Part shown: piece after piece, positions 1 through 64,000 of the stretch | How positions within the stretch are numbered: position 1 is the stretch's first letter | Layout of the letters: each line of letters starts with the position of its first letter | Source: Patescibacteria group bacterium | GTDB lineage: Bacteria > Patescibacteriota > Patescibacteriia > UBA1558 > GWA2-36-10 | Length of the DNA: 64,000 nucleotides | Direction of reading: 5' to 3' | Assembly: GCA_041665505.1 (NCBI GenBank) | Contig: JBAYIR010000001.1 | Coordinates: 220,392-284,391, forward strand | Position numbers and translations under genes: made by a program | The notes under the pieces: model-generated | Databases searched by the model: none | What the model saw: the letters and a program-made list of their open reading frames with translations, nothing else | What the model was told of the DNA's origin: nothing

Positions 1-912
1 TATGCTGGTATTTTTCCTCATGAAGGCGGTGAATATCAAAAATTAAGAGAAGCTATATTAAAATTAAAATTAAGCGACGCTAGTTTGGTTTTTGAACCAG
101 CTAGTTCTTCAGCTTTAGGTTTTGGTTTCCGTTGTGGATTTTTAGGCTTATTACATTTAGAAATATTTCAAGAGCGTCTCAGTCGGGAGTTTAATCTGGA
201 GTTGATTGTGACTATACCAACTGTGGCTTATCATATTTATTTAAATAATGGTAAAAATGAGGTTTTAACTACACCTTCAGAAATGCCTGATGTTACCAAA
301 ATTGCTTATATTGAGGAGCCATATATGCATATTGAAGTTATTACTCCCAAAGAACATATGGGAGGCTTAATGGAGTATGTAATATCTCAAAAAGGAATTT
401 CTAAAGATACTGAGTATATTGATAGTAATCGTTTAATACTCCGTTTTGATATTCCCTTGGCTTCTATCTTGGTAGATTTTTATGATAATATAAAAAGTAT
501 ATCATCTGGTTATGCTTCTTTAAATTATGATTTTGCTGATTATAGAAGATGCGAGATAGTTAAGATGGATATCTTGGTGGCGGAAAATCCAGTGGAAGCC
601 TTGACCAGTTTAGTTTATAGAGATGAGGCGCATAGAGTAGGTAAACGGATTGTTAGTAAATTAAAAGAAGTTTTACCTCGTCAACAATTTGTTATTAAAA
701 TTCAGGCGGCGATAGGAGGCAAGATAGTAGCTGGTGATAAATTATCTGCGCTTCGAAAAGATGTAACAGCCAAATTGTATGGTGGTGATGTCACTCGCAA
801 GAGAAAATTATTGGACAAACAAAAAAAAGGCAAAAAGCGTATGGCCCAAGGAGGAAAAGTAGAAATACCGCAAGAAGCCTATCTAGCTGTGCTTAAAAGA
901 GATTCTTCTTAG
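1..912 (+). CDS. lepA: Elongation factor 4 (LepA), C-terminal part; the gene starts upstream of the window
   Basis: The frame stays open from position 1. The translation (YAGIFPHEGGEYQKLREAILKLKLSDASLVFEP...ALGFGFRCGFLGLLHLEIFQERLSREF...) matches the conserved LepA C-terminal domain. Confidence 0.85.
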   Translation, partial: YAGIFPHEGGEYQKLREAILKLKLSDASLVFEPASSSALGFGFRCGFLGLLHLEIFQERLSREFNLELIVTIPTVAYHIYLNNGKNEVLTTPSEMPDVTKIAYIEEPYMHIEVITPKEHMGGLMEYVISQKGISKDTEYIDSNRLILRFDIPLASILVDFYDNIKSISSGYASLNYDFADYRRCEIVKMDILVAENPVEALTSLVYRDEAHRVGKRIVSKLKEVLPRQQFVIKIQAAIGGKIVAGDKLSALRKDVTAKLYGGDVTRKRKLLDKQKKGKKRMAQGGKVEIPQEAYLAVLKRDSS

Positions 913-1054
913 TTTCCGTAGCTAATGCCTAGTGTCCATAATACCATAGAAAGTATTATGAATATGGACATAATAATTAAGACTATTTTTTGAGATTTTT
1001 TATTCACACCATTATAAATCAATAATTATTTTTTAACTCAAGCTATTAGAAAAA

Positions 1055-1525
1055 TTGTGTGGAATTTCTAAAGGAGTTAATATTATGAATAATTTTAGCA
1101 AATTTTTGCTTGATCGGGAAGACTTGAAGCTGGTTTTTAAGTCAAAAAGCAGTTCAGTAGGGGTATATTTTATTATTCTCCTTTTTTTGTTAGCTTTTTT
1201 TATGCTTTTTCCAATGTGGAAAATGGGTTATCATGGTTTTTCCTTATGGTTAATCTGGGTAATTTTTTTGACATTTTTGCTAGCTAGAGAGATTATTGGG
1301 CAAAATAATGTTTATTTATTGACTAATAAAAGACTTATTCACCTTAAAGCAGCGGCCAAAATGGAGTATAGATTAGTTGGGTTTTTAAAAATATCCGATA
1401 TAGATAAGGTTTATAAACAAAAAAATAATATTTGTATTATAGCGCAAAATAAGAGATATTATTTATCAGCTATTGATTTAGCGGATAAAGTTTATAGTCA
1501 GCTAAATTCTTACATAAAAGATTAA
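1055..1525 (+). CDS. Hypothetical membrane protein with a bacterial PH-like (YdbS/YdbT-type) domain
   Basis: Two hydrophobic helices are followed by the motif YLLTNKRLIHLK, typical of bPH_2 domains. The true start may be the internal Met (MNNFSKF). Confidence 0.4.
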   Translation: MCGISKGVNIMNNFSKFLLDREDLKLVFKSKSSSVGVYFIILLFLLAFFMLFPMWKMGYHGFSLWLIWVIFLTFLLAREIIGQNNVYLLTNKRLIHLKAAAKMEYRLVGFLKISDIDKVYKQKNNICIIAQNKRYYLSAIDLADKVYSQLNSYIKD

Positions 1526-1544
1526 AATCTGGTATAATATATTT

Positions 1545-2024
1545 ATGTTGCCAGGAAAAAATTTAGAACAACAAAATATTAGTCCTGAACAATTCAAAGC
1601 TATTGACAAATCAGTAGAAAATTCTTTAGATTCTGGAAAAATAGAGCGAAAAATTATAGCGCCAGCTCAGGAAAATTATAACAATCAAACTCCAACATCA
1701 GTAGTTATACCAGAAGAGCATAATGCAGTTGTTCCCAATAATCAACAAATTATTCATCGGCAAGTAGAAAATGTATTGTCCGCTGGTATGGAAAATGTAT
1801 TTTTATCATTAGACGCTGGTTTGCAGAGGGATTTTAAGCTAAAAGGGGAAGAAACTTCCAATAAAATTACTCTTCTATTGATGCAGACCAAGATAAAAGT
1901 TAGTGCCATTACTAAGCTTATTTTAGAGTGGCTTCGCATTATTCCCAAAATAAATAAACATTATCTAGAACAAGAGGCTAAAATAAAAACAGATAATATA
2001 TTAAAAATAAATCAACAAAAATAA
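1545..2024 (+). CDS. Hypothetical protein
   Basis: ORF of 159 aa lying in the same direction as neighbouring genes. No motif was recognised. Confidence 0.35.
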   Translation: MLPGKNLEQQNISPEQFKAIDKSVENSLDSGKIERKIIAPAQENYNNQTPTSVVIPEEHNAVVPNNQQIIHRQVENVLSAGMENVFLSLDAGLQRDFKLKGEETSNKITLLLMQTKIKVSAITKLILEWLRIIPKINKHYLEQEAKIKTDNILKINQQK

Positions 2025-2027
2025 AAA

Positions 2028-4490
2028 ATGAGTGATTATTTTATTATTGGCATAATTTTATTAATTGGGATTATTATTCTCATAGCTTTGTTTTATTTTG
2101 CTTTCAACCATTCTAGAAGTAGAAGTAATAAAAATCTTCAATCCGAAGTGTTGTTATTAAAAATTCCCAAATATATAAAATCGGAAAAGGAAGAACACAG
2201 CAAAGAATTTGTCCAAGCTGAATTAGGGCAAGTAGAAAACTTATTTGCCGCTTTGAGTGGTCTTAAAGCGCAGAGAAAATTTTTTGGTAGGCGGACAGAT
2301 ATTTTTTCTATAGAGATTGTCTCAGTTGGAGGCTTCACGAATTTTTATGTAGCCACACCAAGTGTTTATAGAGATTTTTTGATTCAACAATTGCAAGCTG
2401 TTTATCCAAAAATATATTTTGAACCAGTTAGTGATTATAATATTTTTCAAGCACAAGGTCATATTAAAGCTGGTGCCCTTAATTTTAAGGGTGATTATAG
2501 TCTGCCAATTAAAACTTATAAGTATTTTGAAAATGATCCTTTAGAGGCGGTCACTAATTCCCTAAGCAAATTAACTGTCAATGAAGGTGCGGCTGTCCAG
2601 TATGTATTTCGGTCGGCCCCTGCTAAATGGCATGCTCGGGGTAGAAAAATAGCACAACAAATGCACCGTGGTATGACTTATAGAGAGGCTATAAAGAAAA
2701 TTGGCGGCGGCGGTTTCTGGGGTAATACGTCTCAGGTATTCAAATTTTTTGCTAGTTTTTTGACTACCAAAGATCCAAAAAAAACTGACCCAGATCAAAA
2801 CGAGCCACCACAGCCAATGTCAGCTATGGAGCAAGAGCGAGCTAAAGGTATGGAAGAAAAAACTTCTAAATCAGGGCTAGAGGTAAATATTAGAGTGGTA
2901 GTTTCTACAGCTAATCCAGAGAGATCTAAAGCTATTTTAAATGATATTTTAAATAGTTATAGTCAATATAATATTTATGAGTTTGGTAATAGTTTTAGAG
3001 CCTATATTCCTAGTAAAGCTGACTCTTATGTAGAACATTTTATTTATCGTCATTTTCTTCCTCAAAAAAGTATGCTCTTAAACTCTGAGGAAATGACTAG
3101 TGTGGTTCATTTGCCTTTAACGACTAGTGAAACACCAAATATTGCCTGGCTGGAAGCGGCTAAAGCAGCTCCACCGGTTAATATGCCGACAGAGGGAGTA
3201 ATACTTGGCAAGAGTTTTTATCGTGGCAGGGAAACTTTGGTTCGTATCAAAGATGCCGATCGTCGTCGACATATGTATGAAATTGGTCAAACTGGTACTG
3301 GTAAATCAGTATTTTTGGAAAGTCTAGCCATTCAAGACATTGCTAATGGTAAAGGGGTTTGTGTATTAGATCCACATGGTGATTTAGCTGAAACTATTTT
3401 ATCTCATGTGCCAAAAGAAAGAGCAGAAGATGTGATTTATTTTGATCCCTCAGATGTTCAAAGGCCAATGGGTATTAATATGTTGGAATTTGAAACAGAT
3501 GAACAAAAAACTTTTGCCATCAATGAAATGATAGCTATTTTTGATAAGTTGTATGATCTCAAAGCTACTGGTGGTCCAATGTTTGAACAATACATGAGAA
3601 ATACCATGTTGCTTTTGATGGATGATAAGGAAAACCAAACCACTTTATTGGAAATTCCAAAAGTTTTAGCTGACGAGAGTTATAGAAAACAAAAATTGGC
3701 TAAAGTAAAAAATTATTTAGTCAAGGACTTTTGGGAAAAAGAAGCACAAAAAGCAGGTGGTGATGCGGCCTTAGCTAATATGGTACCTTATATTACTTCC
3801 AAATTAACTCCTTTTATAGCCAATGACACTATCCGTCCTATAATATCTCAAAGTAAATCGGCTTTCAATTTTAGGAAGGCTATGGACGAAAATAAAATTA
3901 TTATTATTAATCTATCTAAAGGTAAAATTGGTGAGATGAATAGTAGTCTCTTGGGAATGATAATGATTGGTAAAATACTTTTTGCAGCCCTTAGCCGAGT
4001 AGACCTACCAGAAGAGAAAAGACAAGATTTTTATCTTTATATTGATGAGTTTCAAAATTATATTACGGAGAGTATTTCTATTATTTTATCTGAGGCTAGA
4101 AAATATAAATTAAATTTAATATTAGCTCATCAATTTTTAGCACAGTTGGTTAAATCTAAAGATAGAGATACTGGAGTAAAAGATGCTGTCTTTGGTAACG
4201 TCGGCACATTGATTGCCTATCGAATTGGAGTAGAGGATGCTGAGGTAATAGCCAAACAAATGGCGCCAGTTGTGACGCAATATGATTTGGTTAACATGCC
4301 AAAATATACTTGTTATATAAAATTATTAATAGATAACCAAAATCCACCTGCTTTTAATTTTAATCCTATTATGCCAGAAAAAGGCAATTATGAATTGGCT
4401 AAGGCTATCAAAGAGTTGTCACGCCTTAAATATGGTCGGGATAGGCTTATAGTGGAAAATGAAATAAAACAAAGAATGTCTATAATCTAA
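2028..4490 (+). CDS. VirB4/VirD4-like conjugation/T4SS-type P-loop ATPase (FtsK-HerA superfamily) with an N-terminal TM domain. This is the fused form of the split pair at 16264-19538
   Basis: There is an N-terminal TM helix. Walker A is RRRHMYEIGQTGTGKS, followed by a VLDPHGDL motif, Walker B LYIDEFQNY and AHQ. The N-terminal 400 aa aligns with ORF 16264-17754 and the C-terminal part with ORF 17757-19538. Confidence 0.7.
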   Translation: MSDYFIIGIILLIGIIILIALFYFAFNHSRSRSNKNLQSEVLLLKIPKYIKSEKEEHSKEFVQAELGQVENLFAALSGLKAQRKFFGRRTDIFSIEIVSVGGFTNFYVATPSVYRDFLIQQLQAVYPKIYFEPVSDYNIFQAQGHIKAGALNFKGDYSLPIKTYKYFENDPLEAVTNSLSKLTVNEGAAVQYVFRSAPAKWHARGRKIAQQMHRGMTYREAIKKIGGGGFWGNTSQVFKFFASFLTTKDPKKTDPDQNEPPQPMSAMEQERAKGMEEKTSKSGLEVNIRVVVSTANPERSKAILNDILNSYSQYNIYEFGNSFRAYIPSKADSYVEHFIYRHFLPQKSMLLNSEEMTSVVHLPLTTSETPNIAWLEAAKAAPPVNMPTEGVILGKSFYRGRETLVRIKDADRRRHMYEIGQTGTGKSVFLESLAIQDIANGKGVCVLDPHGDLAETILSHVPKERAEDVIYFDPSDVQRPMGINMLEFETDEQKTFAINEMIAIFDKLYDLKATGGPMFEQYMRNTMLLLMDDKENQTTLLEIPKVLADESYRKQKLAKVKNYLVKDFWEKEAQKAGGDAALANMVPYITSKLTPFIANDTIRPIISQSKSAFNFRKAMDENKIIIINLSKGKIGEMNSSLLGMIMIGKILFAALSRVDLPEEKRQDFYLYIDEFQNYITESISIILSEARKYKLNLILAHQFLAQLVKSKDRDTGVKDAVFGNVGTLIAYRIGVEDAEVIAKQMAPVVTQYDLVNMPKYTCYIKLLIDNQNPPAFNFNPIMPEKGNYELAKAIKELSRLKYGRDRLIVENEIKQRMSII

Positions 4491-4596
4491 ATAAATTTAT
4501 CAATTTTAAGCCAAAAAATTAGATTGCCAAGAGCCAAATTTTATGATAAATTATTAGGTGAAATAGAGCTAAATAAGCTCGTAAACAAAAACAAAA

Positions 4597-5181
4597 ATGT
4601 CAAAAGAAAAAAAAATTAAAGATTTAGAAGCTTTATTATATAATTTAGAATTAGAACTCACCAAGACTAAACAAGTTTTAGGTGAGTTAAGTGGTAAAAA
4701 CTCTTCTGAAGCGGCCAATTATAGTTTGAAGGCGGCTAGAGTCGGTAAGCAGATAGATGGTGATGAAGGTTTGGTAGTAGAAGGAGTTTTCAATGGCCAG
4801 ATTATGATTGGTCCTGATGGCAAACAATATAGTGTACCAGCTAATTATGCTTCTAAATCTAAATTAGTAGAAGGGGACATTCTAAAGTTAACTATAAATT
4901 TTGATGGTTCATTTATTTTTAAACAAATATCGCCAGTAGAAAGAACGAGATTGGTAGGCCACCTCATTAAAGATAAGAGTACTAATGAGTTTGTGGTTTT
5001 GGCTGGAGACAAGATATATAAGGTTCTAATGGCCTCAGTAACCTATTTTAAAGGCGAAGAGGGTGATGAGGCAGTTATATTGGTCTCCAAAGATTCTGAT
5101 AGTAATTGGGCCGCTGTAGAGAATATAATTAAAACTAATCATAGAGGGATTTCTACTGACGAATTGGATTTTAGTCTTTGA
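4597..5181 (+). CDS. Hypothetical protein with an N-terminal coiled coil
   Basis: ORF of 194 aa between the ATPase gene and dnaX. No family was recognised. Confidence 0.4.
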   Translation: MSKEKKIKDLEALLYNLELELTKTKQVLGELSGKNSSEAANYSLKAARVGKQIDGDEGLVVEGVFNGQIMIGPDGKQYSVPANYASKSKLVEGDILKLTINFDGSFIFKQISPVERTRLVGHLIKDKSTNEFVVLAGDKIYKVLMASVTYFKGEEGDEAVILVSKDSDSNWAAVENIIKTNHRGISTDELDFSL

Positions 5182-5184
5182 TTT

Positions 5185-6684
5185 ATGTCAGAAGTCATCT
5201 ATAGAAAATATCGGCCAAAATTTTTTAAAGAGGTTATCGGTCAAAAACCGATAAAAATTACTCTAGAAAATGAAATAGCTAGTGGGAATTTGGCCCATGC
5301 TTATTTATTTGTTGGACCACGGGGCACTGGTAAAACTACCTTGGCTCGTCTTTTTGCTCGTTCTTTAAATTGTAGCAATCGTCAAAATAAAGAATCTGAA
5401 CCCTGTAATGAATGCGAAAATTGTAAAGTCATATTAGCTGGACGTTCTATGGATATTTTAGAAATTGATGCTGCTTCTCACACTGGAGTAGATAATGTCC
5501 GTGATAATATTATTGCCAATTCACAAATACCACCTTTTAGTAGTAATGGTTATAAAGTTTTTATTATTGATGAGGTGCACATGTTATCTAAATCTGCTTT
5601 CAATGCTCTGCTTAAAACTTTAGAAGAACCACCCAAAAGAATAATCTTTATTTTAGCCACCACCGAAGTACACAAAGTACCAGAGACTATTATTTCTCGT
5701 TGTCAGAGATTTGATTTTAAAAAAATACCAATCAAGGATATCGTCAAAAGAATGACTGAGATTGTGGAATGGGAAAAAATTGAAATTTCAGAAAAAATTT
5801 TATCAGAAATAGCTCGTCGTAGTGAGGGCTGTCCCAGAGATGCCGAATCATTGCTAGGTCAAATAATTTCTATTAGTGGTGGTAAGGTCAGTGATGAGTT
5901 AGCTTCTTTGGTTTTACCAAATAGCAATTGGCAAGCCATTGACGCTTTGACAGAGGCTTTAAAAGTAAAAAATTTACCAACTGCTCTTAACCAAATTAAT
6001 AAATTAGTAGAAGAGGGGGCAGATTTGAGCATTTTTATTGCTGATTTCATAGATTATATTAGACAGATAATGCTGTACAAAATTATTGGGCCTAGTTTTG
6101 CTCTTGATTTTGATGATAACTTAACAAATTCTATAAAAAAACATGCTCAAGATTTTTTATTAGAAGATATATCAAACTTGCTTAACATAATATTGGATAA
6201 ATTAGCCATTAAAGAAACCATAATTGATCAACTACCTTTAGAATTGGCTTGTGTAGAATTTTTATTGATTCAAGCAGATAATGAAGAAAAAAAGATTGAT
6301 AATTTTTTGGAAACAAAAGATAAAAAAAAAATTAATTTAAATATTCAAGATTTAGAAAAATTACAAAATAATTGGTCAAAAGTAGTGGAACGGGCTAAAC
6401 CATTTAATCATTCTTTGTCAGCTATGTTACAAACTAGCCACCCTTTGACAATGGAGGGAAATTTACTTACCATTGGCTTGGAATATGATTTCCATAAAGA
6501 ACAACTAGATAAATCAGCTAGCAAGGAAAATTTAATAGCCATTTTTAGTGATATATTAGGTAAAAAAATAAATTTAGCTTTTGTTATTGATGCCGATTAT
6601 AAACAAAACCATCAAAGTTTTAAAGGCAAAAGTGAAAGCGGAGTAGATCAAATTTTAGATACTTTTGGTGGAGAAATGTTATAA
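5185..6684 (+). CDS. dnaX: DNA polymerase III subunit gamma/tau
   Basis: N-terminus YRPKFFKEVIGQ, Walker A GPRGTGKTT, zinc module CNECENC and an SRC box ISRCQRF. Confidence 0.9.
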   Translation: MSEVIYRKYRPKFFKEVIGQKPIKITLENEIASGNLAHAYLFVGPRGTGKTTLARLFARSLNCSNRQNKESEPCNECENCKVILAGRSMDILEIDAASHTGVDNVRDNIIANSQIPPFSSNGYKVFIIDEVHMLSKSAFNALLKTLEEPPKRIIFILATTEVHKVPETIISRCQRFDFKKIPIKDIVKRMTEIVEWEKIEISEKILSEIARRSEGCPRDAESLLGQIISISGGKVSDELASLVLPNSNWQAIDALTEALKVKNLPTALNQINKLVEEGADLSIFIADFIDYIRQIMLYKIIGPSFALDFDDNLTNSIKKHAQDFLLEDISNLLNIILDKLAIKETIIDQLPLELACVEFLLIQADNEEKKIDNFLETKDKKKINLNIQDLEKLQNNWSKVVERAKPFNHSLSAMLQTSHPLTMEGNLLTIGLEYDFHKEQLDKSASKENLIAIFSDILGKKINLAFVIDADYKQNHQSFKGKSESGVDQILDTFGGEML

Positions 6685-6689
6685 ACCAT

Positions 6690-6763
6690 TCGGGGATCGT
6701 CTAATGGTAGGACAACGGGTTCTGGTCCCGTCAATTGGGGTTCGAGTCCCTATCCCCGAGCCA
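6690..6763 (+). tRNA. tRNA-Gln (anticodon CUG), 74 nt, with encoded CCA
   Basis: Manual fold. Acceptor TCGGGGA/TCCCCGA, D-stem GTCT/GGAC, anticodon stem ACGGG/CCCGT, loop TTCTGGT (anticodon CTG), T-arm TGGGG-TTCGAGT-CCCTA, discriminator G, then CCA. Confidence 0.75.
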
Positions 6764-6839
6764 ATATTTTATACTTCTTTATTTACAATAATTATACTTT
6801 GGTGTATAATATATTATGTACAATACGTATTATTTGTTG

Positions 6840-6886
6840 CCCTTAATATTATTGGAGTAGCAAATATCGCTAATAAAATATTATAA
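6840..6886 (+). pseudogene. 3' remnant of a third VirB2-like pilin gene copy (encodes ...VANIANKIL*)
   Basis: About 45 nt, together with the following 36-nt spacer, are near-identical to the 3' end and downstream spacer of the two intact pilin genes. Compare 6851-6922 with 7243-7315. Confidence 0.6.
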
Positions 6887-6922
6887 TTTATAATTAACTA
6901 ATAAATAGTAATTCATAATACT

Positions 6923-7279
6923 ATGAAAAAAATATTAACATTCGCTTTGTTATTTCTACCTAGCGTAGCTTCAGCTCAAATAACCGTCAATGACTGGGGA
7001 TACAATGAGTTAGCTCAAGGCAATATCGCCTTAGGTACCAGAGACTTAAGATCAACAATTGCTGGAGTTATAAACATTGTTCTAGGTTTCTTAGGTGTTT
7101 TAACTACTGTGATTATTCTCTTTGGTGGTTTTAAATGGATGACTTCTTATGGTGATTCTTCTAAAGTTGATGAAGCTAAAAAAATGATTGGAGCTGGTGT
7201 CATTGGTCTAGTAATCGTATTGACCGCTTATGCCATTTCCAGATTCGTATTAGTAAATATCGCTAATAAAACATTATAA
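6923..7279 (+). CDS. VirB2/TrbC-like T4SS pilin candidate, tandem copy 1
   Basis: 118 aa. Signal peptide ending ASAQ, then two hydrophobic helices (IAGVINIVLGFLGVLTTVIILFGG and GAGVIGLVIVLTAYAI). This is the VirB2 topology. Confidence 0.55.
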   Translation: MKKILTFALLFLPSVASAQITVNDWGYNELAQGNIALGTRDLRSTIAGVINIVLGFLGVLTTVIILFGGFKWMTSYGDSSKVDEAKKMIGAGVIGLVIVLTAYAISRFVLVNIANKTL

Positions 7280-7315
7280 TTTATAATTAACTAATAAATA
7301 GTAATTCATAATACT

Positions 7316-7669
7316 ATGAAAAAAATATTAACATTCGCTTTGTTATTTCTACCTAGCCTAGCTTCAGCTCAAAATGTCAATGACTGGGGATACAATGAGT
7401 TAGCTACTGGTAATATCGCTCTAGGTACCAGAGACTTAAGATCGACAATTGCTGGAGTTATAAATATTGTTCTAGGTTTCTTAGGTGTCTTAACCACTTT
7501 GATTATTTTGTTAGGTGGTTTCAAATGGATGACTTCTTATGGCAGTTCTGACAAAGTTGATGAAGCTAAAAAAATGATTGGCGCTGGTGTCATTGGTCTA
7601 GTAGTGGTATTAACTGCTTATGCCATTTCCAGATTCGTATTAGTAAATATTGCTAATAAAACAATCTAA
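7316..7669 (+). CDS. VirB2/TrbC-like T4SS pilin candidate, tandem copy 2
   Basis: 117 aa and about 85-90% identical to copy 1. The two sit within a 393-nt direct repeat unit. Confidence 0.55.
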   Translation: MKKILTFALLFLPSLASAQNVNDWGYNELATGNIALGTRDLRSTIAGVINIVLGFLGVLTTLIILLGGFKWMTSYGSSDKVDEAKKMIGAGVIGLVVVLTAYAISRFVLVNIANKTI

Positions 7670-7685
7670 TAGTATTTATTTTTTT

Positions 7686-7716
7686 AAAAAGCATCCTGCT
7701 AAGGGATGTTTTTTAA
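7686..7716 (+). terminator. Intrinsic terminator after the pilin tandem
   Basis: Hairpin GCATCC-tgctaa-GGGATG followed by TTTTTT. Confidence 0.5.
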
Positions 7717-7743
7717 TTTTATTTATAATGCTATAATGAATAC

Positions 7744-8430
7744 ATGCAAATTCCTAAACATATTGGCATAATATTAGATGGTAATCGTCGCTTTGCTAGG
7801 GCTAGAGGATTACCGACTTTTGAAGGTCACCGTCAAGGTTTTACTAATCTAAAAAAAATAGCCAGACATGCTTTTAAAAGCGGTGTGGAAGTTTTGACAG
7901 TTTATGCTTTTTCTATAGAAAATTGGAAAAGAGATAAAGAAGAAGTGGCTTATTTAATGGATTTGTTTAGAATGTTTGTTAATAAAGAAATTGACATTTT
8001 AGCTAAAGAAGGTGTCAAGGTAAATTTTTTTGGTAGGAGAGAGGATTTTGATAAAGATTTGCAAGAATCTATGCTTAGGGTATTAGAAAAAACTAAAAAC
8101 GGTAATAAAGGTATTTTAAATATTTGTTTAAGTTACGGAGGCAGAGATGAAATAGTTAGAGCTTTTAAAAAAATATTAGCCCAAGGAATTAAAGCCAGTG
8201 AGGTAAATGAAGATTTAATAAATAAAAATATAGACTCAGCTGGCTTGCCAGATCCAGATCTGATTATACGGACCTCTGGTGAACAACGTTTATCAGGTTT
8301 TTTGACTTGGCAGTCAGTTTATAGTGAGTTTTACTTTCCCAAGAAAGACTGGCCAGATTTTACTCCACAGGATTTAGATTTAGCTCTAGAGGAATATAGT
8401 CAGAGACAGAGGCGTTTTGGGGCAAATTAA
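7744..8430 (+). CDS. uppS: Isoprenyl transferase (undecaprenyl diphosphate synthase)
   Basis: HIGIILDGNRRFA plus conserved C-terminal motifs (IRTSGEQRLSGFLTWQ). Confidence 0.88.
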   Translation: MQIPKHIGIILDGNRRFARARGLPTFEGHRQGFTNLKKIARHAFKSGVEVLTVYAFSIENWKRDKEEVAYLMDLFRMFVNKEIDILAKEGVKVNFFGRREDFDKDLQESMLRVLEKTKNGNKGILNICLSYGGRDEIVRAFKKILAQGIKASEVNEDLINKNIDSAGLPDPDLIIRTSGEQRLSGFLTWQSVYSEFYFPKKDWPDFTPQDLDLALEEYSQRQRRFGAN

Positions 8431-8473
8431 TTTTTATGCTATAATATATAGATAAAATATTTAATATAAATAT

Positions 8474-10534
8474 ATGAAAAAAGAAAAAAATAAAAATAAA
8501 GTAGCCTTATTTGATAGATTTGGTTTTACCCCAATCTATTTATTAGTTTTACTTTTGGTATCTGCTATAGCCTTAGTGGTCATTATATCCAGAATTGATA
8601 GTAATAATAACCAAATTAGTTTTAATATTAATACGAAAATAAAAGATAATACTTTTAAAAAATTTAAATCAGTTGATGAATTTAAGGCCTATATAGAGGA
8701 TATGGACCAGACAGCTTATTATGGTGGTATGGGGATGGTTAGAAATTTTGCTCAATCAGAAACAATGATGCTAGATGAAGCTCAAGATATAGCCATGCCT
8801 GCGCCAGAGCTTGTTGTTGATGGAAATGGACTTGCACCAGATAGAGTTTCTGATACCAATGTCCAAGTGTTGGGGATTGACGAGCCAGATATAGTAAAAA
8901 CAGACGGTAAACAAATTTATTTTTCTGATAATATAGGGAACTATTGGATTTCTAATCCTATGCCAGCTGTTCGTATGATGGAGGATTCTTTTATTGATAT
9001 AGACCCAAGTGTAGAATTTCAAAATCAAGTTAAGACAAATATTATTAATGCCTGGCCAGCTAGTGATTTAGCTCTCAGCTCAAAAATTGATTTAGCTGGT
9101 GATTTACTGCTAGTAAAGAATATCTTAGTAGTTTTCTCTGGGCAAGATATTGTAGCTTATGATGTCTCAAATCCCAAAGAGCCAAGTAAAAAATGGAGTA
9201 TAAAATTGGATGAACAAACATACTTAATTACCTCTAGACTATATGGGGACAAAATTTATTTAGTCACCCAGACTAGCTTAAATAGAAGTAATCCTTGTCC
9301 AATCAGCCCCTTGGCTCTACAAGACAAGAAAATGATTGTGCCTTGTATGGATATTTATTATCCAAATAATTCTAGCTCAGTTGATTCTACTTTTACGGCT
9401 ATTAGTTTAAATCCTGAATCTGGCGAATTTGAGGATCAAATTTCCTTTGTCGGCAGTCAAAGTACAGCTAATATCTATATGTCAACTGATTCATTGTATA
9501 TTGCCTATACTCAAAATTTAAATATGTTTGATTACATGTTTAAATTTGTAAATACCGAGCTAAATGATTTGGCGCCAGCTAATGTCTTAGCTAAATTAAA
9601 TAAGCTTAATTCTTATGATATTAGTAGTCAGTCTAAATTAAATGAGTTACAAACTACACTTGATGAATGGCTACAAACTTTAGGTCAGGATGAAATGCTT
9701 AAAATGCAGACTGAAATGCAAAATAGAGCAGCCAAATATTATGAGGAAAATAAAAGAGCAGTTTTAAGCACTGGTATTGCTAAAATTGATATTGCCAATT
9801 TAGATATCAAAGCTAGTGGCAGTGTGCCTGGTTATTTACTCAACCAATTTGCTTTAGATGAATATAATGGTTATTTGAGAGTAGCCACTACTATTGGTGA
9901 GAGTTGGGGCTGGGGGATAAGTGCTGGTGGTACTCAAGTCAATGATGTCTATACTTTGGATAGTAATTTGAAAATAAGCGGATCTATTTTAGATTTAGGT
10001 TTAGGTGAGCGTATTTATGCCGCTAGATTTATGGGCGACGTTGGATATTTGGTTACTTTTAAACAAACTGATCCATTTTATGTTTTGGATTTATCAAACC
10101 CCAAAGAACCAAAGATGCTTGGTGAATTAAAAATTCCAGGCTATTCATCATATTTACATCCAATAGCTGACGGTAGAATACTAGGAGTCGGCATGGAAGA
10201 AGGTAAAGTAAAACTTTCATATTTTGATGTTTCAAATCCTTCTAATCCACAAGAAATTGCCAAATATTCTCTTGATGATTATGGTAGTGATGTTTTGTAT
10301 AATCACCATGCTTTTTTACAAGATCCAAAACATCAAGTATTTTTCTTGCCATCTTATAATGGTGGCTATGTATTTTCTTATGCCAATGAGCAGTTGGAAT
10401 TAGTCAAAACTGTGGCGGCCACTGATGCTAAACGGGCACTTTATATTGGCGATTATTTATATATTATAGCCAATGATTATGTGGCAGTGCTAGATGAAAA
10501 TAATTGGGAGAAGGTCAAGGATTTAGCTTTATAA
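8474..10534 (+). CDS. Secreted beta-propeller domain protein (PF09826-like)
   Basis: N-terminal TM/signal sequence, then 686 aa with repeated beta-propeller-like blades. This is a typical CPR/archaeal surface protein family. Confidence 0.45.
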   Translation: MKKEKNKNKVALFDRFGFTPIYLLVLLLVSAIALVVIISRIDSNNNQISFNINTKIKDNTFKKFKSVDEFKAYIEDMDQTAYYGGMGMVRNFAQSETMMLDEAQDIAMPAPELVVDGNGLAPDRVSDTNVQVLGIDEPDIVKTDGKQIYFSDNIGNYWISNPMPAVRMMEDSFIDIDPSVEFQNQVKTNIINAWPASDLALSSKIDLAGDLLLVKNILVVFSGQDIVAYDVSNPKEPSKKWSIKLDEQTYLITSRLYGDKIYLVTQTSLNRSNPCPISPLALQDKKMIVPCMDIYYPNNSSSVDSTFTAISLNPESGEFEDQISFVGSQSTANIYMSTDSLYIAYTQNLNMFDYMFKFVNTELNDLAPANVLAKLNKLNSYDISSQSKLNELQTTLDEWLQTLGQDEMLKMQTEMQNRAAKYYEENKRAVLSTGIAKIDIANLDIKASGSVPGYLLNQFALDEYNGYLRVATTIGESWGWGISAGGTQVNDVYTLDSNLKISGSILDLGLGERIYAARFMGDVGYLVTFKQTDPFYVLDLSNPKEPKMLGELKIPGYSSYLHPIADGRILGVGMEEGKVKLSYFDVSNPSNPQEIAKYSLDDYGSDVLYNHHAFLQDPKHQVFFLPSYNGGYVFSYANEQLELVKTVAATDAKRALYIGDYLYIIANDYVAVLDENNWEKVKDLAL

Positions 10535-10544
10535 AAAAAATTTA

Positions 10545-11360
10545 ATGAATCCAGATTTATATACTGAAAAATCGAAGGTCCAGAAAAACTATTATAATGA
10601 GACTGCCAGCAGATATGACGAGTGGCATATAGATCCGCCTAGCGCTAAAATAGTAGATTTTTGGAATTTCAACAATTTAAAAAAATTTCTTAAAAATGCT
10701 TTGCCTGATAGTCAAGCTGGGCATCTTCATAAGAGTTTAGAATTGGGCTGCGGCACTGGTCGTTTGGCCAATTCTTTATTTCAAATATCTGATGAGGTTT
10801 ATGGTGTTGATCTATCACAAGAGGTGCTTAAAATAGCCAAAGATAAATACCCTAAACTGATATTAGAATGTTCAGAGGTGGTAAATTTATCTTATCCTGA
10901 TAATTATTTTGACATGGTTATTATCAATGGTTCTTTGCATCATTTTTTTGCCGTAGAAAAAACATTTAAAGAAGCTTACCGGGTACTTAAAACCGGTGGA
11001 GTTTTTGTCTTGCTTGGTGAACCAAATAGCGAATTTTTAAAGCCTTATCATCCATTTTTTTATATTTGGGCTATTAATAGAATTTTTAATAGACTATTTA
11101 GTATTTTTAATCGCCAACATACAAAACAAGAATTGATTGAGCCAGATGCGGAGAGCTATAAACCTTGGGTATTAAAAAAACAACTAAAGCAGGCTGGCTT
11201 TGATGTCAAATTTTTTTATACTTATGATTATTTTGTCCGTAGTAATAATAAATTTTTATTAAAATTTTATAATCCTTACCTTAATTTTGAAAATAAAACT
11301 ATCAGCAAAATCTTTCCTTATTTAGGTTTGGCTATTCAAGCTTTTAGTATTAAGAAATAA
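10545..11360 (+). CDS. Class I SAM-dependent methyltransferase
   Basis: Motif I LELGCGTGRL. Confidence 0.7.
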   Translation: MNPDLYTEKSKVQKNYYNETASRYDEWHIDPPSAKIVDFWNFNNLKKFLKNALPDSQAGHLHKSLELGCGTGRLANSLFQISDEVYGVDLSQEVLKIAKDKYPKLILECSEVVNLSYPDNYFDMVIINGSLHHFFAVEKTFKEAYRVLKTGGVFVLLGEPNSEFLKPYHPFFYIWAINRIFNRLFSIFNRQHTKQELIEPDAESYKPWVLKKQLKQAGFDVKFFYTYDYFVRSNNKFLLKFYNPYLNFENKTISKIFPYLGLAIQAFSIKK

Positions 11361-11364
11361 GCAT

Positions 11365-12267
11365 ATGAAAATTGCTGTATTAACTGGGGGTAAGAGTTCC
11401 GAAAGAGAAGTAGCACTAGCATCTAGCAAAAATGTTATAGATTCTTTAATTGCTAGACATCAGGTGAGTGTTTTTGATTTTCCAAATGACTTAGATAAAT
11501 TTTTAAGTACTTATAAAGACTATCAAGTAGCTATACCAGTTTTTCATGGTCCAGGAGGAGAGGATGGAGTAGTTCAAGGTTTTTTAAAAACTTTAGGTAT
11601 TCCTTTTATATTTTCTGATGTAGAAGCCCACGCCGTAGGTATGGACAAATATTTGAGTAAGCAGTTAGCAGAAAAAATCGGATTATTAACAGCTCCTTAT
11701 AATATTTTTGATAAATTTGAAAAAATAATTTTTACTAAATCAGTTGTAGTAAAACCACTAGCTGGCGGTAGTTCCATTGGTATTGCTATTGCTCACAATC
11801 AAGCTGATTTAGATAAGGCTTTTCAGGAAGCTTTTCAGTATAGTGATAAAGTATTGATAGAAGATTATATAGAAGGCAAAGAATTAACTGTACCAATTAT
11901 AGATAAGGGTGAAATATCCTTAGCACTACCAGTGATAGAAATACGTTCCAAGAATGATTTTTTTGATTATGAAAGTAAATATGACAATCAATTGGCAGAG
12001 GAAATTTGTCCAGCTCCTATAGCTGATGACCTAGCCAAAGAATTGCAAAGGCAAGCCTTAGAAATGCATAAAGCTTTGGGGGCTAGGCATATTAGCCGCA
12101 GTGATTTTATTGTTTCTAATGGTGCTATTAGTAAAATATATTTTTTAGAGATTAATACTATCCCTGGCATGACTGATAATTCACTTACTCCTAAGGCGAT
12201 TGTGGCTGGAGGGGAGAATTTTGCTGAGTTACTAGATATTTGGCTGGAATCAGTAACAATTAAATAG
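11365..12267 (+). CDS. ddl: D-alanine--D-alanine ligase
   Basis: MKIAVLTGGKSSEREVAL N-terminus and ATP-grasp motifs (EINTIPGMT). Confidence 0.88.
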   Translation: MKIAVLTGGKSSEREVALASSKNVIDSLIARHQVSVFDFPNDLDKFLSTYKDYQVAIPVFHGPGGEDGVVQGFLKTLGIPFIFSDVEAHAVGMDKYLSKQLAEKIGLLTAPYNIFDKFEKIIFTKSVVVKPLAGGSSIGIAIAHNQADLDKAFQEAFQYSDKVLIEDYIEGKELTVPIIDKGEISLALPVIEIRSKNDFFDYESKYDNQLAEEICPAPIADDLAKELQRQALEMHKALGARHISRSDFIVSNGAISKIYFLEINTIPGMTDNSLTPKAIVAGGENFAELLDIWLESVTIK

Positions 12268-12305
12268 CTCTTGTCAAAATCATTAAATATGTTAAAATAC
12301 GGACA

Positions 12306-13988
12306 TTGTTGATTACAAAATATATGAATAAATATAGTGAAATTTCAAACAAAGGGCAGGTTACAAGTACCAAAATAAGGGTCACTTTTGGCATTATTTT
12401 TTTACTGACTATTTTTGCGGCGCTAATAGTTTGGCCAAGTGCTCCTGGCTGGTTTGGTAAATTTAAGGTTCATTTGGGGCTTGATTTACAAGGTGGCACA
12501 CATTTGGTCTATCAGGCTGATGTTTCTGCTCTAGAAGGAGCTGAAAAAAGAGAAGGTGTCCAAGCATTACGTGATGTGATAGAACATCGTGTTAATGCTT
12601 ATGGTGTCTCAGAATCAGTAGTACAGACAAATTTTAGTGGGGATAATTATCGTATTATTGTAGAGCTAGCTGGTGTAAAAGATGCTAATGAGGCTATTTC
12701 TATTATTGATAAAACTCCACATCTAGAATTTAAAACTCAAGGTGAGGCTGTTTTTGATGAAAGTGCTCAAGCTAAACTAGATGAGATTAAAGTCAAAGCC
12801 AAAGAAGTGTTGGCTAGAGCTCTAGCTGGTGAAGATTTTTCGAAATTAGCTTCAGAATATAGTGAAGATACTGCTTCCGCTGCTAGTGGTGGTGATTTGG
12901 GTTATGTGGCTAAAGGTTTATTTGTGCCCGAATTTGATAAAGTTATTTTTGATGAACTTCAATCCAATCAAATTGCTCCAGAATTAGTGGAATCTCAATT
13001 TGGCTATCACATTATTAAAAAAATAGATCAACGATTAAATGATAAAGGGGAAATAGAAGTACACGCCGCTCATATTTTATTTCAAAAGACTGATGCTGAC
13101 TTAGCTAATGTTGTTTGGCAAGATGTTGGTTTGACTGGCCGTGAAGTGGCTAAAGCCCAATTAAGTTTTGAACAAAATACTCAATCTCCATTGGTCCTTT
13201 TGTCATTCAATGATAATGGTAAAGAAATTTTTTCTAAAATTACTAGTGAAAATGTTGGTAAACCAATTGCTATATTTTTGGATAATGAAATAATTTCTAG
13301 CCCAGTAGTTAATGAAGCAATCAAAGATGGTCAAGCTCAAATTTCAGGTAGTTTTACTATTTCTGAAGCTAAAGAATTAGTTAAAAATTTAAATTTAGGA
13401 GCTTTACCTGTGCCAATAGAACTTATTAGCCAAACTACTATTGGAGCCAGTTTGGGAGCAGAATCATTAGATAAAAGTCTTTTGGCAGGACTAATTGGTC
13501 TGATAGCGGCTGCTTTGTTTATGATTATTTTTTATAGATTACCAGGATTATTATCTGTTTTAGCTTTAGTTGTCTATTCAGTATTATCTTTAGCAATTTT
13601 TGAATTAATACCTATTACTATGACTTTAGCTGGGGTAGCTGGTTTCATATTATCTATTGGTATGGCGGTAGATGCTAATGTGTTGATATTTGAGCGTACT
13701 AAAGAAGAACTTTATGAAGGTAAAAGCCTTAATACTTCTATAGAAAATGGTTTTACACGCGCCTGGTCTTCTATTAGAGATTCAAATATTTCGTCAATTA
13801 TTACTTGTGTGATATTAGCTTGGTTTGGTACTTCAATTGTCAAGGGTTTTGCTATTACTTTGGGTATTGGTATACTTGTTTCTATGTTCTCGGCCATTAC
13901 TGTTACTAGAACTTTTTTAAGATTAATAGTCAATAAGCGTTTGGAAAATAAATTAGGCTTATTTGGAGTAAAAAAAGCAAAGGAATAA
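12306..13988 (+). CDS. secD: Protein translocase subunit SecD with an inserted parvulin-type PPIase domain
   Basis: SecD N-terminus (LGLDLQGGTHLVYQAD) and C-terminal TM bundle. Residues about 150-240 carry a PpiC/parvulin signature (GGDLGYVAKGLFVPEFD...FGYHIIKK). Confidence 0.85.
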   Translation: MLITKYMNKYSEISNKGQVTSTKIRVTFGIIFLLTIFAALIVWPSAPGWFGKFKVHLGLDLQGGTHLVYQADVSALEGAEKREGVQALRDVIEHRVNAYGVSESVVQTNFSGDNYRIIVELAGVKDANEAISIIDKTPHLEFKTQGEAVFDESAQAKLDEIKVKAKEVLARALAGEDFSKLASEYSEDTASAASGGDLGYVAKGLFVPEFDKVIFDELQSNQIAPELVESQFGYHIIKKIDQRLNDKGEIEVHAAHILFQKTDADLANVVWQDVGLTGREVAKAQLSFEQNTQSPLVLLSFNDNGKEIFSKITSENVGKPIAIFLDNEIISSPVVNEAIKDGQAQISGSFTISEAKELVKNLNLGALPVPIELISQTTIGASLGAESLDKSLLAGLIGLIAAALFMIIFYRLPGLLSVLALVVYSVLSLAIFELIPITMTLAGVAGFILSIGMAVDANVLIFERTKEELYEGKSLNTSIENGFTRAWSSIRDSNISSIITCVILAWFGTSIVKGFAITLGIGILVSMFSAITVTRTFLRLIVNKRLENKLGLFGVKKAKE

Positions 13989-13992
13989 ATAT

Positions 13993-14898
13993 ATGTATAA
14001 TATTATTGGTAAAAGCAAAATTTGGCTTGGTATTTCTGGATTTTTAGTTTTAACTTCTATAGTTTTTTTGGCTATTTGGGGTTTTAAACTGGGTATTGAT
14101 TTCACAGGCGGTAGTATTTTAGAGGTGTCTTACTCCCAGCAAAGACCAACTATGGAACAAGTCCAAAATATTTTAGCTCCTTTGGAATTAGGTAGTTTAA
14201 AAATACAAGCAGGCGGTGAAAATGACTATATATTGCGTTTTGAAGAAATAGAGGAAACTACTCACCAAGATATTTTAGACAACTTGTCAGCTATTAAAGT
14301 TGAAGGTGTAGAAGAAAATCAATTATCTGAATCACGCTTTGAGGCTATTGGTCCAGCAGTGGGTGAAGAATTAAAGACTAAAGCCATACAGGCTATAATA
14401 ATAGTGTTAGTGTTTATTGTTTTGTATATTGCTTATGCTTTTCGTAAAGTATCTAAACCAGTTGCTTCTTGGAAATATGGCTTAGCAGCCATTGTGGCCT
14501 TAGCCCATGATATTTTAATAGTAGCTGGGGTGTTTTCAGCTTTAGGCTATTTTATGGGTGTAGAGATAGATACTTTGTTTGTTACAGCCTTATTAACTAT
14601 CCTTGGTTTTTCAGTTCATGATACTATTGTTACCTTTGATAGAATTAGAGAAAATTTGTTTCAAACTCATGACAAAGAATTTAAAGAAATAGTCAATATT
14701 AGTATTAATCAAACTATCACTAGATCTATTAATACTTCTTTTACCACTCTTTTGGTACTTTTGGCCATTTATTTCTTTGGTGGAGAGAGCATTAGATACT
14801 TTTCCTTGGCTTTAATTTTAGGTGTTATATTCGGTACCTACTCTTCAATTTTTATAGCTTCACCACTTTTGATACTTTGGAACAAGAGCAAAACATAA
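13993..14898 (+). CDS. secF: Protein translocase subunit SecF
   Basis: GIDFTGGSILEV and an RND-like TM bundle, directly downstream of secD. Confidence 0.88.
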   Translation: MYNIIGKSKIWLGISGFLVLTSIVFLAIWGFKLGIDFTGGSILEVSYSQQRPTMEQVQNILAPLELGSLKIQAGGENDYILRFEEIEETTHQDILDNLSAIKVEGVEENQLSESRFEAIGPAVGEELKTKAIQAIIIVLVFIVLYIAYAFRKVSKPVASWKYGLAAIVALAHDILIVAGVFSALGYFMGVEIDTLFVTALLTILGFSVHDTIVTFDRIRENLFQTHDKEFKEIVNISINQTITRSINTSFTTLLVLLAIYFFGGESIRYFSLALILGVIFGTYSSIFIASPLLILWNKSKT

Positions 14899-14932
14899 AT
14901 TTATTATTTTAGCTAATATTAGTCAATATATT

Positions 14933-14964
14933 AAGACCCTTGATTTTTTGAAGTCAAGGGTCTT
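14933..14964. terminator. Intrinsic terminator after secDF
   Basis: Perfect 11-bp stem AAGACCCTTGA/TCAAGGGTCTT with a 10-nt loop. The T-run is weak. Confidence 0.45.
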
Positions 14965-15044
14965 GACTAATTTTAAAAAATATGTTACTGTATAGATGAA
15001 TTTTATTATTAGAAATAAAATCAGATAAATTGTAAAGAAATAAT

Positions 15045-16148
15045 ATGTCTGGAATTTTAGACCAAGTAATTACATCAAAGCACTTGTCAAAGCTGTCTGA
15101 TTTTGATCCCCATCAAACTTTAGAAAATATTTTGACTGCTTTATCAGAGCGTGAGCAAGAAATCATAAAAATGCGTCACGGCTTGTCTGGTTCGGAGAAA
15201 AAAACTCTTGAGGACATTGGAAAACAATACGATGTTACTCGTGAAAGAATTAGACAAATTGAAAATACTTCTCTGAAAAAGATCAATAAAAACTTCAATC
15301 AAACTATTTTAAAAGAGATTGAAGATATAGCTAATGCTACTTTGTCTGAGCATGGAGGTTTGATGTCTGAGGATAATTTGATAGCCGAACTATTAGCTAT
15401 GCCTGGAGATTCAGAAGCTAATAGGGCTGCTATTAGGTTTATATTAAATCAACTTTTAAATCATAGATTTTATTTTGTCAAAGAATCAAAACAGCATAAC
15501 AGTTTTTGGAAGACTCCAGAAGCTAATGTAGATTTATTTCATGATACTATAGATAAGGTGCGCACCCTAGTTAATACTCATGGTGACCCACTAAGTTTAG
15601 AAGAACTTATAAATAAAATTCAAGAAACTGAATTCTATACCAATAATAATGATTTGACTGATAAAGTAGTAATAAACTTTATTACCGTCACTAAAAAATT
15701 AGAAGCCAATCCTTATGAAGAATGGGGTTTGGTGGAGTGGCCAAGCATTACTCCGCGTAGAATGAATGATAAGATATATTTGGTGCTTAAGAAAAAAGGT
15801 CAGCCAATGCACTTTACTGAAATTGCTGACACTATAAATCAAATGTCTTTTGACCATAGACAAGCTTATCCAGCTACAATCCATAATGAGTTAATTCTAG
15901 ATAAAAAATATGTTTTAGTTGGCCGTGGTATTTATGCTTTAAAAGAATGGGGTTATAAACCAGGGGTAGTAGCTGACGTCATAGCCGATATTTTAAAAGA
16001 TAGTGACAAGCCACTGACTAAAAAAGAAATAACACAAGCCGTTTTAGAAAAACGTATGATCAAAGAAACTACCATTACCCTAGCCCTAATGAATAAAGAT
16101 AGATTTGCTAGGGATGAAAGAGGTCGTTACTCATTAAAAACTGAATAA
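15045..16148 (+). CDS. Sigma-70 region-4-like HTH fused to a C-terminal HARE-HTH domain (putative transcription regulator, not a canonical sigma factor)
   Basis: Region 4 signature near the N-terminus (TLEDIGKQYDVTRERIRQIENTSLKKI). The C-terminus is HARE-HTH-like (HFTEIADTINQ...GRGIYALKEWGY). Confidence 0.5.
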   Translation: MSGILDQVITSKHLSKLSDFDPHQTLENILTALSEREQEIIKMRHGLSGSEKKTLEDIGKQYDVTRERIRQIENTSLKKINKNFNQTILKEIEDIANATLSEHGGLMSEDNLIAELLAMPGDSEANRAAIRFILNQLLNHRFYFVKESKQHNSFWKTPEANVDLFHDTIDKVRTLVNTHGDPLSLEELINKIQETEFYTNNNDLTDKVVINFITVTKKLEANPYEEWGLVEWPSITPRRMNDKIYLVLKKKGQPMHFTEIADTINQMSFDHRQAYPATIHNELILDKKYVLVGRGIYALKEWGYKPGVVADVIADILKDSDKPLTKKEITQAVLEKRMIKETTITLALMNKDRFARDERGRYSLKTE

Positions 16149-16263
16149 AAAAATTGAAAAACACCAGTCTTGGTAAATAGCTATTTTGCTAATAACTCAG
16201 GCGGGTGTTTTTTTGTAAAAGGCTTTAAAAAAAAATCAAAAAAGGGTATAATATAAATACCTT

Positions 16264-17754
16264 ATGGAAATAACATTTGACTTTTCAGCATTATACGCGG
16301 CTATGGATCAAGGCTACGGAGCCATGGCTTGGTATTTCTTTAAAAACGGGGGGTGGATTATATATTTTTATGTAATTTCTCGCGGTATTTTTGAGATTTG
16401 GCATTTAAATCAAAATATAAAATGGTTTAATACCAATAAATTTGTGATTATCGCTATAGATGTACCAAAAAGTACCGAGCAAACTCCTAAGGCTGTGGAA
16501 CAACTTTTTTCTACTGTTTCTGGTGCTCACAATCCTTTGAATCTTAGAGAAATATATAAAGAAGGACAGTTTCAGCTTAGTTTTTCTTTTGAGATAGTTA
16601 GTATTGACGGCTATGTACAATTTTTAATTCGTACACCTAGCCAATGGCGCGATTTGATAGAAAGCTCTATTTATTCCCAGTATCCAGATGCAGAAATAAC
16701 CGAAGTGGAAGATTATGTTGATACAGTACCTGATCAATACCCAAATGAAACACACAATATTTGGGGTACGGAAATAATTTTAGCTGCCAAGGATGTTTAT
16801 CCTATTCGCACTTATACAGCTTTTGAAGATAATGTTTCAGGCGAATTTAAAGATCCAATAGCCTCACTGATTGAGACTATGAGTAAAATTCAGCTTGGTG
16901 AACAAGTCTGGGTTCAGATTATAGTCAGACCAACTGACACTAAATGGATTAAAAGAAGTCTGAAAGAAGCTTATAAAATTGCTGGTAAGAAATTTTCTGA
17001 GAAAAAAAGTTTTTTGTCTAGCATAATAGATCCTATTACTGGTTTATTTTTCTTGTCCACTGGTGAGCTTTGGGCTTGGCCACAGGATTTGACTGCTAGT
17101 ACTTCTAAAGCTAAAAAAGATGATATGCCATCTATGATGCTTCATTTAACTCCCGGTGAAAAAGGAGCAATAGAAGCCATAGAAGCTAAAGCTAGTAAAA
17201 CTGGTTTTGAATGTAAAATTCGTTTAATATATATATCACCCAAAGAAAAATTTTCTTCGGCTAGAGTCATATCGGCAGTTTTTGGATCCTTTAAACAATT
17301 CAATACGCTAGATTTAAATGCTTTTAAACCTGATCCAAGAACTAAAACTAAAATTAATTATTTTTTTATAAAGACTCTTACAAATTGGCGTAAAAGATCG
17401 ATTATGTCGGCTTATAAAAATCGTAGTGGAGCTATGGGGCATAATTATTTTATATTAAACACCGAAGAGCTAGCTACTATTTGGCATTTCCCAAGCTTAC
17501 TAATCAAAGCTCCACTACTCCAACGAACTGAAAGTAAAAAAGCTAATGCACCTTATTCACTGCCTATTTCTAAAATAGAAGAGAGTGATAAAAGTAAAGT
17601 GACAGAAGATTTAACTAGACAATTAGTCACTCCTAATTTTAATGTTGATATAGCTAATAAGTATTTTGAAGAACGTTTTGCTAAAAAAGATAATAGTGGA
17701 AGTCAAATACCAAAACGTAAGGGGCAAGCACCACCTAATTTACCAACTTCTTAA
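16264..17754 (+). CDS. N-terminal (membrane/accessory) half of a split VirB4/VirD4-like ATPase
   Basis: Homologous to residues about 60-400 of the fused protein at 2028-4490 (EIVSIDGYVQFLIRTPSQWRD aligns with EIVSVGGFTNFYVATPSVYRD). Ends ...QAPPNLPTS* and aligns with ...AAPPVNMPTE in the fused copy. Confidence 0.6.
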   Translation: MEITFDFSALYAAMDQGYGAMAWYFFKNGGWIIYFYVISRGIFEIWHLNQNIKWFNTNKFVIIAIDVPKSTEQTPKAVEQLFSTVSGAHNPLNLREIYKEGQFQLSFSFEIVSIDGYVQFLIRTPSQWRDLIESSIYSQYPDAEITEVEDYVDTVPDQYPNETHNIWGTEIILAAKDVYPIRTYTAFEDNVSGEFKDPIASLIETMSKIQLGEQVWVQIIVRPTDTKWIKRSLKEAYKIAGKKFSEKKSFLSSIIDPITGLFFLSTGELWAWPQDLTASTSKAKKDDMPSMMLHLTPGEKGAIEAIEAKASKTGFECKIRLIYISPKEKFSSARVISAVFGSFKQFNTLDLNAFKPDPRTKTKINYFFIKTLTNWRKRSIMSAYKNRSGAMGHNYFILNTEELATIWHFPSLLIKAPLLQRTESKKANAPYSLPISKIEESDKSKVTEDLTRQLVTPNFNVDIANKYFEERFAKKDNSGSQIPKRKGQAPPNLPTS

Positions 17755-17756
17755 AT

Positions 17757-19538
17757 ATGGAAAACAGAATTACAACTTTTGCTGAAACAAATTATAGAAA
17801 TTCCAATGTTAGATTTGGCATAAAAACTGATGACCGTCGTCGTCATATGTATTTTATTGGTAAAACTGGTATGGGTAAGTCTACAGTTTTGGAAAATATG
17901 ATTATTCAAGATATTCAAGACGGTAAGGGAGTTTGTGTAGTAGATCCTCACGGCGATTTAGTAGAGAAGGTCATTAATTTTGTGCCCTCTAGTCGTATTA
18001 ATGATGTAATATATTTTAATCCAGCTGACTTGGATTTTCCCATTGGTTTTAATGTTTTGGAAAAAGTAGATGCTAGCCAAAGGCATTTGGTTGTATCGGG
18101 ACTAATTGGTGTTTTTCAGAAGATTTGGGCTGATTCATGGGGTCCTAGATTGGAATATGTACTCCATCATGCTATTTCAGCTCTCTTAGAGTATCCTGGC
18201 TCCACTTTGCTTGGTATTATGAGAATGTTGACCGACAAAGCTTTTAGAAAAAGAGTAGTGGAAAAATTGTCTGATCCAGTAGTTAAAGCCTTTTGGATAG
18301 AAGAATATTCTAAATATCCAGATAGGTTTCAATCCGAAGCTATTGCTCCTATTCAAAATAAAGTTGGTCGTTTCCTTTCCTCAGCTTTGATTAGAAATAT
18401 ATTAGGGCAAGTCAATTCATCTTTTTCTATGAGAGATATCATGGATGGCCAAAAAATATTACTTTTGAATCTGTCTAAAGGTAGAGTAGGTGAAGATAAT
18501 TCAGCACTACTGGGGGCGATGATGATTACCAAAATTCAATTAGCCGCCATGAGTAGAGTTGATACTCCGGAAGAAGAAAGAAAAGATTTTTATCTATATG
18601 TAGATGAATTTCAAAATTTTGCTACAGATTCTTTTGCTAATATTTTATCTGAGGCTAGAAAATATAAACTTAATCTTATTATTGCTCACCAGTATATTGA
18701 ACAAGTAGAAGAAAATATTGCAGCAGCTGTTTTTGGTAATGTTGGTACTTTGATAGCTTTCAGAGTCGGTGCGGCTGATGCTGAATTTTTGGAAAAAGAA
18801 TTTTTTCCAACTTTTACTCAAGAGGATTTGGTCAATCTTTCCAAGTTTGAAATTTATATCAAACTAATGATTGATGGTGTAACCTCAGAAGCTTTTTCAG
18901 CTAGAACCTTGCCACCAGTAGCGATGACGGAAGAATTTATAGACATTAAAGAAAAAATAATCAGGGTGACTAGAGAAAGATATGCCAAACCAAGAGCAGT
19001 TATAGAAGATAAAATTATTCGTTGGTCAGAAGGCAGAGGAGAAGATGATATAGATAAGATTCCTGATAGATTAATCAATGAAGCTGTTATCGATAAGTCT
19101 CTCGCTAAAGACATAGCCCCTGTGAGTAGAGAAAATTCAGCTAGTAAAGCCAAGAAAAAAAGAAGAAAATCCAAAGACACTGGTTTTAGTAAAGATGTTA
19201 TTTGCGATTTGTGTGGTAAACAAACTACTATAAATTTTGATCCCGATCCAACTAAACCTATTTATTGCAGAGAGTGTCTAGACCTTTCTAGAGCTGGTAA
19301 AGTTCCGCCACCATCAAGTATTAAAATAATTTCTGATGACGGGCCAGTTGAAGAATTTACTTCTCTAGCTGATGCTTTGAAAGGCAGAAAAGTGACTGTC
19401 AAAAAAACTGAAAATTTAGAAAGTAAGTCAGAAGAGGAAGAAAATATAAAACAGAATGAAGATTTAAGCTCAGAAAAAATTAAAAAAGATGACCAGTCGG
19501 CTGAAGATTTAAAGCCCGGTCAAGTAATAAAATTTTAA
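17757..19538 (+). CDS. ATPase half of a split VirB4/VirD4-like P-loop ATPase, with a C-terminal acidic/Lys-rich tail and a CxxC...CxxC zinc ribbon
   Basis: RRRHMYFIGKTGMGKS, VVDPHGDL, LYVDEFQNF, AHQ. The C-terminus has CDLCGK...CRECL. The start lies 2 nt after the stop of the upstream ORF. Confidence 0.7.
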   Translation: MENRITTFAETNYRNSNVRFGIKTDDRRRHMYFIGKTGMGKSTVLENMIIQDIQDGKGVCVVDPHGDLVEKVINFVPSSRINDVIYFNPADLDFPIGFNVLEKVDASQRHLVVSGLIGVFQKIWADSWGPRLEYVLHHAISALLEYPGSTLLGIMRMLTDKAFRKRVVEKLSDPVVKAFWIEEYSKYPDRFQSEAIAPIQNKVGRFLSSALIRNILGQVNSSFSMRDIMDGQKILLLNLSKGRVGEDNSALLGAMMITKIQLAAMSRVDTPEEERKDFYLYVDEFQNFATDSFANILSEARKYKLNLIIAHQYIEQVEENIAAAVFGNVGTLIAFRVGAADAEFLEKEFFPTFTQEDLVNLSKFEIYIKLMIDGVTSEAFSARTLPPVAMTEEFIDIKEKIIRVTRERYAKPRAVIEDKIIRWSEGRGEDDIDKIPDRLINEAVIDKSLAKDIAPVSRENSASKAKKKRRKSKDTGFSKDVICDLCGKQTTINFDPDPTKPIYCRECLDLSRAGKVPPPSSIKIISDDGPVEEFTSLADALKGRKVTVKKTENLESKSEEEENIKQNEDLSSEKIKKDDQSAEDLKPGQVIKF

Positions 19539-19539
19539 A

Positions 19540-21039
19540 ATGCCATATTATTTAAAAATAAAAAAATTAGACATTGAGACTGGTCAGTCAAACATTGTTT
19601 TGCTCAATGTTGAAGAAGCTATGCGTTACGGCATTAAAGCTGGTGATAAAGTCAGAATCAGCTGGCAGAATCAGTCTATTATTGCTGAAGCTAATACTAG
19701 CCAAACAAGAGTTAGAGCAGGTCAGATTGGTTTGTATAAAGATATTTGGAAAAATATAAAGATATCGCCAAATACTATTGCGGAAATAGAGTTTTTAGAG
19801 CGGGCTCAATCTATACAAGCTATTAAAAAAAGATTATTAGGTAAAAAGTTAAATTATAAAGATTTTTATCAAATATTTTCTGATATTGCCAAGGGTGTTT
19901 TGACTCGTACCGAAACAACTTATTTTGTTGCTTCTAGTTTTATACGTGATTATAGTGACGAAGAGCTGTATTTTATGACCAAGGCTATGGCCGAGACGGG
20001 CGAAATGCTTAAATTTCCTAATAAGATAGTAGTAGATAAACACTCAGTTGGTGGTTTAGCTGGTAATCGTACTACTATGGTGGCTATACCAATATTGGCT
20101 AGTCTAGGATTGGTTATACCAAAAAATTCATCTCGAGCTATTACTTCACCAGCTGGTACAGCCGACACTATGGAGGTTTTAGCTCCAGTGTCTTTTTCCG
20201 CTAAGGAAATACAAGCTATTGTCAAAAAAACTGGGGGCTGTTTAGTGTGGGGTGGTGGTTTAAATCTGGCTCCCGCTGACGATAAAATACTACAAGTATC
20301 TTATCCTTTATCTATGGAACCATATGATAAGATGTTGGTTTCTATTATGGCCAAAAAAGTTGCTTCAGGCATTACCCATTTAGTTATAGATATGCCAGTT
20401 GGAGAGACTACCAAAATACCAAACATGAGAATAGCCAAAGAGCTGGAGAGGAAATTCAAATATATTGCTAGAAAATTTAATATAAAGATAAAAGTCATAA
20501 TGATTCAAACTGAAGATCCAATTGGTATGGGTGTTGGACCAGCTTTGGAGGCTCGCGATGTCTTAAGGGTGCTTCAACAAAAAGATAATTACCCAGCTGA
20601 TTTAGCTAATAAGTCTATTCATTTAGCAGGAGAGCTCTTGGAACTAGCTGGTAAGGCCAAAAAAGGCCATGGGGCTACCATGGCTTGGAAAGCTTTGGAA
20701 TCAGGAGCGGCTTGGAAAAAAATGCAAGAAATAATCAAAGCGCAAGGTGGAAAATATGATATTGATCCAAATGACATTGTCTTAGGTGCTCATAAAAAAT
20801 ATTATAATGCTGATAAATCTGGTTGTATTACTTTTACTGACAATAAAGCTATTAATACTGTCGCTCGTATTCTTGGTGCCCCTAAAGATCAACTAGCTGG
20901 TGTTTATCTCAATAAAGAATATAATGACCACGTCAAAAAAGGCGAGCGTTTATTTACGCTCTATGCTCGCACTAAAGAGCGAATCAAATTAGCTGATAAA
21001 GCCTTGGAAAAATTGAGTATATTTAAAATAGGCAAGTAA
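19540..21039 (+). CDS. AMP phosphorylase (archaeal-type thymidine phosphorylase family, DeoA-like)
   Basis: Carries the N-terminal extension characteristic of archaeal AMPpase. Conserved blocks HSVGGLAGNRTT, SSRAITSPAGTADTMEV and CLVWGGGLNLAPADD. Confidence 0.75.
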   Translation: MPYYLKIKKLDIETGQSNIVLLNVEEAMRYGIKAGDKVRISWQNQSIIAEANTSQTRVRAGQIGLYKDIWKNIKISPNTIAEIEFLERAQSIQAIKKRLLGKKLNYKDFYQIFSDIAKGVLTRTETTYFVASSFIRDYSDEELYFMTKAMAETGEMLKFPNKIVVDKHSVGGLAGNRTTMVAIPILASLGLVIPKNSSRAITSPAGTADTMEVLAPVSFSAKEIQAIVKKTGGCLVWGGGLNLAPADDKILQVSYPLSMEPYDKMLVSIMAKKVASGITHLVIDMPVGETTKIPNMRIAKELERKFKYIARKFNIKIKVIMIQTEDPIGMGVGPALEARDVLRVLQQKDNYPADLANKSIHLAGELLELAGKAKKGHGATMAWKALESGAAWKKMQEIIKAQGGKYDIDPNDIVLGAHKKYYNADKSGCITFTDNKAINTVARILGAPKDQLAGVYLNKEYNDHVKKGERLFTLYARTKERIKLADKALEKLSIFKIGK

Positions 21040-21040
21040 T

Positions 21041-21817
21041 ATGGAATACAACACTGTTGCTCTAAAATTAGCCAAACAAGCTGGAAAAATCATTAGAGAA
21101 AATTTTGTTTCTGGCATGGATAGGGAATATAAAGAAGATTTTACTCCTGTTACAAAAACTGATTTAGAAATAAATAGTTTAGTAATTAAAACTATAAAAA
21201 AATATTTTCCCAGTCACGATGTGATTGGTGAGGAGGAAAGTGATATTTCAGCTAATAGCGATTATAAATGGTATTGTGATCCAGTTGATGGTACTATACC
21301 ATTTGCCAATCATATTCCAGTGTCTACTTTTTCTTTAGCCTTGGCTTATAAAGGTGAAATAATCCTAGGAGTAGTGTGTGAGCCTTTTATGAAAAATGTT
21401 TACTACGCTGAGAAAGGTAAGGGGGCTTATAGAAATGGGAAAAAAATATCCGTGTCTACTGATCAGGAATTAAAAGGTAGAATAATTGGTTTTGAGCATT
21501 GGTCTATAGCTAAATTTGATATATCAAAAATAATGGCGGTAGTGGAAGAAGACCATATTAAAGCTTTAAAATTTGCTTCTTTTGTTTATCTGAGTGTTTT
21601 GGTAGCTAAAGGTGATTTAATGGCTACAATTTTCCCTCACACCACTGCTCATGATATGGCAGCTGTTGATATTATTGTCAGAGAAGCAGGTGGCAAAGTG
21701 ACTGATTTGTATGGTCAACCACTCAATTTTGATAAAGAGTTAAATGGTATGATTGCTAGCAATGTTTTAATACATGATTATCTTTTACAAAAAATTAAAG
21801 CCAATGTCAAATTGTAA
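21041..21817 (+). CDS. Inositol monophosphatase family protein
   Basis: DPVDGT motif and the WYCDPVDGTIPFANHIP block. Confidence 0.75.
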   Translation: MEYNTVALKLAKQAGKIIRENFVSGMDREYKEDFTPVTKTDLEINSLVIKTIKKYFPSHDVIGEEESDISANSDYKWYCDPVDGTIPFANHIPVSTFSLALAYKGEIILGVVCEPFMKNVYYAEKGKGAYRNGKKISVSTDQELKGRIIGFEHWSIAKFDISKIMAVVEEDHIKALKFASFVYLSVLVAKGDLMATIFPHTTAHDMAAVDIIVREAGGKVTDLYGQPLNFDKELNGMIASNVLIHDYLLQKIKANVKL

Positions 21818-22869
21818 TGCTTAAATCCAAAATTAAAATATTAGTTGGATTATCTGGCGGCGTTGATAGCACCCTTAGTTTGTATTTATTACAAAAGCAA
21901 GGCTACCAGGTGGAGGCAGCCTTTATGAAAAACTTTTCGGAAAAGGTCAATATTAAAGGAGAATGTCCTTGGAAAGAAGATCGCTTAATGGCTTATCGAG
22001 TAGCTGCTCATCTTAAAGTGCCTATTCAAACTCTTGATTTTGAAAAACAATATCATGACAAGATAGTTGATTATATTTTTGATTCATATCAAGCAGGACT
22101 GACACCCAATCCAGATGTGCTTTGCAATAACGAAATTAAGTTTAAATTGTTTTTAGAGCAGGCTACTAAACTCGGTTTTGATAAAATAGCTACTGGTCAT
22201 TATGCTAAAATCAAAGAAGATAAAAATGGTTTTCATCTACTGCGCGCTAAAGATCCCAACAAAGATCAGTCATATTTTCTAGCTGGTTTAAATCAAAATC
22301 AACTGGCCAAAGCAATATTTCCTATCGGCGATATTATTAAAACAGAAGTCAGACAACTAGCCAAGAAGGCCAAATTACCCAATGCTGATAGAAAAGATAG
22401 TCAGGGAATTTGTTTTATTGGTAAGATAGATTTAAAAACTTTTCTGCAGCAAAAAATAAAAGCCAAAGTGGGGGAGATACTAGATACTAAAGGCAATAAA
22501 ATAGGTACTCACCAAGGAGTTTGGTATTATACTATTGGTCAGAGGAAAGGACTAGATATTGGTGGTAGCGGTCCTTGGTATGTAGTTAGTAAAGATCTTA
22601 AAAATAATCAACTAATTGTTGGCCATGTTGATGATGAAAAACTGTACAACAAAAGTGTCCAGATTTCAGATTTACATTGGCTTGCTAAAGAATACGAATT
22701 ACCACTCAAAGCTAAAGCTCAGATCCGCTATCGTCAAGCTGGCCAAGATGTCGTTTTAGTAGCTCCAGACAAAGCGGAATTTAAAAAAGCCCAAGCTGGG
22801 GTAGCTTCTGGACAAACATTGGCTATTTATAAAGGCAGAGAGCTCATTGCTAGTGCTATTATTGTCTAA
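21817..22869 (+). CDS. mnmA: tRNA-specific 2-thiouridylase
   Basis: PP-loop VGLSGGVDSTLS and conserved Cys residues (LCNNEIKF, GICFIG). Confidence 0.88.
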   Translation: MLKSKIKILVGLSGGVDSTLSLYLLQKQGYQVEAAFMKNFSEKVNIKGECPWKEDRLMAYRVAAHLKVPIQTLDFEKQYHDKIVDYIFDSYQAGLTPNPDVLCNNEIKFKLFLEQATKLGFDKIATGHYAKIKEDKNGFHLLRAKDPNKDQSYFLAGLNQNQLAKAIFPIGDIIKTEVRQLAKKAKLPNADRKDSQGICFIGKIDLKTFLQQKIKAKVGEILDTKGNKIGTHQGVWYYTIGQRKGLDIGGSGPWYVVSKDLKNNQLIVGHVDDEKLYNKSVQISDLHWLAKEYELPLKAKAQIRYRQAGQDVVLVAPDKAEFKKAQAGVASGQTLAIYKGRELIASAIIV

Positions 22870-22977
22870 TTATTTAGCTAACTATTTTGCTCTATTTCAA
22901 GTATTGTTGACAGGGGCTTTTTCTTTTTCCTCAAAATAAGCTACAATAAGAGTATATAAAAAATTTAAAATAATCCT

Positions 22978-23589
22978 ATGAAAAAATCATTATTAATTTT
23001 ATTTATTTTTCCTCTACTAATAGGGGCTGCTTGCACTTCAAAAGATGTTCAAAAATCTGAAGAACTAAACACCAATGAAGAACCAAAACTTGAAGAAAAA
23101 CAAGTCGTTGAAGAGAATATCATAGAGCCTAGTAATCAAACATATACCTTGTATGAAAATAAGGCTATTGGTTACAAAGTTTTGCGACCAGATGGCTGGT
23201 ATTGGCGACATTTTATGAAAGCTGATTTAAAAACCGCTGGTGTTAATGAATTGATTGATGATTATTTAATTATAGACAAAAATATTATCAAAGGTTTAGG
23301 GTCTGAATATTTAGGAGAAATTGTTATTGGAAAATCAAGGATGAATTTAGAGGAGCTAGCCAAACAAAAAAACGGATACAGCACTAGAGAAGCTACTGTA
23401 GCTGGATTAGCTGCTACTAGATTTGAAATACAAACTAGCGAAGATAATTTATTCCCAAATAGAAAAATTGTTGAGTACCATTTGTTAAAAAATGACGAGA
23501 CATTCGTATTAAGTTATATGTCTAGTGATGATAAGACTGGTGAAGCTATTTTTGAAAAAGTAGTGGCTAGTTTTTCCTTTGTTAAATAA
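22978..23589 (+). CDS. Putative lipoprotein
   Basis: Signal peptide with lipobox LLIGAAC. Confidence 0.5.
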
Positions 23590-23605
23590 AGTTAATATAA
23601 AATAT

Positions 23606-23803
23606 ATGGCTAGAATTGTAAAAAAAGAAGCTCATGGGCCAATAGAGATAAAAGCTAGCGATAAAAATGTTTCGATTTGTGCTTGTGGTTTGAGTAAAAA
23701 TCAACCTTTTTGTGATGGCTCACATAAAATGACCCTAGATGAAGAAGATGGTGTTACTTATAGATATGATGACCATGGTCACCGAGAAAAAATTCAAGAG
23801 TAG
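23606..23803 (+). CDS. CDGSH iron-sulfur domain protein
   Basis: [16 protein letters not shown] signature. The start was moved to the internal Met (MARIVKK), which matches typical family length. Confidence 0.7.
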
Positions 23804-23824
23804 ATAAATCTTAAATTTACAAAT

Positions 23825-24025
23825 ATGGATGAAGAACTATATAAAAAAATAGACGCTCTGGAAATAAAAATAAACGAAATTTACAAAGTTACCAATGCCG
23901 CTAAAAAAATGTTTATTTGGAGCTCGGTGATTAGCCTATTATTATTTGTCATACCTCTAATTATACTAATGTTTGTTTTACCGGGTATGCTTGATACTCT
24001 TACTAGCTCTTATTCTGGTTTATAA
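23825..24025 (+). CDS. Small membrane protein
   Basis: 66 aa with a single TM helix. Confidence 0.3.
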   Translation: MDEELYKKIDALEIKINEIYKVTNAAKKMFIWSSVISLLLFVIPLIILMFVLPGMLDTLTSSYSGL

Positions 24026-24040
24026 TTATCTATCATAAAC

Positions 24041-24084
24041 AAAAAATCATCCAGTTGCTCGTGAATGGCTGGATGATTTTTTTA
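24041..24084. terminator. Bidirectional intrinsic terminator between convergent genes
   Basis: Perfect 10-bp stem AATCATCCAG/CTGGATGATT flanked by an A-run and a T-run. Confidence 0.65.
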
Positions 24085-24525
24085 TTCTATCTTGATTATT
24101 TCATATTTAGCTAGCTTATCACCCAATTTTATTTCTACAATATCTCCAATAGCTTTACCCAATAAAGCTAAGCCTAAGGGAGAGTGGTGAGAAATAACCC
24201 CCGCGCTAGGATTGGTTTCTGAAGAGCCTAAAATACGATATTGCCGTTTCTGGTCATCTATTTTAGTAGTTATTAAATGGCCGATTTGCACAGTTTGTTT
24301 ATTTTTATTTACTTCAATAATTTGGGCATTGGCAATTTGTTTTTCAATATTTAATATTTTTTGATTTACCCCACGCAGGCTGCCTTTGGCCATTTGGTAA
24401 GCGGCATTTTCAGAAAAATCACCCATCAAAGCCAATCTTTTTACTTCGGCAATCAACTTAGGCTGAACATCTTTTTTTAATCTATCTAAATTTTTTTCTA
24501 GCTCAGCCAATTTATCCTCCGTCAT
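24082..24525 (-). CDS. greA: Transcription elongation factor GreA
   Basis: GreA N-terminal coiled coil (MTEDKLAELEKNLDRLK) and C-terminal FKBP-like domain. The ORF track extends 21 codons further to 24588, but the family N-terminus supports the internal Met. Confidence 0.8.
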   Translation of the reverse strand: MTEDKLAELEKNLDRLKKDVQPKLIAEVKRLALMGDFSENAAYQMAKGSLRGVNQKILNIEKQIANAQIIEVNKNKQTVQIGHLITTKIDDQKRQYRILGSSETNPSAGVISHHSPLGLALLGKAIGDIVEIKLGDKLAKYEIIKIE

Positions 24526-24669
24526 AAAAGGATCAGATTTTATATTTGTGTATTGTCCACCTTTTCTAATTGGTACTCTCATAGTCACTAGTATACTTTA
24601 TATATTATTTTTTTGCTAATTATTTTTTATAAAAAATAATAACTGTGGATAAGTATGCTTATAAAAGTA

Positions 24670-24697
24670 TTGACATAGTTTGTAGATGTGATATTAT
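24670..24697 (+). promoter_or_regulatory. Sigma-70-type promoter (TTGACA-16-TATTAT)
   Basis: Consensus -35 and -10 boxes precede the GC-rich, ORF-free stretch. Confidence 0.5.
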
Positions 24698-24704
24698 TTA
24701 TTTA

Positions 24705-24925
24705 CAAGATCGACAGTAGAGAGAGGTTAAGGGGAGGGAAGGATACAAGTTTCTGGATGAAGTTTCTGCGGCTTAGCACTAGGCAATAGAAACTTCATCC
24801 ACAATCATATCCCATCCCAATCACAAAAAAAATCACAACCCCTATCACAATCACAACCTATCACTCTCAACACCAACCCCTGTCGGTCTTGAATCATGTC
24901 CAAAAAATTTAGGGACATTTTTTGT
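24705..24925 (+). ncRNA. Candidate structured sRNA of unknown class
   Basis: No ORF on either strand, and GC-rich relative to the flanks. A 13-bp perfect internal hairpin (24755-24767 with 24788-24800) is nested in an outer helix (24708-24716 with 24880-24888). A CA-rich tract carries repeated AUCACA motifs. The 3' hairpin at 24895-24918 is followed by T6. Confidence 0.4.
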
Positions 24926-24994
24926 TTGACTTAAATTGTTTTAAATAAATAAAAAAACCTCTTTAAAAAGGTATTTTTTGTTTAATAATGTTTA

Positions 24995-25507
24995 TTATTT
25001 TGGTACACTCACACAAGAAAGAGAGGTATAACCCTCACCATCACATTCATCTATACGAGGCTGGGTCTCTAAATTAAACTGTAAAAGATAATAATTTTTA
25101 GGAGAACCAATAATCTTTTGGTACAAATATAAATAAATAACTTGATTTGGTTCATTTTGATTAACTACAGCATTAATTGGATCGCGTGGCATAGCATCTA
25201 AACCAGGTAGCCATTGATTATCTATAGGGTGGTTATAATCAGCACTGATACAGCCACTTATACTTAGTAGACCAGAACATCTGCCATCTTCGGCAGGATA
25301 ATCATCGCCTGTAGTATAATTATAAATTTCCAAAGCTTTACGAATTTGAGTAATATCGCTTAGTCTTCTAGCATCTCTAGCCTTAGCTTTAAAATGGTTT
25401 AAATTAACTACTGCCGCAGTAGAAATAATACCAATAATAGCAATTACTACCAATAATTCCACTAAAGTAAAACCTAGTTTTTGTCTTTTAAAATGGTATA
25501 AAAGCAT
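24995..25507 (-). CDS. Type IV pilin/pseudopilin (prepilin with N-terminal methylation motif)
   Basis: KLGFTLVELLVVIAIIGIIS class III signal and hydrophobic helix. C-terminal Cys pair. Confidence 0.8.
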   Translation of the reverse strand: MLLYHFKRQKLGFTLVELLVVIAIIGIISTAAVVNLNHFKAKARDARRLSDITQIRKALEIYNYTTGDDYPAEDGRCSGLLSISGCISADYNHPIDNQWLPGLDAMPRDPINAVVNQNEPNQVIYLYLYQKIIGSPKNYYLLQFNLETQPRIDECDGEGYTSLSCVSVPK

Positions 25508-25632
25508 AACTATATAAGTATAGCATAAATTTGCTTTTTATTAATAGACTTTGTTATGCTTGAAATTATAAAATAGAGAAAGAGGAGACGCCCTAAGACG
25601 CCTCCTCTTACATATAGCTCAGGCTATTGATG

Positions 25633-25845
25633 CTAAATAGCCTTGAAGTTGCCCCAACCATTCCAAAGAGGCTGACCATGACGATCCCGCTGAGAGTCTA
25701 CCTGTATGAAAACGTCTTGGATGCTAGTCAAACCCCATCCAGCCAGAATTTCACGAGGTGGGTCTTTGCGGATGCCAGTGATAATATGAATCTTGCCACT
25801 ACCAATGGCTTTGACTTTCTGACCCTTTTTGAATTCACAAGGCAT
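25633..25845 (-). CDS. Small hypothetical protein (70 aa)
   Basis: Perfect SD AAGGAGG 7 nt upstream of the ATG. Lies in the GC-rich island. Confidence 0.5.
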   Translation of the reverse strand: MPCEFKKGQKVKAIGSGKIHIITGIRKDPPREILAGWGLTSIQDVFIQVDSQRDRHGQPLWNGWGNFKAI

Positions 25846-25869
25846 TTTCTTTCCTCCTTGAGCTGGAAG

Positions 25870-25901
25870 GCATGTGGTGTGTGAGAGAACAAAAAAGTCG
25901 C
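25870..25901 (-). terminator. Hairpin plus U-tract in the 5' leader of the small ORF (terminator or attenuator)
   Basis: On the minus strand, GTCGCTTAG-cagt-AAGCGAC followed by TTTTTT, located just upstream of the RBS. Confidence 0.45.
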
Positions 25902-26107
25902 TTACTGCTAAGCGACGAACTGGTATTTAATATAAATTATAGACTAAATAACAAATCACCACTTAACAATATAAGGGTTGTACCAAAAGAAGAAAAAATT
26001 TGGCTTGATTTGTCTCATAAAATATATATTATAATATTTTATTCAATTTGGCAAGTAACTTAAAAAAGAGCTTTTTTAAAAGCTTATATTTTTGATTAAT
26101 TTTTTGA

Positions 26108-26142
26108 GTGCCTGCCTCATCACGCTAAAGGTGACGAGGCAG
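26108..26142 (-). terminator. Stem-loop immediately 3' of the hydrolase gene
   Basis: 14-bp stem GCCTGCCTCATCAC/GTGACGAGGCAGGC with one mismatch. A second small hairpin plus U-run follows at about 26055-26075 on the minus strand. Confidence 0.45.
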
Positions 26143-26152
26143 GCTCAAGACT

Positions 26153-26833
26153 TCAGACGTCCGCTATGATGCGGTCGCCGTATTCACGACGGAAGGAGTT
26201 GATTTGCAGAAGCAGAGCCTCCAAGAGATGTTCTCCAACATAGATTCGAGTTGGAGACTGCCAGTGTGAGGACTGCTCCATGAGCTCCAAGAGGTATCTG
26301 GCCAAAGGCACATATTCGCGAATGGTTTCGTTTATTTGCTTGATTTGAAACTCTGGGTCAGCCTTGAATCCCAGAGTGCGAAGATTGGCTACCCGATCAG
26401 CTAGTTTGAGAATAATTACCTCAATACTGCCAGCTTCTCGCATTTGACGGATATAAGAAAGCTTATCCCGCTTATAATCTTCGCCTTTACTCAAAAGTTC
26501 AACCCAATAGCGGACTGTGGAGCCAAAAAGCCTCTCAATCTTGTCCAAGCTGAGTTTGTCAGCCTCTACAGCATCATGAAGCCAAGTCACAACATTCATC
26601 TGCCAGTCGTCTTTGATACCCAGTTCGCAGCTGACTAAATCAGCTACATCACGCAGGTGTTTGAAGTAGTAGGTGACACCATCACCACGATACTCACCAC
26701 GGTGAGCCCATTTCCCCAGACGGTAGGCGCAGACCATCAAGCGTGCTTCTTCAGGGTCATTGATGTAACCCTGAAAACGAACCAAATAGCGTTCGTAGCC
26801 GCGCATTTCCTCAGGTTTTTTTCTGACTTTCAT
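26153..26833 (-). CDS. HD-domain (p)ppGpp hydrolase, SpoT/Mesh1-type small alarmone hydrolase
   Basis: LHDAVED and KLADRVANLRTL match the RelA/SpoT HD hydrolase motifs. Strong SD AAGGGGGT before the internal Met (MKVRKK), so the start was trimmed from the ORF-track coordinate 26869. Distinctly higher GC than the genome. Confidence 0.7.
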   Translation of the reverse strand: MKVRKKPEEMRGYERYLVRFQGYINDPEEARLMVCAYRLGKWAHRGEYRGDGVTYYFKHLRDVADLVSCELGIKDDWQMNVVTWLHDAVEADKLSLDKIERLFGSTVRYWVELLSKGEDYKRDKLSYIRQMREAGSIEVIILKLADRVANLRTLGFKADPEFQIKQINETIREYVPLARYLLELMEQSSHWQSPTRIYVGEHLLEALLLQINSFRREYGDRIIADV

Positions 26834-26947
26834 GTTCGTTACCCCCTTGTTGACGTGAATTGTAAACAACCAAAGTTAATGTCAATAGTTATACTATAGT
26901 CCAAAATTAATGTCAAACATATATTTGTTGATAAATTAGCTAAAATA

Positions 26948-26977
26948 TTGACATAATATCTTTTTTTGTTCTATTAT
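26948..26977 (+). promoter_or_regulatory. Sigma-70 promoter (TTGACA-18-TATTAT)
   Basis: Consensus boxes upstream of an ORF-free GC-rich unit. Confidence 0.55.
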
Positions 26978-26983
26978 TTAAGG

Positions 26984-27346
26984 GTATCTAGAAGTTCCAT
27001 TTTCAAAATCCATCGTGGTTGTAGAAGTCCTAGGAGGGGAAGAAAGAAGCGACTCAATTAGGGAAGATGACCATGATGGTAGACCATCAAACTACGAAGT
27101 TAAGTAGAGGCGCCTGAACGTCTGCCAAACGACGGCCCTCTCCAGCCAATTAACTTCCTGCTTTGATGGTCATCCTTGGATGACTGCTGCTGTGAGCATC
27201 ACGTGTGAGTATCACGCCGAGCTCTCGCCTTCGGCATAGGTGGTGTTTTGCTCAACCCGAGCTTAAGTTCTAAGTCCTCAGCCGCTTGTAGCAGCAGCAT
27301 CCATGGATGAGCCCCCGGTCCGTACTGGGGGCTCGCTTTCTTTTTT
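26984..27346 (+). ncRNA. Candidate structured ncRNA A (about 360 nt), class unknown
   Basis: No ORF of 60 aa or more on either strand despite high GC. Long-range complementarities include CCTTGGATGACTGCTGCTG with CAGCAGCATCCATGG, and GATGACCAT with ATGGTCATC. There is a UUCG-type tetraloop (GCCTTCGGC). It ends in a strong terminator: a 10-bp GC stem at 27309-27334 followed by TTTCTTTTTT. Confidence 0.5.
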
Positions 27347-27359
27347 AAAATTTATACTA

Positions 27360-27388
27360 TTGACATTAACTATAAAATAAGCTATAAT
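27360..27388 (+). promoter_or_regulatory. Sigma-70 promoter (TTGACA-17-TATAAT, perfect consensus)
   Basis: Located immediately after the terminator of unit A. Confidence 0.6.
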
Positions 27389-27394
27389 ATATAA

Positions 27395-27647
27395 TCCTTT
27401 CGTTTTTTGTAGCCATGAGCTAATAAGCTAATGGGTCGCCGGTAGGTAACTCCAGGTCGTTGTAAGGGCACCCTCCTTCAATGACTGCCACCACGCCTGT
27501 CGGCGACCCAGTTAATAGTTGGACCTTGGGCTGGGAAGCATATTCCCCAGCACCACTAGCCGAGCTGAGCTGAGCGGAAAACTCAGTCCAAGGTCCACCA
27601 CCTTTTGCCCTGCCAGAAGATCACTTCGGCAGGGTCTTCAATTTGTC
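27395..27647 (+). ncRNA. Candidate structured RNA B (about 250 nt); possibly a cis-regulatory leader of alaS or an independent sRNA
   Basis: 9-bp helices GGGTCGCCG/CGGCGACCC and GGACCTTGG/CCAAGGTCC, plus internal hairpins (CTGGGAA-gcata-TTCCCAG and CTGAG-cggaaaa-CTCAG). Ends in the terminator-like hairpin CCCTGCC...GGCAGGG followed by a U-rich tail. About 85 nt upstream of alaS. Confidence 0.45.
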
Positions 27648-27732
27648 AAAATTAATTGACTTTTTAGCTTAAATTTATTAAAATATATAAGTATTTACTA
27701 TAAAAGTAGTAAATTTTTTCCAATAAACAATT

Positions 27733-29502
27733 ATGACTAGCCAAGAATTAAAAAACAATTTTTTCCAATATTTTCAGAGCAAAGATCATACTTTGATTAG
27801 TTCTGCTTCTTTGATTCCAGAAAATGACCCCACAGTATTATTTACTACTGCTGGTATGCATCCTTTGGTCCCATATTTGATGGGTGAAAAACATCCTGCT
27901 GGTCTGCGTCTGGTTAATGTTCAAAAATGTCTACGCACCGGAGATATTGATGAGGTAGGGGATGCTACACACCATACTTTTTTTGAAATGCTTGGTAATT
28001 GGTCTTTGGGGGATTATTTTAAAAAAGAGGCTATTGAATTTTCTTGGGAATTTTTAACTGAGATATTAAAACTAGATAAAAATAAATTAGCTGTTAGTGT
28101 CTTTGCTGGAGATGATGATGTTAGTCGTGATGAAGAAAGCTCTCAGATTTGGCAAAGCATTGGCGTTAGCAAAATTGCTTATCTTGGTAAAAAAGATAAT
28201 TGGTGGGGCCCAGCTGGACAGACTGGTCCTTGTGGTCCAGATACTGAAATATTTTATTGGACTAGTAGTGAGTCTGTACCAGATAATTTTGATCCAGAAG
28301 ATAAACGCTGGGTAGAAATCTGGAACAATGTCCTGATGCAATATAATAAAACTATTAATGGCCAGTATGAGCCACTGAATCAAAAAAATATTGACACTGG
28401 TATGGGTCTAGAAAGGACTCTAGCTGTTTTAAATGGTCTAGATGATAATTATTTGACTGAACTTTGGCAGCCGATTATTAAACAATTAGAAAAATTGTCA
28501 GCTAAAAAATACGGAGATGATAAAAAATCTTTTCGTATTGTAGCTGATCATATCAGGAGTGCTGTATTTTTGATGGGTGACCCTAGAGGTATTGCTCCGG
28601 CCAATAAAGATCAAGGTTATGTACTGCGTCGATTAATCAGACGAGCCATTCGTTTTGCTAAATTATTGGGTATAGAACAAGATTTTTGTGTATCCTTAGC
28701 TCAAGTGATTATTGATTTATATAAAATAGATTACCCGGAATTAGAAACAAATCAAAAATTTATAATTGATGAATTAGCTAAAGAAGAAAATAAATTTAGT
28801 CAGACGATTGAAAAAGGTATTAAAGAATTAGAAAAATTAGTAGACAAAAATTTGCTCAATGAAAAAGAAGCTTTTCAACTTTTTGCTACTTATGGCTTTC
28901 CATTAGAGATGACTTTGGAATTAGCTAAAGAAAAAGGCTTAAATTTGTCTGAAAGTAAATATCAAACAGAATTTAAACAACACCAAGATTTATCTCGCAC
29001 CGCTTCAGCTGGTATGTTTAAAGGTGGTTTAGCTGATGATAGCGAAATGGCCACCAAATATCATACTGCTACTCATCTTTTGCACCAAGCACTGCGTAAT
29101 GTTTTAGGTAATCATGTGGAGCAGCGTGGTTCTAATATCAATGCTGAGCGCTTACGTTTTGATTTTGTACATCCTGATCCAATGACCGCAGAGCAGATAA
29201 AAAAAGTAGAGGATATTGTCAATCAACAAATTCAATTGGCTTTGGCAGTTACTTGTGATGAGATGTCAGTAGCTGAAGCCAAAGAGCAGGGAGCAATTGG
29301 ATTATTTGATAAAAAATACGGAGAAAAAATAAAAGTATACACAGTTGGTCCAAACTCCTCAACCAGCTCGGAACCTCCTTTTAGTCGGGAAATTTGTGGT
29401 GGTCCACATGTCAAAAATACTAATGAATTAGGTAAATTTAGTATCAAAAAAGAGCAGTCTTCTTCAGCTGGTATCAGACGTATAAAAGCGGTGTTAGAAT
29501 AA
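27733..29502 (+). CDS. alaS: Alanine--tRNA ligase, short form (catalytic plus editing domains; lacks the C-terminal C-Ala/oligomerisation region)
   Basis: Class II AlaRS N-terminus (FTTAGMHPLVPY), WGPAGQTGPCGPDTEI, and editing-domain HxxxH (HTATHLLHQALRNVLG). Only 589 aa. Confidence 0.85.
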   Translation: MTSQELKNNFFQYFQSKDHTLISSASLIPENDPTVLFTTAGMHPLVPYLMGEKHPAGLRLVNVQKCLRTGDIDEVGDATHHTFFEMLGNWSLGDYFKKEAIEFSWEFLTEILKLDKNKLAVSVFAGDDDVSRDEESSQIWQSIGVSKIAYLGKKDNWWGPAGQTGPCGPDTEIFYWTSSESVPDNFDPEDKRWVEIWNNVLMQYNKTINGQYEPLNQKNIDTGMGLERTLAVLNGLDDNYLTELWQPIIKQLEKLSAKKYGDDKKSFRIVADHIRSAVFLMGDPRGIAPANKDQGYVLRRLIRRAIRFAKLLGIEQDFCVSLAQVIIDLYKIDYPELETNQKFIIDELAKEENKFSQTIEKGIKELEKLVDKNLLNEKEAFQLFATYGFPLEMTLELAKEKGLNLSESKYQTEFKQHQDLSRTASAGMFKGGLADDSEMATKYHTATHLLHQALRNVLGNHVEQRGSNINAERLRFDFVHPDPMTAEQIKKVEDIVNQQIQLALAVTCDEMSVAEAKEQGAIGLFDKKYGEKIKVYTVGPNSSTSSEPPFSREICGGPHVKNTNELGKFSIKKEQSSSAGIRRIKAVLE

Positions 29503-29567
29503 TTGCTATAAATTATTAAATTTGCTACATTTAATATATATAATATATAAATTATTAAACAAAAATT

Positions 29568-29777
29568 ATGAAAAAAACAATCGTCTTAAGTATTTTACTA
29601 TTAGTAGCTAAGGCCGCCAAAGCCCAAGAAACAACTACAACAGTAGCTCCTTTTTGGCAAGATAAAACTTTTTTAATGTTAACTGGTGGAGCACTTTTCT
29701 TGATTATTCTTCTAATAGTTAAAAAGGTAGTAGAAAAACGTAGCGCCAAAAAATACACCAATAGTGAAAATTCATAA
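29568..29777 (+). CDS. Small secreted/membrane protein
   Basis: Signal peptide plus TM helix, 69 aa. Confidence 0.35.
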   Translation: MKKTIVLSILLLVAKAAKAQETTTTVAPFWQDKTFLMLTGGALFLIILLIVKKVVEKRSAKKYTNSENS

Positions 29778-29782
29778 AATTT

Positions 29783-30145
29783 ATGGAGTTTAAAATTTAT
29801 AATCAAAATTTTGATTTGTCTGAGCCTTTTAGGCAATATCTACAAGAAAAGTTTAATAGCCTAGATAAATATCAAGCTAATATTCTTGATTTTCAAATAA
29901 AACTCATTAGAGATCAACATCATCAGAAAGGTGAGGTTTATATTATAGAAGTAAAATTGTCTTTACCAAATACTGAATCTATATTTATCAAAGAAGAAGC
30001 TAGTGACGCTCGGGCCGCTGTAGATCAGGCTCAGGAAAAATTGGCTAGACTTTTGGTTAAAAATAAAAATAGGAAATTGGGTAAATTAAGAAGAAATATT
30101 AAAAAATTTCAATCATTAAAATTTTGGAAAAAGAAAGAATACTAG
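29783..30145 (+). CDS. hpf: Ribosome hibernation promoting factor (RaiA/YfiA family)
   Basis: MEFKIYNQNFDLSEPFRQYLQEKFNSLDKY... is typical of HPF. Confidence 0.8.
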   Translation: MEFKIYNQNFDLSEPFRQYLQEKFNSLDKYQANILDFQIKLIRDQHHQKGEVYIIEVKLSLPNTESIFIKEEASDARAAVDQAQEKLARLLVKNKNRKLGKLRRNIKKFQSLKFWKKKEY

Positions 30146-30146
30146 T

Positions 30147-32909
30147 ATGTTAAAATTCATAGATAAGCTGTTTGGAGATGCTAATGAAAAATTTTTAAAA
30201 ACTCTTGAGCCTCAAATAAATGCTATAAATGAGGCGGAACAAAAATTTCTCAAACAGACTGATGAAGAACTGAAAGCTGAGAGTTTAAATTTAAAACAAC
30301 AAATAAAAGACGGTACCAAATTGGATGATGTCCTGGTACCGGCTTTTGCCCTTGTAAAGGTAGCGGCCCAGCGTACTTTGGGTCAACGTCATTATGATGT
30401 ACAGCTACTGGGTGGTATTGTCTTACACCAAGGACAAATAGCTGAAATGAAAACTGGTGAAGGTAAAACCCTTACTTCAACTTTAGCTATATATTTAAAT
30501 GCTCTAGCTGGACAAGGCGTGCATGTGATTACTGTTAATGACTATTTAGCCAAACGTGATGCTGTTTGGATGTCCAAAATATATTCATTTTTAGGCTTAA
30601 GTATTGGTGTAATTTCTCATGAAAGTGCTTTTGTTTATGATACTAGTCACAGTGCTGACAAAAATTTAGACTCTCAGGTTAAAATAGCTATGGATTATTT
30701 AAGGCCAGTCGCTAGAAAAGAGGCTTATGCAGCTGATATTACTTATGGTACCAATAATGAGTTTGGTTTTGACTATTTGCGTGACAATATGGCTCAAGAT
30801 GCCGCCAGGCAAGTCCAACGCGGATTGCATTATGCTTTAATTGATGAAGTTGATAGTGTTTTAATTGATGAAGCTAGAACACCATTGATAATTTCTGCTC
30901 CAGCTGAACAATCGACTGATCGCTACAGCCAGTTTGCCCAAATAATTGAAAATCTTAAAGTCAATGAAGATTATAATATTGATGAAAAAATGAAAGCTTG
31001 TACCTTGACTGAAGAGGGTTTGATAAAAATGGAAAAACTGCTAGGCGTAGATAATATCTATGAGAGTCATGGTATGGAGATTATCCATCATATAGAGTCT
31101 GCTCTTAAAGCTAAAACTTTGTTTGCCAAGGATATAGATTATGTCATCAAAGACAATGAAATAATAATTATTGATGAATTTACTGGTCGAATGATGCCAG
31201 GTCGTCGTTATAGTGAAGGACTTCATCAAGCTATTGAAGCTAAAGAAGGAGTAGAAGTCCAACGTGAAAGTATGACATTAGCTACTGTCACTTTTCAAAA
31301 TTATTTTCGTATGTATACCAAATTGGCTGGTATGACTGGAACGGCGGCTACTGAAGCTGAAGAAATGGCCAAAATTTATCATTTAGATGTTACTGTCATA
31401 CCGACTAACAAAGCTTTTATTAGAGATGATCGCGCTGATAGAATTTATAAAAACTATCGTGGCAAGCTCAAATCTATTATTAAAGAGATAAAAGAGCGCC
31501 ATGAAAAAGGTCAGCCAGTGCTAGTTGGTACTATTTCTATTGAAAAAAATGAAGAGCTTGGACAACTATTAGAAAAAGCTGGCATTCCACACCAACTACT
31601 CAATGCCAAATTTCATGAAAAAGAAGCAGAGATTATTGCTCAAGCTGGTCGCAGAGGTGCAGTGACTGTAGCTACCAACATGGCTGGCCGAGGAGTAGAT
31701 ATTATATTAGGTGGAGCACCATTTGATCAGGTCAAATATGATGAAATCATCTCTTTGGGTGGTTTGCATGTTTTGGGTACAGAACGTCATGAATCACGTC
31801 GCATTGACAATCAGCTGCGCGGTCGTAGTGGTCGTCAAGGTGATATTGGTTCATCTCAATTTTATATTTCCATGGAAGATGATTTGATGCGGGTTTTTGG
31901 TTCAGATCGTATGAAAAACGTCATGGATAGATTAGGTCTAGCCGAAGACATGCCTATAGAAAATAAAATCATTTCCAATTCTATAGAATCAGCTCAAAAG
32001 AAAGTAGAAGGTCATAATTTTGATATTAGAAAACATTTGGTAGAATATGATGATGTTATCAATAAACATCGTCAAGTGGTTTATAATTCTCGTCAGCAAT
32101 TACTACAAATTTTTTCTGACAAAGAACACAAATCTGAAAAAACTTCTCAAGATATAGTTTTAGATTATGTCAGCCAAGAAATTGAAAATGTTATCTCATT
32201 TCATACTTTGGGTGAAAAAAATGTAGGGGACTTTGATCCCAAAGAAATTTTGGAAACTTTAAAAGCTATATTTATTCTGGATAGTCAAGAAGAAAATAAA
32301 ATAAAAGAACTTTTGACTCAAAACGGTCGCAGTAATTCTCATGACAATCGGGATAAAATAATTGAGTATATTATTTCTATTGCCAAGGAAAAGTATCTTA
32401 AATTGACTGAGGAAATAAATACCAATGTCAGTCTAGCTGATAATACTTGGACACCAATGCAAATTATTGAGTGTAGTATGGTGCTTAGAAGTATTGATAC
32501 TCTATGGGTAGAACATTTGACTGCTATGGATAAGCTCCGGACAGGTATTGGCTTACAAGGCTATGGTCAAAGAGATCCACTGGTGGAATACAAACGTGAG
32601 GCCTTTGGTCTTTTTAATAGTTTACTTGATGCTATCCGTAAACAAATAGTTTATTCTGTCTTCAAAGTCAGTTTAAAAAGAAATGCCGTTGCCAATAACC
32701 CCAGCCAAGCTAGACCAGGGGAAAGCCAAAAAGTTTTTGAAGAGCAAAAACAAGGCTATCAGCCATTTCAAAAACAAGTAGCCAATCGAGAAGTCCAACA
32801 TAAAGCTGTTTCCAATAAACCAAAAAATCAGGCTGGCGAAATAATCGGCCGAAATGACCTCTGTTATTGCGGTTCTAGTAAAAAATATAAGAAGTGCCAT
32901 GGGAAGTAA
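30147..32909 (+). CDS. secA: Preprotein translocase ATPase SecA
   Basis: Walker A MKTGEGKT, DEAD-like motor motifs, and a C-terminal zinc finger CYCGSSKKYKKCHG. Confidence 0.92.
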   Translation: MLKFIDKLFGDANEKFLKTLEPQINAINEAEQKFLKQTDEELKAESLNLKQQIKDGTKLDDVLVPAFALVKVAAQRTLGQRHYDVQLLGGIVLHQGQIAEMKTGEGKTLTSTLAIYLNALAGQGVHVITVNDYLAKRDAVWMSKIYSFLGLSIGVISHESAFVYDTSHSADKNLDSQVKIAMDYLRPVARKEAYAADITYGTNNEFGFDYLRDNMAQDAARQVQRGLHYALIDEVDSVLIDEARTPLIISAPAEQSTDRYSQFAQIIENLKVNEDYNIDEKMKACTLTEEGLIKMEKLLGVDNIYESHGMEIIHHIESALKAKTLFAKDIDYVIKDNEIIIIDEFTGRMMPGRRYSEGLHQAIEAKEGVEVQRESMTLATVTFQNYFRMYTKLAGMTGTAATEAEEMAKIYHLDVTVIPTNKAFIRDDRADRIYKNYRGKLKSIIKEIKERHEKGQPVLVGTISIEKNEELGQLLEKAGIPHQLLNAKFHEKEAEIIAQAGRRGAVTVATNMAGRGVDIILGGAPFDQVKYDEIISLGGLHVLGTERHESRRIDNQLRGRSGRQGDIGSSQFYISMEDDLMRVFGSDRMKNVMDRLGLAEDMPIENKIISNSIESAQKKVEGHNFDIRKHLVEYDDVINKHRQVVYNSRQQLLQIFSDKEHKSEKTSQDIVLDYVSQEIENVISFHTLGEKNVGDFDPKEILETLKAIFILDSQEENKIKELLTQNGRSNSHDNRDKIIEYIISIAKEKYLKLTEEINTNVSLADNTWTPMQIIECSMVLRSIDTLWVEHLTAMDKLRTGIGLQGYGQRDPLVEYKREAFGLFNSLLDAIRKQIVYSVFKVSLKRNAVANNPSQARPGESQKVFEEQKQGYQPFQKQVANREVQHKAVSNKPKNQAGEIIGRNDLCYCGSSKKYKKCHGK

Positions 32910-33250
32910 AATTTAATTTATTTAAATTTATGGATTTAAAAGGACACATTAAGCGGGCTGTAACCATCAAAAATAAGTATGCTTTAGTGGAAATAAAAAC
33001 ATCTGGCAAGCCATGGAGTGTTTTGGAAAGAACTCAGGGTTTCATGGGAGATGCTGGAGATTTAATGAAGCTAGTAATGGCTAAAAATAATTTAAGAAAC
33101 ATTGATAATGTTGATGAAAAATTAAAACACGAGTTATCTGATTGTTTATGGTCAATATTAGTCATTGCCGATGAGTTAGGTATAGATATGGATGAGGAAT
33201 TTACAAAAAGTATGGATGATTTAGAAAAAAAAATTTTAGTTATAAAATAA
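32894..33250 (+). CDS. MazG-like nucleotide pyrophosphohydrolase (small, YpjD-type)
   Basis: EExGE/ADELGD-type motif (LSDCLWSILVIADELGIDMDEEF). Confidence 0.6.
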   Translation: MPWEVKFNLFKFMDLKGHIKRAVTIKNKYALVEIKTSGKPWSVLERTQGFMGDAGDLMKLVMAKNNLRNIDNVDEKLKHELSDCLWSILVIADELGIDMDEEFTKSMDDLEKKILVIK

Positions 33251-33282
33251 AGTATAAACATTATCATGGGAAATAAAGCACT

Positions 33283-33618
33283 ATGAAGAAATTCCGAACA
33301 AAAGAATACGAAGAAGATTGCAGAATAACAGGAGAATTTAATAATTGTACTTTAGCTATTGCCCGCGCAGTAACAAAAGAGCTTTTGCCTCAAGAAAAGA
33401 TGCATTCTCATCTTAATACCACGGAATATTATATATTCCTTAGAGGTAAAGCTGAAATGTTGGTTAATAATGATATTATTAAGGTAGCCCAAGGGGATGT
33501 TTTGATGATTGAACCTGGAGAAATGCATAAAGTAAACAAAATAATAGAAGAGATAGACTATATCGCTATACGTGACTCAATTACCAAAGATAAAAAATTA
33601 AATGACAAACAGTCATAA
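33283..33618 (+). CDS. Cupin domain protein
   Basis: GEMHKV cupin motif 2 region. 111 aa. Confidence 0.5.
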   Translation: MKKFRTKEYEEDCRITGEFNNCTLAIARAVTKELLPQEKMHSHLNTTEYYIFLRGKAEMLVNNDIIKVAQGDVLMIEPGEMHKVNKIIEEIDYIAIRDSITKDKKLNDKQS

Positions 33619-36133
33619 GGCAAAAAAATTTATATTTACTAGTTATAAATTAGAACCCAGTAAGACTAGGGCCATTTTTAACTATGCTATTGAATTTGAA
33701 AACAAGCAACCAAGTCTTTCTTTTAGCGAGACCATCATTTTCCCTAGAAAATTTTCTGTTAAAAATATACCTACTGGTTTATTAGAAAATGTCTTAAGCA
33801 GTGTGCATCTAATGTTGGGCATTAGCTATTATAAGCTATACTGTCCGCCAAAAATTATAATAAAATCAAAACCAATTTCCAAAGAGCAAGCCGAGTTTTG
33901 GAGTACTGTTTATAAAAAAGGACTGGGAGAATTTTTTTATCAAAATAAAATTGATCCCAGTAATTTAATAAAATTTCCTTTTGCTAATAAGGTCAAAACT
34001 AGTTCTTATTCTTTGAAGCGGAAAGAAAGAATGCTGGTAGGAATTGGTGGCGGTAAAGATTCTATTGTTGTCGGCGAACTACTTAAAGAAAATAATAAGG
34101 ATATAACAGCCCTGCTTATTGCCACGCAAAAAAGCTCAGCCATTTCTGAGGCAGTTGTTGCTAAAATGGAGATTCCGGCTCTAAAAATAAAACGCTATCT
34201 TGATGAAAAAATATTTACTGAGCACCTTGGTGCCTACAATGGACATATCCCAATTTCGGCGGTGTTTGCCTGGCTAGGTTATTTAACAGCTACCCTATAT
34301 GATTATTCCCATGTGGCTGTTGGCAATGAGTATAGCAGCAACTTTGGTAATATAAAATATAAAAAAGAAGACATAAATCACCAGTGGAGTAAATCTCTGG
34401 AATTTGAAAATCTTTTCCAAAATTACACCAAAAAATTCCTATCAGCCGATATCCTTTATTTCTCCTTGCTCAGGCCATTTTATGAAATCAGGATTGCGGA
34501 AATGTTTGCCAAATACAAGCAGTATTTTCCGGTTTTTTCCAGTTGTAATAGAAATTTTAAAGTACACGAAAAAAGACCAGACACTCTTTGGTGTGGTGAA
34601 TGTGCTAAATGTGTTTTTGTCTTTACGATGCTCTCTGCTTTTTTGAAAGAAAAAGAATTAGTGTCTATATTTGGTAAAAATTTATACCAGGACAAAAAAC
34701 TTTTACCCATGTTTTTAGACGTGCTTGGTTTTGGAAAAATGAAGCCTTTTGATTGTGTTGGTACTTTCGATGAAGCACAGGCAGCCTTGTATCTGGCTAG
34801 AGAAAACTTTAAAGATACTTTTATTATGAAGTATTTCTTGCCAAAAATAAAAAATCCAAAGCTATTAGTGGAGAAAGTCTTTAAGTTTAATATCACTGAC
34901 ACACTGCCTGAACAGTTTGTATTGGTTGGAGCCAGAAATGCCTTAATCTTAGGCTATGGCAAAGAGGGTAAAATGACCGAAGAGTATTTAAAAAAGTATT
35001 TCCCAAAAATAAAAATTACAATTGCGGATAAAACCCTTGATCCGAATTATCTCAAAATACAGAAAAATTTTGATATTGTGAGTAAAACTCCTGGTCTTTC
35101 TAAGCGACAAGTTTCTGTTCCCTATATTACTGCCACCAATATTTTCTTATCTCAAGTAAAAAATATTGTTATAGGCGTGACCGGTACTAAAGGCAAAAGT
35201 ACTACCTCGGCCTTGATTTATGCTATTTTAAAGGAAGCTGGTCAGAAGGTAAGCTTCTTAGGAAATATCGGTACGCCAATGCTTGGTGCTTTGATGAAGC
35301 CAATTGATAAAGATGAAATATTTGTAATTGAGCTCTCCAGTTATCAACTTGATGACATAAAATATTCTCCACACATTGCCCTGATACTAAACCTTTTTCC
35401 TGAACACATGGACTATCATGGTAGTGTTGAAAAATATTATGCTGCCAAAAAAAACATTATAAAATTTCAAAATAAAGACGATTACTTTATCTATAATAGT
35501 CAAAATGATAAGTTGAAAATATTAGCCAAATCAGCAAAAGCCCATAAACTGACCTTTGCCAAAGATTTTAATTTTAAAAATCTTAATACGGCCTTAAAGG
35601 GAAAACATAATGAACAAAACATCAAAGCAGCCATAGCAGTGGCTAAAATATTTAATATTTCCGAATCTGATATCAAAAAAGCCATAGCCAAATTTAAGCC
35701 ACTACCTCATAGACTAGAGTCGCTTGGAAAATTTTCAGATATTTTATTTATTGACGATGCTATTTCAACAACTCCCGAGTCTACAATCATGGCTCTAGAA
35801 ACAATCCCAAATATAGGAACTATTTTTTTAGGGGGGACAGATAGAGGTTATGATTTCACTGAACTGGAAAAATGCTTAAGAAAGAAAAAAATTAAAAACT
35901 TAGTTTTATTTCCTGACAGTGGTCAGCGTATTCTAAAATCAAAAGCTGGATTTAATATCTTAGAAACTTCTAGTATGGAGGAAGCTGTAGCTTTTGCTTA
36001 CAAAAATACACCCAAACAAATGACCTGTTTGCTATCAACAGCCTCTCCCAGTTATAGTCTCTGGAAAAATTTTGAGGAAAAAGGTGAACAATTTAAATAT
36101 TGGATTAAAAAACTTTCAAATAAAGCTAAATAG
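33602..36133 (+). CDS. murD: Fusion protein: N-terminal PP-loop ATPase (N-acetyl-sugar amidotransferase-like) plus C-terminal UDP-N-acetylmuramoylalanine--D-glutamate ligase (MurD)
   Basis: The C-terminal 420 aa aligns with MurD block by block (GVTGTKGKSTT, ELSSYQLDD, LNLFPEHMDYHG, KGKHNEQN, PLPHRLE, LGGTDRGYDF). The N-terminal 420 aa carries the PP-loop GIGGGKDS and a Cys cluster CGECAKC. Confidence 0.8.
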   Translation: MTNSHKAKKFIFTSYKLEPSKTRAIFNYAIEFENKQPSLSFSETIIFPRKFSVKNIPTGLLENVLSSVHLMLGISYYKLYCPPKIIIKSKPISKEQAEFWSTVYKKGLGEFFYQNKIDPSNLIKFPFANKVKTSSYSLKRKERMLVGIGGGKDSIVVGELLKENNKDITALLIATQKSSAISEAVVAKMEIPALKIKRYLDEKIFTEHLGAYNGHIPISAVFAWLGYLTATLYDYSHVAVGNEYSSNFGNIKYKKEDINHQWSKSLEFENLFQNYTKKFLSADILYFSLLRPFYEIRIAEMFAKYKQYFPVFSSCNRNFKVHEKRPDTLWCGECAKCVFVFTMLSAFLKEKELVSIFGKNLYQDKKLLPMFLDVLGFGKMKPFDCVGTFDEAQAALYLARENFKDTFIMKYFLPKIKNPKLLVEKVFKFNITDTLPEQFVLVGARNALILGYGKEGKMTEEYLKKYFPKIKITIADKTLDPNYLKIQKNFDIVSKTPGLSKRQVSVPYITATNIFLSQVKNIVIGVTGTKGKSTTSALIYAILKEAGQKVSFLGNIGTPMLGALMKPIDKDEIFVIELSSYQLDDIKYSPHIALILNLFPEHMDYHGSVEKYYAAKKNIIKFQNKDDYFIYNSQNDKLKILAKSAKAHKLTFAKDFNFKNLNTALKGKHNEQNIKAAIAVAKIFNISESDIKKAIAKFKPLPHRLESLGKFSDILFIDDAISTTPESTIMALETIPNIGTIFLGGTDRGYDFTELEKCLRKKKIKNLVLFPDSGQRILKSKAGFNILETSSMEEAVAFAYKNTPKQMTCLLSTASPSYSLWKNFEEKGEQFKYWIKKLSNKAK

Positions 36134-36136
36134 CTC

Positions 36137-36589
36137 ATGTTAATAGAAAAAAACTTTAACAATTGTCTCTACTGTAACGATAAAGATATTAAATCAAGAG
36201 TGATCTTTGAAGACAATTTAGTGATGGTTTTTCCGACTAATATCCCTATAACCCCAGGACATTTATTAATTTGCCCAAAAAGACATATCAGTAAAATAGA
36301 TGCTTTGTCTGATGAAGAACTAAAAGCAATTAAAGATTTAATAGTGCGTTTAAAAAATACTCTAGCAAAAACATTTGGGGCCGAAGGTTTTAATGTTGCC
36401 TTAAATGAAGGCCAAAGTGCTGGTCAATCAATAGACCACTTGCATATACATATAGTGCCTAGAAAAGCTGGAGATGCCGGAATATATGAGTACGAGCCTA
36501 GAAAATTTCTTTATCGACCAGGCTCAAGAAATACTTCCCCAGAAAATGAACTCAGAGAAATTACTGAATTAATCAAAAAAAACATTTAA
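36137..36589 (+). CDS. HIT family hydrolase
   Basis: Histidine triad HLHIHIVPR. Confidence 0.8.
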   Translation: MLIEKNFNNCLYCNDKDIKSRVIFEDNLVMVFPTNIPITPGHLLICPKRHISKIDALSDEELKAIKDLIVRLKNTLAKTFGAEGFNVALNEGQSAGQSIDHLHIHIVPRKAGDAGIYEYEPRKFLYRPGSRNTSPENELREITELIKKNI

Positions 36590-36601
36590 TAATATTAATG
36601 C

Positions 36602-37024
36602 ATGGAAAATAATATTACACTTCAAGTCGGCGTTAAAGCTCTGCTCAAAAATAAAGAAGGTCAGTATTTACTGATTCGTCGTTCACTTATCAAATATCCT
36701 GATATCAAAGGACGCTGGGATATTGTCGGTGGGCGCATTGAGCCAGGTACGACTTTGTTAGAGAATCTGCGTCGTGAAATCAAAGAAGAAACGAACTTAG
36801 AATTAGTAAATACTCCACAATTAATTGCTGCTCAAGATATTATACCAAAAGTAGATAAGCATATTGTCCGCCTTACTTATATAGGCGAAATAAGTGGGGA
36901 AATAAAGCTAGATGAATCAGAAAATGATATGTACAAGTGGTACAGCTCTGATGAATTAAAACAAGTAGCAGATATGGATATTTATTTTAAGGAATTATTA
37001 GATAATAATTATATTATCATTTAG
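36602..37024 (+). CDS. Nudix hydrolase
   Basis: Nudix box GGRIEPGTTLLENLRREIKEETNL. Confidence 0.8.
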   Translation: MENNITLQVGVKALLKNKEGQYLLIRRSLIKYPDIKGRWDIVGGRIEPGTTLLENLRREIKEETNLELVNTPQLIAAQDIIPKVDKHIVRLTYIGEISGEIKLDESENDMYKWYSSDELKQVADMDIYFKELLDNNYIII

Positions 37025-37041
37025 AATAATATATAATAAAT

Positions 37042-38514
37042 ATGAGTTTTGAGAAACAACCAGCACACCCACCATTTAAGGGTGAATTAAAAAAAGTCAA
37101 AGCAGGTGATAATTTTGATGTCCATAAATTAGAAGAATCAGAAGATTCTATATCTTTGCCAGAAGGAGAAGAAAAAGATTTTGTAAGTGACCAGTTTATT
37201 ATCACAGAATATGTTTCTTATGAAAATAGAGACCACCAAAGTTTTGTGGGCTTAAAAAAATTCTATGAAGATGCTAAAGGAGAATTAGAAGATATCTTGC
37301 CACAATCATTTTTTGTAGAAGGACCACCATCTGATCCTCAACAACTTGGTCGGGCATTTTATGTTATTCAAAATTTTGATAATCCTGGCTTTAATGAAAG
37401 AGCCAAAAAAACAGCCGATTTAAATACTAATGAATTTTCTGTAGAGTTTTTGCAACGTTTATTGGATATACAAGATAGATTGACTAGATTTTTATCTAAA
37501 TATAGCGACGATTTACCAAGCGACTGGGTAAATAGCGATGATTTAGACCCAAAATTATTTAAAGAGGATGTGTTGTATGATTCAGAAAGTTCTCAAATTC
37601 AAATCAGTAACTTTTTCAAACTTGATGCCCAGACTGCTCAAGTAGCTTTGGGTAATGAACAACATTTTGAAGCTAGCCAAAACAGATTGCAAATTTTAAA
37701 AATAATGGGTTTAGCTAGCTTAGTAACTAAAATAGATAGAGCTATAGAGAGAAGTGCTTTTAGTCAATGGACCAAAGATAAACGAGTACATTGGAAACTT
37801 GATCCAGAAAAATTAAAAAGTTTAGAGGCAAAAGATAGTAAAGCTATGGCACTGACATTTGATGACGGGCCAAATGATGAAACTGAAGAATTACTGGACA
37901 TATTAAAAAGACAAAATGTCAAAGCTACTTTTTTCCTGGTTGGTTCTCAAATTGCTGGCCGAGAACATATAGTAAAAAGAATAGCCGACGAAGGACACCA
38001 AATAGGTGTCCATGAATGGTCTCAAGAGGGTCTACCTACCAATCAGGCTCTTAAAAATCCTGGTGAATTTGCTAAAAGATTTGTTGGGCCAAGACAAGAT
38101 TTAGGTGATGTCAAAAGAACCAAGGAACTAATAACTAGTATCACTGGCCAAGAACCTAAGATTGGTCGAGTAGCCGGAGTTCATGGCACTATAGATAGTT
38201 TTAGAGAGTTTGAGGCTATGAATTTGGATATAATTCATGGTGATGCTTATGACATTTTATTTATTCCACCAACAAAAAAATTGCACGCTAAAAAACTTTT
38301 AGAAAGAGCTCTAAAAAATAATGGCGCTGGTAAAATAAGAATTTTTCATATTGGTACTATGAAAGATGATGGTCAGCCTATGACCAAAGACGAAATTGAT
38401 TTTGCCGAAGGTGAAGTCTACCCACCAGCTGAAACATTAAAAATAATAGAAAATTATATAAAAACTAGCCAAGCTCAAGGCTATACTTTTGTTGGTATTG
38501 AAGAAAATATATAA
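37042..38514 (+). CDS. Polysaccharide/peptidoglycan deacetylase (NodB homology domain) with an N-terminal extension
   Basis: LTFDDGP motif and the KATFFLVG block. Confidence 0.7.
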   Translation: MSFEKQPAHPPFKGELKKVKAGDNFDVHKLEESEDSISLPEGEEKDFVSDQFIITEYVSYENRDHQSFVGLKKFYEDAKGELEDILPQSFFVEGPPSDPQQLGRAFYVIQNFDNPGFNERAKKTADLNTNEFSVEFLQRLLDIQDRLTRFLSKYSDDLPSDWVNSDDLDPKLFKEDVLYDSESSQIQISNFFKLDAQTAQVALGNEQHFEASQNRLQILKIMGLASLVTKIDRAIERSAFSQWTKDKRVHWKLDPEKLKSLEAKDSKAMALTFDDGPNDETEELLDILKRQNVKATFFLVGSQIAGREHIVKRIADEGHQIGVHEWSQEGLPTNQALKNPGEFAKRFVGPRQDLGDVKRTKELITSITGQEPKIGRVAGVHGTIDSFREFEAMNLDIIHGDAYDILFIPPTKKLHAKKLLERALKNNGAGKIRIFHIGTMKDDGQPMTKDEIDFAEGEVYPPAETLKIIENYIKTSQAQGYTFVGIEENI

Positions 38515-38516
38515 AT

Positions 38517-39014
38517 ATGAAAAAATATACTAGAGCTCAAAATATAAAATATTACGCCAAGCTTCCACGCAAACGTGTATCTGTCGGCGCTCTATTTTTT
38601 AATAATAAAAACCAATTACTAATAGTAAAACCTAATTACAAAGATAATTGGCTCTTGGTTGGTGGTAGTGTAGAAAAGCAAGAATCACCCTATCAAGGGA
38701 TCAAAAGAGAAGTTAAAGAAGAGATTGGCATAAATTTTAAACCTAGACCAATCTGCATTGAATATCAATTAAAGAAAAATTTTCAAAGTGAAACAATTTA
38801 TATACTATTCTATGGAGGAGTATTAAACCAAAAACAGATTAACGCTATTAAATTACAAAAATCCGAGCTGGAGGAGTACAAATTTATTAGCCCTAAGCTG
38901 GCTATAAAAGTTTTGAGCAAAACAGCTGGTCCTAGAATACCACACTGTCTAAAGGCCATTAAAAATAAGCAAATAGTGTATCTAGAAAATGGTAAGCTAA
39001 TAAATAATTTATGA
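38517..39014 (+). CDS. Nudix hydrolase
   Basis: Nudix box GGSVEKQESPYQGIKREVKEEIGI. Confidence 0.75.
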   Translation: MKKYTRAQNIKYYAKLPRKRVSVGALFFNNKNQLLIVKPNYKDNWLLVGGSVEKQESPYQGIKREVKEEIGINFKPRPICIEYQLKKNFQSETIYILFYGGVLNQKQINAIKLQKSELEEYKFISPKLAIKVLSKTAGPRIPHCLKAIKNKQIVYLENGKLINNL

Positions 39015-39475
39015 AAAAAAAGTATACTTTAATATTTATTAGCAAAGATAATAAAATACTTTTAGGGCTAAAAAAAAGAGGTTTTGCTTTTGGTAAATAT
39101 ACTCTAGTTGGTGGCAAGGTAGAGCCGGGGGAGACTATTGAAGAAGGAGCTAGAAGAGAAGTCTTTGAAGAATCAAATTTAGATGTACGAGATTTAAAAA
39201 AAATAGCTGTCTTAGATTTTGTCTGGCCGGATAAAAAAAATCCTGATATGGAAGTTCATTTGTTTAAAACTAATAATTTTTCTGGTCAGCTGGCAGACAA
39301 TGATGAAATCAGTCCTAGTTGGTTTGAAATTGATAAGCTACCATATAAAAAAATGCTAGATGATAATAAATATTGGTTTCCACTAGTATTAAAAGATCAA
39401 AAATTTCAAGCCCAATTTTTATTTGATAAGCATGATAAAGTAATCAGCCATAATATAAAAATAGAGACTCCTTAG
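39011..39475 (+). CDS. Nudix hydrolase, MutT-like
   Basis: Nudix box GGKVEPGETIEEGARREVFEESNL. Confidence 0.75.
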   Translation: MKKKYTLIFISKDNKILLGLKKRGFAFGKYTLVGGKVEPGETIEEGARREVFEESNLDVRDLKKIAVLDFVWPDKKNPDMEVHLFKTNNFSGQLADNDEISPSWFEIDKLPYKKMLDDNKYWFPLVLKDQKFQAQFLFDKHDKVISHNIKIETP

Positions 39476-39539
39476 GGAGCCTTTTATTGACCTTGAAAAA
39501 TAATCTGTTTTCTGGTATATTATAGCTGATAATTTTCCT

Positions 39540-39816
39540 ATGTCGCTAGATAAAATAGCTAAAATTAGACAAAAAAATAGACAAAGTGGATCGAGAAATT
39601 ATCCACAGTCTAGCCAAAAGGCGTTCTTTAATAGAAAAGATTGCTAATTTTAAAGATCCTTATAATATTCGTGATCTAAAAAGAGAAAAAGAAATTATTG
39701 AAAATATAACTACAGTAGCCAGAAAAAATAAACTAGAAGAAACTTTCATTAAAGACTTATATAAAAAAATAATGGCCGGGGATTTAAAACAAATAAAAAA
39801 TATTCTACAAAAATAA
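39540..39816 (+). CDS. Chorismate mutase-like (AroQ class) protein, interrupted by a +1 frameshift at an A7 tract
   Basis: Frame A from ATG 39540 gives MSLDKIAKIRQK. Skipping one A in the A7 run at 39571-39577 continues as IDKVDREIIHSLAKRRSLIEKIANFK...RDLKREKEI, the AroQ helix-1 consensus. The ORF track only reports the downstream part (39586-39816, GTG start). Confidence 0.5.
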
Positions 39817-40896
39817 ATGTTTTATCAAAAAATTATTAGACCAATCTTATTTCTCTTTGACCCAGAAAAAATTCATGATTTTACTATCTGGGGCTTATCT
39901 TTTTTTAGTAAATCAAAAATATTAAATCAGCTTCTCAAGTCTAGACTAAACTATACTTCGCCACGCTTGCGTCAAAAATTATTTGGCCTTTATTTTAAAA
40001 ACCCAATTGGGTTAGCCGCTGGTTTAGATAAAAATGGCAAAGCCATAAACACTTGGTCAGCTATGGGCTTTGGCTGGGCTGAAATTGGTTCTATTACTTA
40101 TCAAGTTCAAGCTGGTAACCCAAAACCTAGATTATGGAGACTACCTCAAGATAAAGGCTTGGTTGTTTATTATGGTTTGGCCAATCAAGGAGCTATAAAA
40201 ATAGTAGAACAACTCAAGAAAAAAACTGGTTTGATATCAGCTAGTATTGCCAAAAGTAATAATGTGCCATTAGAAAAAGCCGCTGATGATTACCAAGCTA
40301 GCTTTGAAATATTAGCTGAACATGCTCAAATTATTACTATTAATCTAAGCTGTCCTAATGTCAAAAATTTTACTGGTTTGCAATCCAAAGAATTACTAGA
40401 ACCAATATTAGAAAGAATACAAAGCATCAATAGCAAACAAAAACCTATTTGGCTCAAAATTGGACAAGATTTGTCCAAGGAGGAGCTAGATGATATTATT
40501 TATTTAGCCAAAAAATATCATATAGCCGCTATTTTGGCTTGTAATTTATCTAAAGATAAAAGTCACTTAAACTTAAAATCCAAACATCAAGATAAACCAG
40601 GTGGTGTCTCTGGCCAAGCCATTAGAGCTAAAACTAATAAAATTATTGCCTATCTTTATCAAAACAGTGAAGGTAAATATAAGATTGTTGGTATTGGCGG
40701 TGTTTTTTCCGGCTATGATGCCTACCAAAAAATAAAAGCTGGTGCCAACTTAGTTCAGTTAATTACTGGCTTGATATACAATGGCCCTAGTACTATTAGA
40801 GTGATAAACACCCAATTGGAAAATTTAATTCAAAATGACAATTTTAAACATATCTCCGAAGCAGTTGGTATAGAAAGTGACCAGTACCATTTATGA
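39817..40896 (+). CDS. pyrD: Dihydroorotate dehydrogenase (quinone), class 2
   Basis: IGLAAGLDKNG, NLSCPN and GIGGV motifs. Confidence 0.88.
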   Translation: MFYQKIIRPILFLFDPEKIHDFTIWGLSFFSKSKILNQLLKSRLNYTSPRLRQKLFGLYFKNPIGLAAGLDKNGKAINTWSAMGFGWAEIGSITYQVQAGNPKPRLWRLPQDKGLVVYYGLANQGAIKIVEQLKKKTGLISASIAKSNNVPLEKAADDYQASFEILAEHAQIITINLSCPNVKNFTGLQSKELLEPILERIQSINSKQKPIWLKIGQDLSKEELDDIIYLAKKYHIAAILACNLSKDKSHLNLKSKHQDKPGGVSGQAIRAKTNKIIAYLYQNSEGKYKIVGIGGVFSGYDAYQKIKAGANLVQLITGLIYNGPSTIRVINTQLENLIQNDNFKHISEAVGIESDQYHL

Positions 40897-42410
40897 ACTT
40901 AGAATACAAAAATTATTATAAGTATAGAATTTTAGAAATAATACCAGGTTTATTTGTCTGGCTGACTTTTATAGCTACTATTGTTTTATCTTTTATTTCG
41001 CCACTCTATGGTATTTATTTTATTATAATTTTTGATGTTTATTTTGTTTTGCGTATCACTTACATGCTTATTTATTTGCTTATTTCTTGGTTTAAATACC
41101 GCCAGGCCAATAAAGTAGATTGGTGGAAATTTTTAACTGATACTCATTCTAAAAATTGGGCCGAGTATTATCACATTATATTTTTACCGACCGCTGGTGA
41201 GCCATTGGAAGTAGTAGCTAGTACTTTTGATAACCTAGCTTATAAAACCAAATATGATCAAAAAAAATTCATAATTGTTTTGGCTGGTGAAGAACGTTAC
41301 ATGGAACAATTTTTAGAAATATCTAGTCAAATAAGCAAAAAATACAACAATAATTTTTATAATATCATTGTTACTATCCATCCTGATAATCTGGAAGGGG
41401 ATTTAAAGGGTAAAGGCTCCAATCTTTATTATACTGGTTATGAAGTAAAGAAATATATTGACGCCCAAAAACTAGATTACAAAAAATTAATTGTTTCTAC
41501 TTTTGATATAGATACGATTTCTCATCCAGATTATTTTGCTTATTTGACTCACAAATTTATATCCCACAAAAATCCCTATCAAGCCAGTTTTCAGCCAATG
41601 GCTTTTTATCATAATAATGTCTGGGAATCTGATATTATCACTAGAGTAGTGGCCAACGGCACCACTTTTTGGCTCTTAACTGATTTAGCCCGCCCTGACA
41701 GGTTATTTACTTTTTCTTCTCACTCTATGAGTTGGCAAGCTTTAGTAGATATTGGTTTTTGGCAAAATAATATAGTGACTGAAGACTCTCGTATATTTTT
41801 ACAATGCTTAATACATTATAATGGGGATTATGAGGTAGTACCAATGCATATCCCTGTTTCCATGAATACTGTTCACGTTGGCAGTCTTTACCGCAGTTTA
41901 GTCAATCAATACAAACAAATGCGCCGCTGGGCTTATGGAGTAGAACATTTTCCTTACATGATTTGGCAATTTAGCAAAAACCAAAAAATTCCTAAAAGTA
42001 AAAAATGGATTTATACTTGGAATCAAACAGAAGGAGTCTATACTTGGGCTACGGCACCAGTTTTAATATTTATCATGGGTTATTTACCCCTGTACTTGGC
42101 TGAAAAACAAAATTTGACTAATGTCCTGACCCAAAATGCACCCCTGATGCTAGAAAATATAATGCGTTCTGGTATGATTGGTATGCTAATAATTGCTTTA
42201 ATGAGTGTGATAATATTACCGCCTATTCCACCAAAACACCGCGGTTCTAGATACAATATAGCTTTTAAATATTTACTAATGTTCTTGCAATGGATTATTT
42301 TTCCTGTCACTATGATACTCTTTGGTTCTTTACCAGCTATTGATGCTCAAACTAGATTAATGTTGGGTAAATATTTAGGTTTTTGGGTGACGGAAAAGAA
42401 AAAAATATAA
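40893..42410 (+). CDS. Integral-membrane family 2 glycosyltransferase (processive, QxxRW type)
   Basis: TM helices at both ends. The cytoplasmic domain carries TFDID (DxD) and QMRRW (QxxRW). Confidence 0.5.
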   Translation: MNLEYKNYYKYRILEIIPGLFVWLTFIATIVLSFISPLYGIYFIIIFDVYFVLRITYMLIYLLISWFKYRQANKVDWWKFLTDTHSKNWAEYYHIIFLPTAGEPLEVVASTFDNLAYKTKYDQKKFIIVLAGEERYMEQFLEISSQISKKYNNNFYNIIVTIHPDNLEGDLKGKGSNLYYTGYEVKKYIDAQKLDYKKLIVSTFDIDTISHPDYFAYLTHKFISHKNPYQASFQPMAFYHNNVWESDIITRVVANGTTFWLLTDLARPDRLFTFSSHSMSWQALVDIGFWQNNIVTEDSRIFLQCLIHYNGDYEVVPMHIPVSMNTVHVGSLYRSLVNQYKQMRRWAYGVEHFPYMIWQFSKNQKIPKSKKWIYTWNQTEGVYTWATAPVLIFIMGYLPLYLAEKQNLTNVLTQNAPLMLENIMRSGMIGMLIIALMSVIILPPIPPKHRGSRYNIAFKYLLMFLQWIIFPVTMILFGSLPAIDAQTRLMLGKYLGFWVTEKKKI

Positions 42411-42425
42411 TAATTACTAATATAA

Positions 42426-42456
42426 AAAACACTTCAGAATTGACTAGAGTGTTTTT
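42426..42456. terminator. Bidirectional terminator between convergent genes
   Basis: AAAACACT...AGTGTTTTTTT hairpin flanked by A-runs and T-runs. Confidence 0.45.
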
Positions 42457-43395
42457 TTATTGAAAAGTTTTATCTAAATATTTTTGATAACCACGGATAA
42501 ATTCATCAGCTTTTATTATTTTCTTAGCAGCTGGTTGAAGCTCTAAAATTTTGATAGACCCTTCTCCAGTACCAACTAATAAAGTATTTTTATCAAAACT
42601 TATTTGACCGACTTTGAACTTTTGGTCCACTACTTCTGTTTTTAAAATTCTAACATCCAAATTATCTAATTTGGTATAAGCGCCTGGCCAAAGACGAAAA
42701 GCGCGAACTTGATTATGAATCTCCTGGGCAGATTTTTGCCAGTCAATTTGACCATCTTCTTTTTTAATCATTTTACAAAACGTAGCTTGCCGGTCATCTT
42801 GAGCTAGGGGACTAATTTTGTTATTTAAATAGTCTAATATGTTTTTATGCAAAAGATCAGCTCCTAAGTCAGCTAAACGTTCAGATAAAGCTATATAATC
42901 CTCATTTGGGTCTATTTTTAGCTTTATTTGGCTCAAAATTGGCCCGTGGTCCATCTTTTTGTCCAATTGCATCAAAGATAGGCCTGTAGACTCAAAACCA
43001 GCTAAAATGGCGCTTTGAATAGGTGATGGTCCACGTAAAACTGGTAAAAGGGAAGGATGGATATTAATGGCTTTAAGTGCAGATAAATCCAAAATATTTT
43101 GAGGAATTATTTTACCATAAGCTACGACTACAAAGGCAGCTGGCAAATATTTTTCTAAGACGCTGATAAAACTTTCATCTAGTTTGTCCGGAGTTAAAAT
43201 AGCTAGATTATTTTGCAGAGCATATTCTTTGACTGGACTAGCCAGCATTTTTTTACCCCGTCCAGCTGGTCTATCAGGTTGAGTAATTACCAAAGATACT
43301 AAATTTAATTTATTCAGTATATTTAAAGAGGGCACAGCAAATTCAGGGCTGCCCCAAAATATAATTTTAGAAGAGTTATTTTGCTTGTTCATCAA
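42457..43395 (-). CDS. fmt: Methionyl-tRNA formyltransferase
   Basis: IIFWGSPEFAVPSL N-terminus and SLLP motif. Confidence 0.88.
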   Translation of the reverse strand: MMNKQNNSSKIIFWGSPEFAVPSLNILNKLNLVSLVITQPDRPAGRGKKMLASPVKEYALQNNLAILTPDKLDESFISVLEKYLPAAFVVVAYGKIIPQNILDLSALKAINIHPSLLPVLRGPSPIQSAILAGFESTGLSLMQLDKKMDHGPILSQIKLKIDPNEDYIALSERLADLGADLLHKNILDYLNNKISPLAQDDRQATFCKMIKKEDGQIDWQKSAQEIHNQVRAFRLWPGAYTKLDNLDVRILKTEVVDQKFKVGQISFDKNTLLVGTGEGSIKILELQPAAKKIIKADEFIRGYQKYLDKTFQ

Positions 43396-43876
43396 GTTGT
43401 TTTTTTAAGGCATCTAATATTTCCTGCCCTTGATTTATTTTCTCAACTCGGTCAATAAATAATATACCATTAAGATGATCTACTTCGTGTTGCAAAACCA
43501 CTGCGGCTATACCTTTTATTTTGTCTTTATGTAACTGGCCACTTAAATCCTGATATTTAATATGAATTTTTTTTGGCCTAATGACATCACCAAATATTTT
43601 TGGTAGTGACAAACAACCTTCATCAGTAGTAGTTTTTTCTTTGGAAAAGAAAGTAATTTCAGGATTAACATAAGCCTTATATTTAGTATCTCCTAGTCCA
43701 ATTACTAATAATCTAATGCTTTGACTAACTTGCGGGGCAGCTAAACCTATGCCATCATCATTGTACATCGCCTTAGCCATCTCGTCAGCCATATTTTTTA
43801 GAGCATCATCAAAAACACTAATGGTTTTAGCAATTTTTCTAAGTATTGGATCTGGGTATTTGGCTATTTTAAACAT
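43376..43876 (-). CDS. def: Peptide deformylase
   Basis: GLAAPQV, EGCLS and HEVDHLNG motifs. Confidence 0.9.
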   Translation of the reverse strand: MFKIAKYPDPILRKIAKTISVFDDALKNMADEMAKAMYNDDGIGLAAPQVSQSIRLLVIGLGDTKYKAYVNPEITFFSKEKTTTDEGCLSLPKIFGDVIRPKKIHIKYQDLSGQLHKDKIKGIAAVVLQHEVDHLNGILFIDRVEKINQGQEILDALKKQLDEQAK

Positions 43877-44048
43877 ATTTACAATATACTATATTTTGTG
43901 GATTATGGCGATAGACAAACTCATTTTTTAGAGCTAATCTTTATTTTTATAAAAGATATTAATATACTATATATTTGACTTTTTGTCAACTTTGTATAAA
44001 AGCTAACATTTTAATGACTAAAGTTTATTTTTTTGTTACACTATAAAT

Positions 44049-44312
44049 ATGCAACAAATAGCTGATATATTCAAAAATAAAAAAGAAGCAAAAAAAGCCC
44101 CAGCTTATCAGTGGCAGGATTTAGCTTTGCGTATTGTAGAAGAATTGGCTATTCCTCAATCTAAAAAAAATTCTGTTTTTAAAGTTTGTAAAGATTATGA
44201 TAAAAATTTTGTAGAAAAATGCTTAGATGACACCAAAGAATTAGCTCAAGGCTCAGCCCGTTGGCGATATTTTTTCAAACTGGTCTCGGAATACAAAAAA
44301 AGCTCCTCTTAA
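44049..44312 (+). CDS. Hypothetical protein
   Basis: 87 aa. No motif recognised. Confidence 0.3.
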   Translation: MQQIADIFKNKKEAKKAPAYQWQDLALRIVEELAIPQSKKNSVFKVCKDYDKNFVEKCLDDTKELAQGSARWRYFFKLVSEYKKSSS

Positions 44313-44335
44313 GGAGCTTTTTAAATTAAACTTAA

Positions 44336-45127
44336 TTACTTTATTTTAAAATTTTCTACCAAATAACCAATACCAAAAGGGGCTTGGTAGCTTAATTTTA
44401 GTGGTTGATAATTCATTTCTTTAATTATACCCAAAAGTATAAGTAGAGATCTAAAGCCACATTCTCCAGCCTCTTTAATAAATTGCGGATTCATATCTAT
44501 AATCTCACCAATTTTATTATCATTGATTAATTTTATAATTTTTTGATCAAACTCTTGTGCTTGTGGAGAATAACCAGCTGGGGAGTCTTGATGTAATTTG
44601 TGAGATAAATCACCAGAAGCAATAATAGCTACTCGTTTATCGGCCAAATTTATTTGTTTACGAATTAGCTCACCAAACTTAATATGATCTTGGTAAGGTA
44701 AATCAGCATAGCCAATACTAACAATACTAATATTTGGCAAATGCTTAGTTAAGTAAAGTAAAGGCACACCACTACCATAATCAAGATCCTGATTAGCTGT
44801 TAAGACAATTGGAAAATAATGTTCACATGATTCTTTTATTTTATAACCAAAACCTAACTCATTATTAAATTCCAATTTGGTTATTAAATCGCCAAATTCT
44901 TTAAAATTGACTTTCAACTTTGGTTGCTGATTGATAGTAAAAAATTGACCACCAGAAATATTGGCGTGAGAAGAAATAATAATTATAATATCAGGCTTGG
45001 AAGCATATAATTCATGCTCCAAGTCTTTATAAGCTTCGATAGTTAATTTTAATTTGTCTAGATTTTCTTTACCTACTTCTGGAATCAAAATAGGCGAGTG
45101 GGGGACAAAACAAGAAAAAGTAATCAT
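44336..45127 (-). CDS. MEMO1/LigB-like (class III extradiol dioxygenase subunit B-like) protein
   Basis: N-terminal VPHSP motif and about 260 aa, typical of the family. The assignment is tentative. Confidence 0.4.
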   Translation of the reverse strand: MITFSCFVPHSPILIPEVGKENLDKLKLTIEAYKDLEHELYASKPDIIIIISSHANISGGQFFTINQQPKLKVNFKEFGDLITKLEFNNELGFGYKIKESCEHYFPIVLTANQDLDYGSGVPLLYLTKHLPNISIVSIGYADLPYQDHIKFGELIRKQINLADKRVAIIASGDLSHKLHQDSPAGYSPQAQEFDQKIIKLINDNKIGEIIDMNPQFIKEAGECGFRSLLILLGIIKEMNYQPLKLSYQAPFGIGYLVENFKIK

Positions 45128-45132
45128 ATATA

Positions 45133-46608
45133 TTATTCTTGGCTTAATATACTTTCACCGAGGGTATGAAAATTCATTATCTTACTAGTCACAATTTGTA
45201 TTTGAGCCCAATTATAGCCTAACTTGTCAAAAGTTGCTCCGTCTGGAATCAATCGACGCTGGCCATTAGATATTACATAGACCCTAGGATCAAGGTCTTT
45301 TTTAATCAAAGTACCATCAGTCAATTTAATAGGGCTAGCATCAGCCAGCTCAGCTAGAGTTTTAGAAGTGACTTCTTTTATTTTTAACTCTGGAAAATTA
45401 GCTTCTCTTATAAAGGAATCAATTATCTTGTGTTTTTGACCATCTTTTACCAAATAAATTTCCTCAGTGGACATATCTTGCCAGACCTGAGCAAAAGGAC
45501 TAGATGATTCATCTAAAGCATCGCCTGTGGCATAAATATCTAATTCGGACTTAGCTACTTTTTCTATTTCTGTTGGATTAAAGCCTAACTGACGAAAAGC
45601 TTCATCAGAGCTAATCAATCTTTTACTTAAACCATCTATTAAATATCTATTACCACTAGGATCTTCTAAAACTGAATAATTAGCATGAGAGATTAAAGCA
45701 TCATCTTGATATTTTACTAACTCTTCGGCGGCTACTAAAAGTACTTTATTTGGGTCAAAACGTGAAACAAGGCTGGTCATATTAGCAAAAGCTCTTTTTT
45801 TACCATTAGCTATCAAATAAATAGCTCCATTACCACCAGTTTTAGCTTTGACTAAAGCTCCATCGGGGAAAAAACCTAGACTAACTACTGGTGTATCATC
45901 ATCGTTGTCAGTCAAACCACCAAAACCATATTTATTCCAAAGTGTAAAAAAAAGTTTGTTACCATGAAGATGAGGAGTATAAATATACATAGCAGCTGTA
46001 ATTTTATTGGCTGGTGTCACTACCGTACCTTTTTCTGTACATGGTAAATCTACAGTTGGGTCATCAGCACAGGCTGGTTTATTTGGTTGCCAATTGTAAC
46101 TATGGATATTATCTATATACCATCTAAATTGGAGAGCAGCCCCTCTAACTTGTTTACCAAAACCTTTATATTTGATATTGCAATAATTACCATCATAACA
46201 ATAATAGCCCATGGCAAAATCAATTGCTCTCTCTGAAGCGCTAGTGGCTTCTATTAAACCTTGCTCTTTTTGCAGTAGCGTCAATAAAAATTGAGGATTG
46301 ATTTTTGCTTCTTGAGCAGCATTATAAATTACCTCAGCCGCTGTCCTGGTTTTAATATATTTTACTTCTGGATCAGTAGATACTTCCGCTGGAGAGGGAT
46401 TATTACCACTATATTCGTAGTCCTTTAAATAGGAATTTTTAGAGCGCAAAAAATCTCTAATTTCAGAAACGGTCATAGACTGATAATTTTCAGCGTCGGA
46501 GTCAGAAATTATTTGATTATAATCAACTTCAGCCCCAAAAACTACATTGGGGATAAGTATCAAAAATAAAGTAAAAATGGCTATTTTTTTCTTATAATAA
46601 CTAGTCAT
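45133..46608 (-). CDS. Secreted hypothetical protein
   Basis: N-terminal signal/TM. 491 aa. Confidence 0.45.
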   Translation of the reverse strand: MTSYYKKKIAIFTLFLILIPNVVFGAEVDYNQIISDSDAENYQSMTVSEIRDFLRSKNSYLKDYEYSGNNPSPAEVSTDPEVKYIKTRTAAEVIYNAAQEAKINPQFLLTLLQKEQGLIEATSASERAIDFAMGYYCYDGNYCNIKYKGFGKQVRGAALQFRWYIDNIHSYNWQPNKPACADDPTVDLPCTEKGTVVTPANKITAAMYIYTPHLHGNKLFFTLWNKYGFGGLTDNDDDTPVVSLGFFPDGALVKAKTGGNGAIYLIANGKKRAFANMTSLVSRFDPNKVLLVAAEELVKYQDDALISHANYSVLEDPSGNRYLIDGLSKRLISSDEAFRQLGFNPTEIEKVAKSELDIYATGDALDESSSPFAQVWQDMSTEEIYLVKDGQKHKIIDSFIREANFPELKIKEVTSKTLAELADASPIKLTDGTLIKKDLDPRVYVISNGQRRLIPDGATFDKLGYNWAQIQIVTSKIMNFHTLGESILSQE

Positions 46609-46744
46609 AATGATTTAATAATGATTATTTTATTTTAGTCTATCTATTATAGCAAAATTATCAGATTATGACCATTGATTTTTAACTATATTTAAGATAA
46701 AATCAAGCTATAGTAATTAAAATAAGCATTAATTTTAAGCACTA

Positions 46745-47296
46745 ATGGAAAATAAAAGATTATTTATAGCCCTACCAATTGATCCGGGTATTACTAAAGA
46801 TTTGGTGAAAAAATTTAGTAATCTTGACTTACCATGGGAAAAAATAAAAAAAATTCCAGCTGAACAAATACATCTAACTTTAAAATTTTTAGGTGATTTT
46901 AATATTGAAAAAATTCCTGATTTACTAAATAGTTTAGAAAAAGTAGACATTGGTGTAAGTGATATAGAGTTAAAAATAAATCAAAGCCAAGTATTTACTC
47001 CTAATCAGCCAAAAGTCTTAGCTCTGTCCATTGAGGTCAATCCACAATTACAGAAACTATACAATGAAATAGAACAAATTTTGTTTGACGATGGCTTGGC
47101 CCACAAAGAGATACGGCGTTTTTCTGGCCATTTGACTCTAGCACGAATAAAACAAAAAGCCGACTTTGAAGAGTTTCAAAAATTTAACGATTGGAAGATA
47201 ATCAGATCATTTTCAATATCAAATTTTGAAATAATAGAAAGTGAGTTAACTAAAGCTGGCCCAGAGTATACTAGTTTACAAAGTTTTGATTTATGA
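46745..47296 (+). CDS. thpR: RNA 2',3'-cyclic phosphodiesterase (2H phosphoesterase, LigT/ThpR)
   Basis: Two H-x-T/S-x motifs (IHLTLKF and GHLTLARI). Confidence 0.75.
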   Translation: MENKRLFIALPIDPGITKDLVKKFSNLDLPWEKIKKIPAEQIHLTLKFLGDFNIEKIPDLLNSLEKVDIGVSDIELKINQSQVFTPNQPKVLALSIEVNPQLQKLYNEIEQILFDDGLAHKEIRRFSGHLTLARIKQKADFEEFQKFNDWKIIRSFSISNFEIIESELTKAGPEYTSLQSFDL

Positions 47297-48042
47297 AAGA
47301 ATATAAACTTTTAGGTGTAAAAGTAAATATCATGGCTGAGTATTTATTAAAAAATAAACTACTAGACTTTTTAAATTCCAATACTCAACACCAAATAGCC
47401 ACCATTAATCCAGAATTTATAGTTAGTAGTCAAAAAGATAAAAATTTTTTAGCCACTATCAACCAAGCTAGTATTTCTTTGATTGATGGTTCTGGTATTA
47501 TCAAAGCTTTACAGTATTTGGGGCACAATGTCTCGCTAGATGATAGAATAACTGGGGTAAAATTAACAACTATATTGATAGATTTAGCTATAAACAAAAA
47601 TTTAAAAATAATGTTTTGCTTATATAGCCAAGGACTGACCAAGGCGGATAGATTCTTCATGCTTTTAAAAGCTAAATATCCTTCCTTAGATTTTCAAGTA
47701 GCTGATGAAAACACCGCTTTAGAAAAAGGCAGAATCTTTGCCCCTAGTATTGTCTTAGTTGGTTTTGGTGCTCCTCGTCAAGATATTTGGATTGCCAAAA
47801 ATTTAAAAGAAATTCCTAGCGTTAAAATAGCAGCGGGAGTAGGTGGAACATTTGATTTTATGTCTGGTAAAATCAAAAGAGCCCCCAAATTTATGCAAAG
47901 CCTAGGTTTGGAATGGTTTTGGAGACTAATATTACAACCCACTAGATTTTTACGTATTAATCGAGCTATAATAGTGTTTCCCTACTTAATATATCGAGAT
48001 AAAATAAAGCATCAAAAAAAATATGGAAAAAGTAAGAACTAG
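47293..48042 (+). CDS. WecB/TagA/CpsF family glycosyltransferase
   Basis: GFGAPRQDIWI and the LGLEWFWRL C-terminal block. Confidence 0.75.
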   Translation: MKEYKLLGVKVNIMAEYLLKNKLLDFLNSNTQHQIATINPEFIVSSQKDKNFLATINQASISLIDGSGIIKALQYLGHNVSLDDRITGVKLTTILIDLAINKNLKIMFCLYSQGLTKADRFFMLLKAKYPSLDFQVADENTALEKGRIFAPSIVLVGFGAPRQDIWIAKNLKEIPSVKIAAGVGGTFDFMSGKIKRAPKFMQSLGLEWFWRLILQPTRFLRINRAIIVFPYLIYRDKIKHQKKYGKSKN

Positions 48043-49450
48043 GTTTGCTCCTAGCCCCACTGGATATTTACACATTGGCGGTTTGCGTACTGCTTTGTTT
48101 TCTTATTTGTGGGCTAGAAAAAATAAAGGTGAATTTACTATTAGGATAGAGGACACCGATAGGGAAAGATATATTGAAGGAGCTGACAAACAATTACTAG
48201 ATACTCTAGCTAAATTTGCTATTATCTCTGATACCGAGGTTAAACATCAATCAAATAGGCTAAAATTATACCAAAAAGATTGTGATAAGTTGATAGAACA
48301 CAATCAGGCTTACAGATGTTTTTGTTCTCCTGAAAGATTAGATAAAGTACGCGAAGAACAACAAAAAAACAAACAAGTACCAAAATATGACCGCTATTGC
48401 TTAAACTTAAGTCAAAAAGAGATTGATGATAAAATAAACAATGGACAAAAATTTGTAGTCCGTTTTAAAATTCCAGACAATCAAATTGTAGTAGCTGAGG
48501 ATACTGTTTATGGAAAAATTTCCGTCAAAACCCAAGACTTGGACGATTTTGTAATTTTGAAATCAAACAAATTTCCTACTTACCATCTAGCTAATGTAGT
48601 GGATGATCATGATATGCGTATCACACACGTTGTAAGAGGAGAAGAGTGGATACCATCTTTTCCTAAACATGTTTTAATTTATCAAGCTTTGGGCTATGCT
48701 ATGCCTATTTTTGTACATTTACCACTACTACTTAATCCTGATAAATCTAAACTTTCCAAAAGACAAGGAGATGTAGCCGTAGAGGATTATCTAAACAAAG
48801 GCTATTTGATAGAAGCTCTAATTAACTACGTGGCTCTTTTGGGTTGGAGTCCGGGTAATGACAAAGAATTTTTCTTACTCAAAGAATTAACTAAAGAATT
48901 TTCTTTAGAAAAAATAAACAAAGCTGGAGCAGTATTTGATGTTAATAAACTAAATTGGTTTAATGCTGAATACATTAGAAAAATAATTTCTCAAAATGAT
49001 GAAAGATTTTTGCAACTAATAAATGAGACCGAACAATATCTTGGTAAAAATGCTCATAAAGCCAAAAAAGTTTTAAGATTATTTGGCAGCCGAATAGATA
49101 ATTTATCTCAATTAGCTCAGGATAGTAAATTTTTATTTGAATTAGCAGATTATAAAAAAGAATTGCTAATTTTTAAAAAATCAGACCTAATCAAAACCAA
49201 AGAGGCTTTAAATTTAGCTTTAGGCACTCTAGGTAAGTTGCATCATAGTGAGTGGGATCAAAAAAGCATCAATGATTCCATAAATAATCTAATAGCTAGA
49301 CGCCAACTTAGCCCAGGTGATATTTTTTGGCCACTAAGAGTAGCTTGTTCTGGTTTAGAACGTAGCCCCTCACCAGCAGAATTGTTAGAATTTTTAGGCA
49401 AAGAAGAAGCTTTAGCTAGAGTAAAAAAAGCTATTAAAAAACTACAGTAG
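48023..49450 (+). CDS. gltX: Glutamate--tRNA ligase
   Basis: RFAPSPTGYLHIGGLRTAL (HIGH motif) and KLSKR (KMSKS). Confidence 0.9.
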   Translation: MEKVRTRFAPSPTGYLHIGGLRTALFSYLWARKNKGEFTIRIEDTDRERYIEGADKQLLDTLAKFAIISDTEVKHQSNRLKLYQKDCDKLIEHNQAYRCFCSPERLDKVREEQQKNKQVPKYDRYCLNLSQKEIDDKINNGQKFVVRFKIPDNQIVVAEDTVYGKISVKTQDLDDFVILKSNKFPTYHLANVVDDHDMRITHVVRGEEWIPSFPKHVLIYQALGYAMPIFVHLPLLLNPDKSKLSKRQGDVAVEDYLNKGYLIEALINYVALLGWSPGNDKEFFLLKELTKEFSLEKINKAGAVFDVNKLNWFNAEYIRKIISQNDERFLQLINETEQYLGKNAHKAKKVLRLFGSRIDNLSQLAQDSKFLFELADYKKELLIFKKSDLIKTKEALNLALGTLGKLHHSEWDQKSINDSINNLIARRQLSPGDIFWPLRVACSGLERSPSPAELLEFLGKEEALARVKKAIKKLQ

Positions 49451-49503
49451 CTTACTTGTTTATATTTCATAAATATGCTATAATATAAACATATTAGTAA
49501 ACC

Positions 49504-50757
49504 ATGCTACAAATAAAAATAAAAACTAGTCAAATATTATCTAGTATCTTAGCCATAACTTTACTTGGTTTTATTTTTTTACCAAAAAATACTGGAGCCG
49601 TAGAATATAAATTAGATAATGTTGATACTATAGAAACATGGCAGTTAAATCAAGATATTAATGAAAAAAGATCTGAAATTCAAGAACTTAGGCGTCAAAT
49701 TGATGTTTATAAAAAAAATATTGATGCTAAACAAAGGCAATTAGGCAATCTAGCTACTCAAATCAGCACACTCAATGAGAGTATTGCTAAAATTAACTTA
49801 GAAATACAAGCTACTGAATTGGAGATGGATGCTTTGAATCTTGAAATAGAAAATACCCAACTAAAAATTGATTCCAAAGAAAAAGAAATAACTGAACAGA
49901 AAGATGTATTAGCTGAAGTAATTCGTTCTTTGCATAGACAACAACAAAAAAATAATCTTCTAGAAATATTAATACTTAATGATAATTTTAGTGATTTTAT
50001 AGCTGACCTCAACAATCTAGAAGACATGAGGGACAATTTATTTGATGGGGTAGGAGAACTAAATAAAATAAAAATTGCCTTAAGTGATGATAAAAATTCC
50101 ATAGAAAATGAAAAAACAGAACTTGACACTCTAAAAAGTATACTAGATAACAAAAAAGGTAGTTTAGATGGCCAAAAGACTAGTAAATCAACACTGATGG
50201 CTGCTACCCAAGGACAAGAAGCCAAATATCAGACCCTGCTACATCAAGCTAAAGAAGAACAAGAGCAGGCTAATAGTGATATTGTTTACCTAGAACAAAT
50301 TGCTCGTGAAAAAGTAAATCGTCAATTAGAGTTGGATAACATCACTAGTGATGGTCTGATGTGGCCAGTGACTTCTCAAAGAGTGACTGCTTATTTTCAT
50401 GATCCAGATTACCCCTACCGTTATATTTTTGAACACCCAGCTATAGATATTGCTACACCACAAGGCACGCCACTAAGAGCCGCTGAATCAGGCTACGTGG
50501 CTAAAGCTAAAGACGGAGGAGCGACTGGCTATAGTTATATTATGTTGATTCATGCCGACGGTTTATCTACTGTCTATGGCCACATTAATAGTATCAGTGT
50601 CAGTGCTGACCAATTTGTTTCTAAAGGTGACATTATTGGCTATACCGGTGGTATGCCAGGTACTTATGGTGCTGGGCCACTTACTACTGGTCCGCATCTT
50701 CATCTAGAGGTGCGTCTAAATGGCGTACCAGTTGATCCGCTAAATTATTTACCTTAA
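49504..50757 (+). CDS. M23 family metallopeptidase with an N-terminal coiled coil (EnvC-like)
   Basis: Signal/TM, a long coiled coil, and C-terminal HxxxD...HLHLEV M23 motifs. Confidence 0.75.
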   Translation: MLQIKIKTSQILSSILAITLLGFIFLPKNTGAVEYKLDNVDTIETWQLNQDINEKRSEIQELRRQIDVYKKNIDAKQRQLGNLATQISTLNESIAKINLEIQATELEMDALNLEIENTQLKIDSKEKEITEQKDVLAEVIRSLHRQQQKNNLLEILILNDNFSDFIADLNNLEDMRDNLFDGVGELNKIKIALSDDKNSIENEKTELDTLKSILDNKKGSLDGQKTSKSTLMAATQGQEAKYQTLLHQAKEEQEQANSDIVYLEQIAREKVNRQLELDNITSDGLMWPVTSQRVTAYFHDPDYPYRYIFEHPAIDIATPQGTPLRAAESGYVAKAKDGGATGYSYIMLIHADGLSTVYGHINSISVSADQFVSKGDIIGYTGGMPGTYGAGPLTTGPHLHLEVRLNGVPVDPLNYLP

Positions 50758-50766
50758 AATTAACAT

Positions 50767-50792
50767 AAAAAAAACGGTTTAGGCCGTTTTTT
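50767..50792 (+). terminator. Intrinsic terminator
   Basis: AAAACGG-ttta-GGCCGTTTTTT. Confidence 0.5.
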
Positions 50793-50809
50793 AATTATAA
50801 TTTACAAAT

Positions 50810-52549
50810 ATGGAAAATCAAAAACCAAGCGAGCAAAAAAACTACGAAGAACATAGAATAGATGGTTTTAAAATATTTTTAGCTATTTTGGCTATAATTT
50901 TAGTTATTTCCAATGTTATTACAGTATATTTTTTGCTTAATAAAAATAAACAGCCAGAAAATACTAATCAAAACACAAATAATAATATAGTAGTTAATGA
51001 AAATAATATAAATGATGACATCAATACTGATTTACCGACTGAAGAAATATTAGTAGATTGGTACACTCAGCCCATAGCTATAAATGTTGAAGAATTTTTT
51101 GGAGCAGATAAAATTGCTCTAAATAAAAAAGAAAACCCAGATTTTACTATTTTGGAAGTAAGCTCTATAGAAAAAGTAGGCCAAGTAAAAACTGGTGCTT
51201 ATGCTGGCGATAATTTATACGCTGTTTTAATTCAAGAAATGGGCACTACCAAACTCCATGCTATTAAACACAACGACGATGTTTTAATATTTAATAACCA
51301 AATAGACTATAATCGCTGTGCTGATAATGCCTATAAGTACCTATGCACAGATATAAATACTACTATACAAAATCTAGAAACTCCTGAAACTATAGAAATT
51401 GCTAATTCCAATTTACAACTTATAAAAAAAGAATGGCAATATTACCAAAAATTTAGCGAGCTAGAAAATATTGAAAAATTATTTGAATATGCTCCTGGAA
51501 AATACATTTATCAAGAAAAATTCCCAAATAGCAAGAATTTAAATTATCTAGCCACTGCTGAAGATCAAAGCATTAGACTATACGAATTAAAGTTGGATTT
51601 TTTAGGGACAGAAGGAGAATCTAGCCAATATCTTGGCCAAATTCCTAATACTTTAGACATTACTTGGTCAGATGGCACTAAAAATTCAGAAGAATTCTTG
51701 CAAGAAACCTATAGAAATAGCCAATCTTACGCTTATTATATAAAAGGCTTAGAAGATTTAAAAATTACTGGACAGACCAAAACTGGTAAGCCTATTTATG
51801 AATTAAAAAATCCTAACTTCAAAGAAATCTCAGCCGACACAGAAAATATTTTTGAAAAAATGTATAACTCTATCTATACTCCTGCTGGTCAAGAAACTCC
51901 TTTTGCAGAATTTTTAAAACAACACCCAATTATTTTCTGGCAAGACCCATTTGGAAATTTTCTAGAATTTAGAAATGCGGAGTTTATGCCCGCTGCTGAA
52001 TTTGGCAAACCAGTAATATACCTTTACCCTGAAAAGACCACTGATGTCAGTGTCAAAGTATCCCCCAATAAAGGTTTAACTATCACTGAACCAGCTTACA
52101 ATAATGGTTGGTTGGTCAAAGCTTATCCTGATGGTAATTTGTATAATTATAATGATCAGAAAAACTATCCTTATTTATTTTGGGAGGGCAGGGGAATAAA
52201 CTATCAAATACCCAAAGATGGTTTTGTAGTAGCCAAAAACGACATCAGAAAATTTTTAGTAGAAAAATTAAGCGAACAGGGGTTGATAGCTAAGGAATAT
52301 AATGAATTTATAGACTTTTGGGCACCAAAAATGACTGAACAGGCTTATTATTTTATTACCTTTATGCCTCAAGCTGACTTTGATAAGCTAGCCCCTCTTG
52401 AAATAAGTCCTCGGCCTGATACTATTATAAGAGTATTTATGGACTATAGGCCGCTAAATGAAATAATTAAAGTCAAAACACCAGTATTTAAAACCCCAGC
52501 TAGAAATGGTTTCACTGTAGTAGAGTGGGGTGGAGCGCTCCATAATTAA
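50810..52549 (+). CDS. Membrane-anchored hypothetical protein
   Basis: N-terminal TM. 579 aa. No motif recognised. Confidence 0.45.
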   Translation: MENQKPSEQKNYEEHRIDGFKIFLAILAIILVISNVITVYFLLNKNKQPENTNQNTNNNIVVNENNINDDINTDLPTEEILVDWYTQPIAINVEEFFGADKIALNKKENPDFTILEVSSIEKVGQVKTGAYAGDNLYAVLIQEMGTTKLHAIKHNDDVLIFNNQIDYNRCADNAYKYLCTDINTTIQNLETPETIEIANSNLQLIKKEWQYYQKFSELENIEKLFEYAPGKYIYQEKFPNSKNLNYLATAEDQSIRLYELKLDFLGTEGESSQYLGQIPNTLDITWSDGTKNSEEFLQETYRNSQSYAYYIKGLEDLKITGQTKTGKPIYELKNPNFKEISADTENIFEKMYNSIYTPAGQETPFAEFLKQHPIIFWQDPFGNFLEFRNAEFMPAAEFGKPVIYLYPEKTTDVSVKVSPNKGLTITEPAYNNGWLVKAYPDGNLYNYNDQKNYPYLFWEGRGINYQIPKDGFVVAKNDIRKFLVEKLSEQGLIAKEYNEFIDFWAPKMTEQAYYFITFMPQADFDKLAPLEISPRPDTIIRVFMDYRPLNEIIKVKTPVFKTPARNGFTVVEWGGALHN

Positions 52550-52551
52550 GC

Positions 52552-54414
52552 ATGGTAAGTAAACAAAAAAAAATTATTATTATCTTAGTCCTGCTTCTTT
52601 GCCAAGTAGGACTATTTTATACTTGGCTTAAATGGGAAAATATTGATTTTCTTAAACCTAAACAAAAAATTGACCAGCCACTTAAAGTGGAGGAAAGAAT
52701 TTTGGAAACTCATAAGTCATATTTTATATCAGCTGATTTTTATAACCAGGCTTATGAGGCAGGTACTAAACAAATAATATCAGCCGAAGATAAAGTCTAT
52801 GGAGGTATAATTCCCCATCATCTCATGCCCAAAGACAAAATAGCTGCTTGGTTCTTGGGTTTAAAAGACACAAATTATGACACAGTGGTATTAATTGGCC
52901 CCAATCATTTTGAAGCAGGTGAGGCTGATATTATAATTTCCCAAGCAAAGTGGGAGACGCCTTATGGCGAACTTCTACCTGATCTAAAACTGAGTGATAA
53001 TTTACTAAAAGTTAAAAATATAAAGCTAGATGAGAAACCTTTTGGGAGTGAACATTCTATATCTGGCTTAGTGCCATTTATAAAAAAATCTCTGCCGCAA
53101 GCCAATATAGTACCAATTATTTTAAAAAATAAAACTAAAACCGCCGACTTAGATAATCTAGCTGCCAACTTAGCCAGTCTGATAGTTAAAGAAAAAACTT
53201 TGGTTCTAGCCAGCGTTGATTTCTCCCACTGGCAGACTGATCTAGTCTCAGATTTTCATGATGATTTAAGTCAAAATGTTATAGAAACTTTTGATTTTGA
53301 ACGTATCCATAATCTAGAAATAGATTCACCGGCCTCTATTTATGCCGTTTTAAAGTATTTAGAAAAAATAGATGCCCAAAAATCTCAGCTAGCTTTCCAT
53401 ACAGATTCTAGTGAACTACTAAAAAAACCTGATGAGGCTGGTACTAGTCATTTTTATTATTATTTTTCCACTGGCCAAAAGAAAACAGAAACGGCTTTAA
53501 GTTTATTATTTTTTGGTGATCTAATGCTAGATAGAAATGTCAAAACAATTATAGATAAAAATGGTTTAGGCTATATATTTAATAATTTAGCCACTGAGGA
53601 AAATAGATTTTTTATGAGCCCTGATATTATTAGTGCCAATTTAGAAGGAGCTCTAACTAATAGTGGTACTCATTATCCGCCAGAAGCTAGTATTGATTTT
53701 GCTATAAACCCTGATTTAATAAAAAAAATTAAAAAAGATTATTTCTTTAATTTTTTTAATTTAGCCAATAACCATATCACTGACCAAGGCCAAAAAGGTC
53801 TAGAAGAGACTAAATATAATTTAAATAAGCTAAATATAGATTACAGTGGTTGCCCAGACGCTATGCTTGATAATTGTAGTAGCCAAATTTTGGATATAGC
53901 TGATCAAAAAATTGCTATGTTTGGCTTTAGCATGGTTTATAATAATTTTGATTTAACCAAAGCTATAAATGAAATCAAAGAAGCTAAAGAAAAAAATAAC
54001 TTAGTGATTGCTCAAATTCATTGGGGAGCTGAGTATACACATAATTTTAATGAGCAGCAACAAAATATTGCTCATCAATTTATTGATGCCGGAGCTGATA
54101 TAATAATTGGGCATCATCCTCATGTGGTTCAAGGAATAGAAATTTATAACAATAAGCCAATTTTTTATTCCTTGGGTAATTTTGTCTTTGATCAATATTT
54201 TTCTCCAGACACCCAGGAAGAATTAGCTGTGGGAATATCCTATCAAACTGGAGAATACAAAATATATCTATTCCCAATTCAATCAAACAATAGTCAGCTC
54301 AGCTTAATGACTGGCGAAAATAAAAATAACTTTTTTAAAAAAATAGCTGACTGGTCAAACATTACTCAAAATTTTGAAAAACAACTACTTAGTGGACAAG
54401 TTTTAATCAAATAA
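52552..54414 (+). CDS. Fusion: MEMO1-like domain plus CapA (PGA_cap) metallophosphatase-like domain
   Basis: The N-terminal half has GGIIPHHLMP...IGPNHF. The C-terminal half has LANNHITDQG...IAQIHWGAEY...GHHPH, typical of the CapA family. Confidence 0.6.
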   Translation: MVSKQKKIIIILVLLLCQVGLFYTWLKWENIDFLKPKQKIDQPLKVEERILETHKSYFISADFYNQAYEAGTKQIISAEDKVYGGIIPHHLMPKDKIAAWFLGLKDTNYDTVVLIGPNHFEAGEADIIISQAKWETPYGELLPDLKLSDNLLKVKNIKLDEKPFGSEHSISGLVPFIKKSLPQANIVPIILKNKTKTADLDNLAANLASLIVKEKTLVLASVDFSHWQTDLVSDFHDDLSQNVIETFDFERIHNLEIDSPASIYAVLKYLEKIDAQKSQLAFHTDSSELLKKPDEAGTSHFYYYFSTGQKKTETALSLLFFGDLMLDRNVKTIIDKNGLGYIFNNLATEENRFFMSPDIISANLEGALTNSGTHYPPEASIDFAINPDLIKKIKKDYFFNFFNLANNHITDQGQKGLEETKYNLNKLNIDYSGCPDAMLDNCSSQILDIADQKIAMFGFSMVYNNFDLTKAINEIKEAKEKNNLVIAQIHWGAEYTHNFNEQQQNIAHQFIDAGADIIIGHHPHVVQGIEIYNNKPIFYSLGNFVFDQYFSPDTQEELAVGISYQTGEYKIYLFPIQSNNSQLSLMTGENKNNFFKKIADWSNITQNFEKQLLSGQVLIK

Positions 54415-54426
54415 AACTAATAAAAT

Positions 54427-54452
54427 AAGCCATTTTACCTAGGCTTTTTTAT
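54427..54452 (+). terminator. Weak intrinsic terminator
   Basis: AAGCC-n10-GGCTT followed by T6. Confidence 0.35.
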
Positions 54453-54480
54453 TATTTTAAAATTTTTATAGCCATAGACC

Positions 54481-54509
54481 TTGACAAATACATAAACATA
54501 TGCTATTAT
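54481..54509 (+). promoter_or_regulatory. Sigma-70 promoter (TTGACA-17-TATTAT)
   Basis: Consensus boxes precede an ORF-free GC-rich segment. Confidence 0.5.
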
Positions 54510-54515
54510 TCTTTT

Positions 54516-54740
54516 TGTGCTGAAAAAAATCAGCCTGTACAGTTTGAAAAGTTGGCCTCTGGTTTAGACGTGTATTTAACGGGAGCGCATAACCACATCT
54601 GTGGATCTTGCGTTACTGTTACGCGCTAAATCGGCAAAGCCACTTTCAAAGCTCCCTCCACGGGGAGCATTCATCCTGGCCCACGGGCTGGGGTGAAAGA
54701 GGGGGTCCCAGGCCCAGTCGGGACCCTCTTTTCTTTTTGT
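54516..54740 (+). ncRNA. Candidate structured sRNA (about 225 nt), class unknown
   Basis: GC-rich with no ORF. Nested helices GGGAGC...GCTCCC and AGCGCATAAC...GTTACGCGCT. Strong terminator at 54699-54729 (GGGTCCC/GGGACCC) followed by TTTTCTTTTT. No + strand gene lies downstream. Confidence 0.45.
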
Positions 54741-54765
54741 TTATAAAATCTAAATACCTTTTAAA

Positions 54766-55722
54766 CTATTTCTTAAGGGGATGAAAATCTGTATGCATTT
54801 TTTCTGCATACCTATCACTAGCGTGTACATAACGCGTGGTAGTATCCAATGACTCATGACCTAGTAGTATTTGAATAGCTGCTGGATTAGCTCCATTTTC
54901 AGCCAAATAAGTAGCAAAGGCATGACGGATAGAGTGAGCTGAAAATGGAATGTTAATAGACAATAACTCGCGATAACGTTTTATTTTTGATTGTAAATAA
55001 TTGGTAGATATTTTTTTGTGCTTATCAGCGTTGTTTAATCCACGGTAAGGAATAAACAGATAAGGAGTAACATCATGACGAGTACTAAGATAATCTTTAA
55101 TGTGTTTTGTAGCTCGCGGAGTCAAATAAACAAAACGTTGTTTTTTGCCTTTACCCATCACATAGATACGCCCAGTATTATCTAATTGCTCACGCCTTAA
55201 GGAAAGTAATTCTGATATACGCATACCTGTAGCAAAAAGAGTTTCTAGCATGGCACGATTACGAAGTTTAATAGTCGGATCAGTTTCAAATTTTGTAGGA
55301 GCTTCTATTAACCTGATAAGCTCATGCATCTCTGGCACTTGGCCATATTTTTTTTCAGTCTTAAGTAACTTAACGGCATCAGCACTAATAGGAGTCTTAT
55401 AATCTACGTCCATCAAAAATTTTAAATAAGATCTCAGAGCTGACAAAATACGATTGATACTATGGCTAGATAATTTTTTTTCACCCGGCTCGCTCAAGGC
55501 AGTCTCCCTAGAAGTAGAGGAGAGGTAGGCCTTAAATTTGATAATAGACCTTTTGGTAAGATTTTTAAAATCAGTCTTAATATCGCTGGCTAAAAAATTT
55601 TCAAAAGTGTTTAAGTCTCTTTCATAATTGTAGACCGTCTCACTAGAGTAGTTATTGGATTGGATATTCTCCAAATACTCATCCAAGAGAGGAAGCTGAT
55701 ACTTTTTATTGGTTTTTATCAT
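54766..55722 (-). CDS. Tyrosine recombinase XerC/XerD family
   Basis: C-terminal catalytic R...HxxR...Y motifs (HSIRHAFATYL, LGHESLDTTTRY). Confidence 0.8.
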   Translation of the reverse strand: MIKTNKKYQLPLLDEYLENIQSNNYSSETVYNYERDLNTFENFLASDIKTDFKNLTKRSIIKFKAYLSSTSRETALSEPGEKKLSSHSINRILSALRSYLKFLMDVDYKTPISADAVKLLKTEKKYGQVPEMHELIRLIEAPTKFETDPTIKLRNRAMLETLFATGMRISELLSLRREQLDNTGRIYVMGKGKKQRFVYLTPRATKHIKDYLSTRHDVTPYLFIPYRGLNNADKHKKISTNYLQSKIKRYRELLSINIPFSAHSIRHAFATYLAENGANPAAIQILLGHESLDTTTRYVHASDRYAEKMHTDFHPLKK

Positions 55723-55833
55723 ATCTATATTATAAAGGCTGTTTTTATTATTGTCAAACTGAGTGTAAGAGTTATTATACTCAGTTAGTATTATCCATAA
55801 TAAAAAGGCTTATTAAGCCTCATTACTATTAAA

Positions 55834-56658
55834 TCACTTAAAATAGACCTTATCCCCGAATCTGATATCTATATAGTCTATATCTACACCAGTGATATTC
55901 TCTTCTAATACTGCTCTTAAATTATTCAACTGCTGATGTATATCTTGCTCTCTATCTATTTTGACATAAAAACCAGTTTGAGTATTTAAATCAATACTCC
56001 AATCATTATAAATGGTAATTTTCTCTAGCTTAGCCTTAGTTGCTATTAGATCCATCCAATTTAAATATATCTGATTAATAACATTTATCTCTTCATCACT
56101 AAAAATTTGTTCTCCCTCTGGTCGACCATCACGTCTATCGTCTAAAAGCAAGTATTTATCGTCCAAATTGCTGATTTGGCGATTTAAGAGCCCTTTGGCA
56201 TCAAGTAGGTATATTGAGCCATCTTTTTGCCAAATAAAATGAGAATTCTTTTCTTTAATACTTATCTTAAGAGTGCTTGGCCATTTTTTTTGTATTTGTA
56301 CCTCTTCTAAATTATATTGGACAATCAATTGCTGTTTTAGCTCATCTACTGGCACCAAAAAGTAATTGGTCTTTTCAAAAAAAATAAATTTAGTAACTGC
56401 TAGCTGTTCAAAGACAAAATTTTGTACTTCTTCAACACTGACATCATTTTGACCACTTAAGTCTATATTTTTTATTTTCAAAAATTTTAATTGCCAAATA
56501 CTTTGTAATAATAATATAGCTAAAATTATCAGCACAATTCTAAAAATTGTTTTCTTTGGAATATTTCTTTGCTGCACATAATAACCCCGCTGGACCTTTT
56601 GTGGTCTTCGAGGTAAATGTCTCTGCCATGTTTTGGTGGTTTTGATTATTGCGCTCAT
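55834..56658 (-). CDS. FtsQ/DivIB-like cell-division protein (POTRA domain)
   Basis: Basic N-terminus, single TM, then a POTRA-like region. Tentative. Confidence 0.45.
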   Translation of the reverse strand: MSAIIKTTKTWQRHLPRRPQKVQRGYYVQQRNIPKKTIFRIVLIILAILLLQSIWQLKFLKIKNIDLSGQNDVSVEEVQNFVFEQLAVTKFIFFEKTNYFLVPVDELKQQLIVQYNLEEVQIQKKWPSTLKISIKEKNSHFIWQKDGSIYLLDAKGLLNRQISNLDDKYLLLDDRRDGRPEGEQIFSDEEINVINQIYLNWMDLIATKAKLEKITIYNDWSIDLNTQTGFYVKIDREQDIHQQLNNLRAVLEENITGVDIDYIDIRFGDKVYFK

Positions 56659-56710
56659 ACTCTACTCTATATAATAAGACTATATATTATGTGTCGTAAA
56701 ACATTAAATA

Positions 56711-57811
56711 TTAAACTAATCTTCTTTCTAAATTGGGATTTATTCTAGTAACTATTTCATAATTTATACTCTGACACTTATTAGCTATATCGTCAGCACT
56801 GATGTTTTTGCCATCATCTGACCCTAATAATGTTACTATCTCCCCTACTTTGACATCTAGATTGTCTGGTAATTCTACCATGGTTAAATTCATACAAATA
56901 TTTCCCCGGATTGGACAGAGATGCCCTTGAATTAAAACTTCAGCATTATTAGAAAGTAGTCTTGGATAGCCTTCATTGTAGCCAATTGGTAATACTGCTA
57001 TCTGGCAATCTTTGGGACACTGATAAGTCCTGTTGTAACCGATGCTATCTCCTGACTTAAGTTTTTTAATCTGAATTATTTTTGTTTTCCAGCTCATCAC
57101 CGCTTGTAAAGAAAAATTCTTTAGCTCAGCCTTTTCTTTGGTAGACTGACTAGGCCATAAACCATAAAAAGCTAAACCAACTCTTATAATATCACCTTGA
57201 GCTTCTGGTAAAGTAATACTGGCCGCGCTACAAGCACTGTGAAATTTATATTTTTTGTATTCTCTAGTGATATTTTGAAAACTATTTAATTGCTCTTTGG
57301 TAAAACTTTGATCGGCCACCTCTGATTCAGCATAATGAGTAAAGATAGAAAAAATTTTTAAATTACTCTTTTGTTCAATTTGAGCTATTGAGTCTTTAGC
57401 TTCACTAAGTTTAAAACCTAAACGAGAAGTGCCTGTATCAATTTTTATATTAACTAAAAAATCTTGGCCTAAAGATTCTAAATAATCAGCGGTGGCTAAA
57501 TCATAAATGGGCAAAGAAATTTGTGAATCAACTTTCTTTAAAGCTTCAGTATCATCTATATCAAAATAGCTGAGCACCATAATTGGTTTTTTGGTGATAT
57601 TTTTTATAGCCAAAGCTTCATCTAAATTGGCTACCATAAAACCAGCTACATCTTCATTGTCTTTCAAGAAGCTAACTATTTCTTTACTGCCATGCCCATA
57701 GGCATTGCTTTTGACTACTGGCCAAAACTCAGAATTAGGTGCTAAATTTCTAAATTGCCTAATATTGTGTAAAATATTTTTTTGATTGATTTCTATCCAA
57801 GTCAGGGGCAT
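56711..57811 (-). CDS. alr: Alanine racemase
   Basis: PLP-binding VVKSNAYGHG. Confidence 0.88.
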   Translation of the reverse strand: MPLTWIEINQKNILHNIRQFRNLAPNSEFWPVVKSNAYGHGSKEIVSFLKDNEDVAGFMVANLDEALAIKNITKKPIMVLSYFDIDDTEALKKVDSQISLPIYDLATADYLESLGQDFLVNIKIDTGTSRLGFKLSEAKDSIAQIEQKSNLKIFSIFTHYAESEVADQSFTKEQLNSFQNITREYKKYKFHSACSAASITLPEAQGDIIRVGLAFYGLWPSQSTKEKAELKNFSLQAVMSWKTKIIQIKKLKSGDSIGYNRTYQCPKDCQIAVLPIGYNEGYPRLLSNNAEVLIQGHLCPIRGNICMNLTMVELPDNLDVKVGEIVTLLGSDDGKNISADDIANKCQSINYEIVTRINPNLERRLV

Positions 57812-59047
57812 TTATTTTTTGAGTACTTTCTTATTCATGTATTTTTGTAAAACTTTGGGCACTTTGACTGATCCATCAGCTTGTTGATTTTGCTCCAATA
57901 TAGCTGGCAAAATACGACTAGTCGCTAGACCTGAAGCATTTAGAGTATGCACAAACTTATTTTTACCATCACTATCTTTAAATCTAGTATTACCACGACG
58001 AGCTTGATAATCTAAAGCATTGGAGACACTAGAAACTTCTTTATAGGTATTCATAGACGGAATCCAGACCTCAATATCAACTGTTTTAGCCATAGCTGCA
58101 CTACAATCCCCAGCCGCCAATTTTACTGAAGTGTAGTGTAAATCTAAACCTTCTACTAATTTTTCAGCGTGTTTGAGTAATTCATCAAAAGCTGACCACG
58201 AATCATCTGGCTTGGTAAATTGAAACATTTCAATTTTATTGAATTGATGACCACGAATCATACCCCTCTCCTCTGCTCGATATGAGCCAGCCTCCCTGCG
58301 GAAGCAAGTAGAAAAAGCATAATATTTTAACGGCAAATTTTTAATATCTAGCATTTCATCACGATGAAAATTACCCAACATCATTTCTGAAGTAGCATTT
58401 AAACAAAGCTTATCTTGAGTCCAAAACAAATCATCTCTAAATTTTGGCAAGTGCCCAGAGGTGTAAGCAGATTTTTCAGTCAGTAGAAATGGCGGGATTA
58501 TAAAAGTATAATTATTTTTACGGTGATAATCAATAAAATAACTTAAGAGTGCCCATTCTAATAAAGCGCCATCACCAGTGTAAGCCCAAAAACCAGCCCC
58601 CGACATCTTGGCAGCTCTTTCATAATCTATTAGACCCAAGCTAGTAGCTAAATCCACATGGTTTTTGACTGCAAAATCAAAGCTTGGTTTATTTTTAAAA
58701 GTCTTAATAATCTGATTATTTTCTTTACCACCAGTGACAACATCATCAGCAACAATATTTGGTAAGGCTGAGAGTGCCCCATCTAATTCTGATTGAGCTA
58801 TAAATAAATTTGCATCCGAATCCTTGATTTCTTTACCTAGGCTTCTCATTCTTTTAATAATTTGCACATCTGGTTTGGATTTTGAAAATTTATTTCTCTC
58901 AGCTTTTAATTCTTCATTTTTAGCAATCATTTTTCTACGATAATCATCTAACTTGATTATTTTTTTAAAATCAACTACAAAACCTCGTTTTTCTAAGGCC
59001 TTTTCTATTTCTTCTGTTTTTTCTCTAATTAAATTAATATCTAACAT
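57812..59047 (-). CDS. serS: Serine--tRNA ligase
   Basis: N-terminal coiled coil MLDINLIRE..., class II motifs (FRREAGS, GSGLA-like). Confidence 0.9.
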   Translation of the reverse strand: MLDINLIREKTEEIEKALEKRGFVVDFKKIIKLDDYRRKMIAKNEELKAERNKFSKSKPDVQIIKRMRSLGKEIKDSDANLFIAQSELDGALSALPNIVADDVVTGGKENNQIIKTFKNKPSFDFAVKNHVDLATSLGLIDYERAAKMSGAGFWAYTGDGALLEWALLSYFIDYHRKNNYTFIIPPFLLTEKSAYTSGHLPKFRDDLFWTQDKLCLNATSEMMLGNFHRDEMLDIKNLPLKYYAFSTCFRREAGSYRAEERGMIRGHQFNKIEMFQFTKPDDSWSAFDELLKHAEKLVEGLDLHYTSVKLAAGDCSAAMAKTVDIEVWIPSMNTYKEVSSVSNALDYQARRGNTRFKDSDGKNKFVHTLNASGLATSRILPAILEQNQQADGSVKVPKVLQKYMNKKVLKK

Positions 59048-59048
59048 A

Positions 59049-59618
59049 CTATTTGATTATAATTTTTTTGATTTCATCTCCTTGAACTATAGAATCAACT
59101 ACCTCTTGACCTTCTAAAACTCCAGCAAAAATAGTGTGTTTACCGTCTAACCAAGGCGTAGGCACATGGGTAATAAAAAATTGTGAGCCATTGGTATTTG
59201 GTCCAGAATTGGCCATAGAAACAATACCTGCCATATTGTGTTTTAAATTGGGATGGAGTTCATCTTTAAAGGTATAACCTGGGCCACCAGTACCAGCAAT
59301 AGGTAAATTGCTACCATCTGGGGTATAAGAAAAATCTTTGCCTGCTTCGCCTTTAGTTTGAGGATCGCCAGTCTGAATCATAAAATTTTCAATCACTCTA
59401 TGAAACTTCACACCATCATAAAATCCCTCTTGAGCTAATTTTACAAAATTTTCTACCGTCACAGGTACCTTATCATGAAATAAGGCTATTTTTATATCCC
59501 CTTTATTTGTTTTGATTATTGCTTCTTCCATAGTAATTTTTTTGGCTGGAAAAATCAGCATCATCACTACAGCCAAAAAAATTGCTCCAGCCATGATTAA
59601 AAGATTTTTTTTATCCAT
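59049..59618 (-). CDS. Cyclophilin-type peptidyl-prolyl isomerase, membrane-anchored/secreted
   Basis: [15 protein letters not shown] and SMAN...GSQFFIT blocks. N-terminal TM. Confidence 0.85.
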
Positions 59619-59619
59619 A

Positions 59620-60216
59620 TTATTTTAATTGTTTAATTATTTGTTCTAATGCCCTACCCCGATGACTAATAGCGTTTTTTTGATCAATAGTCAGCTCAGA
59701 AAATACTTTATCATAGCCATCTGGATAAAATACTGCACTATATGGCAAACCTTTATCCATCTTACAAATTAATTGACTAGCGATTGTGCCTAATTGTTCT
59801 CCTCTAGCAATTAACTCCTCCTGCCCATCATAAAAAGCTACAACTGTCACAAATTTAGCGCTTCTTTTTTCTGCCGGCACATCTTTCATTTTATCCAAAA
59901 GCATCTGCAACAACTCTTCATCTGTAGCTGTATAACCTGGCCAAGTCCTAGAATGAACACCTGGCTCGCCACCTAAAGCTTCTACTGAAAGTCCTGAATC
60001 ATCAGCCATAGTGGGTATCTTGGACAAGTTATAATAAAATTTGGCCTTGGCCATTGCATTTTCCTCATATGTTTGGCCTGTTTCTTTATAATCTTCTATA
60101 ATGCCCAAATCAGCTAAAGAAACAATTTCTATTCCTAAATCCTTAGATAATTTTACTTGCGATTCTTTAAATTTACCTTGATTATGAGTAGCTATCAATA
60201 ACTTATTTATTTTCAT
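59620..60216 (-). CDS. rdgB: dITP/XTP pyrophosphatase (Ham1/RdgB family)
   Basis: [10 protein letters not shown] and the FVTVVAF block. Confidence 0.8.
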
Positions 60217-61771
60217 CTTTTGGCCTCATTAATGGAAAGAAAACACAATCCCTCAAACTGTCTTGCTGAGATAAAATAGTAATAAATCTATCCAAACCAA
60301 GACCTACTCCAGAGATTGGTGGCATACCATGCTCCATAGCCAATATATACTCATCATCACCTTCCATAGCTTCTTCATCTCCTTTGGCTTTTTCTTTTTC
60401 CTGTTCTTTAAATCTAGCAGCCTGATCAACAGAATCTACTAATTCCGAATAGCCTTTGACTATTTCCCAACCATTTATAACCAATTGAAATTGGTTGACC
60501 ATCTCCGGGTGATTATTATTGGTTCTAGCTAATGGTTGCAAAGCCTTGGGGTAATTATATAAAAAGGCTGGACCAACAATTTTTGGCAGACTGACTTTTT
60601 TGTAAAGATAATCTACCAAAGTAGCATAACCCATTTTATCCATGTCTGTGATATCTATTTTATTTTTCTTGATGGCTTTTTTTAATTCTTCTACATCTTT
60701 GGTCTCTAAGATGTTTATCCCTGAATCTTTTTTTATTAGCTCTACATAATCTATTCTCGGCCACTCTCCTAAGAAATCAACTTTTTTTACTTTACCTTCT
60801 TTATTTTTTACTGGTACAGTTGAATCAATATTTAGTTTTTTCAAAACATGCTTAATCAGTCTTTCTGTAAAATCCATATTCTGCTTATAGCCCCAATAAG
60901 CTACATACCATTCAAAATGAGTATGTTCTGGTAAATGAGAAGGGTCTATCCCCTCATTTCTAAAAGCTTTGCCTATTTCAAAAATTCTTTCAAAACCACC
61001 AATAATCAATTTTTTGTGTGGCAACTCTTGAGATATGCGCAAAACCAAATCAGCATCCAAAGCATTATTGTGAGTAAAATATGGCTTAGCAGCTGCTCCA
61101 GTGGCTTTGTACTCCAAAATAGGAGTCTCTACTTCATCAAAATTATTGTCCCAAAAAAATTCTCTAAAAGTTTTAATAATATCTGACCTAAATTTAAATC
61201 TTTTTCTAGCCTCCTCATTGGTAATGGTATCTAGATATCTCCTACGTAAAATCTGCTCTTCGTCTGACAAACCATGAAATTTTTCTGGTAACGGCCTCAA
61301 GGCTTTACCCAAAAATGTCAATTCTTTAACCAATAGAGTCAACTCACCATGATTGGTTTTAAATAGTTCACCTTCCACTCCAATATAATCACCAATATCA
61401 ATCATCTTTTCCCAAAATTTATGATGAGGCATTTTACTTTCATCCAAAGCAATAATCTTAGTAATATCTTTTACCAAGGCCAATTGTATTCTGCCTTCAA
61501 AATCCTGTAACTGAGCAAAAGAAAGTTTGCCATGTGAGCGAAAAATCATCACTCGGCCAGCCAGACGAATATCTTTTCGAGGAGACTTAATAACTTCTTC
61601 ATTTGAACGAATATTTTTGTCTGCTTTCTTTTTGGCTAAATCTGTGCTAATCCTATCCAAAAAATTTTCTGGAGTAATATCTATCCCTAACTCCGCTATA
61701 GTTAATCTTTTGGCTAATCTTTGCTGATATTCATCATTGATATCTGGCTCTTTGGCTTCATTTTTTATCAT
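60203..61771 (-). CDS. lysS: Lysine--tRNA ligase (class II)
   Basis: OB-fold N-domain and class II motifs (FRNEG, GGLGLGLDRF). Confidence 0.9.
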   Translation of the reverse strand: MIKNEAKEPDINDEYQQRLAKRLTIAELGIDITPENFLDRISTDLAKKKADKNIRSNEEVIKSPRKDIRLAGRVMIFRSHGKLSFAQLQDFEGRIQLALVKDITKIIALDESKMPHHKFWEKMIDIGDYIGVEGELFKTNHGELTLLVKELTFLGKALRPLPEKFHGLSDEEQILRRRYLDTITNEEARKRFKFRSDIIKTFREFFWDNNFDEVETPILEYKATGAAAKPYFTHNNALDADLVLRISQELPHKKLIIGGFERIFEIGKAFRNEGIDPSHLPEHTHFEWYVAYWGYKQNMDFTERLIKHVLKKLNIDSTVPVKNKEGKVKKVDFLGEWPRIDYVELIKKDSGINILETKDVEELKKAIKKNKIDITDMDKMGYATLVDYLYKKVSLPKIVGPAFLYNYPKALQPLARTNNNHPEMVNQFQLVINGWEIVKGYSELVDSVDQAARFKEQEKEKAKGDEEAMEGDDEYILAMEHGMPPISGVGLGLDRFITILSQQDSLRDCVFFPLMRPKDENK

Positions 61772-61833
61772 AAATATAAAATTTTCTTATGAAATAATAA
61801 TACAAGAATTTAGGCTAAAAATCAAGGTAAAAA

Positions 61834-62640
61834 CTACTTAAGCAACGGCAATTTTTGGCCTTTAAATTTTAGGAGATATTTTATGAAACTAATGATATGA
61901 TGACGAGCTGTTTTGGAAAATAAGGTCTGCCAGAGTCCTTGAGAAGCTGATTGACGACGATGGAGATGAATTATCTCGGCTGTACCAACATAAACTACCT
62001 TATATCCATTTGCCCAAAAACGTCTAGACCAATCCAAATCCTCCATGTATATAAAATAGCGTTCGTCCAATAATCCTACTTTTTTTAAAGCTTGGCTTCT
62101 GACTATCAAACAAGCTCCATATAAACTAGGCACTTGGCTATTTTTGTAGTGATCCAAATCTTTCATTAAGTATTTATCCGACCATTTTTGACCAGCCTTA
62201 GTCTCGCCAAGTGAAGTACGTCGATAAAGCGGTAATTTCCAATCTGGAAAATTGGTGCAAGAATATTGAATAGTCTTATCAGCATTAATCAGCCTAGGTC
62301 CAGCTAAAGCCACTTGTGGATTAGCCTCCATATATTCATAAAGTTGTACTATGGCGTTTGATAAAATTGCTAAGTCTGGGTTCATAATCATAATATATTT
62401 ACCCTGAGCTGCTTTGATGCCTAAATTATTGCCATAAGCAAAACCACCATTTTTATTACTCTGAATAAATTTAACCATTGGAAATTTTGCTTCTACAATC
62501 TCTTTTAATCCATCGTAAGAGGCATTATCCACTACAATAATTTCATATTGATAAGGTAAATTTAAATCTAACAAATTTTTTAATAATTCTTTGCTTAAAT
62601 TTTTATTTTTGTAATTTAAAATTACTATTGATAAATCCAT
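61834..62640 (-). CDS. Family 2 glycosyltransferase
   Basis: MDLSIVILNYKN start and a DxD region (VVDNAS). Confidence 0.75.
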   Translation of the reverse strand: MDLSIVILNYKNKNLSKELLKNLLDLNLPYQYEIIVVDNASYDGLKEIVEAKFPMVKFIQSNKNGGFAYGNNLGIKAAQGKYIMIMNPDLAILSNAIVQLYEYMEANPQVALAGPRLINADKTIQYSCTNFPDWKLPLYRRTSLGETKAGQKWSDKYLMKDLDHYKNSQVPSLYGACLIVRSQALKKVGLLDERYFIYMEDLDWSRRFWANGYKVVYVGTAEIIHLHRRQSASQGLWQTLFSKTARHHIISFIKYLLKFKGQKLPLLK

Positions 62641-62771
62641 ATTCGCCCCGTTAAATAATATTTAAGTTTTTACTTAAATATTAAATTTTAATTATTAACG
62701 TAACTTATATAAGCATTATTTTATTCCCCTAATATATAAATAAATAATTCATTTTTATTTTTAAAATTTAT

Positions 62772-63779
62772 TTAACGGGGTGAATTTACAAACCATTTAT
62801 AAATATCATCGGCATTTATCTTTCTGTGCTTCATGATATATTTTCTTTTTTTAGCTAGACTAGGAATAGCCCTTAGATATTCTTTAAAACCAACTAAAGT
62901 CCTTCTTTCAAAAAGCAATAAATATATAAACTTTTTAAACTCATAGAAACTAATAGCAAAAAAATCTTGGAATAAATTTTTATAAAAAGAATTCTTATAC
63001 AAAAGCATTAGATGATTGCGATAAGAAAGTTTGTTGGCTAGACCTCTACGTTGACGAGATTCTTTAAGATTTTTACTTTTGGCCACGCTACGATGATGGT
63101 AAGCTTTGGTACTAGTAACTAACCAATTTTCCCAAGCAAATAATCTTAGTCGCCAAGCTAAATCAGCATCCTCTTTATAGGCAAAAAAATCTTCATCAAA
63201 ATATTCTAAATGATTGCCCTTTGGCAAACCAGCCACAATATCTAAGGCCTGACGTCTATATAAAGTAGCTGTAGCGGAAAGACCAAAAACCTCTTGATTA
63301 TCTACAGCTACTTCTTTTTGACCTTGATAATTATCTATAATTTCTCTCTGCTTATTTATTTTTAAACCATAAGAATCAATAATTTTTGTTTTGACTCCAC
63401 TGGCAAAATCCCAATACATCAGTTTGCCAGAGCAAGAAGCAACATTTTTATTTTTTTCCAAAAAATCTACTAACTCTCTAAGATAATTTTCTTCTAATAT
63501 CACATCTTGATTTAAAACCAAAACATAATCTGAATTTGACCAATTTATCAATAGATTATGCCCCTTGGCAAAACCAATATTTTGTTTTTGATTTATAATT
63601 CTAGCCTTAGGATAATATTCTCTAACAATATCCACTGATTTATCACTGGAGGCATTATCTAAAACCAAAATTTCCCAATCTACAAAAGATTGAGCAGATA
63701 AACTTTTGAGTAGCCAAGGCAAATATTCTTGACCATTCCAAGTAAGCAAACTAATAGTAACTGTTGGTTTTTGTTGCAT
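62772..63779 (-). CDS. Family 2 glycosyltransferase
   Basis: TISLLTWNGQEYL start, LDNASSD, GT-A fold. Confidence 0.75.
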   Translation of the reverse strand: MQQKPTVTISLLTWNGQEYLPWLLKSLSAQSFVDWEILVLDNASSDKSVDIVREYYPKARIINQKQNIGFAKGHNLLINWSNSDYVLVLNQDVILEENYLRELVDFLEKNKNVASCSGKLMYWDFASGVKTKIIDSYGLKINKQREIIDNYQGQKEVAVDNQEVFGLSATATLYRRQALDIVAGLPKGNHLEYFDEDFFAYKEDADLAWRLRLFAWENWLVTSTKAYHHRSVAKSKNLKESRQRRGLANKLSYRNHLMLLYKNSFYKNLFQDFFAISFYEFKKFIYLLLFERRTLVGFKEYLRAIPSLAKKRKYIMKHRKINADDIYKWFVNSPR

Positions 63780-63972
63780 AAGGAGAAAAAATTATACTAG
63801 CCAAGATCAAAAATGCCAAACCAATAGGATGATTGATATATGGTGTAAATATATGAATAATTAATAAACTAGTCAATGTAGCACTAAATGTTAAGCTAAG
63901 TATGGGTTCAGTACCTAGACTTAGATAGATTCTATTATAGACCAATATTAGCCAAAAAATAAAAGCTAGCAC
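63751..63972 (-). CDS. Small membrane protein (GTG start)
   Basis: SD AAAGGAGG 9 nt upstream of GTG. Two hydrophobic helices. Overlaps the start of the downstream GT2 gene. Confidence 0.35.
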   Translation of the reverse strand: MLAFIFWLILVYNRIYLSLGTEPILSLTFSATLTSLLIIHIFTPYINHPIGLAFLILASIIFSPYATKTNSYY

Positions 63973-64000
63973 TAATAAAATTCCTCCTTTGACTAATTGA

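Follow-up and report, generated by a model that had tools for sequence, protein, structure and literature searches.

A fused and a split paralog of a two-module membrane ATPase in Patescibacteria

Results and Discussion

Two Copies of a Two-Module ATPase

The 64,000-nucleotide stretch of a patescibacterial genome analysed here (the window) carries two homologous loci for a two-module ATPase. One locus encodes both modules in a single protein of 820 aa (2028..4490), while the other divides them between two adjacent genes, split-N (496 aa, 16264..17754) and split-C (593 aa, 17757..19538); all of them lie on the + strand. With a probability of roughly 0.72, we interpret these loci as two ancient paralogs of a membrane ATPase widespread in Patescibacteria, one fused, the other fissioned and extended by a zinc-ribbon tail. 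According to this model, the modules of the fused copy form one chain with a conserved PPxN(L/M)P linker between them. The split copy would derive from an old gene fission just past the linker, such that the N protein ends in the motif and the ATPase starts a few residues beyond the cut; the charged zinc-ribbon tail would have been acquired at the C-terminus of the ATPase. Without a covalent link, the two halves may still come together as the same motor, anchored in the membrane and probably hexameric, with the C-terminal PPxNLP peptide acting as a docking stub.

The fused protein is composed of an N-terminal transmembrane helix, a DUF8128 module and an ATPase resembling type IV coupling proteins (T4CPs), with Pfam matches to TrwB_AAD_bind, DUF87 and TraG-D_C. 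Its orthologs have 805-868 aa and precomputed matches to PF26449, PF10412 and PF02534; the AF2 model of the fused copy reaches a pLDDT of 79.8. The predicted membrane-anchor helix (aa 6-26, IIGIILLIGIIILIALFYFAF, 2043..2105, + strand) shows a Kyte-Doolittle 19-residue mean of 3.2, and the N-terminus is strongly hydrophobic in 24/24 members of the fused family. The inter-domain joint is marked by the motif PPVNMP (aa 382-387, 3171..3188, + strand; family consensus KAAPPxN[ML]PxEG), with P383 and G390 invariant across 24 orthologs. The columns of Walker A (GQTGTGKS, 3285..3308, + strand) and Walker B (LYIDEFQN, 4035-4058, + strand) are invariant in 24 orthologs, too.

Split-N is a stand-alone DUF8128 protein with a predicted fold like that of the VirB4 N-terminal domain. 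Precomputed PF26449 (DUF8128) assignments exist for split-N, via P0001 with 100% identity, and for every listed ortholog of either paralog. The N-terminus of split-N in the window is weakly hydrophobic. The proline motif is present twice in this protein, as NAPYSLP (aa 428-434, 17545..17565, + strand), with P430 and P434 invariant across 24 orthologs, and as APPNLP (aa 489-494, 17728..17745, + strand), two residues ahead of the stop codon, with P490, N492 and P494 invariant (24 orthologs). Split-C consists of a T4CP-like ATPase (aa 1-425) and the charged zinc-ribbon tail, and matches TrwB_AAD_bind (E=4e-13), TraG-D_C and zf_Tbcl_2 in Pfam as well as, weakly, the SXT_TraD and CD1115 VirD4-like models in NCBIfam. 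Its Walker motifs read GKTGMGKS (A, 17859-17882) and LYVDEFQN (B, 18594-18617).

The Joint and the Cut

An earlier note, made from the sequence alone, had described an 820-aa fused ORF and a split pair of 496- and 593-aa ORFs separated by a stop codon, 2 nt and an ATG. ORFs, translations and BLASTP agree with this. The fused copy aligns in two blocks, residues 69-391 with split-N 78-438 (23% identity, E=3e-22) and residues 398-813 with split-C 13-420 (44% identity, E=1e-115). Extrapolation of the ATPase alignment places Met1 of split-C at Met386 of the fused copy; therefore, the position of the cut at the homologous junction holds to within about 4 residues, while the stronger wording that the breakpoint aligns residue for residue does not, as the proteins are not gaplessly collinear there. 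NAPYSLP is equivalent in position to the fused joint: the BLAST alignment pairs it with PPVNMP of the fused copy, and a distance of 22 residues separates a conserved H-x-P from the proline motif both at PPVNMP and at this first motif of split-N. APPNLP lies at the extreme C-terminus of split-N, past an insert of about 55 aa.

A realignment of the two loci at the DNA level, which the note had proposed, returned two patches of 74-76% identity within the ATPase and no similarity at the junction. At such divergence the DNA-level comparison is uninformative.

The junction itself (TAA-AT-ATG, 17752..17759, + strand) reads CCA ACT TCT TAA AT ATG GAA, with the stop codon at 17752-17754, the ATG at 17757 and the two genes in differing frames. 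A promoter-like site was found 5' of split-N, and neither a promoter-like nor a credible terminator-like site between split-N and split-C. The junction has no Shine-Dalgarno motif; such motifs are missing at 20/22 starts checked in the source genome, and since the genome does without them, Shine-Dalgarno evidence is unusable either way for translational coupling. Co-transcription and the 2-nt spacing could nevertheless yield matched output of the two halves by termination-reinitiation in this genome without Shine-Dalgarno sites.

Age and Conservation of the Split

The split is old and conserved, and represents neither a recent frameshift nor an error. Among 80 species-level representatives of the relatives (loci labelled with L and a number, e.g., L042), the ATPase gene directly follows the N-part gene in 70; split-N occurs without a nearby ATPase gene in four loci. 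All three relative frames of the two genes are seen (26/23/21), and the spacers range from -14 to +587 nt. Across the 70 loci, identity among orthologs is 37-77% for the N half and 59-93% for split-C, and the motif is found at the C-terminus of the N protein in nearly all loci. The stand-alone N family is large. It comprises at least 150 clusters (50% identity): 4,623 clusters match at E<=1e-3, of which the 150 best all measure 369-691 aa. The PPxNLP motif lies at most 6 residues from the C-terminus in 133/148 cluster representatives of stand-alone DUF8128 proteins.

These data bear on the proposal of the earlier note that a frameshift and stop recently divided a once-fused gene, the result being tolerated via translational coupling; in another version of this reading, the gene would be heading to a pseudogene. 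Stop and start are indeed only 2 nt apart, and one indel in roughly the last six codons would be enough to bring the frames together. However, 70 species-level genomes hold two genes in three frame relations with spacers up to 587 nt, both halves are strongly conserved with an invariant C-terminal motif, and the split-C frame, extended upstream of its start, meets several stops. Furthermore, the stand-alone N family is broad, the paralogs share merely 23% and 44% identity with DNA similarity in two short patches alone, and close relatives provide zero fused orthologs of the split clade. We thus regard a recent fission as highly improbable. An apparent re-fusion in L042 (a 1,016-aa ORF) turned out to be an artefact of a run of 100 Ns spanning the junction.

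The source is a metagenome-assembled genome, which might raise the suspicion that faulty assembly or sequencing created the split. The chance of this is close to negligible: the identical 496-aa product is recorded in independent sources, the gene boundary and the C-terminal motif are repeated in 70 independent assemblies, and the same motif closes the stand-alone proteins of the 133 cluster representatives mentioned above.

Both paralogs share one chromosome in the window and in L009, L010, L013 and L073; JBLYPX010000001.1 also holds both (L024 and L081).

The Zinc-Ribbon Tail

The tail of split-C comprises 168 aa, 40% of which are charged, and contains a CxxC-x17-CxxC zinc ribbon (CDLCGKQTTINFDPDPTKPIYCREC, aa 483-507, 19203..19277, + strand). 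The four cysteines stand at the given spacing and the scores exceed the curated cut-offs, with 40 bits against PF23477 (E=3e-10, cut-off 27) and 40.2 bits against TIGR04272 (2e-10, cut-off 36). The ribbon is present in 52/66 complete split-C orthologs and in 0/24 fused orthologs, which confirms the zinc-ribbon tail as a specific trait of the split ATPase, as the note had described it. C-terminal extensions recruit substrates in other T4CPs. By analogy, the zinc-ribbon tail may recruit a nucleic-acid or adaptor substrate.

Affiliation of the ATPase

The assignment of the ATPases to the VirB4/VirD4/HerA-FtsK clade, suggested in the earlier note, is borne out by Pfam, NCBIfam, PDB sequence searches and hhalign alike. 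Within this clade, sequence comparison places the ATPase with the TrwB/VirD4-type coupling proteins. PF10412 scores above its cut-off in the fused copy and in split-C, and Walker A and B are intact in both. PDB sequence matches are limited to TrwB and DotL. In hhalign comparisons, TrwB of R388 (reference plasmid NC_028464) is matched with 95.4% probability (E=1.8e-8, 255 columns), compared to 10.7% for TrwK and 5% for the VirB4-like protein of pBM69, while with TrsE the Walker A region alone is matched. The TIGR00929 VirB4 model, with its cut-off of 643 bits, yields 15.2 and 17.7 bits, and the Pfam scans gave zero matches to PF03135 (CagE_TrbE_VirB). In the AF2 model, an all-alpha domain of seven helices (residues 491-597) is inserted in the nucleotide-binding domain amid core strands, and the TrwB alignment crosses this region (412-710 vs TrwB 118-390).

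The two copies depart from the TrwB/VirD4/TraD proteins in several respects. Where these T4CPs typically have a two-helix N-terminal transmembrane domain (TMD), a single strong helix precedes a soluble DUF8128 module of about 350 aa in the fused copy, and split-C lacks any membrane segment; TMD-less subfamilies of T4CPs are known (PMC7434980). Moreover, the genes of the window are chromosomal, near-universal in the clade and present as two paralogs, and adjoin neither a relaxase gene nor virB4.

Both proteins might instead be divergent VirB4 paralogs, i.e., ATPases of assembly or pilus biogenesis rather than coupling proteins. Their two-domain size and layout are like those of VirB4, the N module resembles the N-terminal domain of TrwK in predicted models, VirB2-like pilin genes lie 2.4 kb 3' of the fused copy, and pSK41 already shows a VirB4-N-like part encoded on its own, by trsD located 5' of trsE (PMC12102498). 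We nonetheless hold this reading to be rather improbable in view of the profile scores and hhalign probabilities given above, which favour a T4CP. In addition, plasmid homologues (see below) adjoin a relaxase gene in a cluster that has a VirB4-like gene of its own, and distinct VirB4 genes are found elsewhere in Patescibacteria (PMC12102498). VirB4 proteins such as TrwK of R388 and Thermoanaerobacter VirB4 reveal no significant sequence-profile similarity to the proteins of the window, whose genes also differ in having no adjacent virB3, virB6 or virB8.

Fold of the DUF8128 Module

For the DUF8128 module, structure prediction suggests a fold similar to that of the VirB4 N-terminal domain. AlphaFold models of the N module built on 24-sequence alignments (pLDDT 72) match the TrwK N-terminal domain in Foldseek with TM-scores of only about 0.3. 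A sequence link from DUF8128 to the VirB4 N-terminal domain or to TrsD was considered and dropped. Comparison with TrwK by hhalign gave 21 columns (YPDAEITEV vs YPDAEFDNV) at E=0.1, and with TrsD zero detectable similarity; Pfam scans of 24 DUF8128 members at E<=10 revealed no relevant match, and a PDB sequence search only insignificant matches to ribosomal protein S6. As the sequence searches gave nothing significant, the proposed link is one at the fold level only.

Plasmid Homologues and the Direction of Change

The fused combination of N module and ATPase also occurs on Bacillus plasmids, in BMMGA3_RS16220 of pBM69 (833 aa) and KJP42_RS21280 of NRS6107_2 (913 aa). These proteins, annotated as "DUF87 domain-containing" and encoded at the T4CP position, match both modules in hhalign with 99.93% probability (E=5e-36, 627 columns), and the split-N profile matches their N-terminal region with 96.1%. 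Their genes are located directly 5' of a gene of the replication-relaxation (relaxase) family and of Tcp/ICEBs1-like T4SS genes. In contrast to the pair in the window, the plasmid homologues are plasmid-borne, single-copy and never split in the set searched; their identity is only 22-26%. Plasmids from Clostridium botulinum, Streptomyces and Priestia encode related fused forms. The T4CP of pLS20 itself belongs to another type, with the classical two-TM layout. At the sensitivity used, a search of 72,556 plasmids yielded zero split forms.

Because the fused architecture adjoins a relaxase gene on the Bacillus plasmids, fission of the split copy is the likelier direction, by parsimony alone, than fusion of the other. 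The opposite course, with two ancestral genes and the 820-aa form as the product of their fusion, we judge unlikely. It could draw on trees that cannot be rooted, on the very large stand-alone family, and on separate N-like and ATPase genes elsewhere (TrsD/TrsE; TraI/TraJ of pIP501, PMC7434980). Against it stand the occurrence of the fused form on non-patescibacterial plasmids (Bacillus, Clostridium, Streptomyces and Priestia), the fused architecture as the rule for VirB4, and the plasmid search without a split form. A first NJ tree grouped the paralogs as sister clades, with TrwB and TrsK beside them; with the plasmid homologues included, distances were saturated, bootstraps were low (63, 48 and 19 of 100), and the trees did not resolve the root. 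Rooting the duplication by NJ trees was abandoned for this saturation and the low bootstraps; the argument on polarity is independent of the trees.

Separate products have parallels in known systems. In pIP501, TraJ/TraI resemble the split pair as a TMD-less ATPase and a small membrane-associated partner, thought to act jointly (PMC7434980); compared by description, the partner differs here in being a 500-aa DUF8128 protein, and the genome that encodes it also encodes a fused paralog with a homologous N part. TrsD/TrsE of pSK41 and pGO1 likewise show a separate gene, described as remotely VirB4-N-like, immediately 5' of the ATPase gene (PMC12102498). However, TrsD has 227 aa and no detectable similarity to DUF8128, and TrsE is a VirB4 and not a T4CP-like ATPase.

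Genomic Neighbourhood and Function

Each copy keeps a different conserved gene neighbourhood. The fused gene is preceded by a conserved ORF of 159 aa (1545..2024, + strand) with zero Pfam or NCBIfam matches, and followed by a conserved gene of 194 aa without a family (4597..5181, + strand) and by dnaX (5185-6684). The order of fused gene, 194-aa gene and dnaX is repeated in L009, L010, L013, L073, L081 and L082. In L081 and L082, where the fused protein shares 54-55% identity with that of the window, an unannotated gene of about 151-163 aa fills the slot of the 159-aa ORF, and L010 likewise shows a small gene 5' of the fused gene. The split operon is preceded by a conserved gene for a protein of 367 aa in which Pfam detects Sigma70 region 4 and HARE-HTH domains (15045..16148, + strand), found just ahead of split-N in + strand order in 68/80 loci; secF and secD are present in the neighbourhood in 51/80 and 47/80 loci, respectively.

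The VirB2-like pilins reported in the earlier note are present as two tandem genes (6923-7279 and 7316-7669, + strand; PF18895 T4SS_pilin, E=6e-8 and 1.8e-7), with matches below cut-off to the NCBIfam Mbov_0395 pilin-like model. Both pilin genes share an identical 25-nt upstream sequence. Rfam and blastn searches on a structured intergenic region were both empty.

The note had further concluded on a T4SS-like apparatus with duplicated energising components. This finds no backing in the window, where neither VirB4, VirB6, VirB8 nor a relaxase was found within 64 kb; association with a relaxase and T4SS genes is seen solely for the distant plasmid homologues. Patescibacterial genomes carry about two T4CP homologues each, rarely near virB4 (148 of 5,713), and an exaptation was suggested (PMC12102498). 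As cited there, Tn-seq marked the t4cp homologue as non-essential in a Saccharimonadia strain. The T4SS of Patescibacteria is the first T4SS with a demonstrated essential role in growth of its carrier bacterium (PMC12857230).

Of the two explanations offered in the earlier note, functional specialisation of two motors fits better than a recent fission, and each paralog may have its own cargo or partners. Both might be exapted for T4SS-independent housekeeping, e.g., a translocation of DNA or protein tied to replication or secretion; this reading is about function and can stand beside the structural account of fused and split paralogs. The deeply conserved core-genome setting of the split operon (secD-secF-sigma4/HARE-HTH), the conserved order of small ORF, fused gene, small ORF and dnaX, the lack of a relaxase or VirB4 nearby, and the published genome-wide pattern all speak for it. 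Yet compact genomes may keep gene order without functional linkage, the Bacillus plasmid homologues stand in a classical conjugation context, and VirB2-like pilins are close by in the clade. On balance, we consider such an exaptation possible, but would not expect it.

A further-reaching idea is more doubtful: the DUF8128-ATPases could be a surviving intermediate between VirB4 and T4CP that was domesticated, duplicated and split, the split copy, held together by PPxNLP, working on DNA independently of VirB4 and VirB2. If so, the family would be a motor of T4CP type that has kept a VirB4-like N-terminal domain, T4CPs would descend from a two-domain VirB4-like ancestor, and in Patescibacteria the lineage would have been domesticated as a core chromosomal gene and duplicated, with one copy split; the role of the split copy on DNA would then involve the zinc-ribbon tail and the conserved sigma4/HARE-HTH neighbour.

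Implications

Patescibacteria depend on host cells, and their approximately two T4CP homologues per genome had no explanation. At least in the lineages sampled (Komeili-, Falkow-, Kerfeld-, Buchanan- and Nomurabacteria and their relatives), these are a fixed pair of one fused and one split copy. DUF8128 would gain a structural identity as a predicted VirB4-N-terminal-like fold, and the family is now tied to plasmid proteins in a true conjugation context. With its sharp conservation, the C-terminal peptide lends itself directly to interaction and mutagenesis work, and the fused/split pair constitutes a natural experiment on the fission tolerance of a modular motor.

Two paralogous loci and their joint

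The window carries, all on the forward strand, a fused gene at 2028-4490 (820 aa) and a split pair at 16264-17754 (split-N, 496 aa) and 17757-19538 (split-C, 593 aa). The coordinates, sizes and stop-2 nt-ATG arrangement given in the earlier note were all borne out: the junction reads TCT TAA AT ATG, and the frames of the two ORFs differ. Judged from the protein sequences, homology of the fused and split loci is far above chance. In BLASTP comparisons, split-N 78-438 matches fused residues 69-391 (23% identity, E=3e-22), and split-C 13-420 matches fused residues 398-813 (44% identity, E=1e-115). DNA-level realignment, which the earlier note had called for, revealed only two short patches of similarity, both in the ATPase.

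The breakpoint had been described as aligning residue for residue at the homologous joint. Split-N contains two copies of the proline motif, NAPYSLP (428-434) and APPNLP (489-494). The distance to a conserved H-x-P motif identifies the first copy as the counterpart of fused PPVNMP (382-387); the second forms the protein end after an insert of about 55 residues. Extrapolation from the BLASTP alignment places split-C Met1 opposite fused Met386, and therefore the cut lies at most about 4 residues from the homologous joint. The location at the joint thus holds within that distance; the exact correspondence does not, given the second motif copy and the insert.

Age and conservation of the split

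One genome per species was scanned for split-N orthologs, which yielded 80 loci. A split-C ortholog directly follows in 70 of them, with identities of 59-93% in the ATPase and 37-77% in the N part. The relative frames of the two genes are spread evenly over these 70 loci (26/23/21), and the spacers range from a 14-nt overlap up to 587 nt, with 47 of 70 at 12 nt or less. The split is thus conserved in relatives, and these observations refute a recent fission by frameshift, one of two explanations offered before; the other, a functional specialization of two motors, is favored over it. Sequencing error as the cause of the split is likewise incompatible with this conservation, the even frames and the varied spacers. 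The sole apparent case of a re-fused single ORF, at L042, is produced by a run of 100 N.

The best 120 split-N relatives in the database are 315-534 aa long, the shortest stemming from short contigs, and carry PF26449 only. Nearly all of the best 120 fused relatives span 802-868 aa with PF26449 plus T4CP (type IV coupling protein) domains; the few shorter ones (e.g., P0174, P0175, P0180, P0192) are fragments or partial records. The ATPase is absent at nine split-N loci, five of which are cut by contig ends. In L030, L051, L055, and L057, split-N has its usual C-terminal motif, but the flanking 2.4-10 kb in each direction contains no T4CP-like ATPase; the two halves thus need not be linked in the genome. 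Both paralogs share a chromosome in the window. They do so too in L009, L010, L013, and L073, at a distance of 7-9 kb, and in JBLYPX010000001.1 (L024 and L081), where about 150 kb separates them.

By sequence, the ATPase is a coupling-protein homolog

Both copies match Pfam TrwB_AAD_bind and TraG-D_C, to which precomputed annotations of fused relatives add T4SS-DNA_transf. The Walker A and Walker B motifs are intact in both. NCBIfam matches are weak and partial, the best being TraD and VirD4-like models; the VirB4 model scores far below its cut-off. TrwB and DotL are the only solved structures matched by sequence. With reference proteins from R388 and pSK41, the fused-family profile aligns to TrwB over 255 columns (95.4% probability) and to VirB4 proteins only around the Walker motifs. 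The predicted model contains a seven-helix insertion between core strands, which resembles the all-alpha domain of T4CPs. On sequence grounds, the ATPase is a member of the T4CP family; the broader label VirB4/VirD4-like used earlier was not wrong.

According to PMC12102498, Patescibacteria have about two VirD4-like T4CP homologs per genome (5,713 in 2,918 genomes), of which only 148 lie near virB4; one homolog was non-essential in Tn-seq, and exaptation was proposed. Also recognized are T4CP subfamilies that lack a TMD and have a small membrane protein as partner (PMC7434980).

Relatives on monoderm plasmids

A tblastn search against 72,556 plasmids returned matches covering both modules on Bacillus, Clostridium, Streptomyces, and Priestia plasmids. 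The homologs on pBM69 (833 aa) and B. subtilis plasmid NRS6107_2 (913 aa) are annotated only as "DUF87 domain-containing protein". They share the fused two-module layout with the patescibacterial protein and differ in setting, as they lie directly upstream of a replication-relaxation-family gene and of a Tcp/ICEBs1-like T4SS that has a VirB4-like ATPase of its own. The pBM69 protein matches the fused-family profile over 627 columns (99.93% probability, E=5e-36), and its N-terminal region is matched by the split-N profile (96.1%).

On monoderm plasmids, therefore, the fused two-module protein occupies a genuine coupling-protein position, in keeping with the published view that monoderm conjugation machinery gave rise to the patescibacterial T4SS (PMC12102498). 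The finding also makes fission a more parsimonious direction than fusion. The root of the duplication was not resolved in distance trees.

Sulfitobacter mediterraneus plasmid NZ_CP081110.1 encodes a 395-aa ATPase-only homolog lacking the N module (99994-101181). Its neighbors are recombinase and transposase genes, and it is not part of a T4SS cluster; it shares 35% identity with the ATPase of the fused copy (E=1e-62).

Further features of the window

The window has about 32% GC, nearly all genes of its first 24 kb lie on one strand, and it includes the housekeeping genes lepA, dnaX, uppS, ddl, secDF, alaS, secA, and others. It is a patescibacterial (CPR) chromosome and not a mobile element. 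A protein on record from the MAG of a "Patescibacteria group bacterium" matches its split-N at 100% identity. VirB4, VirB6, VirB8, or a relaxase are not encoded within the 64 kb. The VirB2-like pilins reported earlier are present as two tandem genes (6923-7279 and 7316-7669, forward strand), just after a tRNA-Gln (6690-6763). Both are preceded by identical 25-nt sequences, which indicates tandem duplication including the upstream region.

SecD (12306-13988, forward strand) carries a PPIC-type peptidyl-prolyl isomerase (rotamase) domain inserted at aa 143-242, between the first periplasmic subdomain and the P1 head. An 843-aa protein (33602-36133, forward strand) has Mur ligase middle and C-terminal domains confined to its last ~320 residues; its first ~500 match no family.

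The intergenic region upstream of alaS (26900-27732, forward strand) has a GC content of 0.39-0.47 against ~0.32 and an extreme predicted RNA structure (MFE -293 versus -210 +/- 6.7 kcal/mol for shuffles, z = -12.5). Two near-perfect sigma-70 promoters (26948-26977 and 27360-27388) and a strong terminator (27308-27335) suggest an RNA of about 360 nt plus a leader or sRNA of about 300 nt. Searches of this region against Rfam (E<=1) and, by blastn, against the collected loci gave no match. GC is elevated across 25600-27700, which may be foreign DNA; a putative HD-domain (RelA/SpoT-type hydrolase) protein, judged by eye, is encoded at 26153-26869 (238 aa). Putative type IV prepilin-like (24995-25507) and GreA-like (24082-24588) ORFs lie nearby, all three on the reverse strand.

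Neighborhoods, zinc ribbon and expression

The split operon belongs to a gene order that is deeply conserved, secD-secF-[Sigma70 region 4 + HARE-HTH protein]-split-N-split-C. In the window, the gene for the HARE-HTH protein (15045-16148, forward strand, 367 aa) lies just 5' of split-N, a position that it also takes in 68 of the 80 species loci, usually after secD-secF. The fused gene belongs to the array [~155-aa ORF]-fused-[~195-aa ORF]-dnaX, held even where the fused protein is down to 54-55% identical (L081, L082). In the window these small family-less ORFs flank the fused gene at 1545-2024 (159 aa) and 4597-5181, with dnaX next, both on the forward strand; they are candidate partner proteins.

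The zinc ribbon noted in the split-C tail is real: CxxC-x17-CxxC lies at aa 483-507, with PF23477 and TIGR04272 above their cut-offs. Of 66 complete split-C orthologs, 52 carry it, and it is absent from all 24 fused proteins.

Immediately 5' of split-N there is a promoter-like site, and no credible one was found between the halves. Shine-Dalgarno motifs are almost absent from the genome (22 gene starts checked in the window). Taken together, these two observations make it plausible that split-C is expressed by termination-reinitiation, coupled to split-N. A TATAAT box stands only 10-17 nt ahead of the ATG in several genes, among them split-N, uppS and the 159-aa ORF; this spacing suggests mRNAs with a very short leader or none.

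The DUF8128 module and its C-terminal peptide

The N-terminal module is Pfam DUF8128 (PF26449), an accession of which no mention was found in the searchable literature. Foldseek ranked 14 TrwK chains first (probability 0.87-1.0, TM-scores only ~0.3), and comparisons with TrwK, TrsD, and Pfam at the sequence-profile level gave negative or marginal results. We read the predicted fold as resembling the VirB4 N-terminal domain, homology to VirB4 being unproven. PMC12102498 describes TrsD as a VirB4-N-like protein encoded separately. The N-terminal helix is strongly hydrophobic in the fused copy and weakly so in the split-N of the window; 16 of 24 family members are clearly hydrophobic there.

P490, N492, and P494 do not vary in a set of 24 diverse split-N orthologs, where 0-3 residues separate them from the C-terminus; the motif was found again across the 80 split-N loci. 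A profile search of 1.84 billion cluster representatives yielded 4,623 DUF8128 clusters (E<=1e-3). The best 150 are all stand-alone (369-691 aa), and 133 of the 148 whose sequences were read have P-x-[N/S/D...]-[L/M/I/P]-P within six residues of the C-terminus. A short class (~415-440 aa) has a single motif and ends exactly where the fused protein runs on into the ATPase; in a long class, including the split-N of the window, a linker and another copy of the motif follow. At the joint of the fused family, KAAPPxN[ML]PxEG is retained. Termination of the protein directly behind the joint motif stands out as the strongest of the new regularities.

Keyword searches of PMC12102498 and PMC12857230, T4SS papers covering Patescibacteria, returned none of the following: the pair of fused and split paralogs, a VirB4-like fold for DUF8128, the PPxNLP rule at the C-terminus, the zinc ribbon as a lineage marker, the two conserved neighborhoods or the link to Bacillus plasmid proteins. 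The structural and evolutionary account of the pair is well supported. As the motif's place at the protein end suggests, the C-terminal peptide would still contact the ATPase after fission. The halves would reassemble through it, and the split-C tail may mediate substrate choice.

What the first reader, a model, noticed from the sequence alone, without database searches (positions are those of the whole stretch)
6690..7720. tRNA-Gln followed directly by a truncated remnant and two intact tandem VirB2/TrbC-like pilin genes in a 393-nt direct-repeat array
The two pilin-like ORFs are about 85-90% identical and are embedded in near-perfect 393-nt repeat units with identical spacers and RBS regions. 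A 3'-terminal fragment of a third unit (...VANIANKIL*) lies 75 nt after the tRNA 3' end. Three facts together suggest the pilin locus is dynamic: copy-number variation of the major T4SS pilus subunit, a tRNA 3' flank that is a classic integration or recombination hot spot, and amino-acid differences concentrated in the predicted exposed segments. The likely mechanisms are gene conversion or deletion for surface variation. This is relevant for an episymbiotic CPR lifestyle.
Basis: partly seen in the sequence, partly recalled or inferred. Interest (0 to 1): 0.6.

Follow-up and report, generated by a model that had tools for sequence, protein, structure and literature searches.

The report
Tandem duplicated T4SS pilin genes
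Two nearly identical copies of a small secretion-system pilin gene sit side by side after a tRNA gene in a tiny Patescibacteria genome; pilin arrays like this are already known in these bacteria, so it is a tidy but ordinary example of a gene family that keeps duplicating, losing copies and homogenising them.

Summary
tRNA-Gln(CTG) lies at 6690-6763. Two intact ORFs (6923-7279, 118 aa; 7316-7669, 117 aa) form a 393/390-nt tandem repeat, 91% identical in nt and 92% in aa. A 29-nt copy of the gene's 3' end (6858-6886, 27/29) plus an identical 36-nt spacer precedes gene 1, starting 94 nt after the tRNA, not 75. Both proteins pass Pfam's T4SS_pilin (PF18895) cut-off and show a signal peptide plus a two-helix hairpin.

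The locus is dynamic: the conserved dnaX-tRNA-Gln-[pilin]-uppS site holds 1, 2 or 3 pilin genes in related genomes. Paralogues within a genome stay much closer (dS 0.15-0.24) than copies in different species (dS 0.6-2). This indicates concerted evolution by gene conversion, or repeated duplication.

Three points are not supported:
- The tRNA is an ancestral neighbour in nine relatives, with no integrase or att repeat, so it is not an integration scar.
- The copies are under purifying selection (dN/dS 0.23).
- Their ten differences are not significantly concentrated in exposed segments.

The pair looks like one promoter-to-terminator unit, which fits extra dosage better than surface variation. 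VirB2-like pilin arrays in Patescibacteria are already published, so this is a new member of a known kind.

The parts
2028..4490 (+). 820-aa VirD4/TrwB/HerA-like (T4CP-like) ATPase. It is a syntenic neighbour of the pilin site, not part of the repeat.
   Evidence: Pfam DUF87 (E = 1.4e-7), TrwB_AAD_bind (E = 4.8e-7) and TraG-D_C; DUF8128. It is conserved upstream of dnaX-tRNA-pilin in L004, L005, L006, L012 and L061.
5185..6684 (+). dnaX (DNA polymerase III tau/gamma), the upstream boundary of the conserved site.
   Evidence: Pfam domains listed; synteny.
6690..6763 (+). tRNA-Gln (CTG), an ancestral neighbour of the pilin site.
   Evidence: The same tRNA follows dnaX in L004, L005, L006, L012, L055 and L061 (CTG), in L030 (TTG) and in L153.
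6782..6810 (+). Sigma-70-like promoter TTTACA-17-TATAAT (inferred).
   Evidence: It matches 11 of 12 consensus positions. A TTTACA-N17-TATAAT/TATACT element sits at the equivalent place before the first pilin gene in L004, L005, L006, L012 and L153.
6811..6857 (+). Unique 47-nt leader segment of unknown origin, absent from single-copy relatives.
   Evidence: It has no detectable similarity to the pilin gene. In L004 and L006 the -10 box lies 36-39 nt from the ATG, against 112 nt here.
6858..6886 (+). Relic of a pilin gene 3' end (last 9 codons and the stop codon; ...ANIANKIL*).
   Evidence: It matches gene 1's 3' end at 27 of 29 nt, with a sharp boundary at 6857/6858.
6887..6922 (+). Spacer/leader copy 1 (36 nt), carrying the conserved TAGTAATTCATAAT motif.
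   Evidence: It is 36/36 identical to 7280-7315. The motif is conserved upstream of type-A pilin genes in L004, L005 and L006 and in L151, L153 and L154.
6923..7279 (+). Pilin gene 1 (118 aa): signal peptide ending ASA|Q, then two long hydrophobic helices joined by a polar, lysine-rich turn.
   Evidence: PF18895 scores 33.1 bits against a cut-off of 26.6. The AlphaFold2 model (pLDDT 75) has helices at 2-16, 42-73 and 79-117. NCBI annotates it as MFA6466454.1, a hypothetical protein.
7280..7315 (+). Spacer/leader copy 2 (36 nt). No terminator or consensus promoter was detected between the genes.
7316..7669 (+). Pilin gene 2 (117 aa), 92% identical to gene 1.
   Evidence: PF18895 scores 31.6 bits and TrbC gives E = 1.6e-4. 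Against gene 1, dS = 0.245, dN = 0.056 and dN/dS = 0.23.
7684..7716 (+). Intrinsic terminator closing the pilin unit (inferred).
   Evidence: A hairpin followed by a T run. Equivalent terminators follow the last pilin gene in L004, L005, L006, L012 and L061 and in L151 and L154.
7744..8430 (+). uppS (undecaprenyl-diphosphate synthase), the downstream boundary of the conserved site.
   Evidence: Pfam Prenyltransf; synteny.

Best explanation
This is a chromosomal transcription unit carrying two paralogous VirB2/TrbC-like pilin genes (Pfam T4SS_pilin) in a Komeilibacteria-related member of the Patescibacteria. It sits at a conserved pilin site between tRNA-Gln and uppS.

Shown:
- Both genes are intact, 92% identical and under purifying selection.
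- The site holds 1-3 pilin genes in related genomes.
- Close relatives also carry tandem pairs with the same 33-40-nt junction.
- Paralogues within a genome are far more alike than copies in different species.
- Upstream of gene 1 there is a 65-nt copy of the gene-end plus spacer junction.

Inferred:
- The array arose by tandem duplication. It is kept similar by gene conversion or unequal recombination between copies, and also with a second pilin locus elsewhere in the genome.
- The 29-nt relic is a scar of a further rearrangement. Most simply, a three-copy array lost almost all of its first copy. Alternatively, a break upstream of gene 1 was repaired using the gene 1-gene 2 junction as template.
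- The two genes are co-transcribed from the promoter at 6782-6810 and end at the terminator at 7684-7716, so the main effect of the duplication is roughly doubled dosage of a structural subunit, with minor sequence variation.
- Each product is exported by Sec and cleaved after ASA (residue 19). It then sits in the membrane as a two-helix hairpin and is polymerised or used by the VirB4-type T4SS, which is encoded outside this window. That system is essential for epibiotic growth in the one Patescibacterium tested.
- The tRNA is simply an old neighbour.
For: Family:
- Both proteins pass the PF18895 cut-off and give weaker TrbC hits. Of 36 relatives, 36 hit PF18895 and 23 hit PF04956, best E = 1.1e-8.
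- NCBIfam NF045849 (Mbov_0395 pilin-like conjugal transfer protein) gives E = 2e-8. A Firmicutes megaplasmid homologue lies about 4 kb upstream of a VirB4-like ATPase gene.
- The AlphaFold2 model is a signal helix plus a two-helix hairpin.

Array.

Selection: dS = 0.245, dN = 0.056.

Conserved synteny and variable copy number:
- One copy: L004, L006, L030, L055, L061, L040 and L041.
- Two copies: L012, L014, L098, L152 and L153.
- Three copies: L005.
- Sources.

Concerted evolution:
- In the tree, paralogues group by genome while the inter-helix loops group by type.
- In L005 a type-B and a type-A copy are 85-89% identical in nt in the flanks but 60% in the loop.
- In L153 the tandem pair has dS = 0.15. 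In L154, the 71 nt of an upstream copy's 3' end are identical to the downstream gene's own 3' end.
- Between-species pilin dS is 0.64-2.05, and uppS dS between the window and its sister species L154 is 1.03.

Operon: the promoter and terminator are conserved in relatives.

Literature:
- 441 VirB2 arrays of 2-11 genes were found in 383 Patescibacteria assemblies (PMC12102498).
- The pilin array and the T4SS are essential in Southlakia epibionticum (PMC12857230, citing Wang 2023).
Against: - No VirB4, VirB6 or VirB3 gene lies in the 64-kb window. The link to a T4SS therefore rests on family membership and the literature.
- Fold searches return only generic helical hairpins, not solved VirB2/TraA pilins. 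The PDB sequence search is negative.
- TrbC PF04956 scores for these two proteins are below Pfam's cut-off.
- No pilus made of such proteins has been seen in any Patescibacterium.
- Co-transcription and the dosage benefit are inferred from consensus motifs only.
- A shared ancestral duplication plus conversion cannot be strictly separated from repeated independent duplications, because the contigs of the closest relatives (L151, L154) break inside the array.
Confidence: 0.75

Rival explanations
1. One reading: the array is a surface-variation device. Copy-number change and gene conversion between units alter exposed parts of the pilus so that an epibiont can adapt to or evade hosts, and the tRNA flank acts as the recombination hot spot.
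For: - Copy number at the site differs among species.
- Conversion tracts exist among paralogues.
- The relic shows a past rearrangement.
- One short contig from another assembly (L003) carries an 88-nt deletion inside gene 1.
- Six of the ten differences lie in the N-terminal, loop or C-terminal parts.
- The literature suggests host-range versatility for divergent VirB2 arrays (PMC12102498).
Against: - dN/dS is 0.23, and the helix changes are conservative.
- The enrichment in exposed parts is not significant (about p = 0.15 by my estimate).
- The conversion seen makes copies more alike, not more different.
- There are no promoterless donor cassettes.
- The tRNA is conserved synteny with no att repeat or nearby integrase.
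- L003 also has a frameshift in the essential uppS gene, so it may be an error-prone contig.
Confidence: 0.12
2. The two proteins are not pilus subunits. They are small two-helix membrane components, either an accessory part of a monoderm conjugation-type channel or envelope proteins unrelated to a T4SS. The duplication would then be a neutral or dosage event in such a gene.
For: - No T4SS core gene lies within 64 kb.
- The second pilin locus of relatives sits among Wzx/Wzy, nucleotidyl-transferase, solute-binding-protein and DUF2079 envelope genes, not next to virB4.
- Structure searches are non-specific.
- The closest named family outside Pfam is only called 'pilin-like'.
- Gram-positive T4SSs normally lack pili (PMC12857230).
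Against: - The PF18895 and TrbC HMM matches hold across the whole family.
- A Firmicutes homologue lies in a VirB4-containing conjugation cluster.
- A published survey found pilin genes near virB4 in 1135 Patescibacteria assemblies, and the pilin array is essential together with the T4SS in S. epibionticum (PMC12102498).
Confidence: 0.1
3. The tandem structure or the relic is an assembly artefact of a repeat.
For: Contigs from other samples break inside or next to the array (L149, L151, L154), which shows that assemblers struggle with it.
Against: - The copies differ at about 9% of positions, so they can be resolved.
- The 350-kb ENA contig and an independent JGI contig (L003) agree base for base on the tRNA, the relic, gene 1 and gene 2.
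- Relatives show the same architecture.
Confidence: 0.03

Closest known systems
VirB2-like pilin arrays of Patescibacteria (Quinonero-Coronel et al. 2025, PMC12102498; the essential pilin array of Southlakia epibionticum, Wang et al. 2023 as cited in PMC12857230)
   Same: They share the same Pfam families (PF18895 and PF04956), the same phylum, two or more adjacent pilin genes on the chromosome, and frequent location away from virB4.
   Different: Published arrays are highly divergent, with a mean of 25% and a maximum of 54% identity. This pair is 92% identical, lies at a conserved dnaX-tRNA-Gln-uppS site, and shows concerted evolution. In my own sample of 139 loci, 13 of 1065 within-locus pairs were at least 80% identical, so such young or homogenised pairs recur.
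TrbC/VirB2/TraA conjugative pilins of Gram-negative T4SS (Pfam PF04956)
   Same: They are small proteins with a cleaved signal peptide and two hydrophobic helices joined by a short basic loop. HMM similarity is E = 1e-3 to 1e-4 for these two proteins and down to 1e-8 for relatives.
   Different: The scores here are below the Pfam cut-off. The signal peptide is a short, ordinary Sec type rather than the long VirB2/TraA leader. There is no evidence of cyclisation or acetylation. The host is a monoderm, and no adjacent virB operon is present.
Mbov_0395 family pilin-like conjugal transfer proteins of Mollicutes and Firmicutes ICEs (NCBIfam NF045849)
   Same: The match covers the two-helix core (E = 2e-8; residues 42-111 against profile positions 9-78 of 80). 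This family belongs to monoderm conjugation modules that carry VirB4-like ATPases, the class from which the Patescibacteria T4SS is thought to derive (PMC12102498).
   Different: The score (33.7 bits) is below the equivalog cut-off of 40. Identity to the Pontibacillus protein is 35% over half the length. Here the genes are chromosomal housekeeping-like genes, not part of a mobile element.
Tandem VirB2 paralogues in Bartonella and Anaplasma T4SS loci (cited in PMC12102498)
   Same: They show tandem amplification of the major pilin gene in a host-associated bacterium.
   Different: Those paralogues are thought to serve antigenic variation. Here the copies are nearly identical and under purifying selection.

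Membership tests
Pfam PF18895 T4SS_pilin | HMM score at or above the gathering cut-off (26.6 bits). | tested here: met
   The scores are 33.1 and 31.6 bits. All 36 aligned relatives match.
TrbC/VirB2 pilin (Pfam PF04956) | HMM score at or above the gathering cut-off (27.9 bits). | tested here: not met
   The scores are 19.3 and 22.3 bits (E = 1.4e-3 and 1.6e-4). Of 36 relatives, 23 match at E <= 1e-3, best 1.1e-8. The relationship is therefore supported at superfamily level only.
TrbC/VirB2 pilin (Pfam PF04956) | Small pre-protein with a cleavable signal peptide and two hydrophobic helices joined by a short polar or basic loop. | tested here: met
   The sequence has MKK, a hydrophobic core and ASA|Q. 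The AlphaFold2 model has helices at 42-73 and 79-117 with the turn at 74-78 and lysines at 71, 81, 86 and 87. Cleavage itself is predicted, not shown.
TrbC/VirB2 pilin (Pfam PF04956) | Structural match to solved VirB2/TraA pilins. | tested here: inconclusive
TrbC/VirB2 pilin (Pfam PF04956) | Encoded with T4SS core genes (virB4, virB6, virB3 and others). | tested here: not met
   No VirB4 or VirB6 gene lies in the 64-kb window. Only two T4CP-like ATPases are present, at 2028-4490 and 17757-19538. The rest of the genome was not available.
TrbC/VirB2 pilin (Pfam PF04956) | Polymerises into an extracellular pilus. | not testable with these tools
   This needs microscopy or biochemistry.
Patescibacterial VirB2-like pilin array (PMC12102498) | Two or more pilin genes in tandem, or separated by one non-pilin gene, in a Patescibacteria genome. 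| tested here: met
   Two adjacent PF18895 genes. The source is annotated 'Patescibacteria group bacterium', and the nearest relatives are Komeilibacteria MAGs.
Patescibacterial VirB2-like pilin array (PMC12102498) | Members of an array are highly divergent (reported mean 25%, maximum 54% identity). | tested here: not met
   The pair is 92% identical. This is a descriptive feature of the published set rather than a definition.
NCBIfam NF045849 Mbov_0395 pilin-like conjugal transfer protein | Score at or above the equivalog cut-off (40 bits). | tested here: not met
   The scores are 33.7 and 29.6 bits.
tRNA-targeted integrated element (genomic island) | An integrase next to the tRNA, a direct repeat of the tRNA 3' end at the far boundary, and absence of the insert from related genomes. 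| tested here: not met
   The tRNA 3' end has no repeat in 64 kb. The nearest integrase-family gene is XerC/D-like, at 54766-55722. The dnaX-tRNA-Gln-pilin-uppS order is conserved in relatives, and composition is unremarkable.
Cassette-based antigenic variation (pilE/pilS-like) | One expression locus plus promoterless partial donor copies, with variation concentrated in exposed regions and elevated dN/dS. | tested here: not met
   Both copies are complete. The only partial copy is a 29-nt relic. dN/dS is 0.23, and the differences are spread along the protein.

The most novel reading that the evidence does not exclude
The dnaX-tRNA-Gln-uppS site and a second, four-gene pilin locus elsewhere in these genomes exchange the helix-coding parts of their pilin genes by segmental gene conversion. 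The inter-helix loop stays specific to each type: SYGSS..KVDEAKK, MMTSGGNA..G.. or SQGNT..KVDEAKK. The helices of all isoforms in a cell would then stay compatible for packing into one filament or channel, while loop variants are kept apart. The window shows a lineage that lost the type-B isoform, leaving the relic, and doubled type A. This would be a rule for how heteromeric T4SS pili evolve in Patescibacteria.
Probability: 0.25. Interest if true: 0.5.

Novelty: new member of a known kind. Interest (0 to 1): 0.3.

Why it matters
VirB2-like pilins and the T4SS are among the few functions known to be essential for the epibiotic life of Patescibacteria, and what they do is unknown. This locus adds three modest points.
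- Pilin genes also occupy a conserved housekeeping site (dnaX-tRNA-Gln-uppS) far from virB4.
- Copy number there changes between species.
- Paralogues are kept similar by conversion. Near-identical pairs therefore exist alongside the very divergent arrays already described, for which the published maximum is 54% identity.

None of this changes the current picture. It gives a defined promoter-to-terminator unit and a set of natural variants (one, two or three copies; types A and B) that could guide experiments on dosage and isoform function.

Tried and rejected
- **Extending the remnant upstream of 6858.** Local alignment of 6811-6857 to the gene, and an HMM search of all three frames of 6764-6886, found nothing above chance. 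The remnant is therefore only 29 nt plus the spacer.
- **tRNA-integration model.** It was rejected because the tRNA 3' end has no repeat and synteny is conserved.
- **A promoter inside the repeat unit that would explain why the relic is retained.** The scan found no consensus promoter in 6858-6922 or 7251-7315. By eye there are only two TATAAT boxes with poor -35 matches.
- **Population-level copy-number variation.**
  - Exact look-ups of pil1, pil2, uppS and dnaX found only the source contig, one short variant contig (L003) and contigs broken at the array.
  - The metagenome scan found no conspecific locus.
  - L003's 88-nt deletion in gene 1 comes with a 1-nt deletion in the essential uppS gene, so I do not treat it as firm evidence.
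- **Whether the relic-type structure is general.** In the other high-identity pilin pairs with usable upstream sequence, the upstream homology stops inside the spacer.
- **Rfam search of the GC-rich, ORF-free region at 26.9-27.7 kb.** There were no matches.
Full report
**1. Observation**

ARAGORN and Rfam both place a tRNA-Gln (CTG) at 6690-6763 on the + strand. Downstream lie two ORFs, 6923-7279 (118 aa) and 7316-7669 (117 aa).

Tandem Repeats Finder reports a single array at 6858-7670, period 390, 2.1 copies, 91% matches. The repeat finder splits it into a 123-nt part at 98% identity (6858-6980 vs 7251-7373, spacing 393) and a 295-nt part at 90% (spacing 390, because gene 2 lacks one codon).

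A pairwise alignment shows three things:
- The 36-nt spacers before each gene are identical.
- The 29 nt before the first spacer (6858-6886) match the last 29 nt of gene 1 at 27 positions.
- Similarity ends abruptly at 6857/6858.

The 23-nt core of this repeat occurs exactly three times in the window. Nothing in 6811-6857 resembles the gene.

An independent JGI contig (L003) is identical to the window over 1.6 kb, apart from an 88-nt deletion inside gene 1 and a 1-nt deletion in uppS. The arrangement is therefore real and not an assembly product.

- The proteins are 92% identical, not 85-90%.
- The units are 91% identical, not near-perfect.
- The remnant begins 94 nt, not 75 nt, after the tRNA.
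- No Shine-Dalgarno motif is present.

**2. What the genes encode**

Both proteins pass the gathering cut-off of Pfam PF18895 (T4SS_pilin) and give weaker, sub-threshold matches to PF04956 (TrbC/VirB2). When 36 family members are scanned, all hit PF18895 and 23 hit PF04956, best E = 1.1e-8.

NCBIfam's nearest model is the Mbov_0395 family of pilin-like conjugal transfer proteins (E = 2e-8, below its cut-off). The only plasmid-borne relative found by tblastn is such a gene in a Pontibacillus megaplasmid. It lies about 4 kb upstream of a VirB4-like ATPase and a peptidoglycan hydrolase.

The sequence has a typical Sec signal peptide ending ASA|Q. The AlphaFold2 model (pLDDT 75) shows two long helices (42-73 and 79-117) joined by a short polar turn flanked by lysines. 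Searches against solved structures return only generic helical hairpins, so the fold is compatible with VirB2/TraA but does not prove it.

The database search found 286 relatives, annotated where named as Komeilibacteria, Parcubacteria or Patescibacteria proteins. The source is a 350-kb contig of an NCBI MAG labelled Patescibacteria group bacterium.

**3. Surroundings**

The window has no VirB4, VirB6 or VirB3 gene. It does have two T4CP-like ATPases: 2028-4490 (with DUF8128) and 17757-19538.

The order orf156-orf159-ATPase-orf194-dnaX-tRNA-Gln-[pilin]-uppS-beta-propeller-methyltransferase-ddl is conserved in related genomes. tRNA-Gln follows dnaX in eight of them and in L153.

The tRNA 3' end has no second copy in the window. 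Composition around the locus is ordinary. The only integrase-family gene is XerC/D-like and lies 47 kb away. The tRNA is therefore an ancestral neighbour, not the mark of an insertion.

A strong promoter-like site (TTTACA-17-TATAAT, 6782-6810) lies between the tRNA and the relic. A hairpin plus T-run terminator lies at 7684-7716, and nothing comparable lies between the genes. The same promoter and terminator arrangement brackets the pilin gene or genes in relatives. I therefore infer a single promoter-to-terminator unit.

A motif just upstream of the ATG (TAGTAATTCATAAT) is conserved across species. This explains at least part of the perfect identity of the two spacers.

**4. Dynamics of the site**

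The number of pilin genes between tRNA-Gln and uppS varies:

| Copies | Loci |
|---|---|
| 1 | L004, L006, L030, L055, L061, L040, L041 |
| 2 | the window, L012, L014, L098, L152, L153 |
| 3 | L005 |

Two loop types occur at this site:
- Type A: ..GGFKWMTSYGSS.KVDEAKK..
- Type B: ..MMTSGGNA.K..G..

Their arrangement differs between genomes:
- L005, L012 and L152 have B followed by A.
- L014 has A followed by B.
- The window and its closest relatives have A-A.

These genomes also have a second locus with three or four pilin paralogues, about 110, 117 and 124 aa plus, in most, a ~210-230-aa one. Its central gene has an SQGNT loop and is the closest homologue of the window's genes (85-87% aa). 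That locus sits among envelope-polysaccharide genes, not next to virB4.

In a tree of these pilins, paralogues group by genome while their loops group by type. At nucleotide level:
- The type-B and type-A genes of L005 are 85-89% identical in the flanks but 60% in the loop.
- The locus-1 and locus-2 genes of one genome (bin69) are 92% identical in helix 1.

Three close relatives of the window also carry tandem type-A copies with a 33-40-nt junction:
- L153: the pair is 94% identical in aa, with dS = 0.15.
- L154: this is the sister species (uppS dS = 1.03). The 71 nt of the upstream copy's 3' end are identical to the downstream gene's own 3' end.
- L151: a pilin 3' end precedes the gene.

Within-genome dS (0.15-0.24) is far below between-species dS (0.64-2.05). 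The simplest reading is an array older than these species that is kept homogeneous by gene conversion or unequal exchange. Repeated independent duplications at the same junction are the alternative.

**5. The pair in the window**

Between the two genes, dS = 0.245, dN = 0.056 and dN/dS = 0.23. Both genes are therefore maintained by purifying selection.

The ten differences are distributed as follows:
- residue 15 (signal peptide);
- residues 20/21 and 32 (mature N-terminus);
- residues 63 and 67 (helix 1: V/L and F/L);
- residues 78 and 80 (turn);
- residue 98 (helix 2: I/V);
- residue 118 (C-terminal residue).

Six of ten fall in segments that make up about 39% of the protein. By my binomial estimate this is not significant (p of about 0.15). 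There is no sign of diversifying selection or of donor cassettes.

**6. The relic**

Three copies of the gene-end motif cannot come from one simple duplication of a single gene, so at least one more event occurred. There are two candidates:
- (a) A three-copy array lost nearly all of its first copy by a deletion with a sharp end at 6857/6858.
- (b) A break upstream of gene 1 was repaired using the gene 1-gene 2 junction as template.

I cannot separate these. Single-copy relatives have only 36-39 nt between the -10 box and the ATG, and L153 has 9 nt, against 112 nt here. The 47 + 29 nt are therefore extra. Among the other high-identity pilin pairs with usable upstream sequence, none shows upstream homology reaching into gene-end sequence.

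**7. Comparison with what is known**

Quinonero-Coronel et al. 2025 (PMC12102498) found 441 VirB2 arrays of 2-11 genes in 383 Patescibacteria assemblies, with within-array identity averaging 25% and reaching 54% at most. They noted that pilin genes are often not near virB4.

The pilin array and the T4SS are essential for the epibiotic growth of Southlakia epibionticum (PMC12857230, PMC11665869). The function of the system is unknown.

The window is thus another instance of a described kind. It differs in three ways:
- The copies are 92% identical.
- The site is a conserved housekeeping location.
- Concerted evolution is evident.

In my sample of 139 loci, within-locus pairs average 39% identity. 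However, 13 of 1065 pairs are at least 80% identical and 4 are about 90% or more. Near-identical pairs therefore recur and are not unique to this genome.

**8. Verdict**

- The pilin assignment is supported at family level.
- 'Dynamic locus' is supported in the sense of gene birth, loss and homogenisation.
- The tRNA hot-spot and surface-variation ideas are not supported.
- The most likely function of the duplication is increased dosage of a structural T4SS subunit from one strong transcription unit.
- Novelty is low (a new member of a known kind) and interest is about 0.3.

Noticed in passing
window 26940-27650 (+): This ORF-free stretch has 47-52% GC in a 32% GC genome and lies between an HD-domain gene and alaS. 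It reads as two promoter-to-terminator units, about 26985-27346 and about 27394-27645. Both fold far better than shuffled sequence (z = -6.1 and -5.9). No Rfam family matches at E <= 0.1, and ARAGORN finds no tmRNA. They are candidate unclassified structured RNAs.
   Followed up: partly
window 4597-5181 (+): This 194-aa protein has no Pfam or NCBIfam match. It lies between the T4CP-like ATPase and dnaX and is 88-90% identical across species in which DnaX is 76-86% and UppS 70-76% identical. That is unusually strong conservation for an unknown protein.
   Followed up: no
window 2028-4490 (+) and 17757-19538 (+): Two VirD4/TrwB-like (T4CP-like) ATPases are present with no VirB4 nearby. The first has an N-terminal DUF8128 region. 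The second has a C-terminal CxxC-x17-CxxC zinc finger and follows a 496-aa ORF with no family match.
   Followed up: partly
L003 (JGI 3300037810), equivalent to window 7050-7137 and 8005: This short contig is identical to the window except for an 88-nt deletion inside pilin gene 1 (GAT microhomology at the junction) and a 1-nt deletion in uppS. It is either a defective minority variant or an error-prone contig.
   Followed up: partly
L004-L018, L084-L099 (related genomes): Relatives have a second, conserved pilin locus: a solute-binding protein, then pilins of about 210-230 (absent in some), 110, 117-121 and 124-150 aa, then DUF2079. It lies among Wzx/Wzy-type envelope genes. Its central pilin shares helix-coding sequence with the dnaX-site pilins of the same genome but keeps its own loop (SQGNT).
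   Followed up: partly
L154 105-482 (P0121): The sister species' pilin has a 7-residue insertion that duplicates the end of the signal peptide (LPSVAS-TLLPSPVSA), which creates two possible cleavage sites.
   Followed up: no
window 7733-7746: uppS appears to be leaderless. A TATAAT box ends 6 nt before its ATG, and there is no Shine-Dalgarno motif.
   Followed up: no
window 24995-25507 (-): A type IV pilus prepilin with an N-terminal methylation motif (PF07963) is present. The genome therefore also encodes the unrelated T4P system.
   Followed up: no
window 26153-26869 (-): This 238-aa ORF has 44-48% GC, well above the genome average, and its sequence looks HD-domain-like by eye (WLHDAVEAD; not run against Pfam). 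Together with the GC-rich ORF-free flanks it may be horizontally acquired.
   Followed up: no

Follow-up and report, generated by a model that had tools for sequence, protein, structure and literature searches.

The stretch of DNA analysed here (64,000 nucleotides, referred to below as the window) carries a secD gene whose product contains a block that does not look like SecD. The locus raises the question of whether a folding enzyme has been built into the Sec export machinery and, if so, what it would do there. The initial annotation had described this block as a roughly 90-aa domain of the parvulin type, absent from canonical SecD and set between the conserved periplasmic segments.

The secD gene and its scaffold

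The bacterium, a member of the Patescibacteria (CPR), is related to Komeilibacteria, and the gene encodes its housekeeping SecD. The gene forms a single, uninterrupted ORF of 560 aa when counted from the TTG at 12306. The true start is probably the ATG at 12324 (M7), which is favoured by the N-termini of homologues (consensus MxKY) and by an identical NCBI protein, P0001 (554 aa, 100% identical), named only 'protein translocase subunit SecD [Patescibacteria group bacterium]'. Residues are numbered here from the TTG at 12306; P0001 numbering plus 6 gives window numbering. The features of the locus are as follows:

12306..13988, + strand: secD coding sequence including the stop codon (ORF; SecD Pfam and NCBIfam matches)
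12366..12431, + strand: TM1 (about aa 21-42; model helix 15-36 in P0001 numbering)
12561..12740, + strand: N-terminal part of the P1 base (SecD_1st, aa 86-144; Pfam, and Thermus alignment up to residue 121, 'LEFRIV')
12741..12758, + strand: linker 1 (aa 146-151, with a variable stretch to about 159; pLDDT below 50 at P0001 143-148)
12759..13037, + strand: parvulin core, alpha1-alpha2-alpha3-beta-alpha4-beta-beta (aa 152-244), with D197 (GGDLG), F206/P208/F210, S230 and H235 (FGYHII), and no beta1 strand ahead of it
13038..13085, + strand: hairpin loop (aa 245-249) and displaced beta1 strand IEVHAAHILFQ (aa 250-260) with H256, together the permutation element
13086..13115, + strand: linker 2 (aa 261-270), leading into the P1 head (pLDDT below 50 at P0001 259-262)
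13116..13412, + strand: P1 head subdomain (aa 271-369; Pfam PF22599; aligns with Thermus from residue 160 on)
13416..13940, + strand: TM2-TM6 (aa 371-545), including D456 in GMAVDAN (Pfam; Thermus alignment)
13993..14898, + strand: secF, the partner subunit (TIGR00966 SecF, 299.5 bits against a cut-off of 160)

The NCBIfam model TIGR01129 (secD) scores 398.5 bits against a cut-off of 244.4, with model positions 1-397 covered. Pfam places Sec_GG at aa 49-73, SecD_1st at 86-144, SecDF_P1_head (PF22599) at 267-369 (E = 6.4e-31) and SecD_SecF_C at 371-542, all above their cut-offs. secF begins 4 nt downstream of secD, the two being separate genes here, and the locus as a whole encodes UppS, a beta-propeller protein, a methyltransferase, Ddl, SecD, SecF, a sigma-70 region 4/HARE-HTH protein, a VirD4-like ATPase and MnmA. 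The neighbours are all housekeeping genes, as would be expected if secDF occupied a core position on the chromosome of this low-GC (about 33%) CPR genome. Elsewhere in the window, RNA genes were sought in a GC bump at 26-28 kb, and none was found there.

The topology of SecD is established from the structure of T. thermophilus SecDF (3AQP). The AF2 model of our protein has the same layout, with TM1 (helix 15-36), the P1 elements and long helices at 378-535 that make up the five further TM segments, and a Foldseek search with the model matched 5XAN and 3AQP. The position of TM1 puts everything up to about aa 375 outside the cytoplasmic membrane. Within this region the P1 base ends in a conserved connecting strand, LEFKTQ (aa 140-145; model strand 134-139 in P0001 numbering). 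The proton-path Asp of TM4, D456 (D450 in P0001), is found in all of 73 homologues and is the counterpart of Thermus D340 in the alignment. Judged from this alignment, the SecD motor looks intact.

The inserted module and its strand order

Two Pfam models, Rotamase_3 (PF13616; aa 143-242, E = 2.1e-23, 83.5 bits against a cut-off of 22.5) and Rotamase (PF00639; aa 153-240, E = 1.9e-20, 74.1 bits against a cut-off of 21.7), match within the same ORF, far above their cut-offs. They bear out the parvulin-type block that had been read from the motifs GDLGY (aa 196) and FGYHII (aa 232). The block is indeed absent from canonical SecD. The segments of our protein that align with T. thermophilus SecDF (3AQP) are aa 30-148 and 276-542, and the 127 residues between them replace about 38 in Thermus. 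In an insert-free CPR SecD (L013), SecD_1st ends at 126 and the P1 head begins at 142, with about 15 residues between them. Alignment to canonical SecD thus set the segment apart from ordinary P1 and supported the earlier domain reading. The size given for the block needs correction, because the displaced beta-strand (250-260) and two linkers also belong to it; the inserted module comprises about 125 aa (146-270) rather than about 90.

By these alignments, the module is inserted after the conserved LEF(K/R) strand, in the connector of about 15 residues between the P1 base and the mobile head. This stretch belongs to the region between TM1 and TM2, which places the module outside the cytoplasm. 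The connector ranges from 15 to about 260 residues across 80 species representatives, and in some Dehalococcoidia and other non-CPR SecDs it holds unrelated inserts of 110-200 aa. Their presence in other phyla marks the connector as a general insertion hotspot at which insertion is broadly tolerated. The feature would be unreal if it came from a chimeric assembly, from a frameshift that fused secD to a neighbouring PPIase gene, or from ordinary P1 that merely resembles a rotamase. Nothing was found in favour of these explanations, and we give them practically no chance. One ORF has SecD sequence on both sides of the insert, the domain-only model is confident and matches parvulin structures, and more than 120 insert-bearing homologues from independent assemblies (NCBI, JGI, ENA and Logan) share the architecture, which rules out an assembly or fusion artefact.

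The insert has the parvulin fold, with a four-stranded sheet and four helices. Its order of elements is not the canonical beta1-alpha1-alpha2-alpha3-beta2-alpha4-beta3-beta4. Our analysis shows that it is a circular permutant of the parvulin family in which the first strand has been moved to the end, a feature that the initial annotation missed. In both the full-length and the domain-only model there is no strand before alpha1; FGYHII forms a beta strand and, after a five-residue turn, IEVHAAHILFQ forms the other strand of a hairpin. The Pfam Rotamase models match the native insert only from profile position 10 or 24 on. When residues 246-264 were moved before 149-243, coverage of Rotamase grew from 10-96 to 1-96 and Rotamase_3 gained in score, reaching 95.7 bits against 86.4 before the move. 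After this rearrangement the insert can be aligned over its whole length with P2, the active domain of SurA, IEVHAAHILFQ pairing with TEVHARHILLK, and in structural alignment canonical parvulins superpose on the insert over only 79-90 residues. The trailing strand was also considered as the first strand of the P1 head or as ordinary SecD. This was rejected, since insert-free SecDs have about 15 residues here without the HIL motif, and the strand aligns to beta1 of SurA P2.

The permutation puts the two ends of the domain side by side, and it therefore suits insertion. The family profile of the insert is colinear with SurA 167-274 (P1 core, linker and beta1 of P2), so that the insert looks as if it had been excised from a tandem parvulin with its boundaries shifted by one strand. 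This colinearity is consistent with an origin of the permutation by duplication and truncation, the classical route. The full-length model has a pTM of 0.48 and low-confidence linkers, and it does not fix the placement of the module relative to the head, SecY or SecF.

Conservation was assessed from 73 homologues that are 55-100% identical. H235 and H256 are both present in 73/73, residue 230 is Ser or Thr in 73/73, and position 197 holds Asp in 62, Glu in 10 and Asn in one. I257 (72/73) and L258 (71/73) are kept almost throughout, and F206, P208 and F210 are nearly invariant. The two histidines, the Asp or Cys and the Ser or Thr of a parvulin active site are thus supplied by H256, H235, D197 and S230. 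We take H256/D197/S230/H235 to be the equivalents of Pin1 H59/C113/T152/H157 (Pin1/Par14 numbering), and D197/H235/H256/S230 presumably form the Asp-His-His-Thr set of non-phospho-specific parvulins. On residue identity, the insert keeps the Asp-His-His-Ser/Thr set of active non-phospho-specific parvulins (SurA P2, PrsA and Par10). The modelled hairpin, together with homology, suggests that H235 and H256 would be adjacent in space.

The frequency of the major residue is similar in the core (0.72), the displaced strand (0.74) and the P1 head (0.72). The linkers are hypervariable, with frequencies of 0.30 for linker 1 (entropy 2.95 bits) and 0.44 for linker 2, and the divergence of the insert tracks that of its host SecD (r = 0.77). 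Taken together, a conserved core, variable linkers and this correlation are the signature of a selected, folded and vertically inherited domain on flexible tethers.

Distribution, double forms and a stand-alone relative

A check of related lineages, which the initial annotation had called for, showed that the architecture is widespread in some Patescibacteria lineages, whereas most other CPR and non-CPR SecDs lack the insert. Rotamase Pfam domains are carried by all of the best 120 matches (120/120) in a collection of 5.8 billion proteins. These are named just SecD and come from Komeilibacteria, Parcubacteria, Nomurabacteria and unclassified Patescibacteria. A separate scan of genome contigs gave, among the matches listed, 80 GTDB species representatives, all at most 52% identical, a sample outside which the closest species lie; 10 of these 80 have a parvulin insert. 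Five of them, from Buchanan-, Kerfeld- and Moranbacteria and others, have a single parvulin, always with the trailing H-I-L strand, and five, from Parcubacteria and Peregrinibacteria, have two parvulins at the same site. The remaining listed representatives are without a parvulin, including Saccharibacteria, Ryan-, Niyogi-, Taylor-, Uhr- and Daviesbacteria and Gracilibacteria, as are all Chloroflexota, Cyanobacteria and Melainabacteria among the 80. In a neighbour-joining tree of the SecD parts alone, which is rough and without support values, most insert-bearing proteins lie together in one neighbourhood of CPR sequences, the single and double forms mixed among each other. This suggests a single CPR sub-clade for the insert-bearing SecDs.

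In all five double forms the beta4 His is missing from the first core and the His of the strand that follows is present; the second core has kept its His (5/5), and the last strand has done so in 2/5. Pfam matches the second domain from profile position 1. This pattern of histidines is best explained by a degenerate permuted parvulin whose hairpin houses a canonical one.

An exhaustive profile search returned, among the top matches listed, multi-parvulin SurA/PpiD-like proteins, three SecDs and P0193. The search scored whole sequences, so multi-parvulin proteins rank first and the result gives no prevalence figure. All SurA/PpiD-like multi-parvulin proteins inspected have the canonical order. 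In contrast, P0193, an uncharacterised single-pass membrane protein of 456 aa known from metagenomes, has the same permuted module as the SecD inserts, with no beta1 before the core and with the core followed by EVEVRVSHILFQ. Its module scores 123 bits versus 117-122 for the SecD inserts. Unlike SecD, P0193 has no SecD domains and consists of an N-terminal TM helix, the module and then about 230 residues without a Pfam match.

Proposed role and comparison with known systems

In the accepted model of SecDF, the P1 head binds the emerging unfolded chain and swings at the base-head hinge under proton flow (3AQP, 5XAN). Proximity of the insert to SecY follows from the known association of SecDF with SecYEG (5MG3). 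With this in mind, we predict that the insert is a built-in foldase or holdase that acts on exported proteins at the Sec exit, a reading that we consider likely. The P1 head would capture and pull the unfolded polypeptide as it leaves SecYEG, and the tethered parvulin would bind the same chain beside the exit. The parvulin would then catalyse prolyl cis/trans isomerisation and/or serve as a holdase. Its two flexible tethers at the hinge would place it next to the substrate path, and the fusion would be a covalent version of the foldases PpiD, SurA, PrsA and Mdp444, which are recruited non-covalently elsewhere. The module is predicted to be catalytically active, to act on translocating substrates and to move together with the head.

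The main rival to the foldase reading is a chaperone-only role, in which the module would be a non-catalytic substrate-binding (holdase) or docking domain, comparable to the PpiD parvulin and SurA P1, that extends the binding surface of the P1 head. The histidines are also retained in SurA P1, which is reportedly inactive, and with Glu at position 197 in 10/73 homologues, sequence alone is no proof of catalysis. The Asn at this position in 1/73 also fits the rival, as does the retention in all five double forms of a parvulin copy without the beta4 His, which indicates that degenerate copies are tolerated or useful. Several parvulin domains associated with the translocon, those of PpiD and SurA P1, are reported to be chaperone-only (PMC9643414). 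Nevertheless, we think this rival unlikely; both His and the Ser/Thr in every homologue, with Asp/Glu in 72/73, make up the pattern of an active parvulin, which a binding surface does not need. A further reading, that the module acts on SecDF itself by biasing the swing of the P1 head (F/I forms) or by contacting SecYEG, YidC or the cell wall, seems to us very improbable. The insert does lie exactly at the base-head connector beside the hinge strand, and this connector accepts large lineage-specific inserts in other phyla. However, a freely tethered domain accounts for hypervariable, low-confidence linkers better than a rigid modulator of the hinge would, conservation falls on the residues of the parvulin active site, and the same permuted module occurs on the single-pass anchor of P0193, away from SecD.

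It had also been suggested that a foldase in SecD could partly stand in for PrsA- or SurA-like chaperones, and replacement of PrsA by the SecD parvulin is plausible. No other parvulin gene was found in the window or within 3 kb on either side of 80 related loci. A survey of CPR genomes reports PrsA annotations across CPR classes (PMC9166423), and the module may therefore add to PrsA rather than replace it.

How exported proteins are handed over to folding catalysts is debated, and PpiD/YfgM, SurA, PrsA and the Mycoplasma dome are all under study. In the literature searched, which excludes most subscription journals, we found no paper describing a SecD-parvulin fusion and no mention of a circularly permuted parvulin. 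The combination of SecD and Rotamase is already visible in precomputed Pfam annotations, under database names that read just "SecD". The parts are ordinary; their arrangement is conserved, undescribed and mechanistically suggestive. A broader proposition can be put forward tentatively, as one that may well prove wrong. It holds that the fusion is a Rosetta stone, telling us that parvulins act directly at the SecDF P1 head in export, which has so far only been proposed (SurA-SecDF in E. coli and Mdp444-SecD in Mycoplasma). It also holds that the beta1-last parvulin is an undescribed structural subclass common to an essential Bacteroides PPIase and a stand-alone CPR membrane protein, and that in some lineages it has become the scaffold for a further parvulin, a canonical one placed within its beta4/beta1 hairpin.

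That a lineage has welded an apparently active parvulin into the connector between base and head lends the idea of foldases at that spot independent support from evolution, and SecD-parvulin offers a compact single-polypeptide system for studying how translocation and folding are coupled. The permutation shows cleanly, in nature, how a domain can be re-wired for insertability, and it would link a SecD of uncultured bacteria to a Bacteroides PPIase targeted by a bacterial ubiquitin toxin. For annotation, thousands of entries named "SecD" may hide a second, probably enzymatic, function.

Among known systems, the SecDFs of Thermus thermophilus (3AQP) and Deinococcus radiodurans (5YHF, 5XAM/5XAN/5XAP) share TM1, the GG motif, the P1 base, the head and TM2-6 with our protein (phmmer E = 1e-70 and 3e-66; Foldseek E down to 6e-25) and likewise have SecF as adjacent partner. 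They differ in having no parvulin of about 125 residues and in that secD and secF are not separate. The only solved structures with significant full-length matches to the module are those of an essential periplasmic PPIase of Bacteroides fragilis (8HM3/8HM4), the target of BfUbb, with which the insert may share the beta1-last connectivity. Unlike SecD, this PPIase is a soluble periplasmic protein of 427 aa with large N- and C-terminal regions. The primary paper on it is Jiang et al. 2024 (Nat Microbiol).

SurA of E. coli carries tandem parvulins (P1 and P2), each in the canonical beta1-first order, and is free in the periplasm with an N/C chaperone domain. It binds the holo-translocon, and AlphaFold puts its parvulin domains on the SecDF P1 head (PMC9987972). 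PrsA, a Firmicutes lipoprotein, and PpiD-YfgM of E. coli are separate polypeptides held by a lipid or by their own TM anchor, and PpiD-YfgM associates with SecYEG (PMC9643414). The parvulins of PrsA and PpiD have the canonical order and lie within an N/C chaperone domain, whereas the SecD insert is anchored by SecD and has no chaperone domain; a search of the secD product for SurA_N, PrsA or PpiD chaperone-domain Pfam matches found none. The insert is flanked by SecD P1 elements and short variable linkers and is not a member of the PrsA, SurA or PpiD families. It shares with these foldases an extracytoplasmic position near the Sec exit, being within P1 between TM1 and TM2, and by analogy may work as they do. 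Parvulin/PrsA-like foldases with a physical link to SecDF and SecYEG also occur in Mycoplasma pneumoniae, a bacterium with a reduced genome. There, PrsA-like Mpn444/Mdp444, Mpn436 and Mpn489 form a dome over the translocon, as seen from crosslinks to SecD and in-cell maps (bioRxiv 10.1101/2024.09.05.611430, 10.1101/2025.04.25.650208). In M. pneumoniae this coupling is non-covalent and involves large trimeric lipoproteins, whereas in the CPR SecD it takes the form of a single-domain insertion.

SecDs with two parvulin cores

Our comparison of the query SecD with loci from 80 GTDB species representatives (L-numbers) has also shown that five SecDs carry two parvulin cores in the connector between the P1 base and the P1 head, two of them from Peregrinibacteria.

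Loci encoding SecDs whose base-head connector contains two parvulin cores
L006:2761-4881, double-parvulin SecD
L007:2707-4857, double-parvulin SecD
L009:1558-3735, double-parvulin SecD
L012:865-4062, double-parvulin SecD, Peregrinibacteria
L014:2878-6324, double-parvulin SecD, Peregrinibacteria

The first core is degenerate, with the beta4 His lost in all five proteins. The second core has the canonical order and is preceded by a conserved 'SHLLL/RHILI' strand, while the strand that follows it keeps its His in only two of the five. Taken together, the core order, the placement of these strands and the pattern of His loss and retention suggest that a canonical parvulin is nested within the hairpin of a permuted one. 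In both Peregrinibacteria proteins, the catalytic-type Asp of the second core is replaced by Ala or Val. The second parvulin of the other three possesses a conserved Cys pair in the beta1-alpha1 loop ('CHNEVENC' in L006, 'CYQGSTGC' in L007 and 'CYTNITGC' in L009), which is absent from the family of query-like SecDs with one parvulin. The pair may form a disulfide in this extracytoplasmic domain.

Other connector inserts and doubtful taxonomic labels

Unrelated inserts of 110-200 aa, some of them Pro/Ala/Glu-rich, occupy the SecD base-head connector in four Dehalococcoidia loci (L018, L042, L063 and L068) and in L060 and L079. None of these inserts was matched by the model of the parvulin core that was derived from the insert family. 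Since unrelated sequences are found at this position elsewhere, the connector is a general insertion hotspot.

The records of L003 (JAACEG010000012.1), L007, L025, L035 and L052 are titled Lysobacteraceae or 'uncultured Gammaproteobacteria'. In a rough tree, which did not include L025, the SecDs of the other four cluster with Patescibacteria loci; L025 was placed there because it is 51% identical to the query in a tblastn comparison. The CPR-type parvulin insert is also present in L003 and L007. The bins behind all five loci are probably mislabelled or contaminated.

Genes surrounding secDF in the window

Features of the window
6690-6760, one tRNA gene, matching Rfam RF00005 at 56.9 bits
8474-10534, + strand, membrane-anchored beta-propeller protein, 686 aa (PF09826, E 4e-119)
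15045-16148, directly 3' of secF, 367-aa protein with N-terminal sigma-70 region 4 and a HARE-HTH (aa 243-286)
16264-19538, just downstream of secDF, two-gene module (496-aa protein, then 593-aa ATPase)
24995-25507, - strand, ORF with a type IV pilin-like N-terminus ('GFTLVELLVVIAIIG')
26153-26869, - strand, 238-aa ORF

The pilin-like ORF and the beta-propeller protein are likely Sec-exported surface proteins, and for this reason they are potential clients of the putative SecD foldase module. Beside secF, the combination of sigma-70 region 4 and HARE-HTH in one protein is an unusual pairing. The 496-aa protein has no Pfam match, and the gene immediately after it encodes a coupling ATPase of the TrwB/VirD4 type whose C-terminus bears a treble-clef zinc finger.

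Local GC content peaks at 0.42 in 26001-28000, compared with about 0.33 elsewhere. The 238-aa ORF lies within this peak; by eye, its '...WLHDAVEAD...' motif looks like that of an HD-domain hydrolase, and the gene may have been horizontally acquired. No Rfam match was found in the GC-rich region, even at E up to 0.1, the tRNA being the window's sole RNA family match.

A permuted parvulin outside SecD

A beta1-last parvulin of the same type as the SecD insert is located at aa 104-220 of P0193, a metagenomic protein in the representative library. This 456-aa single-pass membrane protein (TM about 61-84) continues for roughly 230 residues C-terminal to the parvulin, a stretch with no Pfam match. 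P0193 is a PrsA-like, stand-alone form of the permuted parvulin module.
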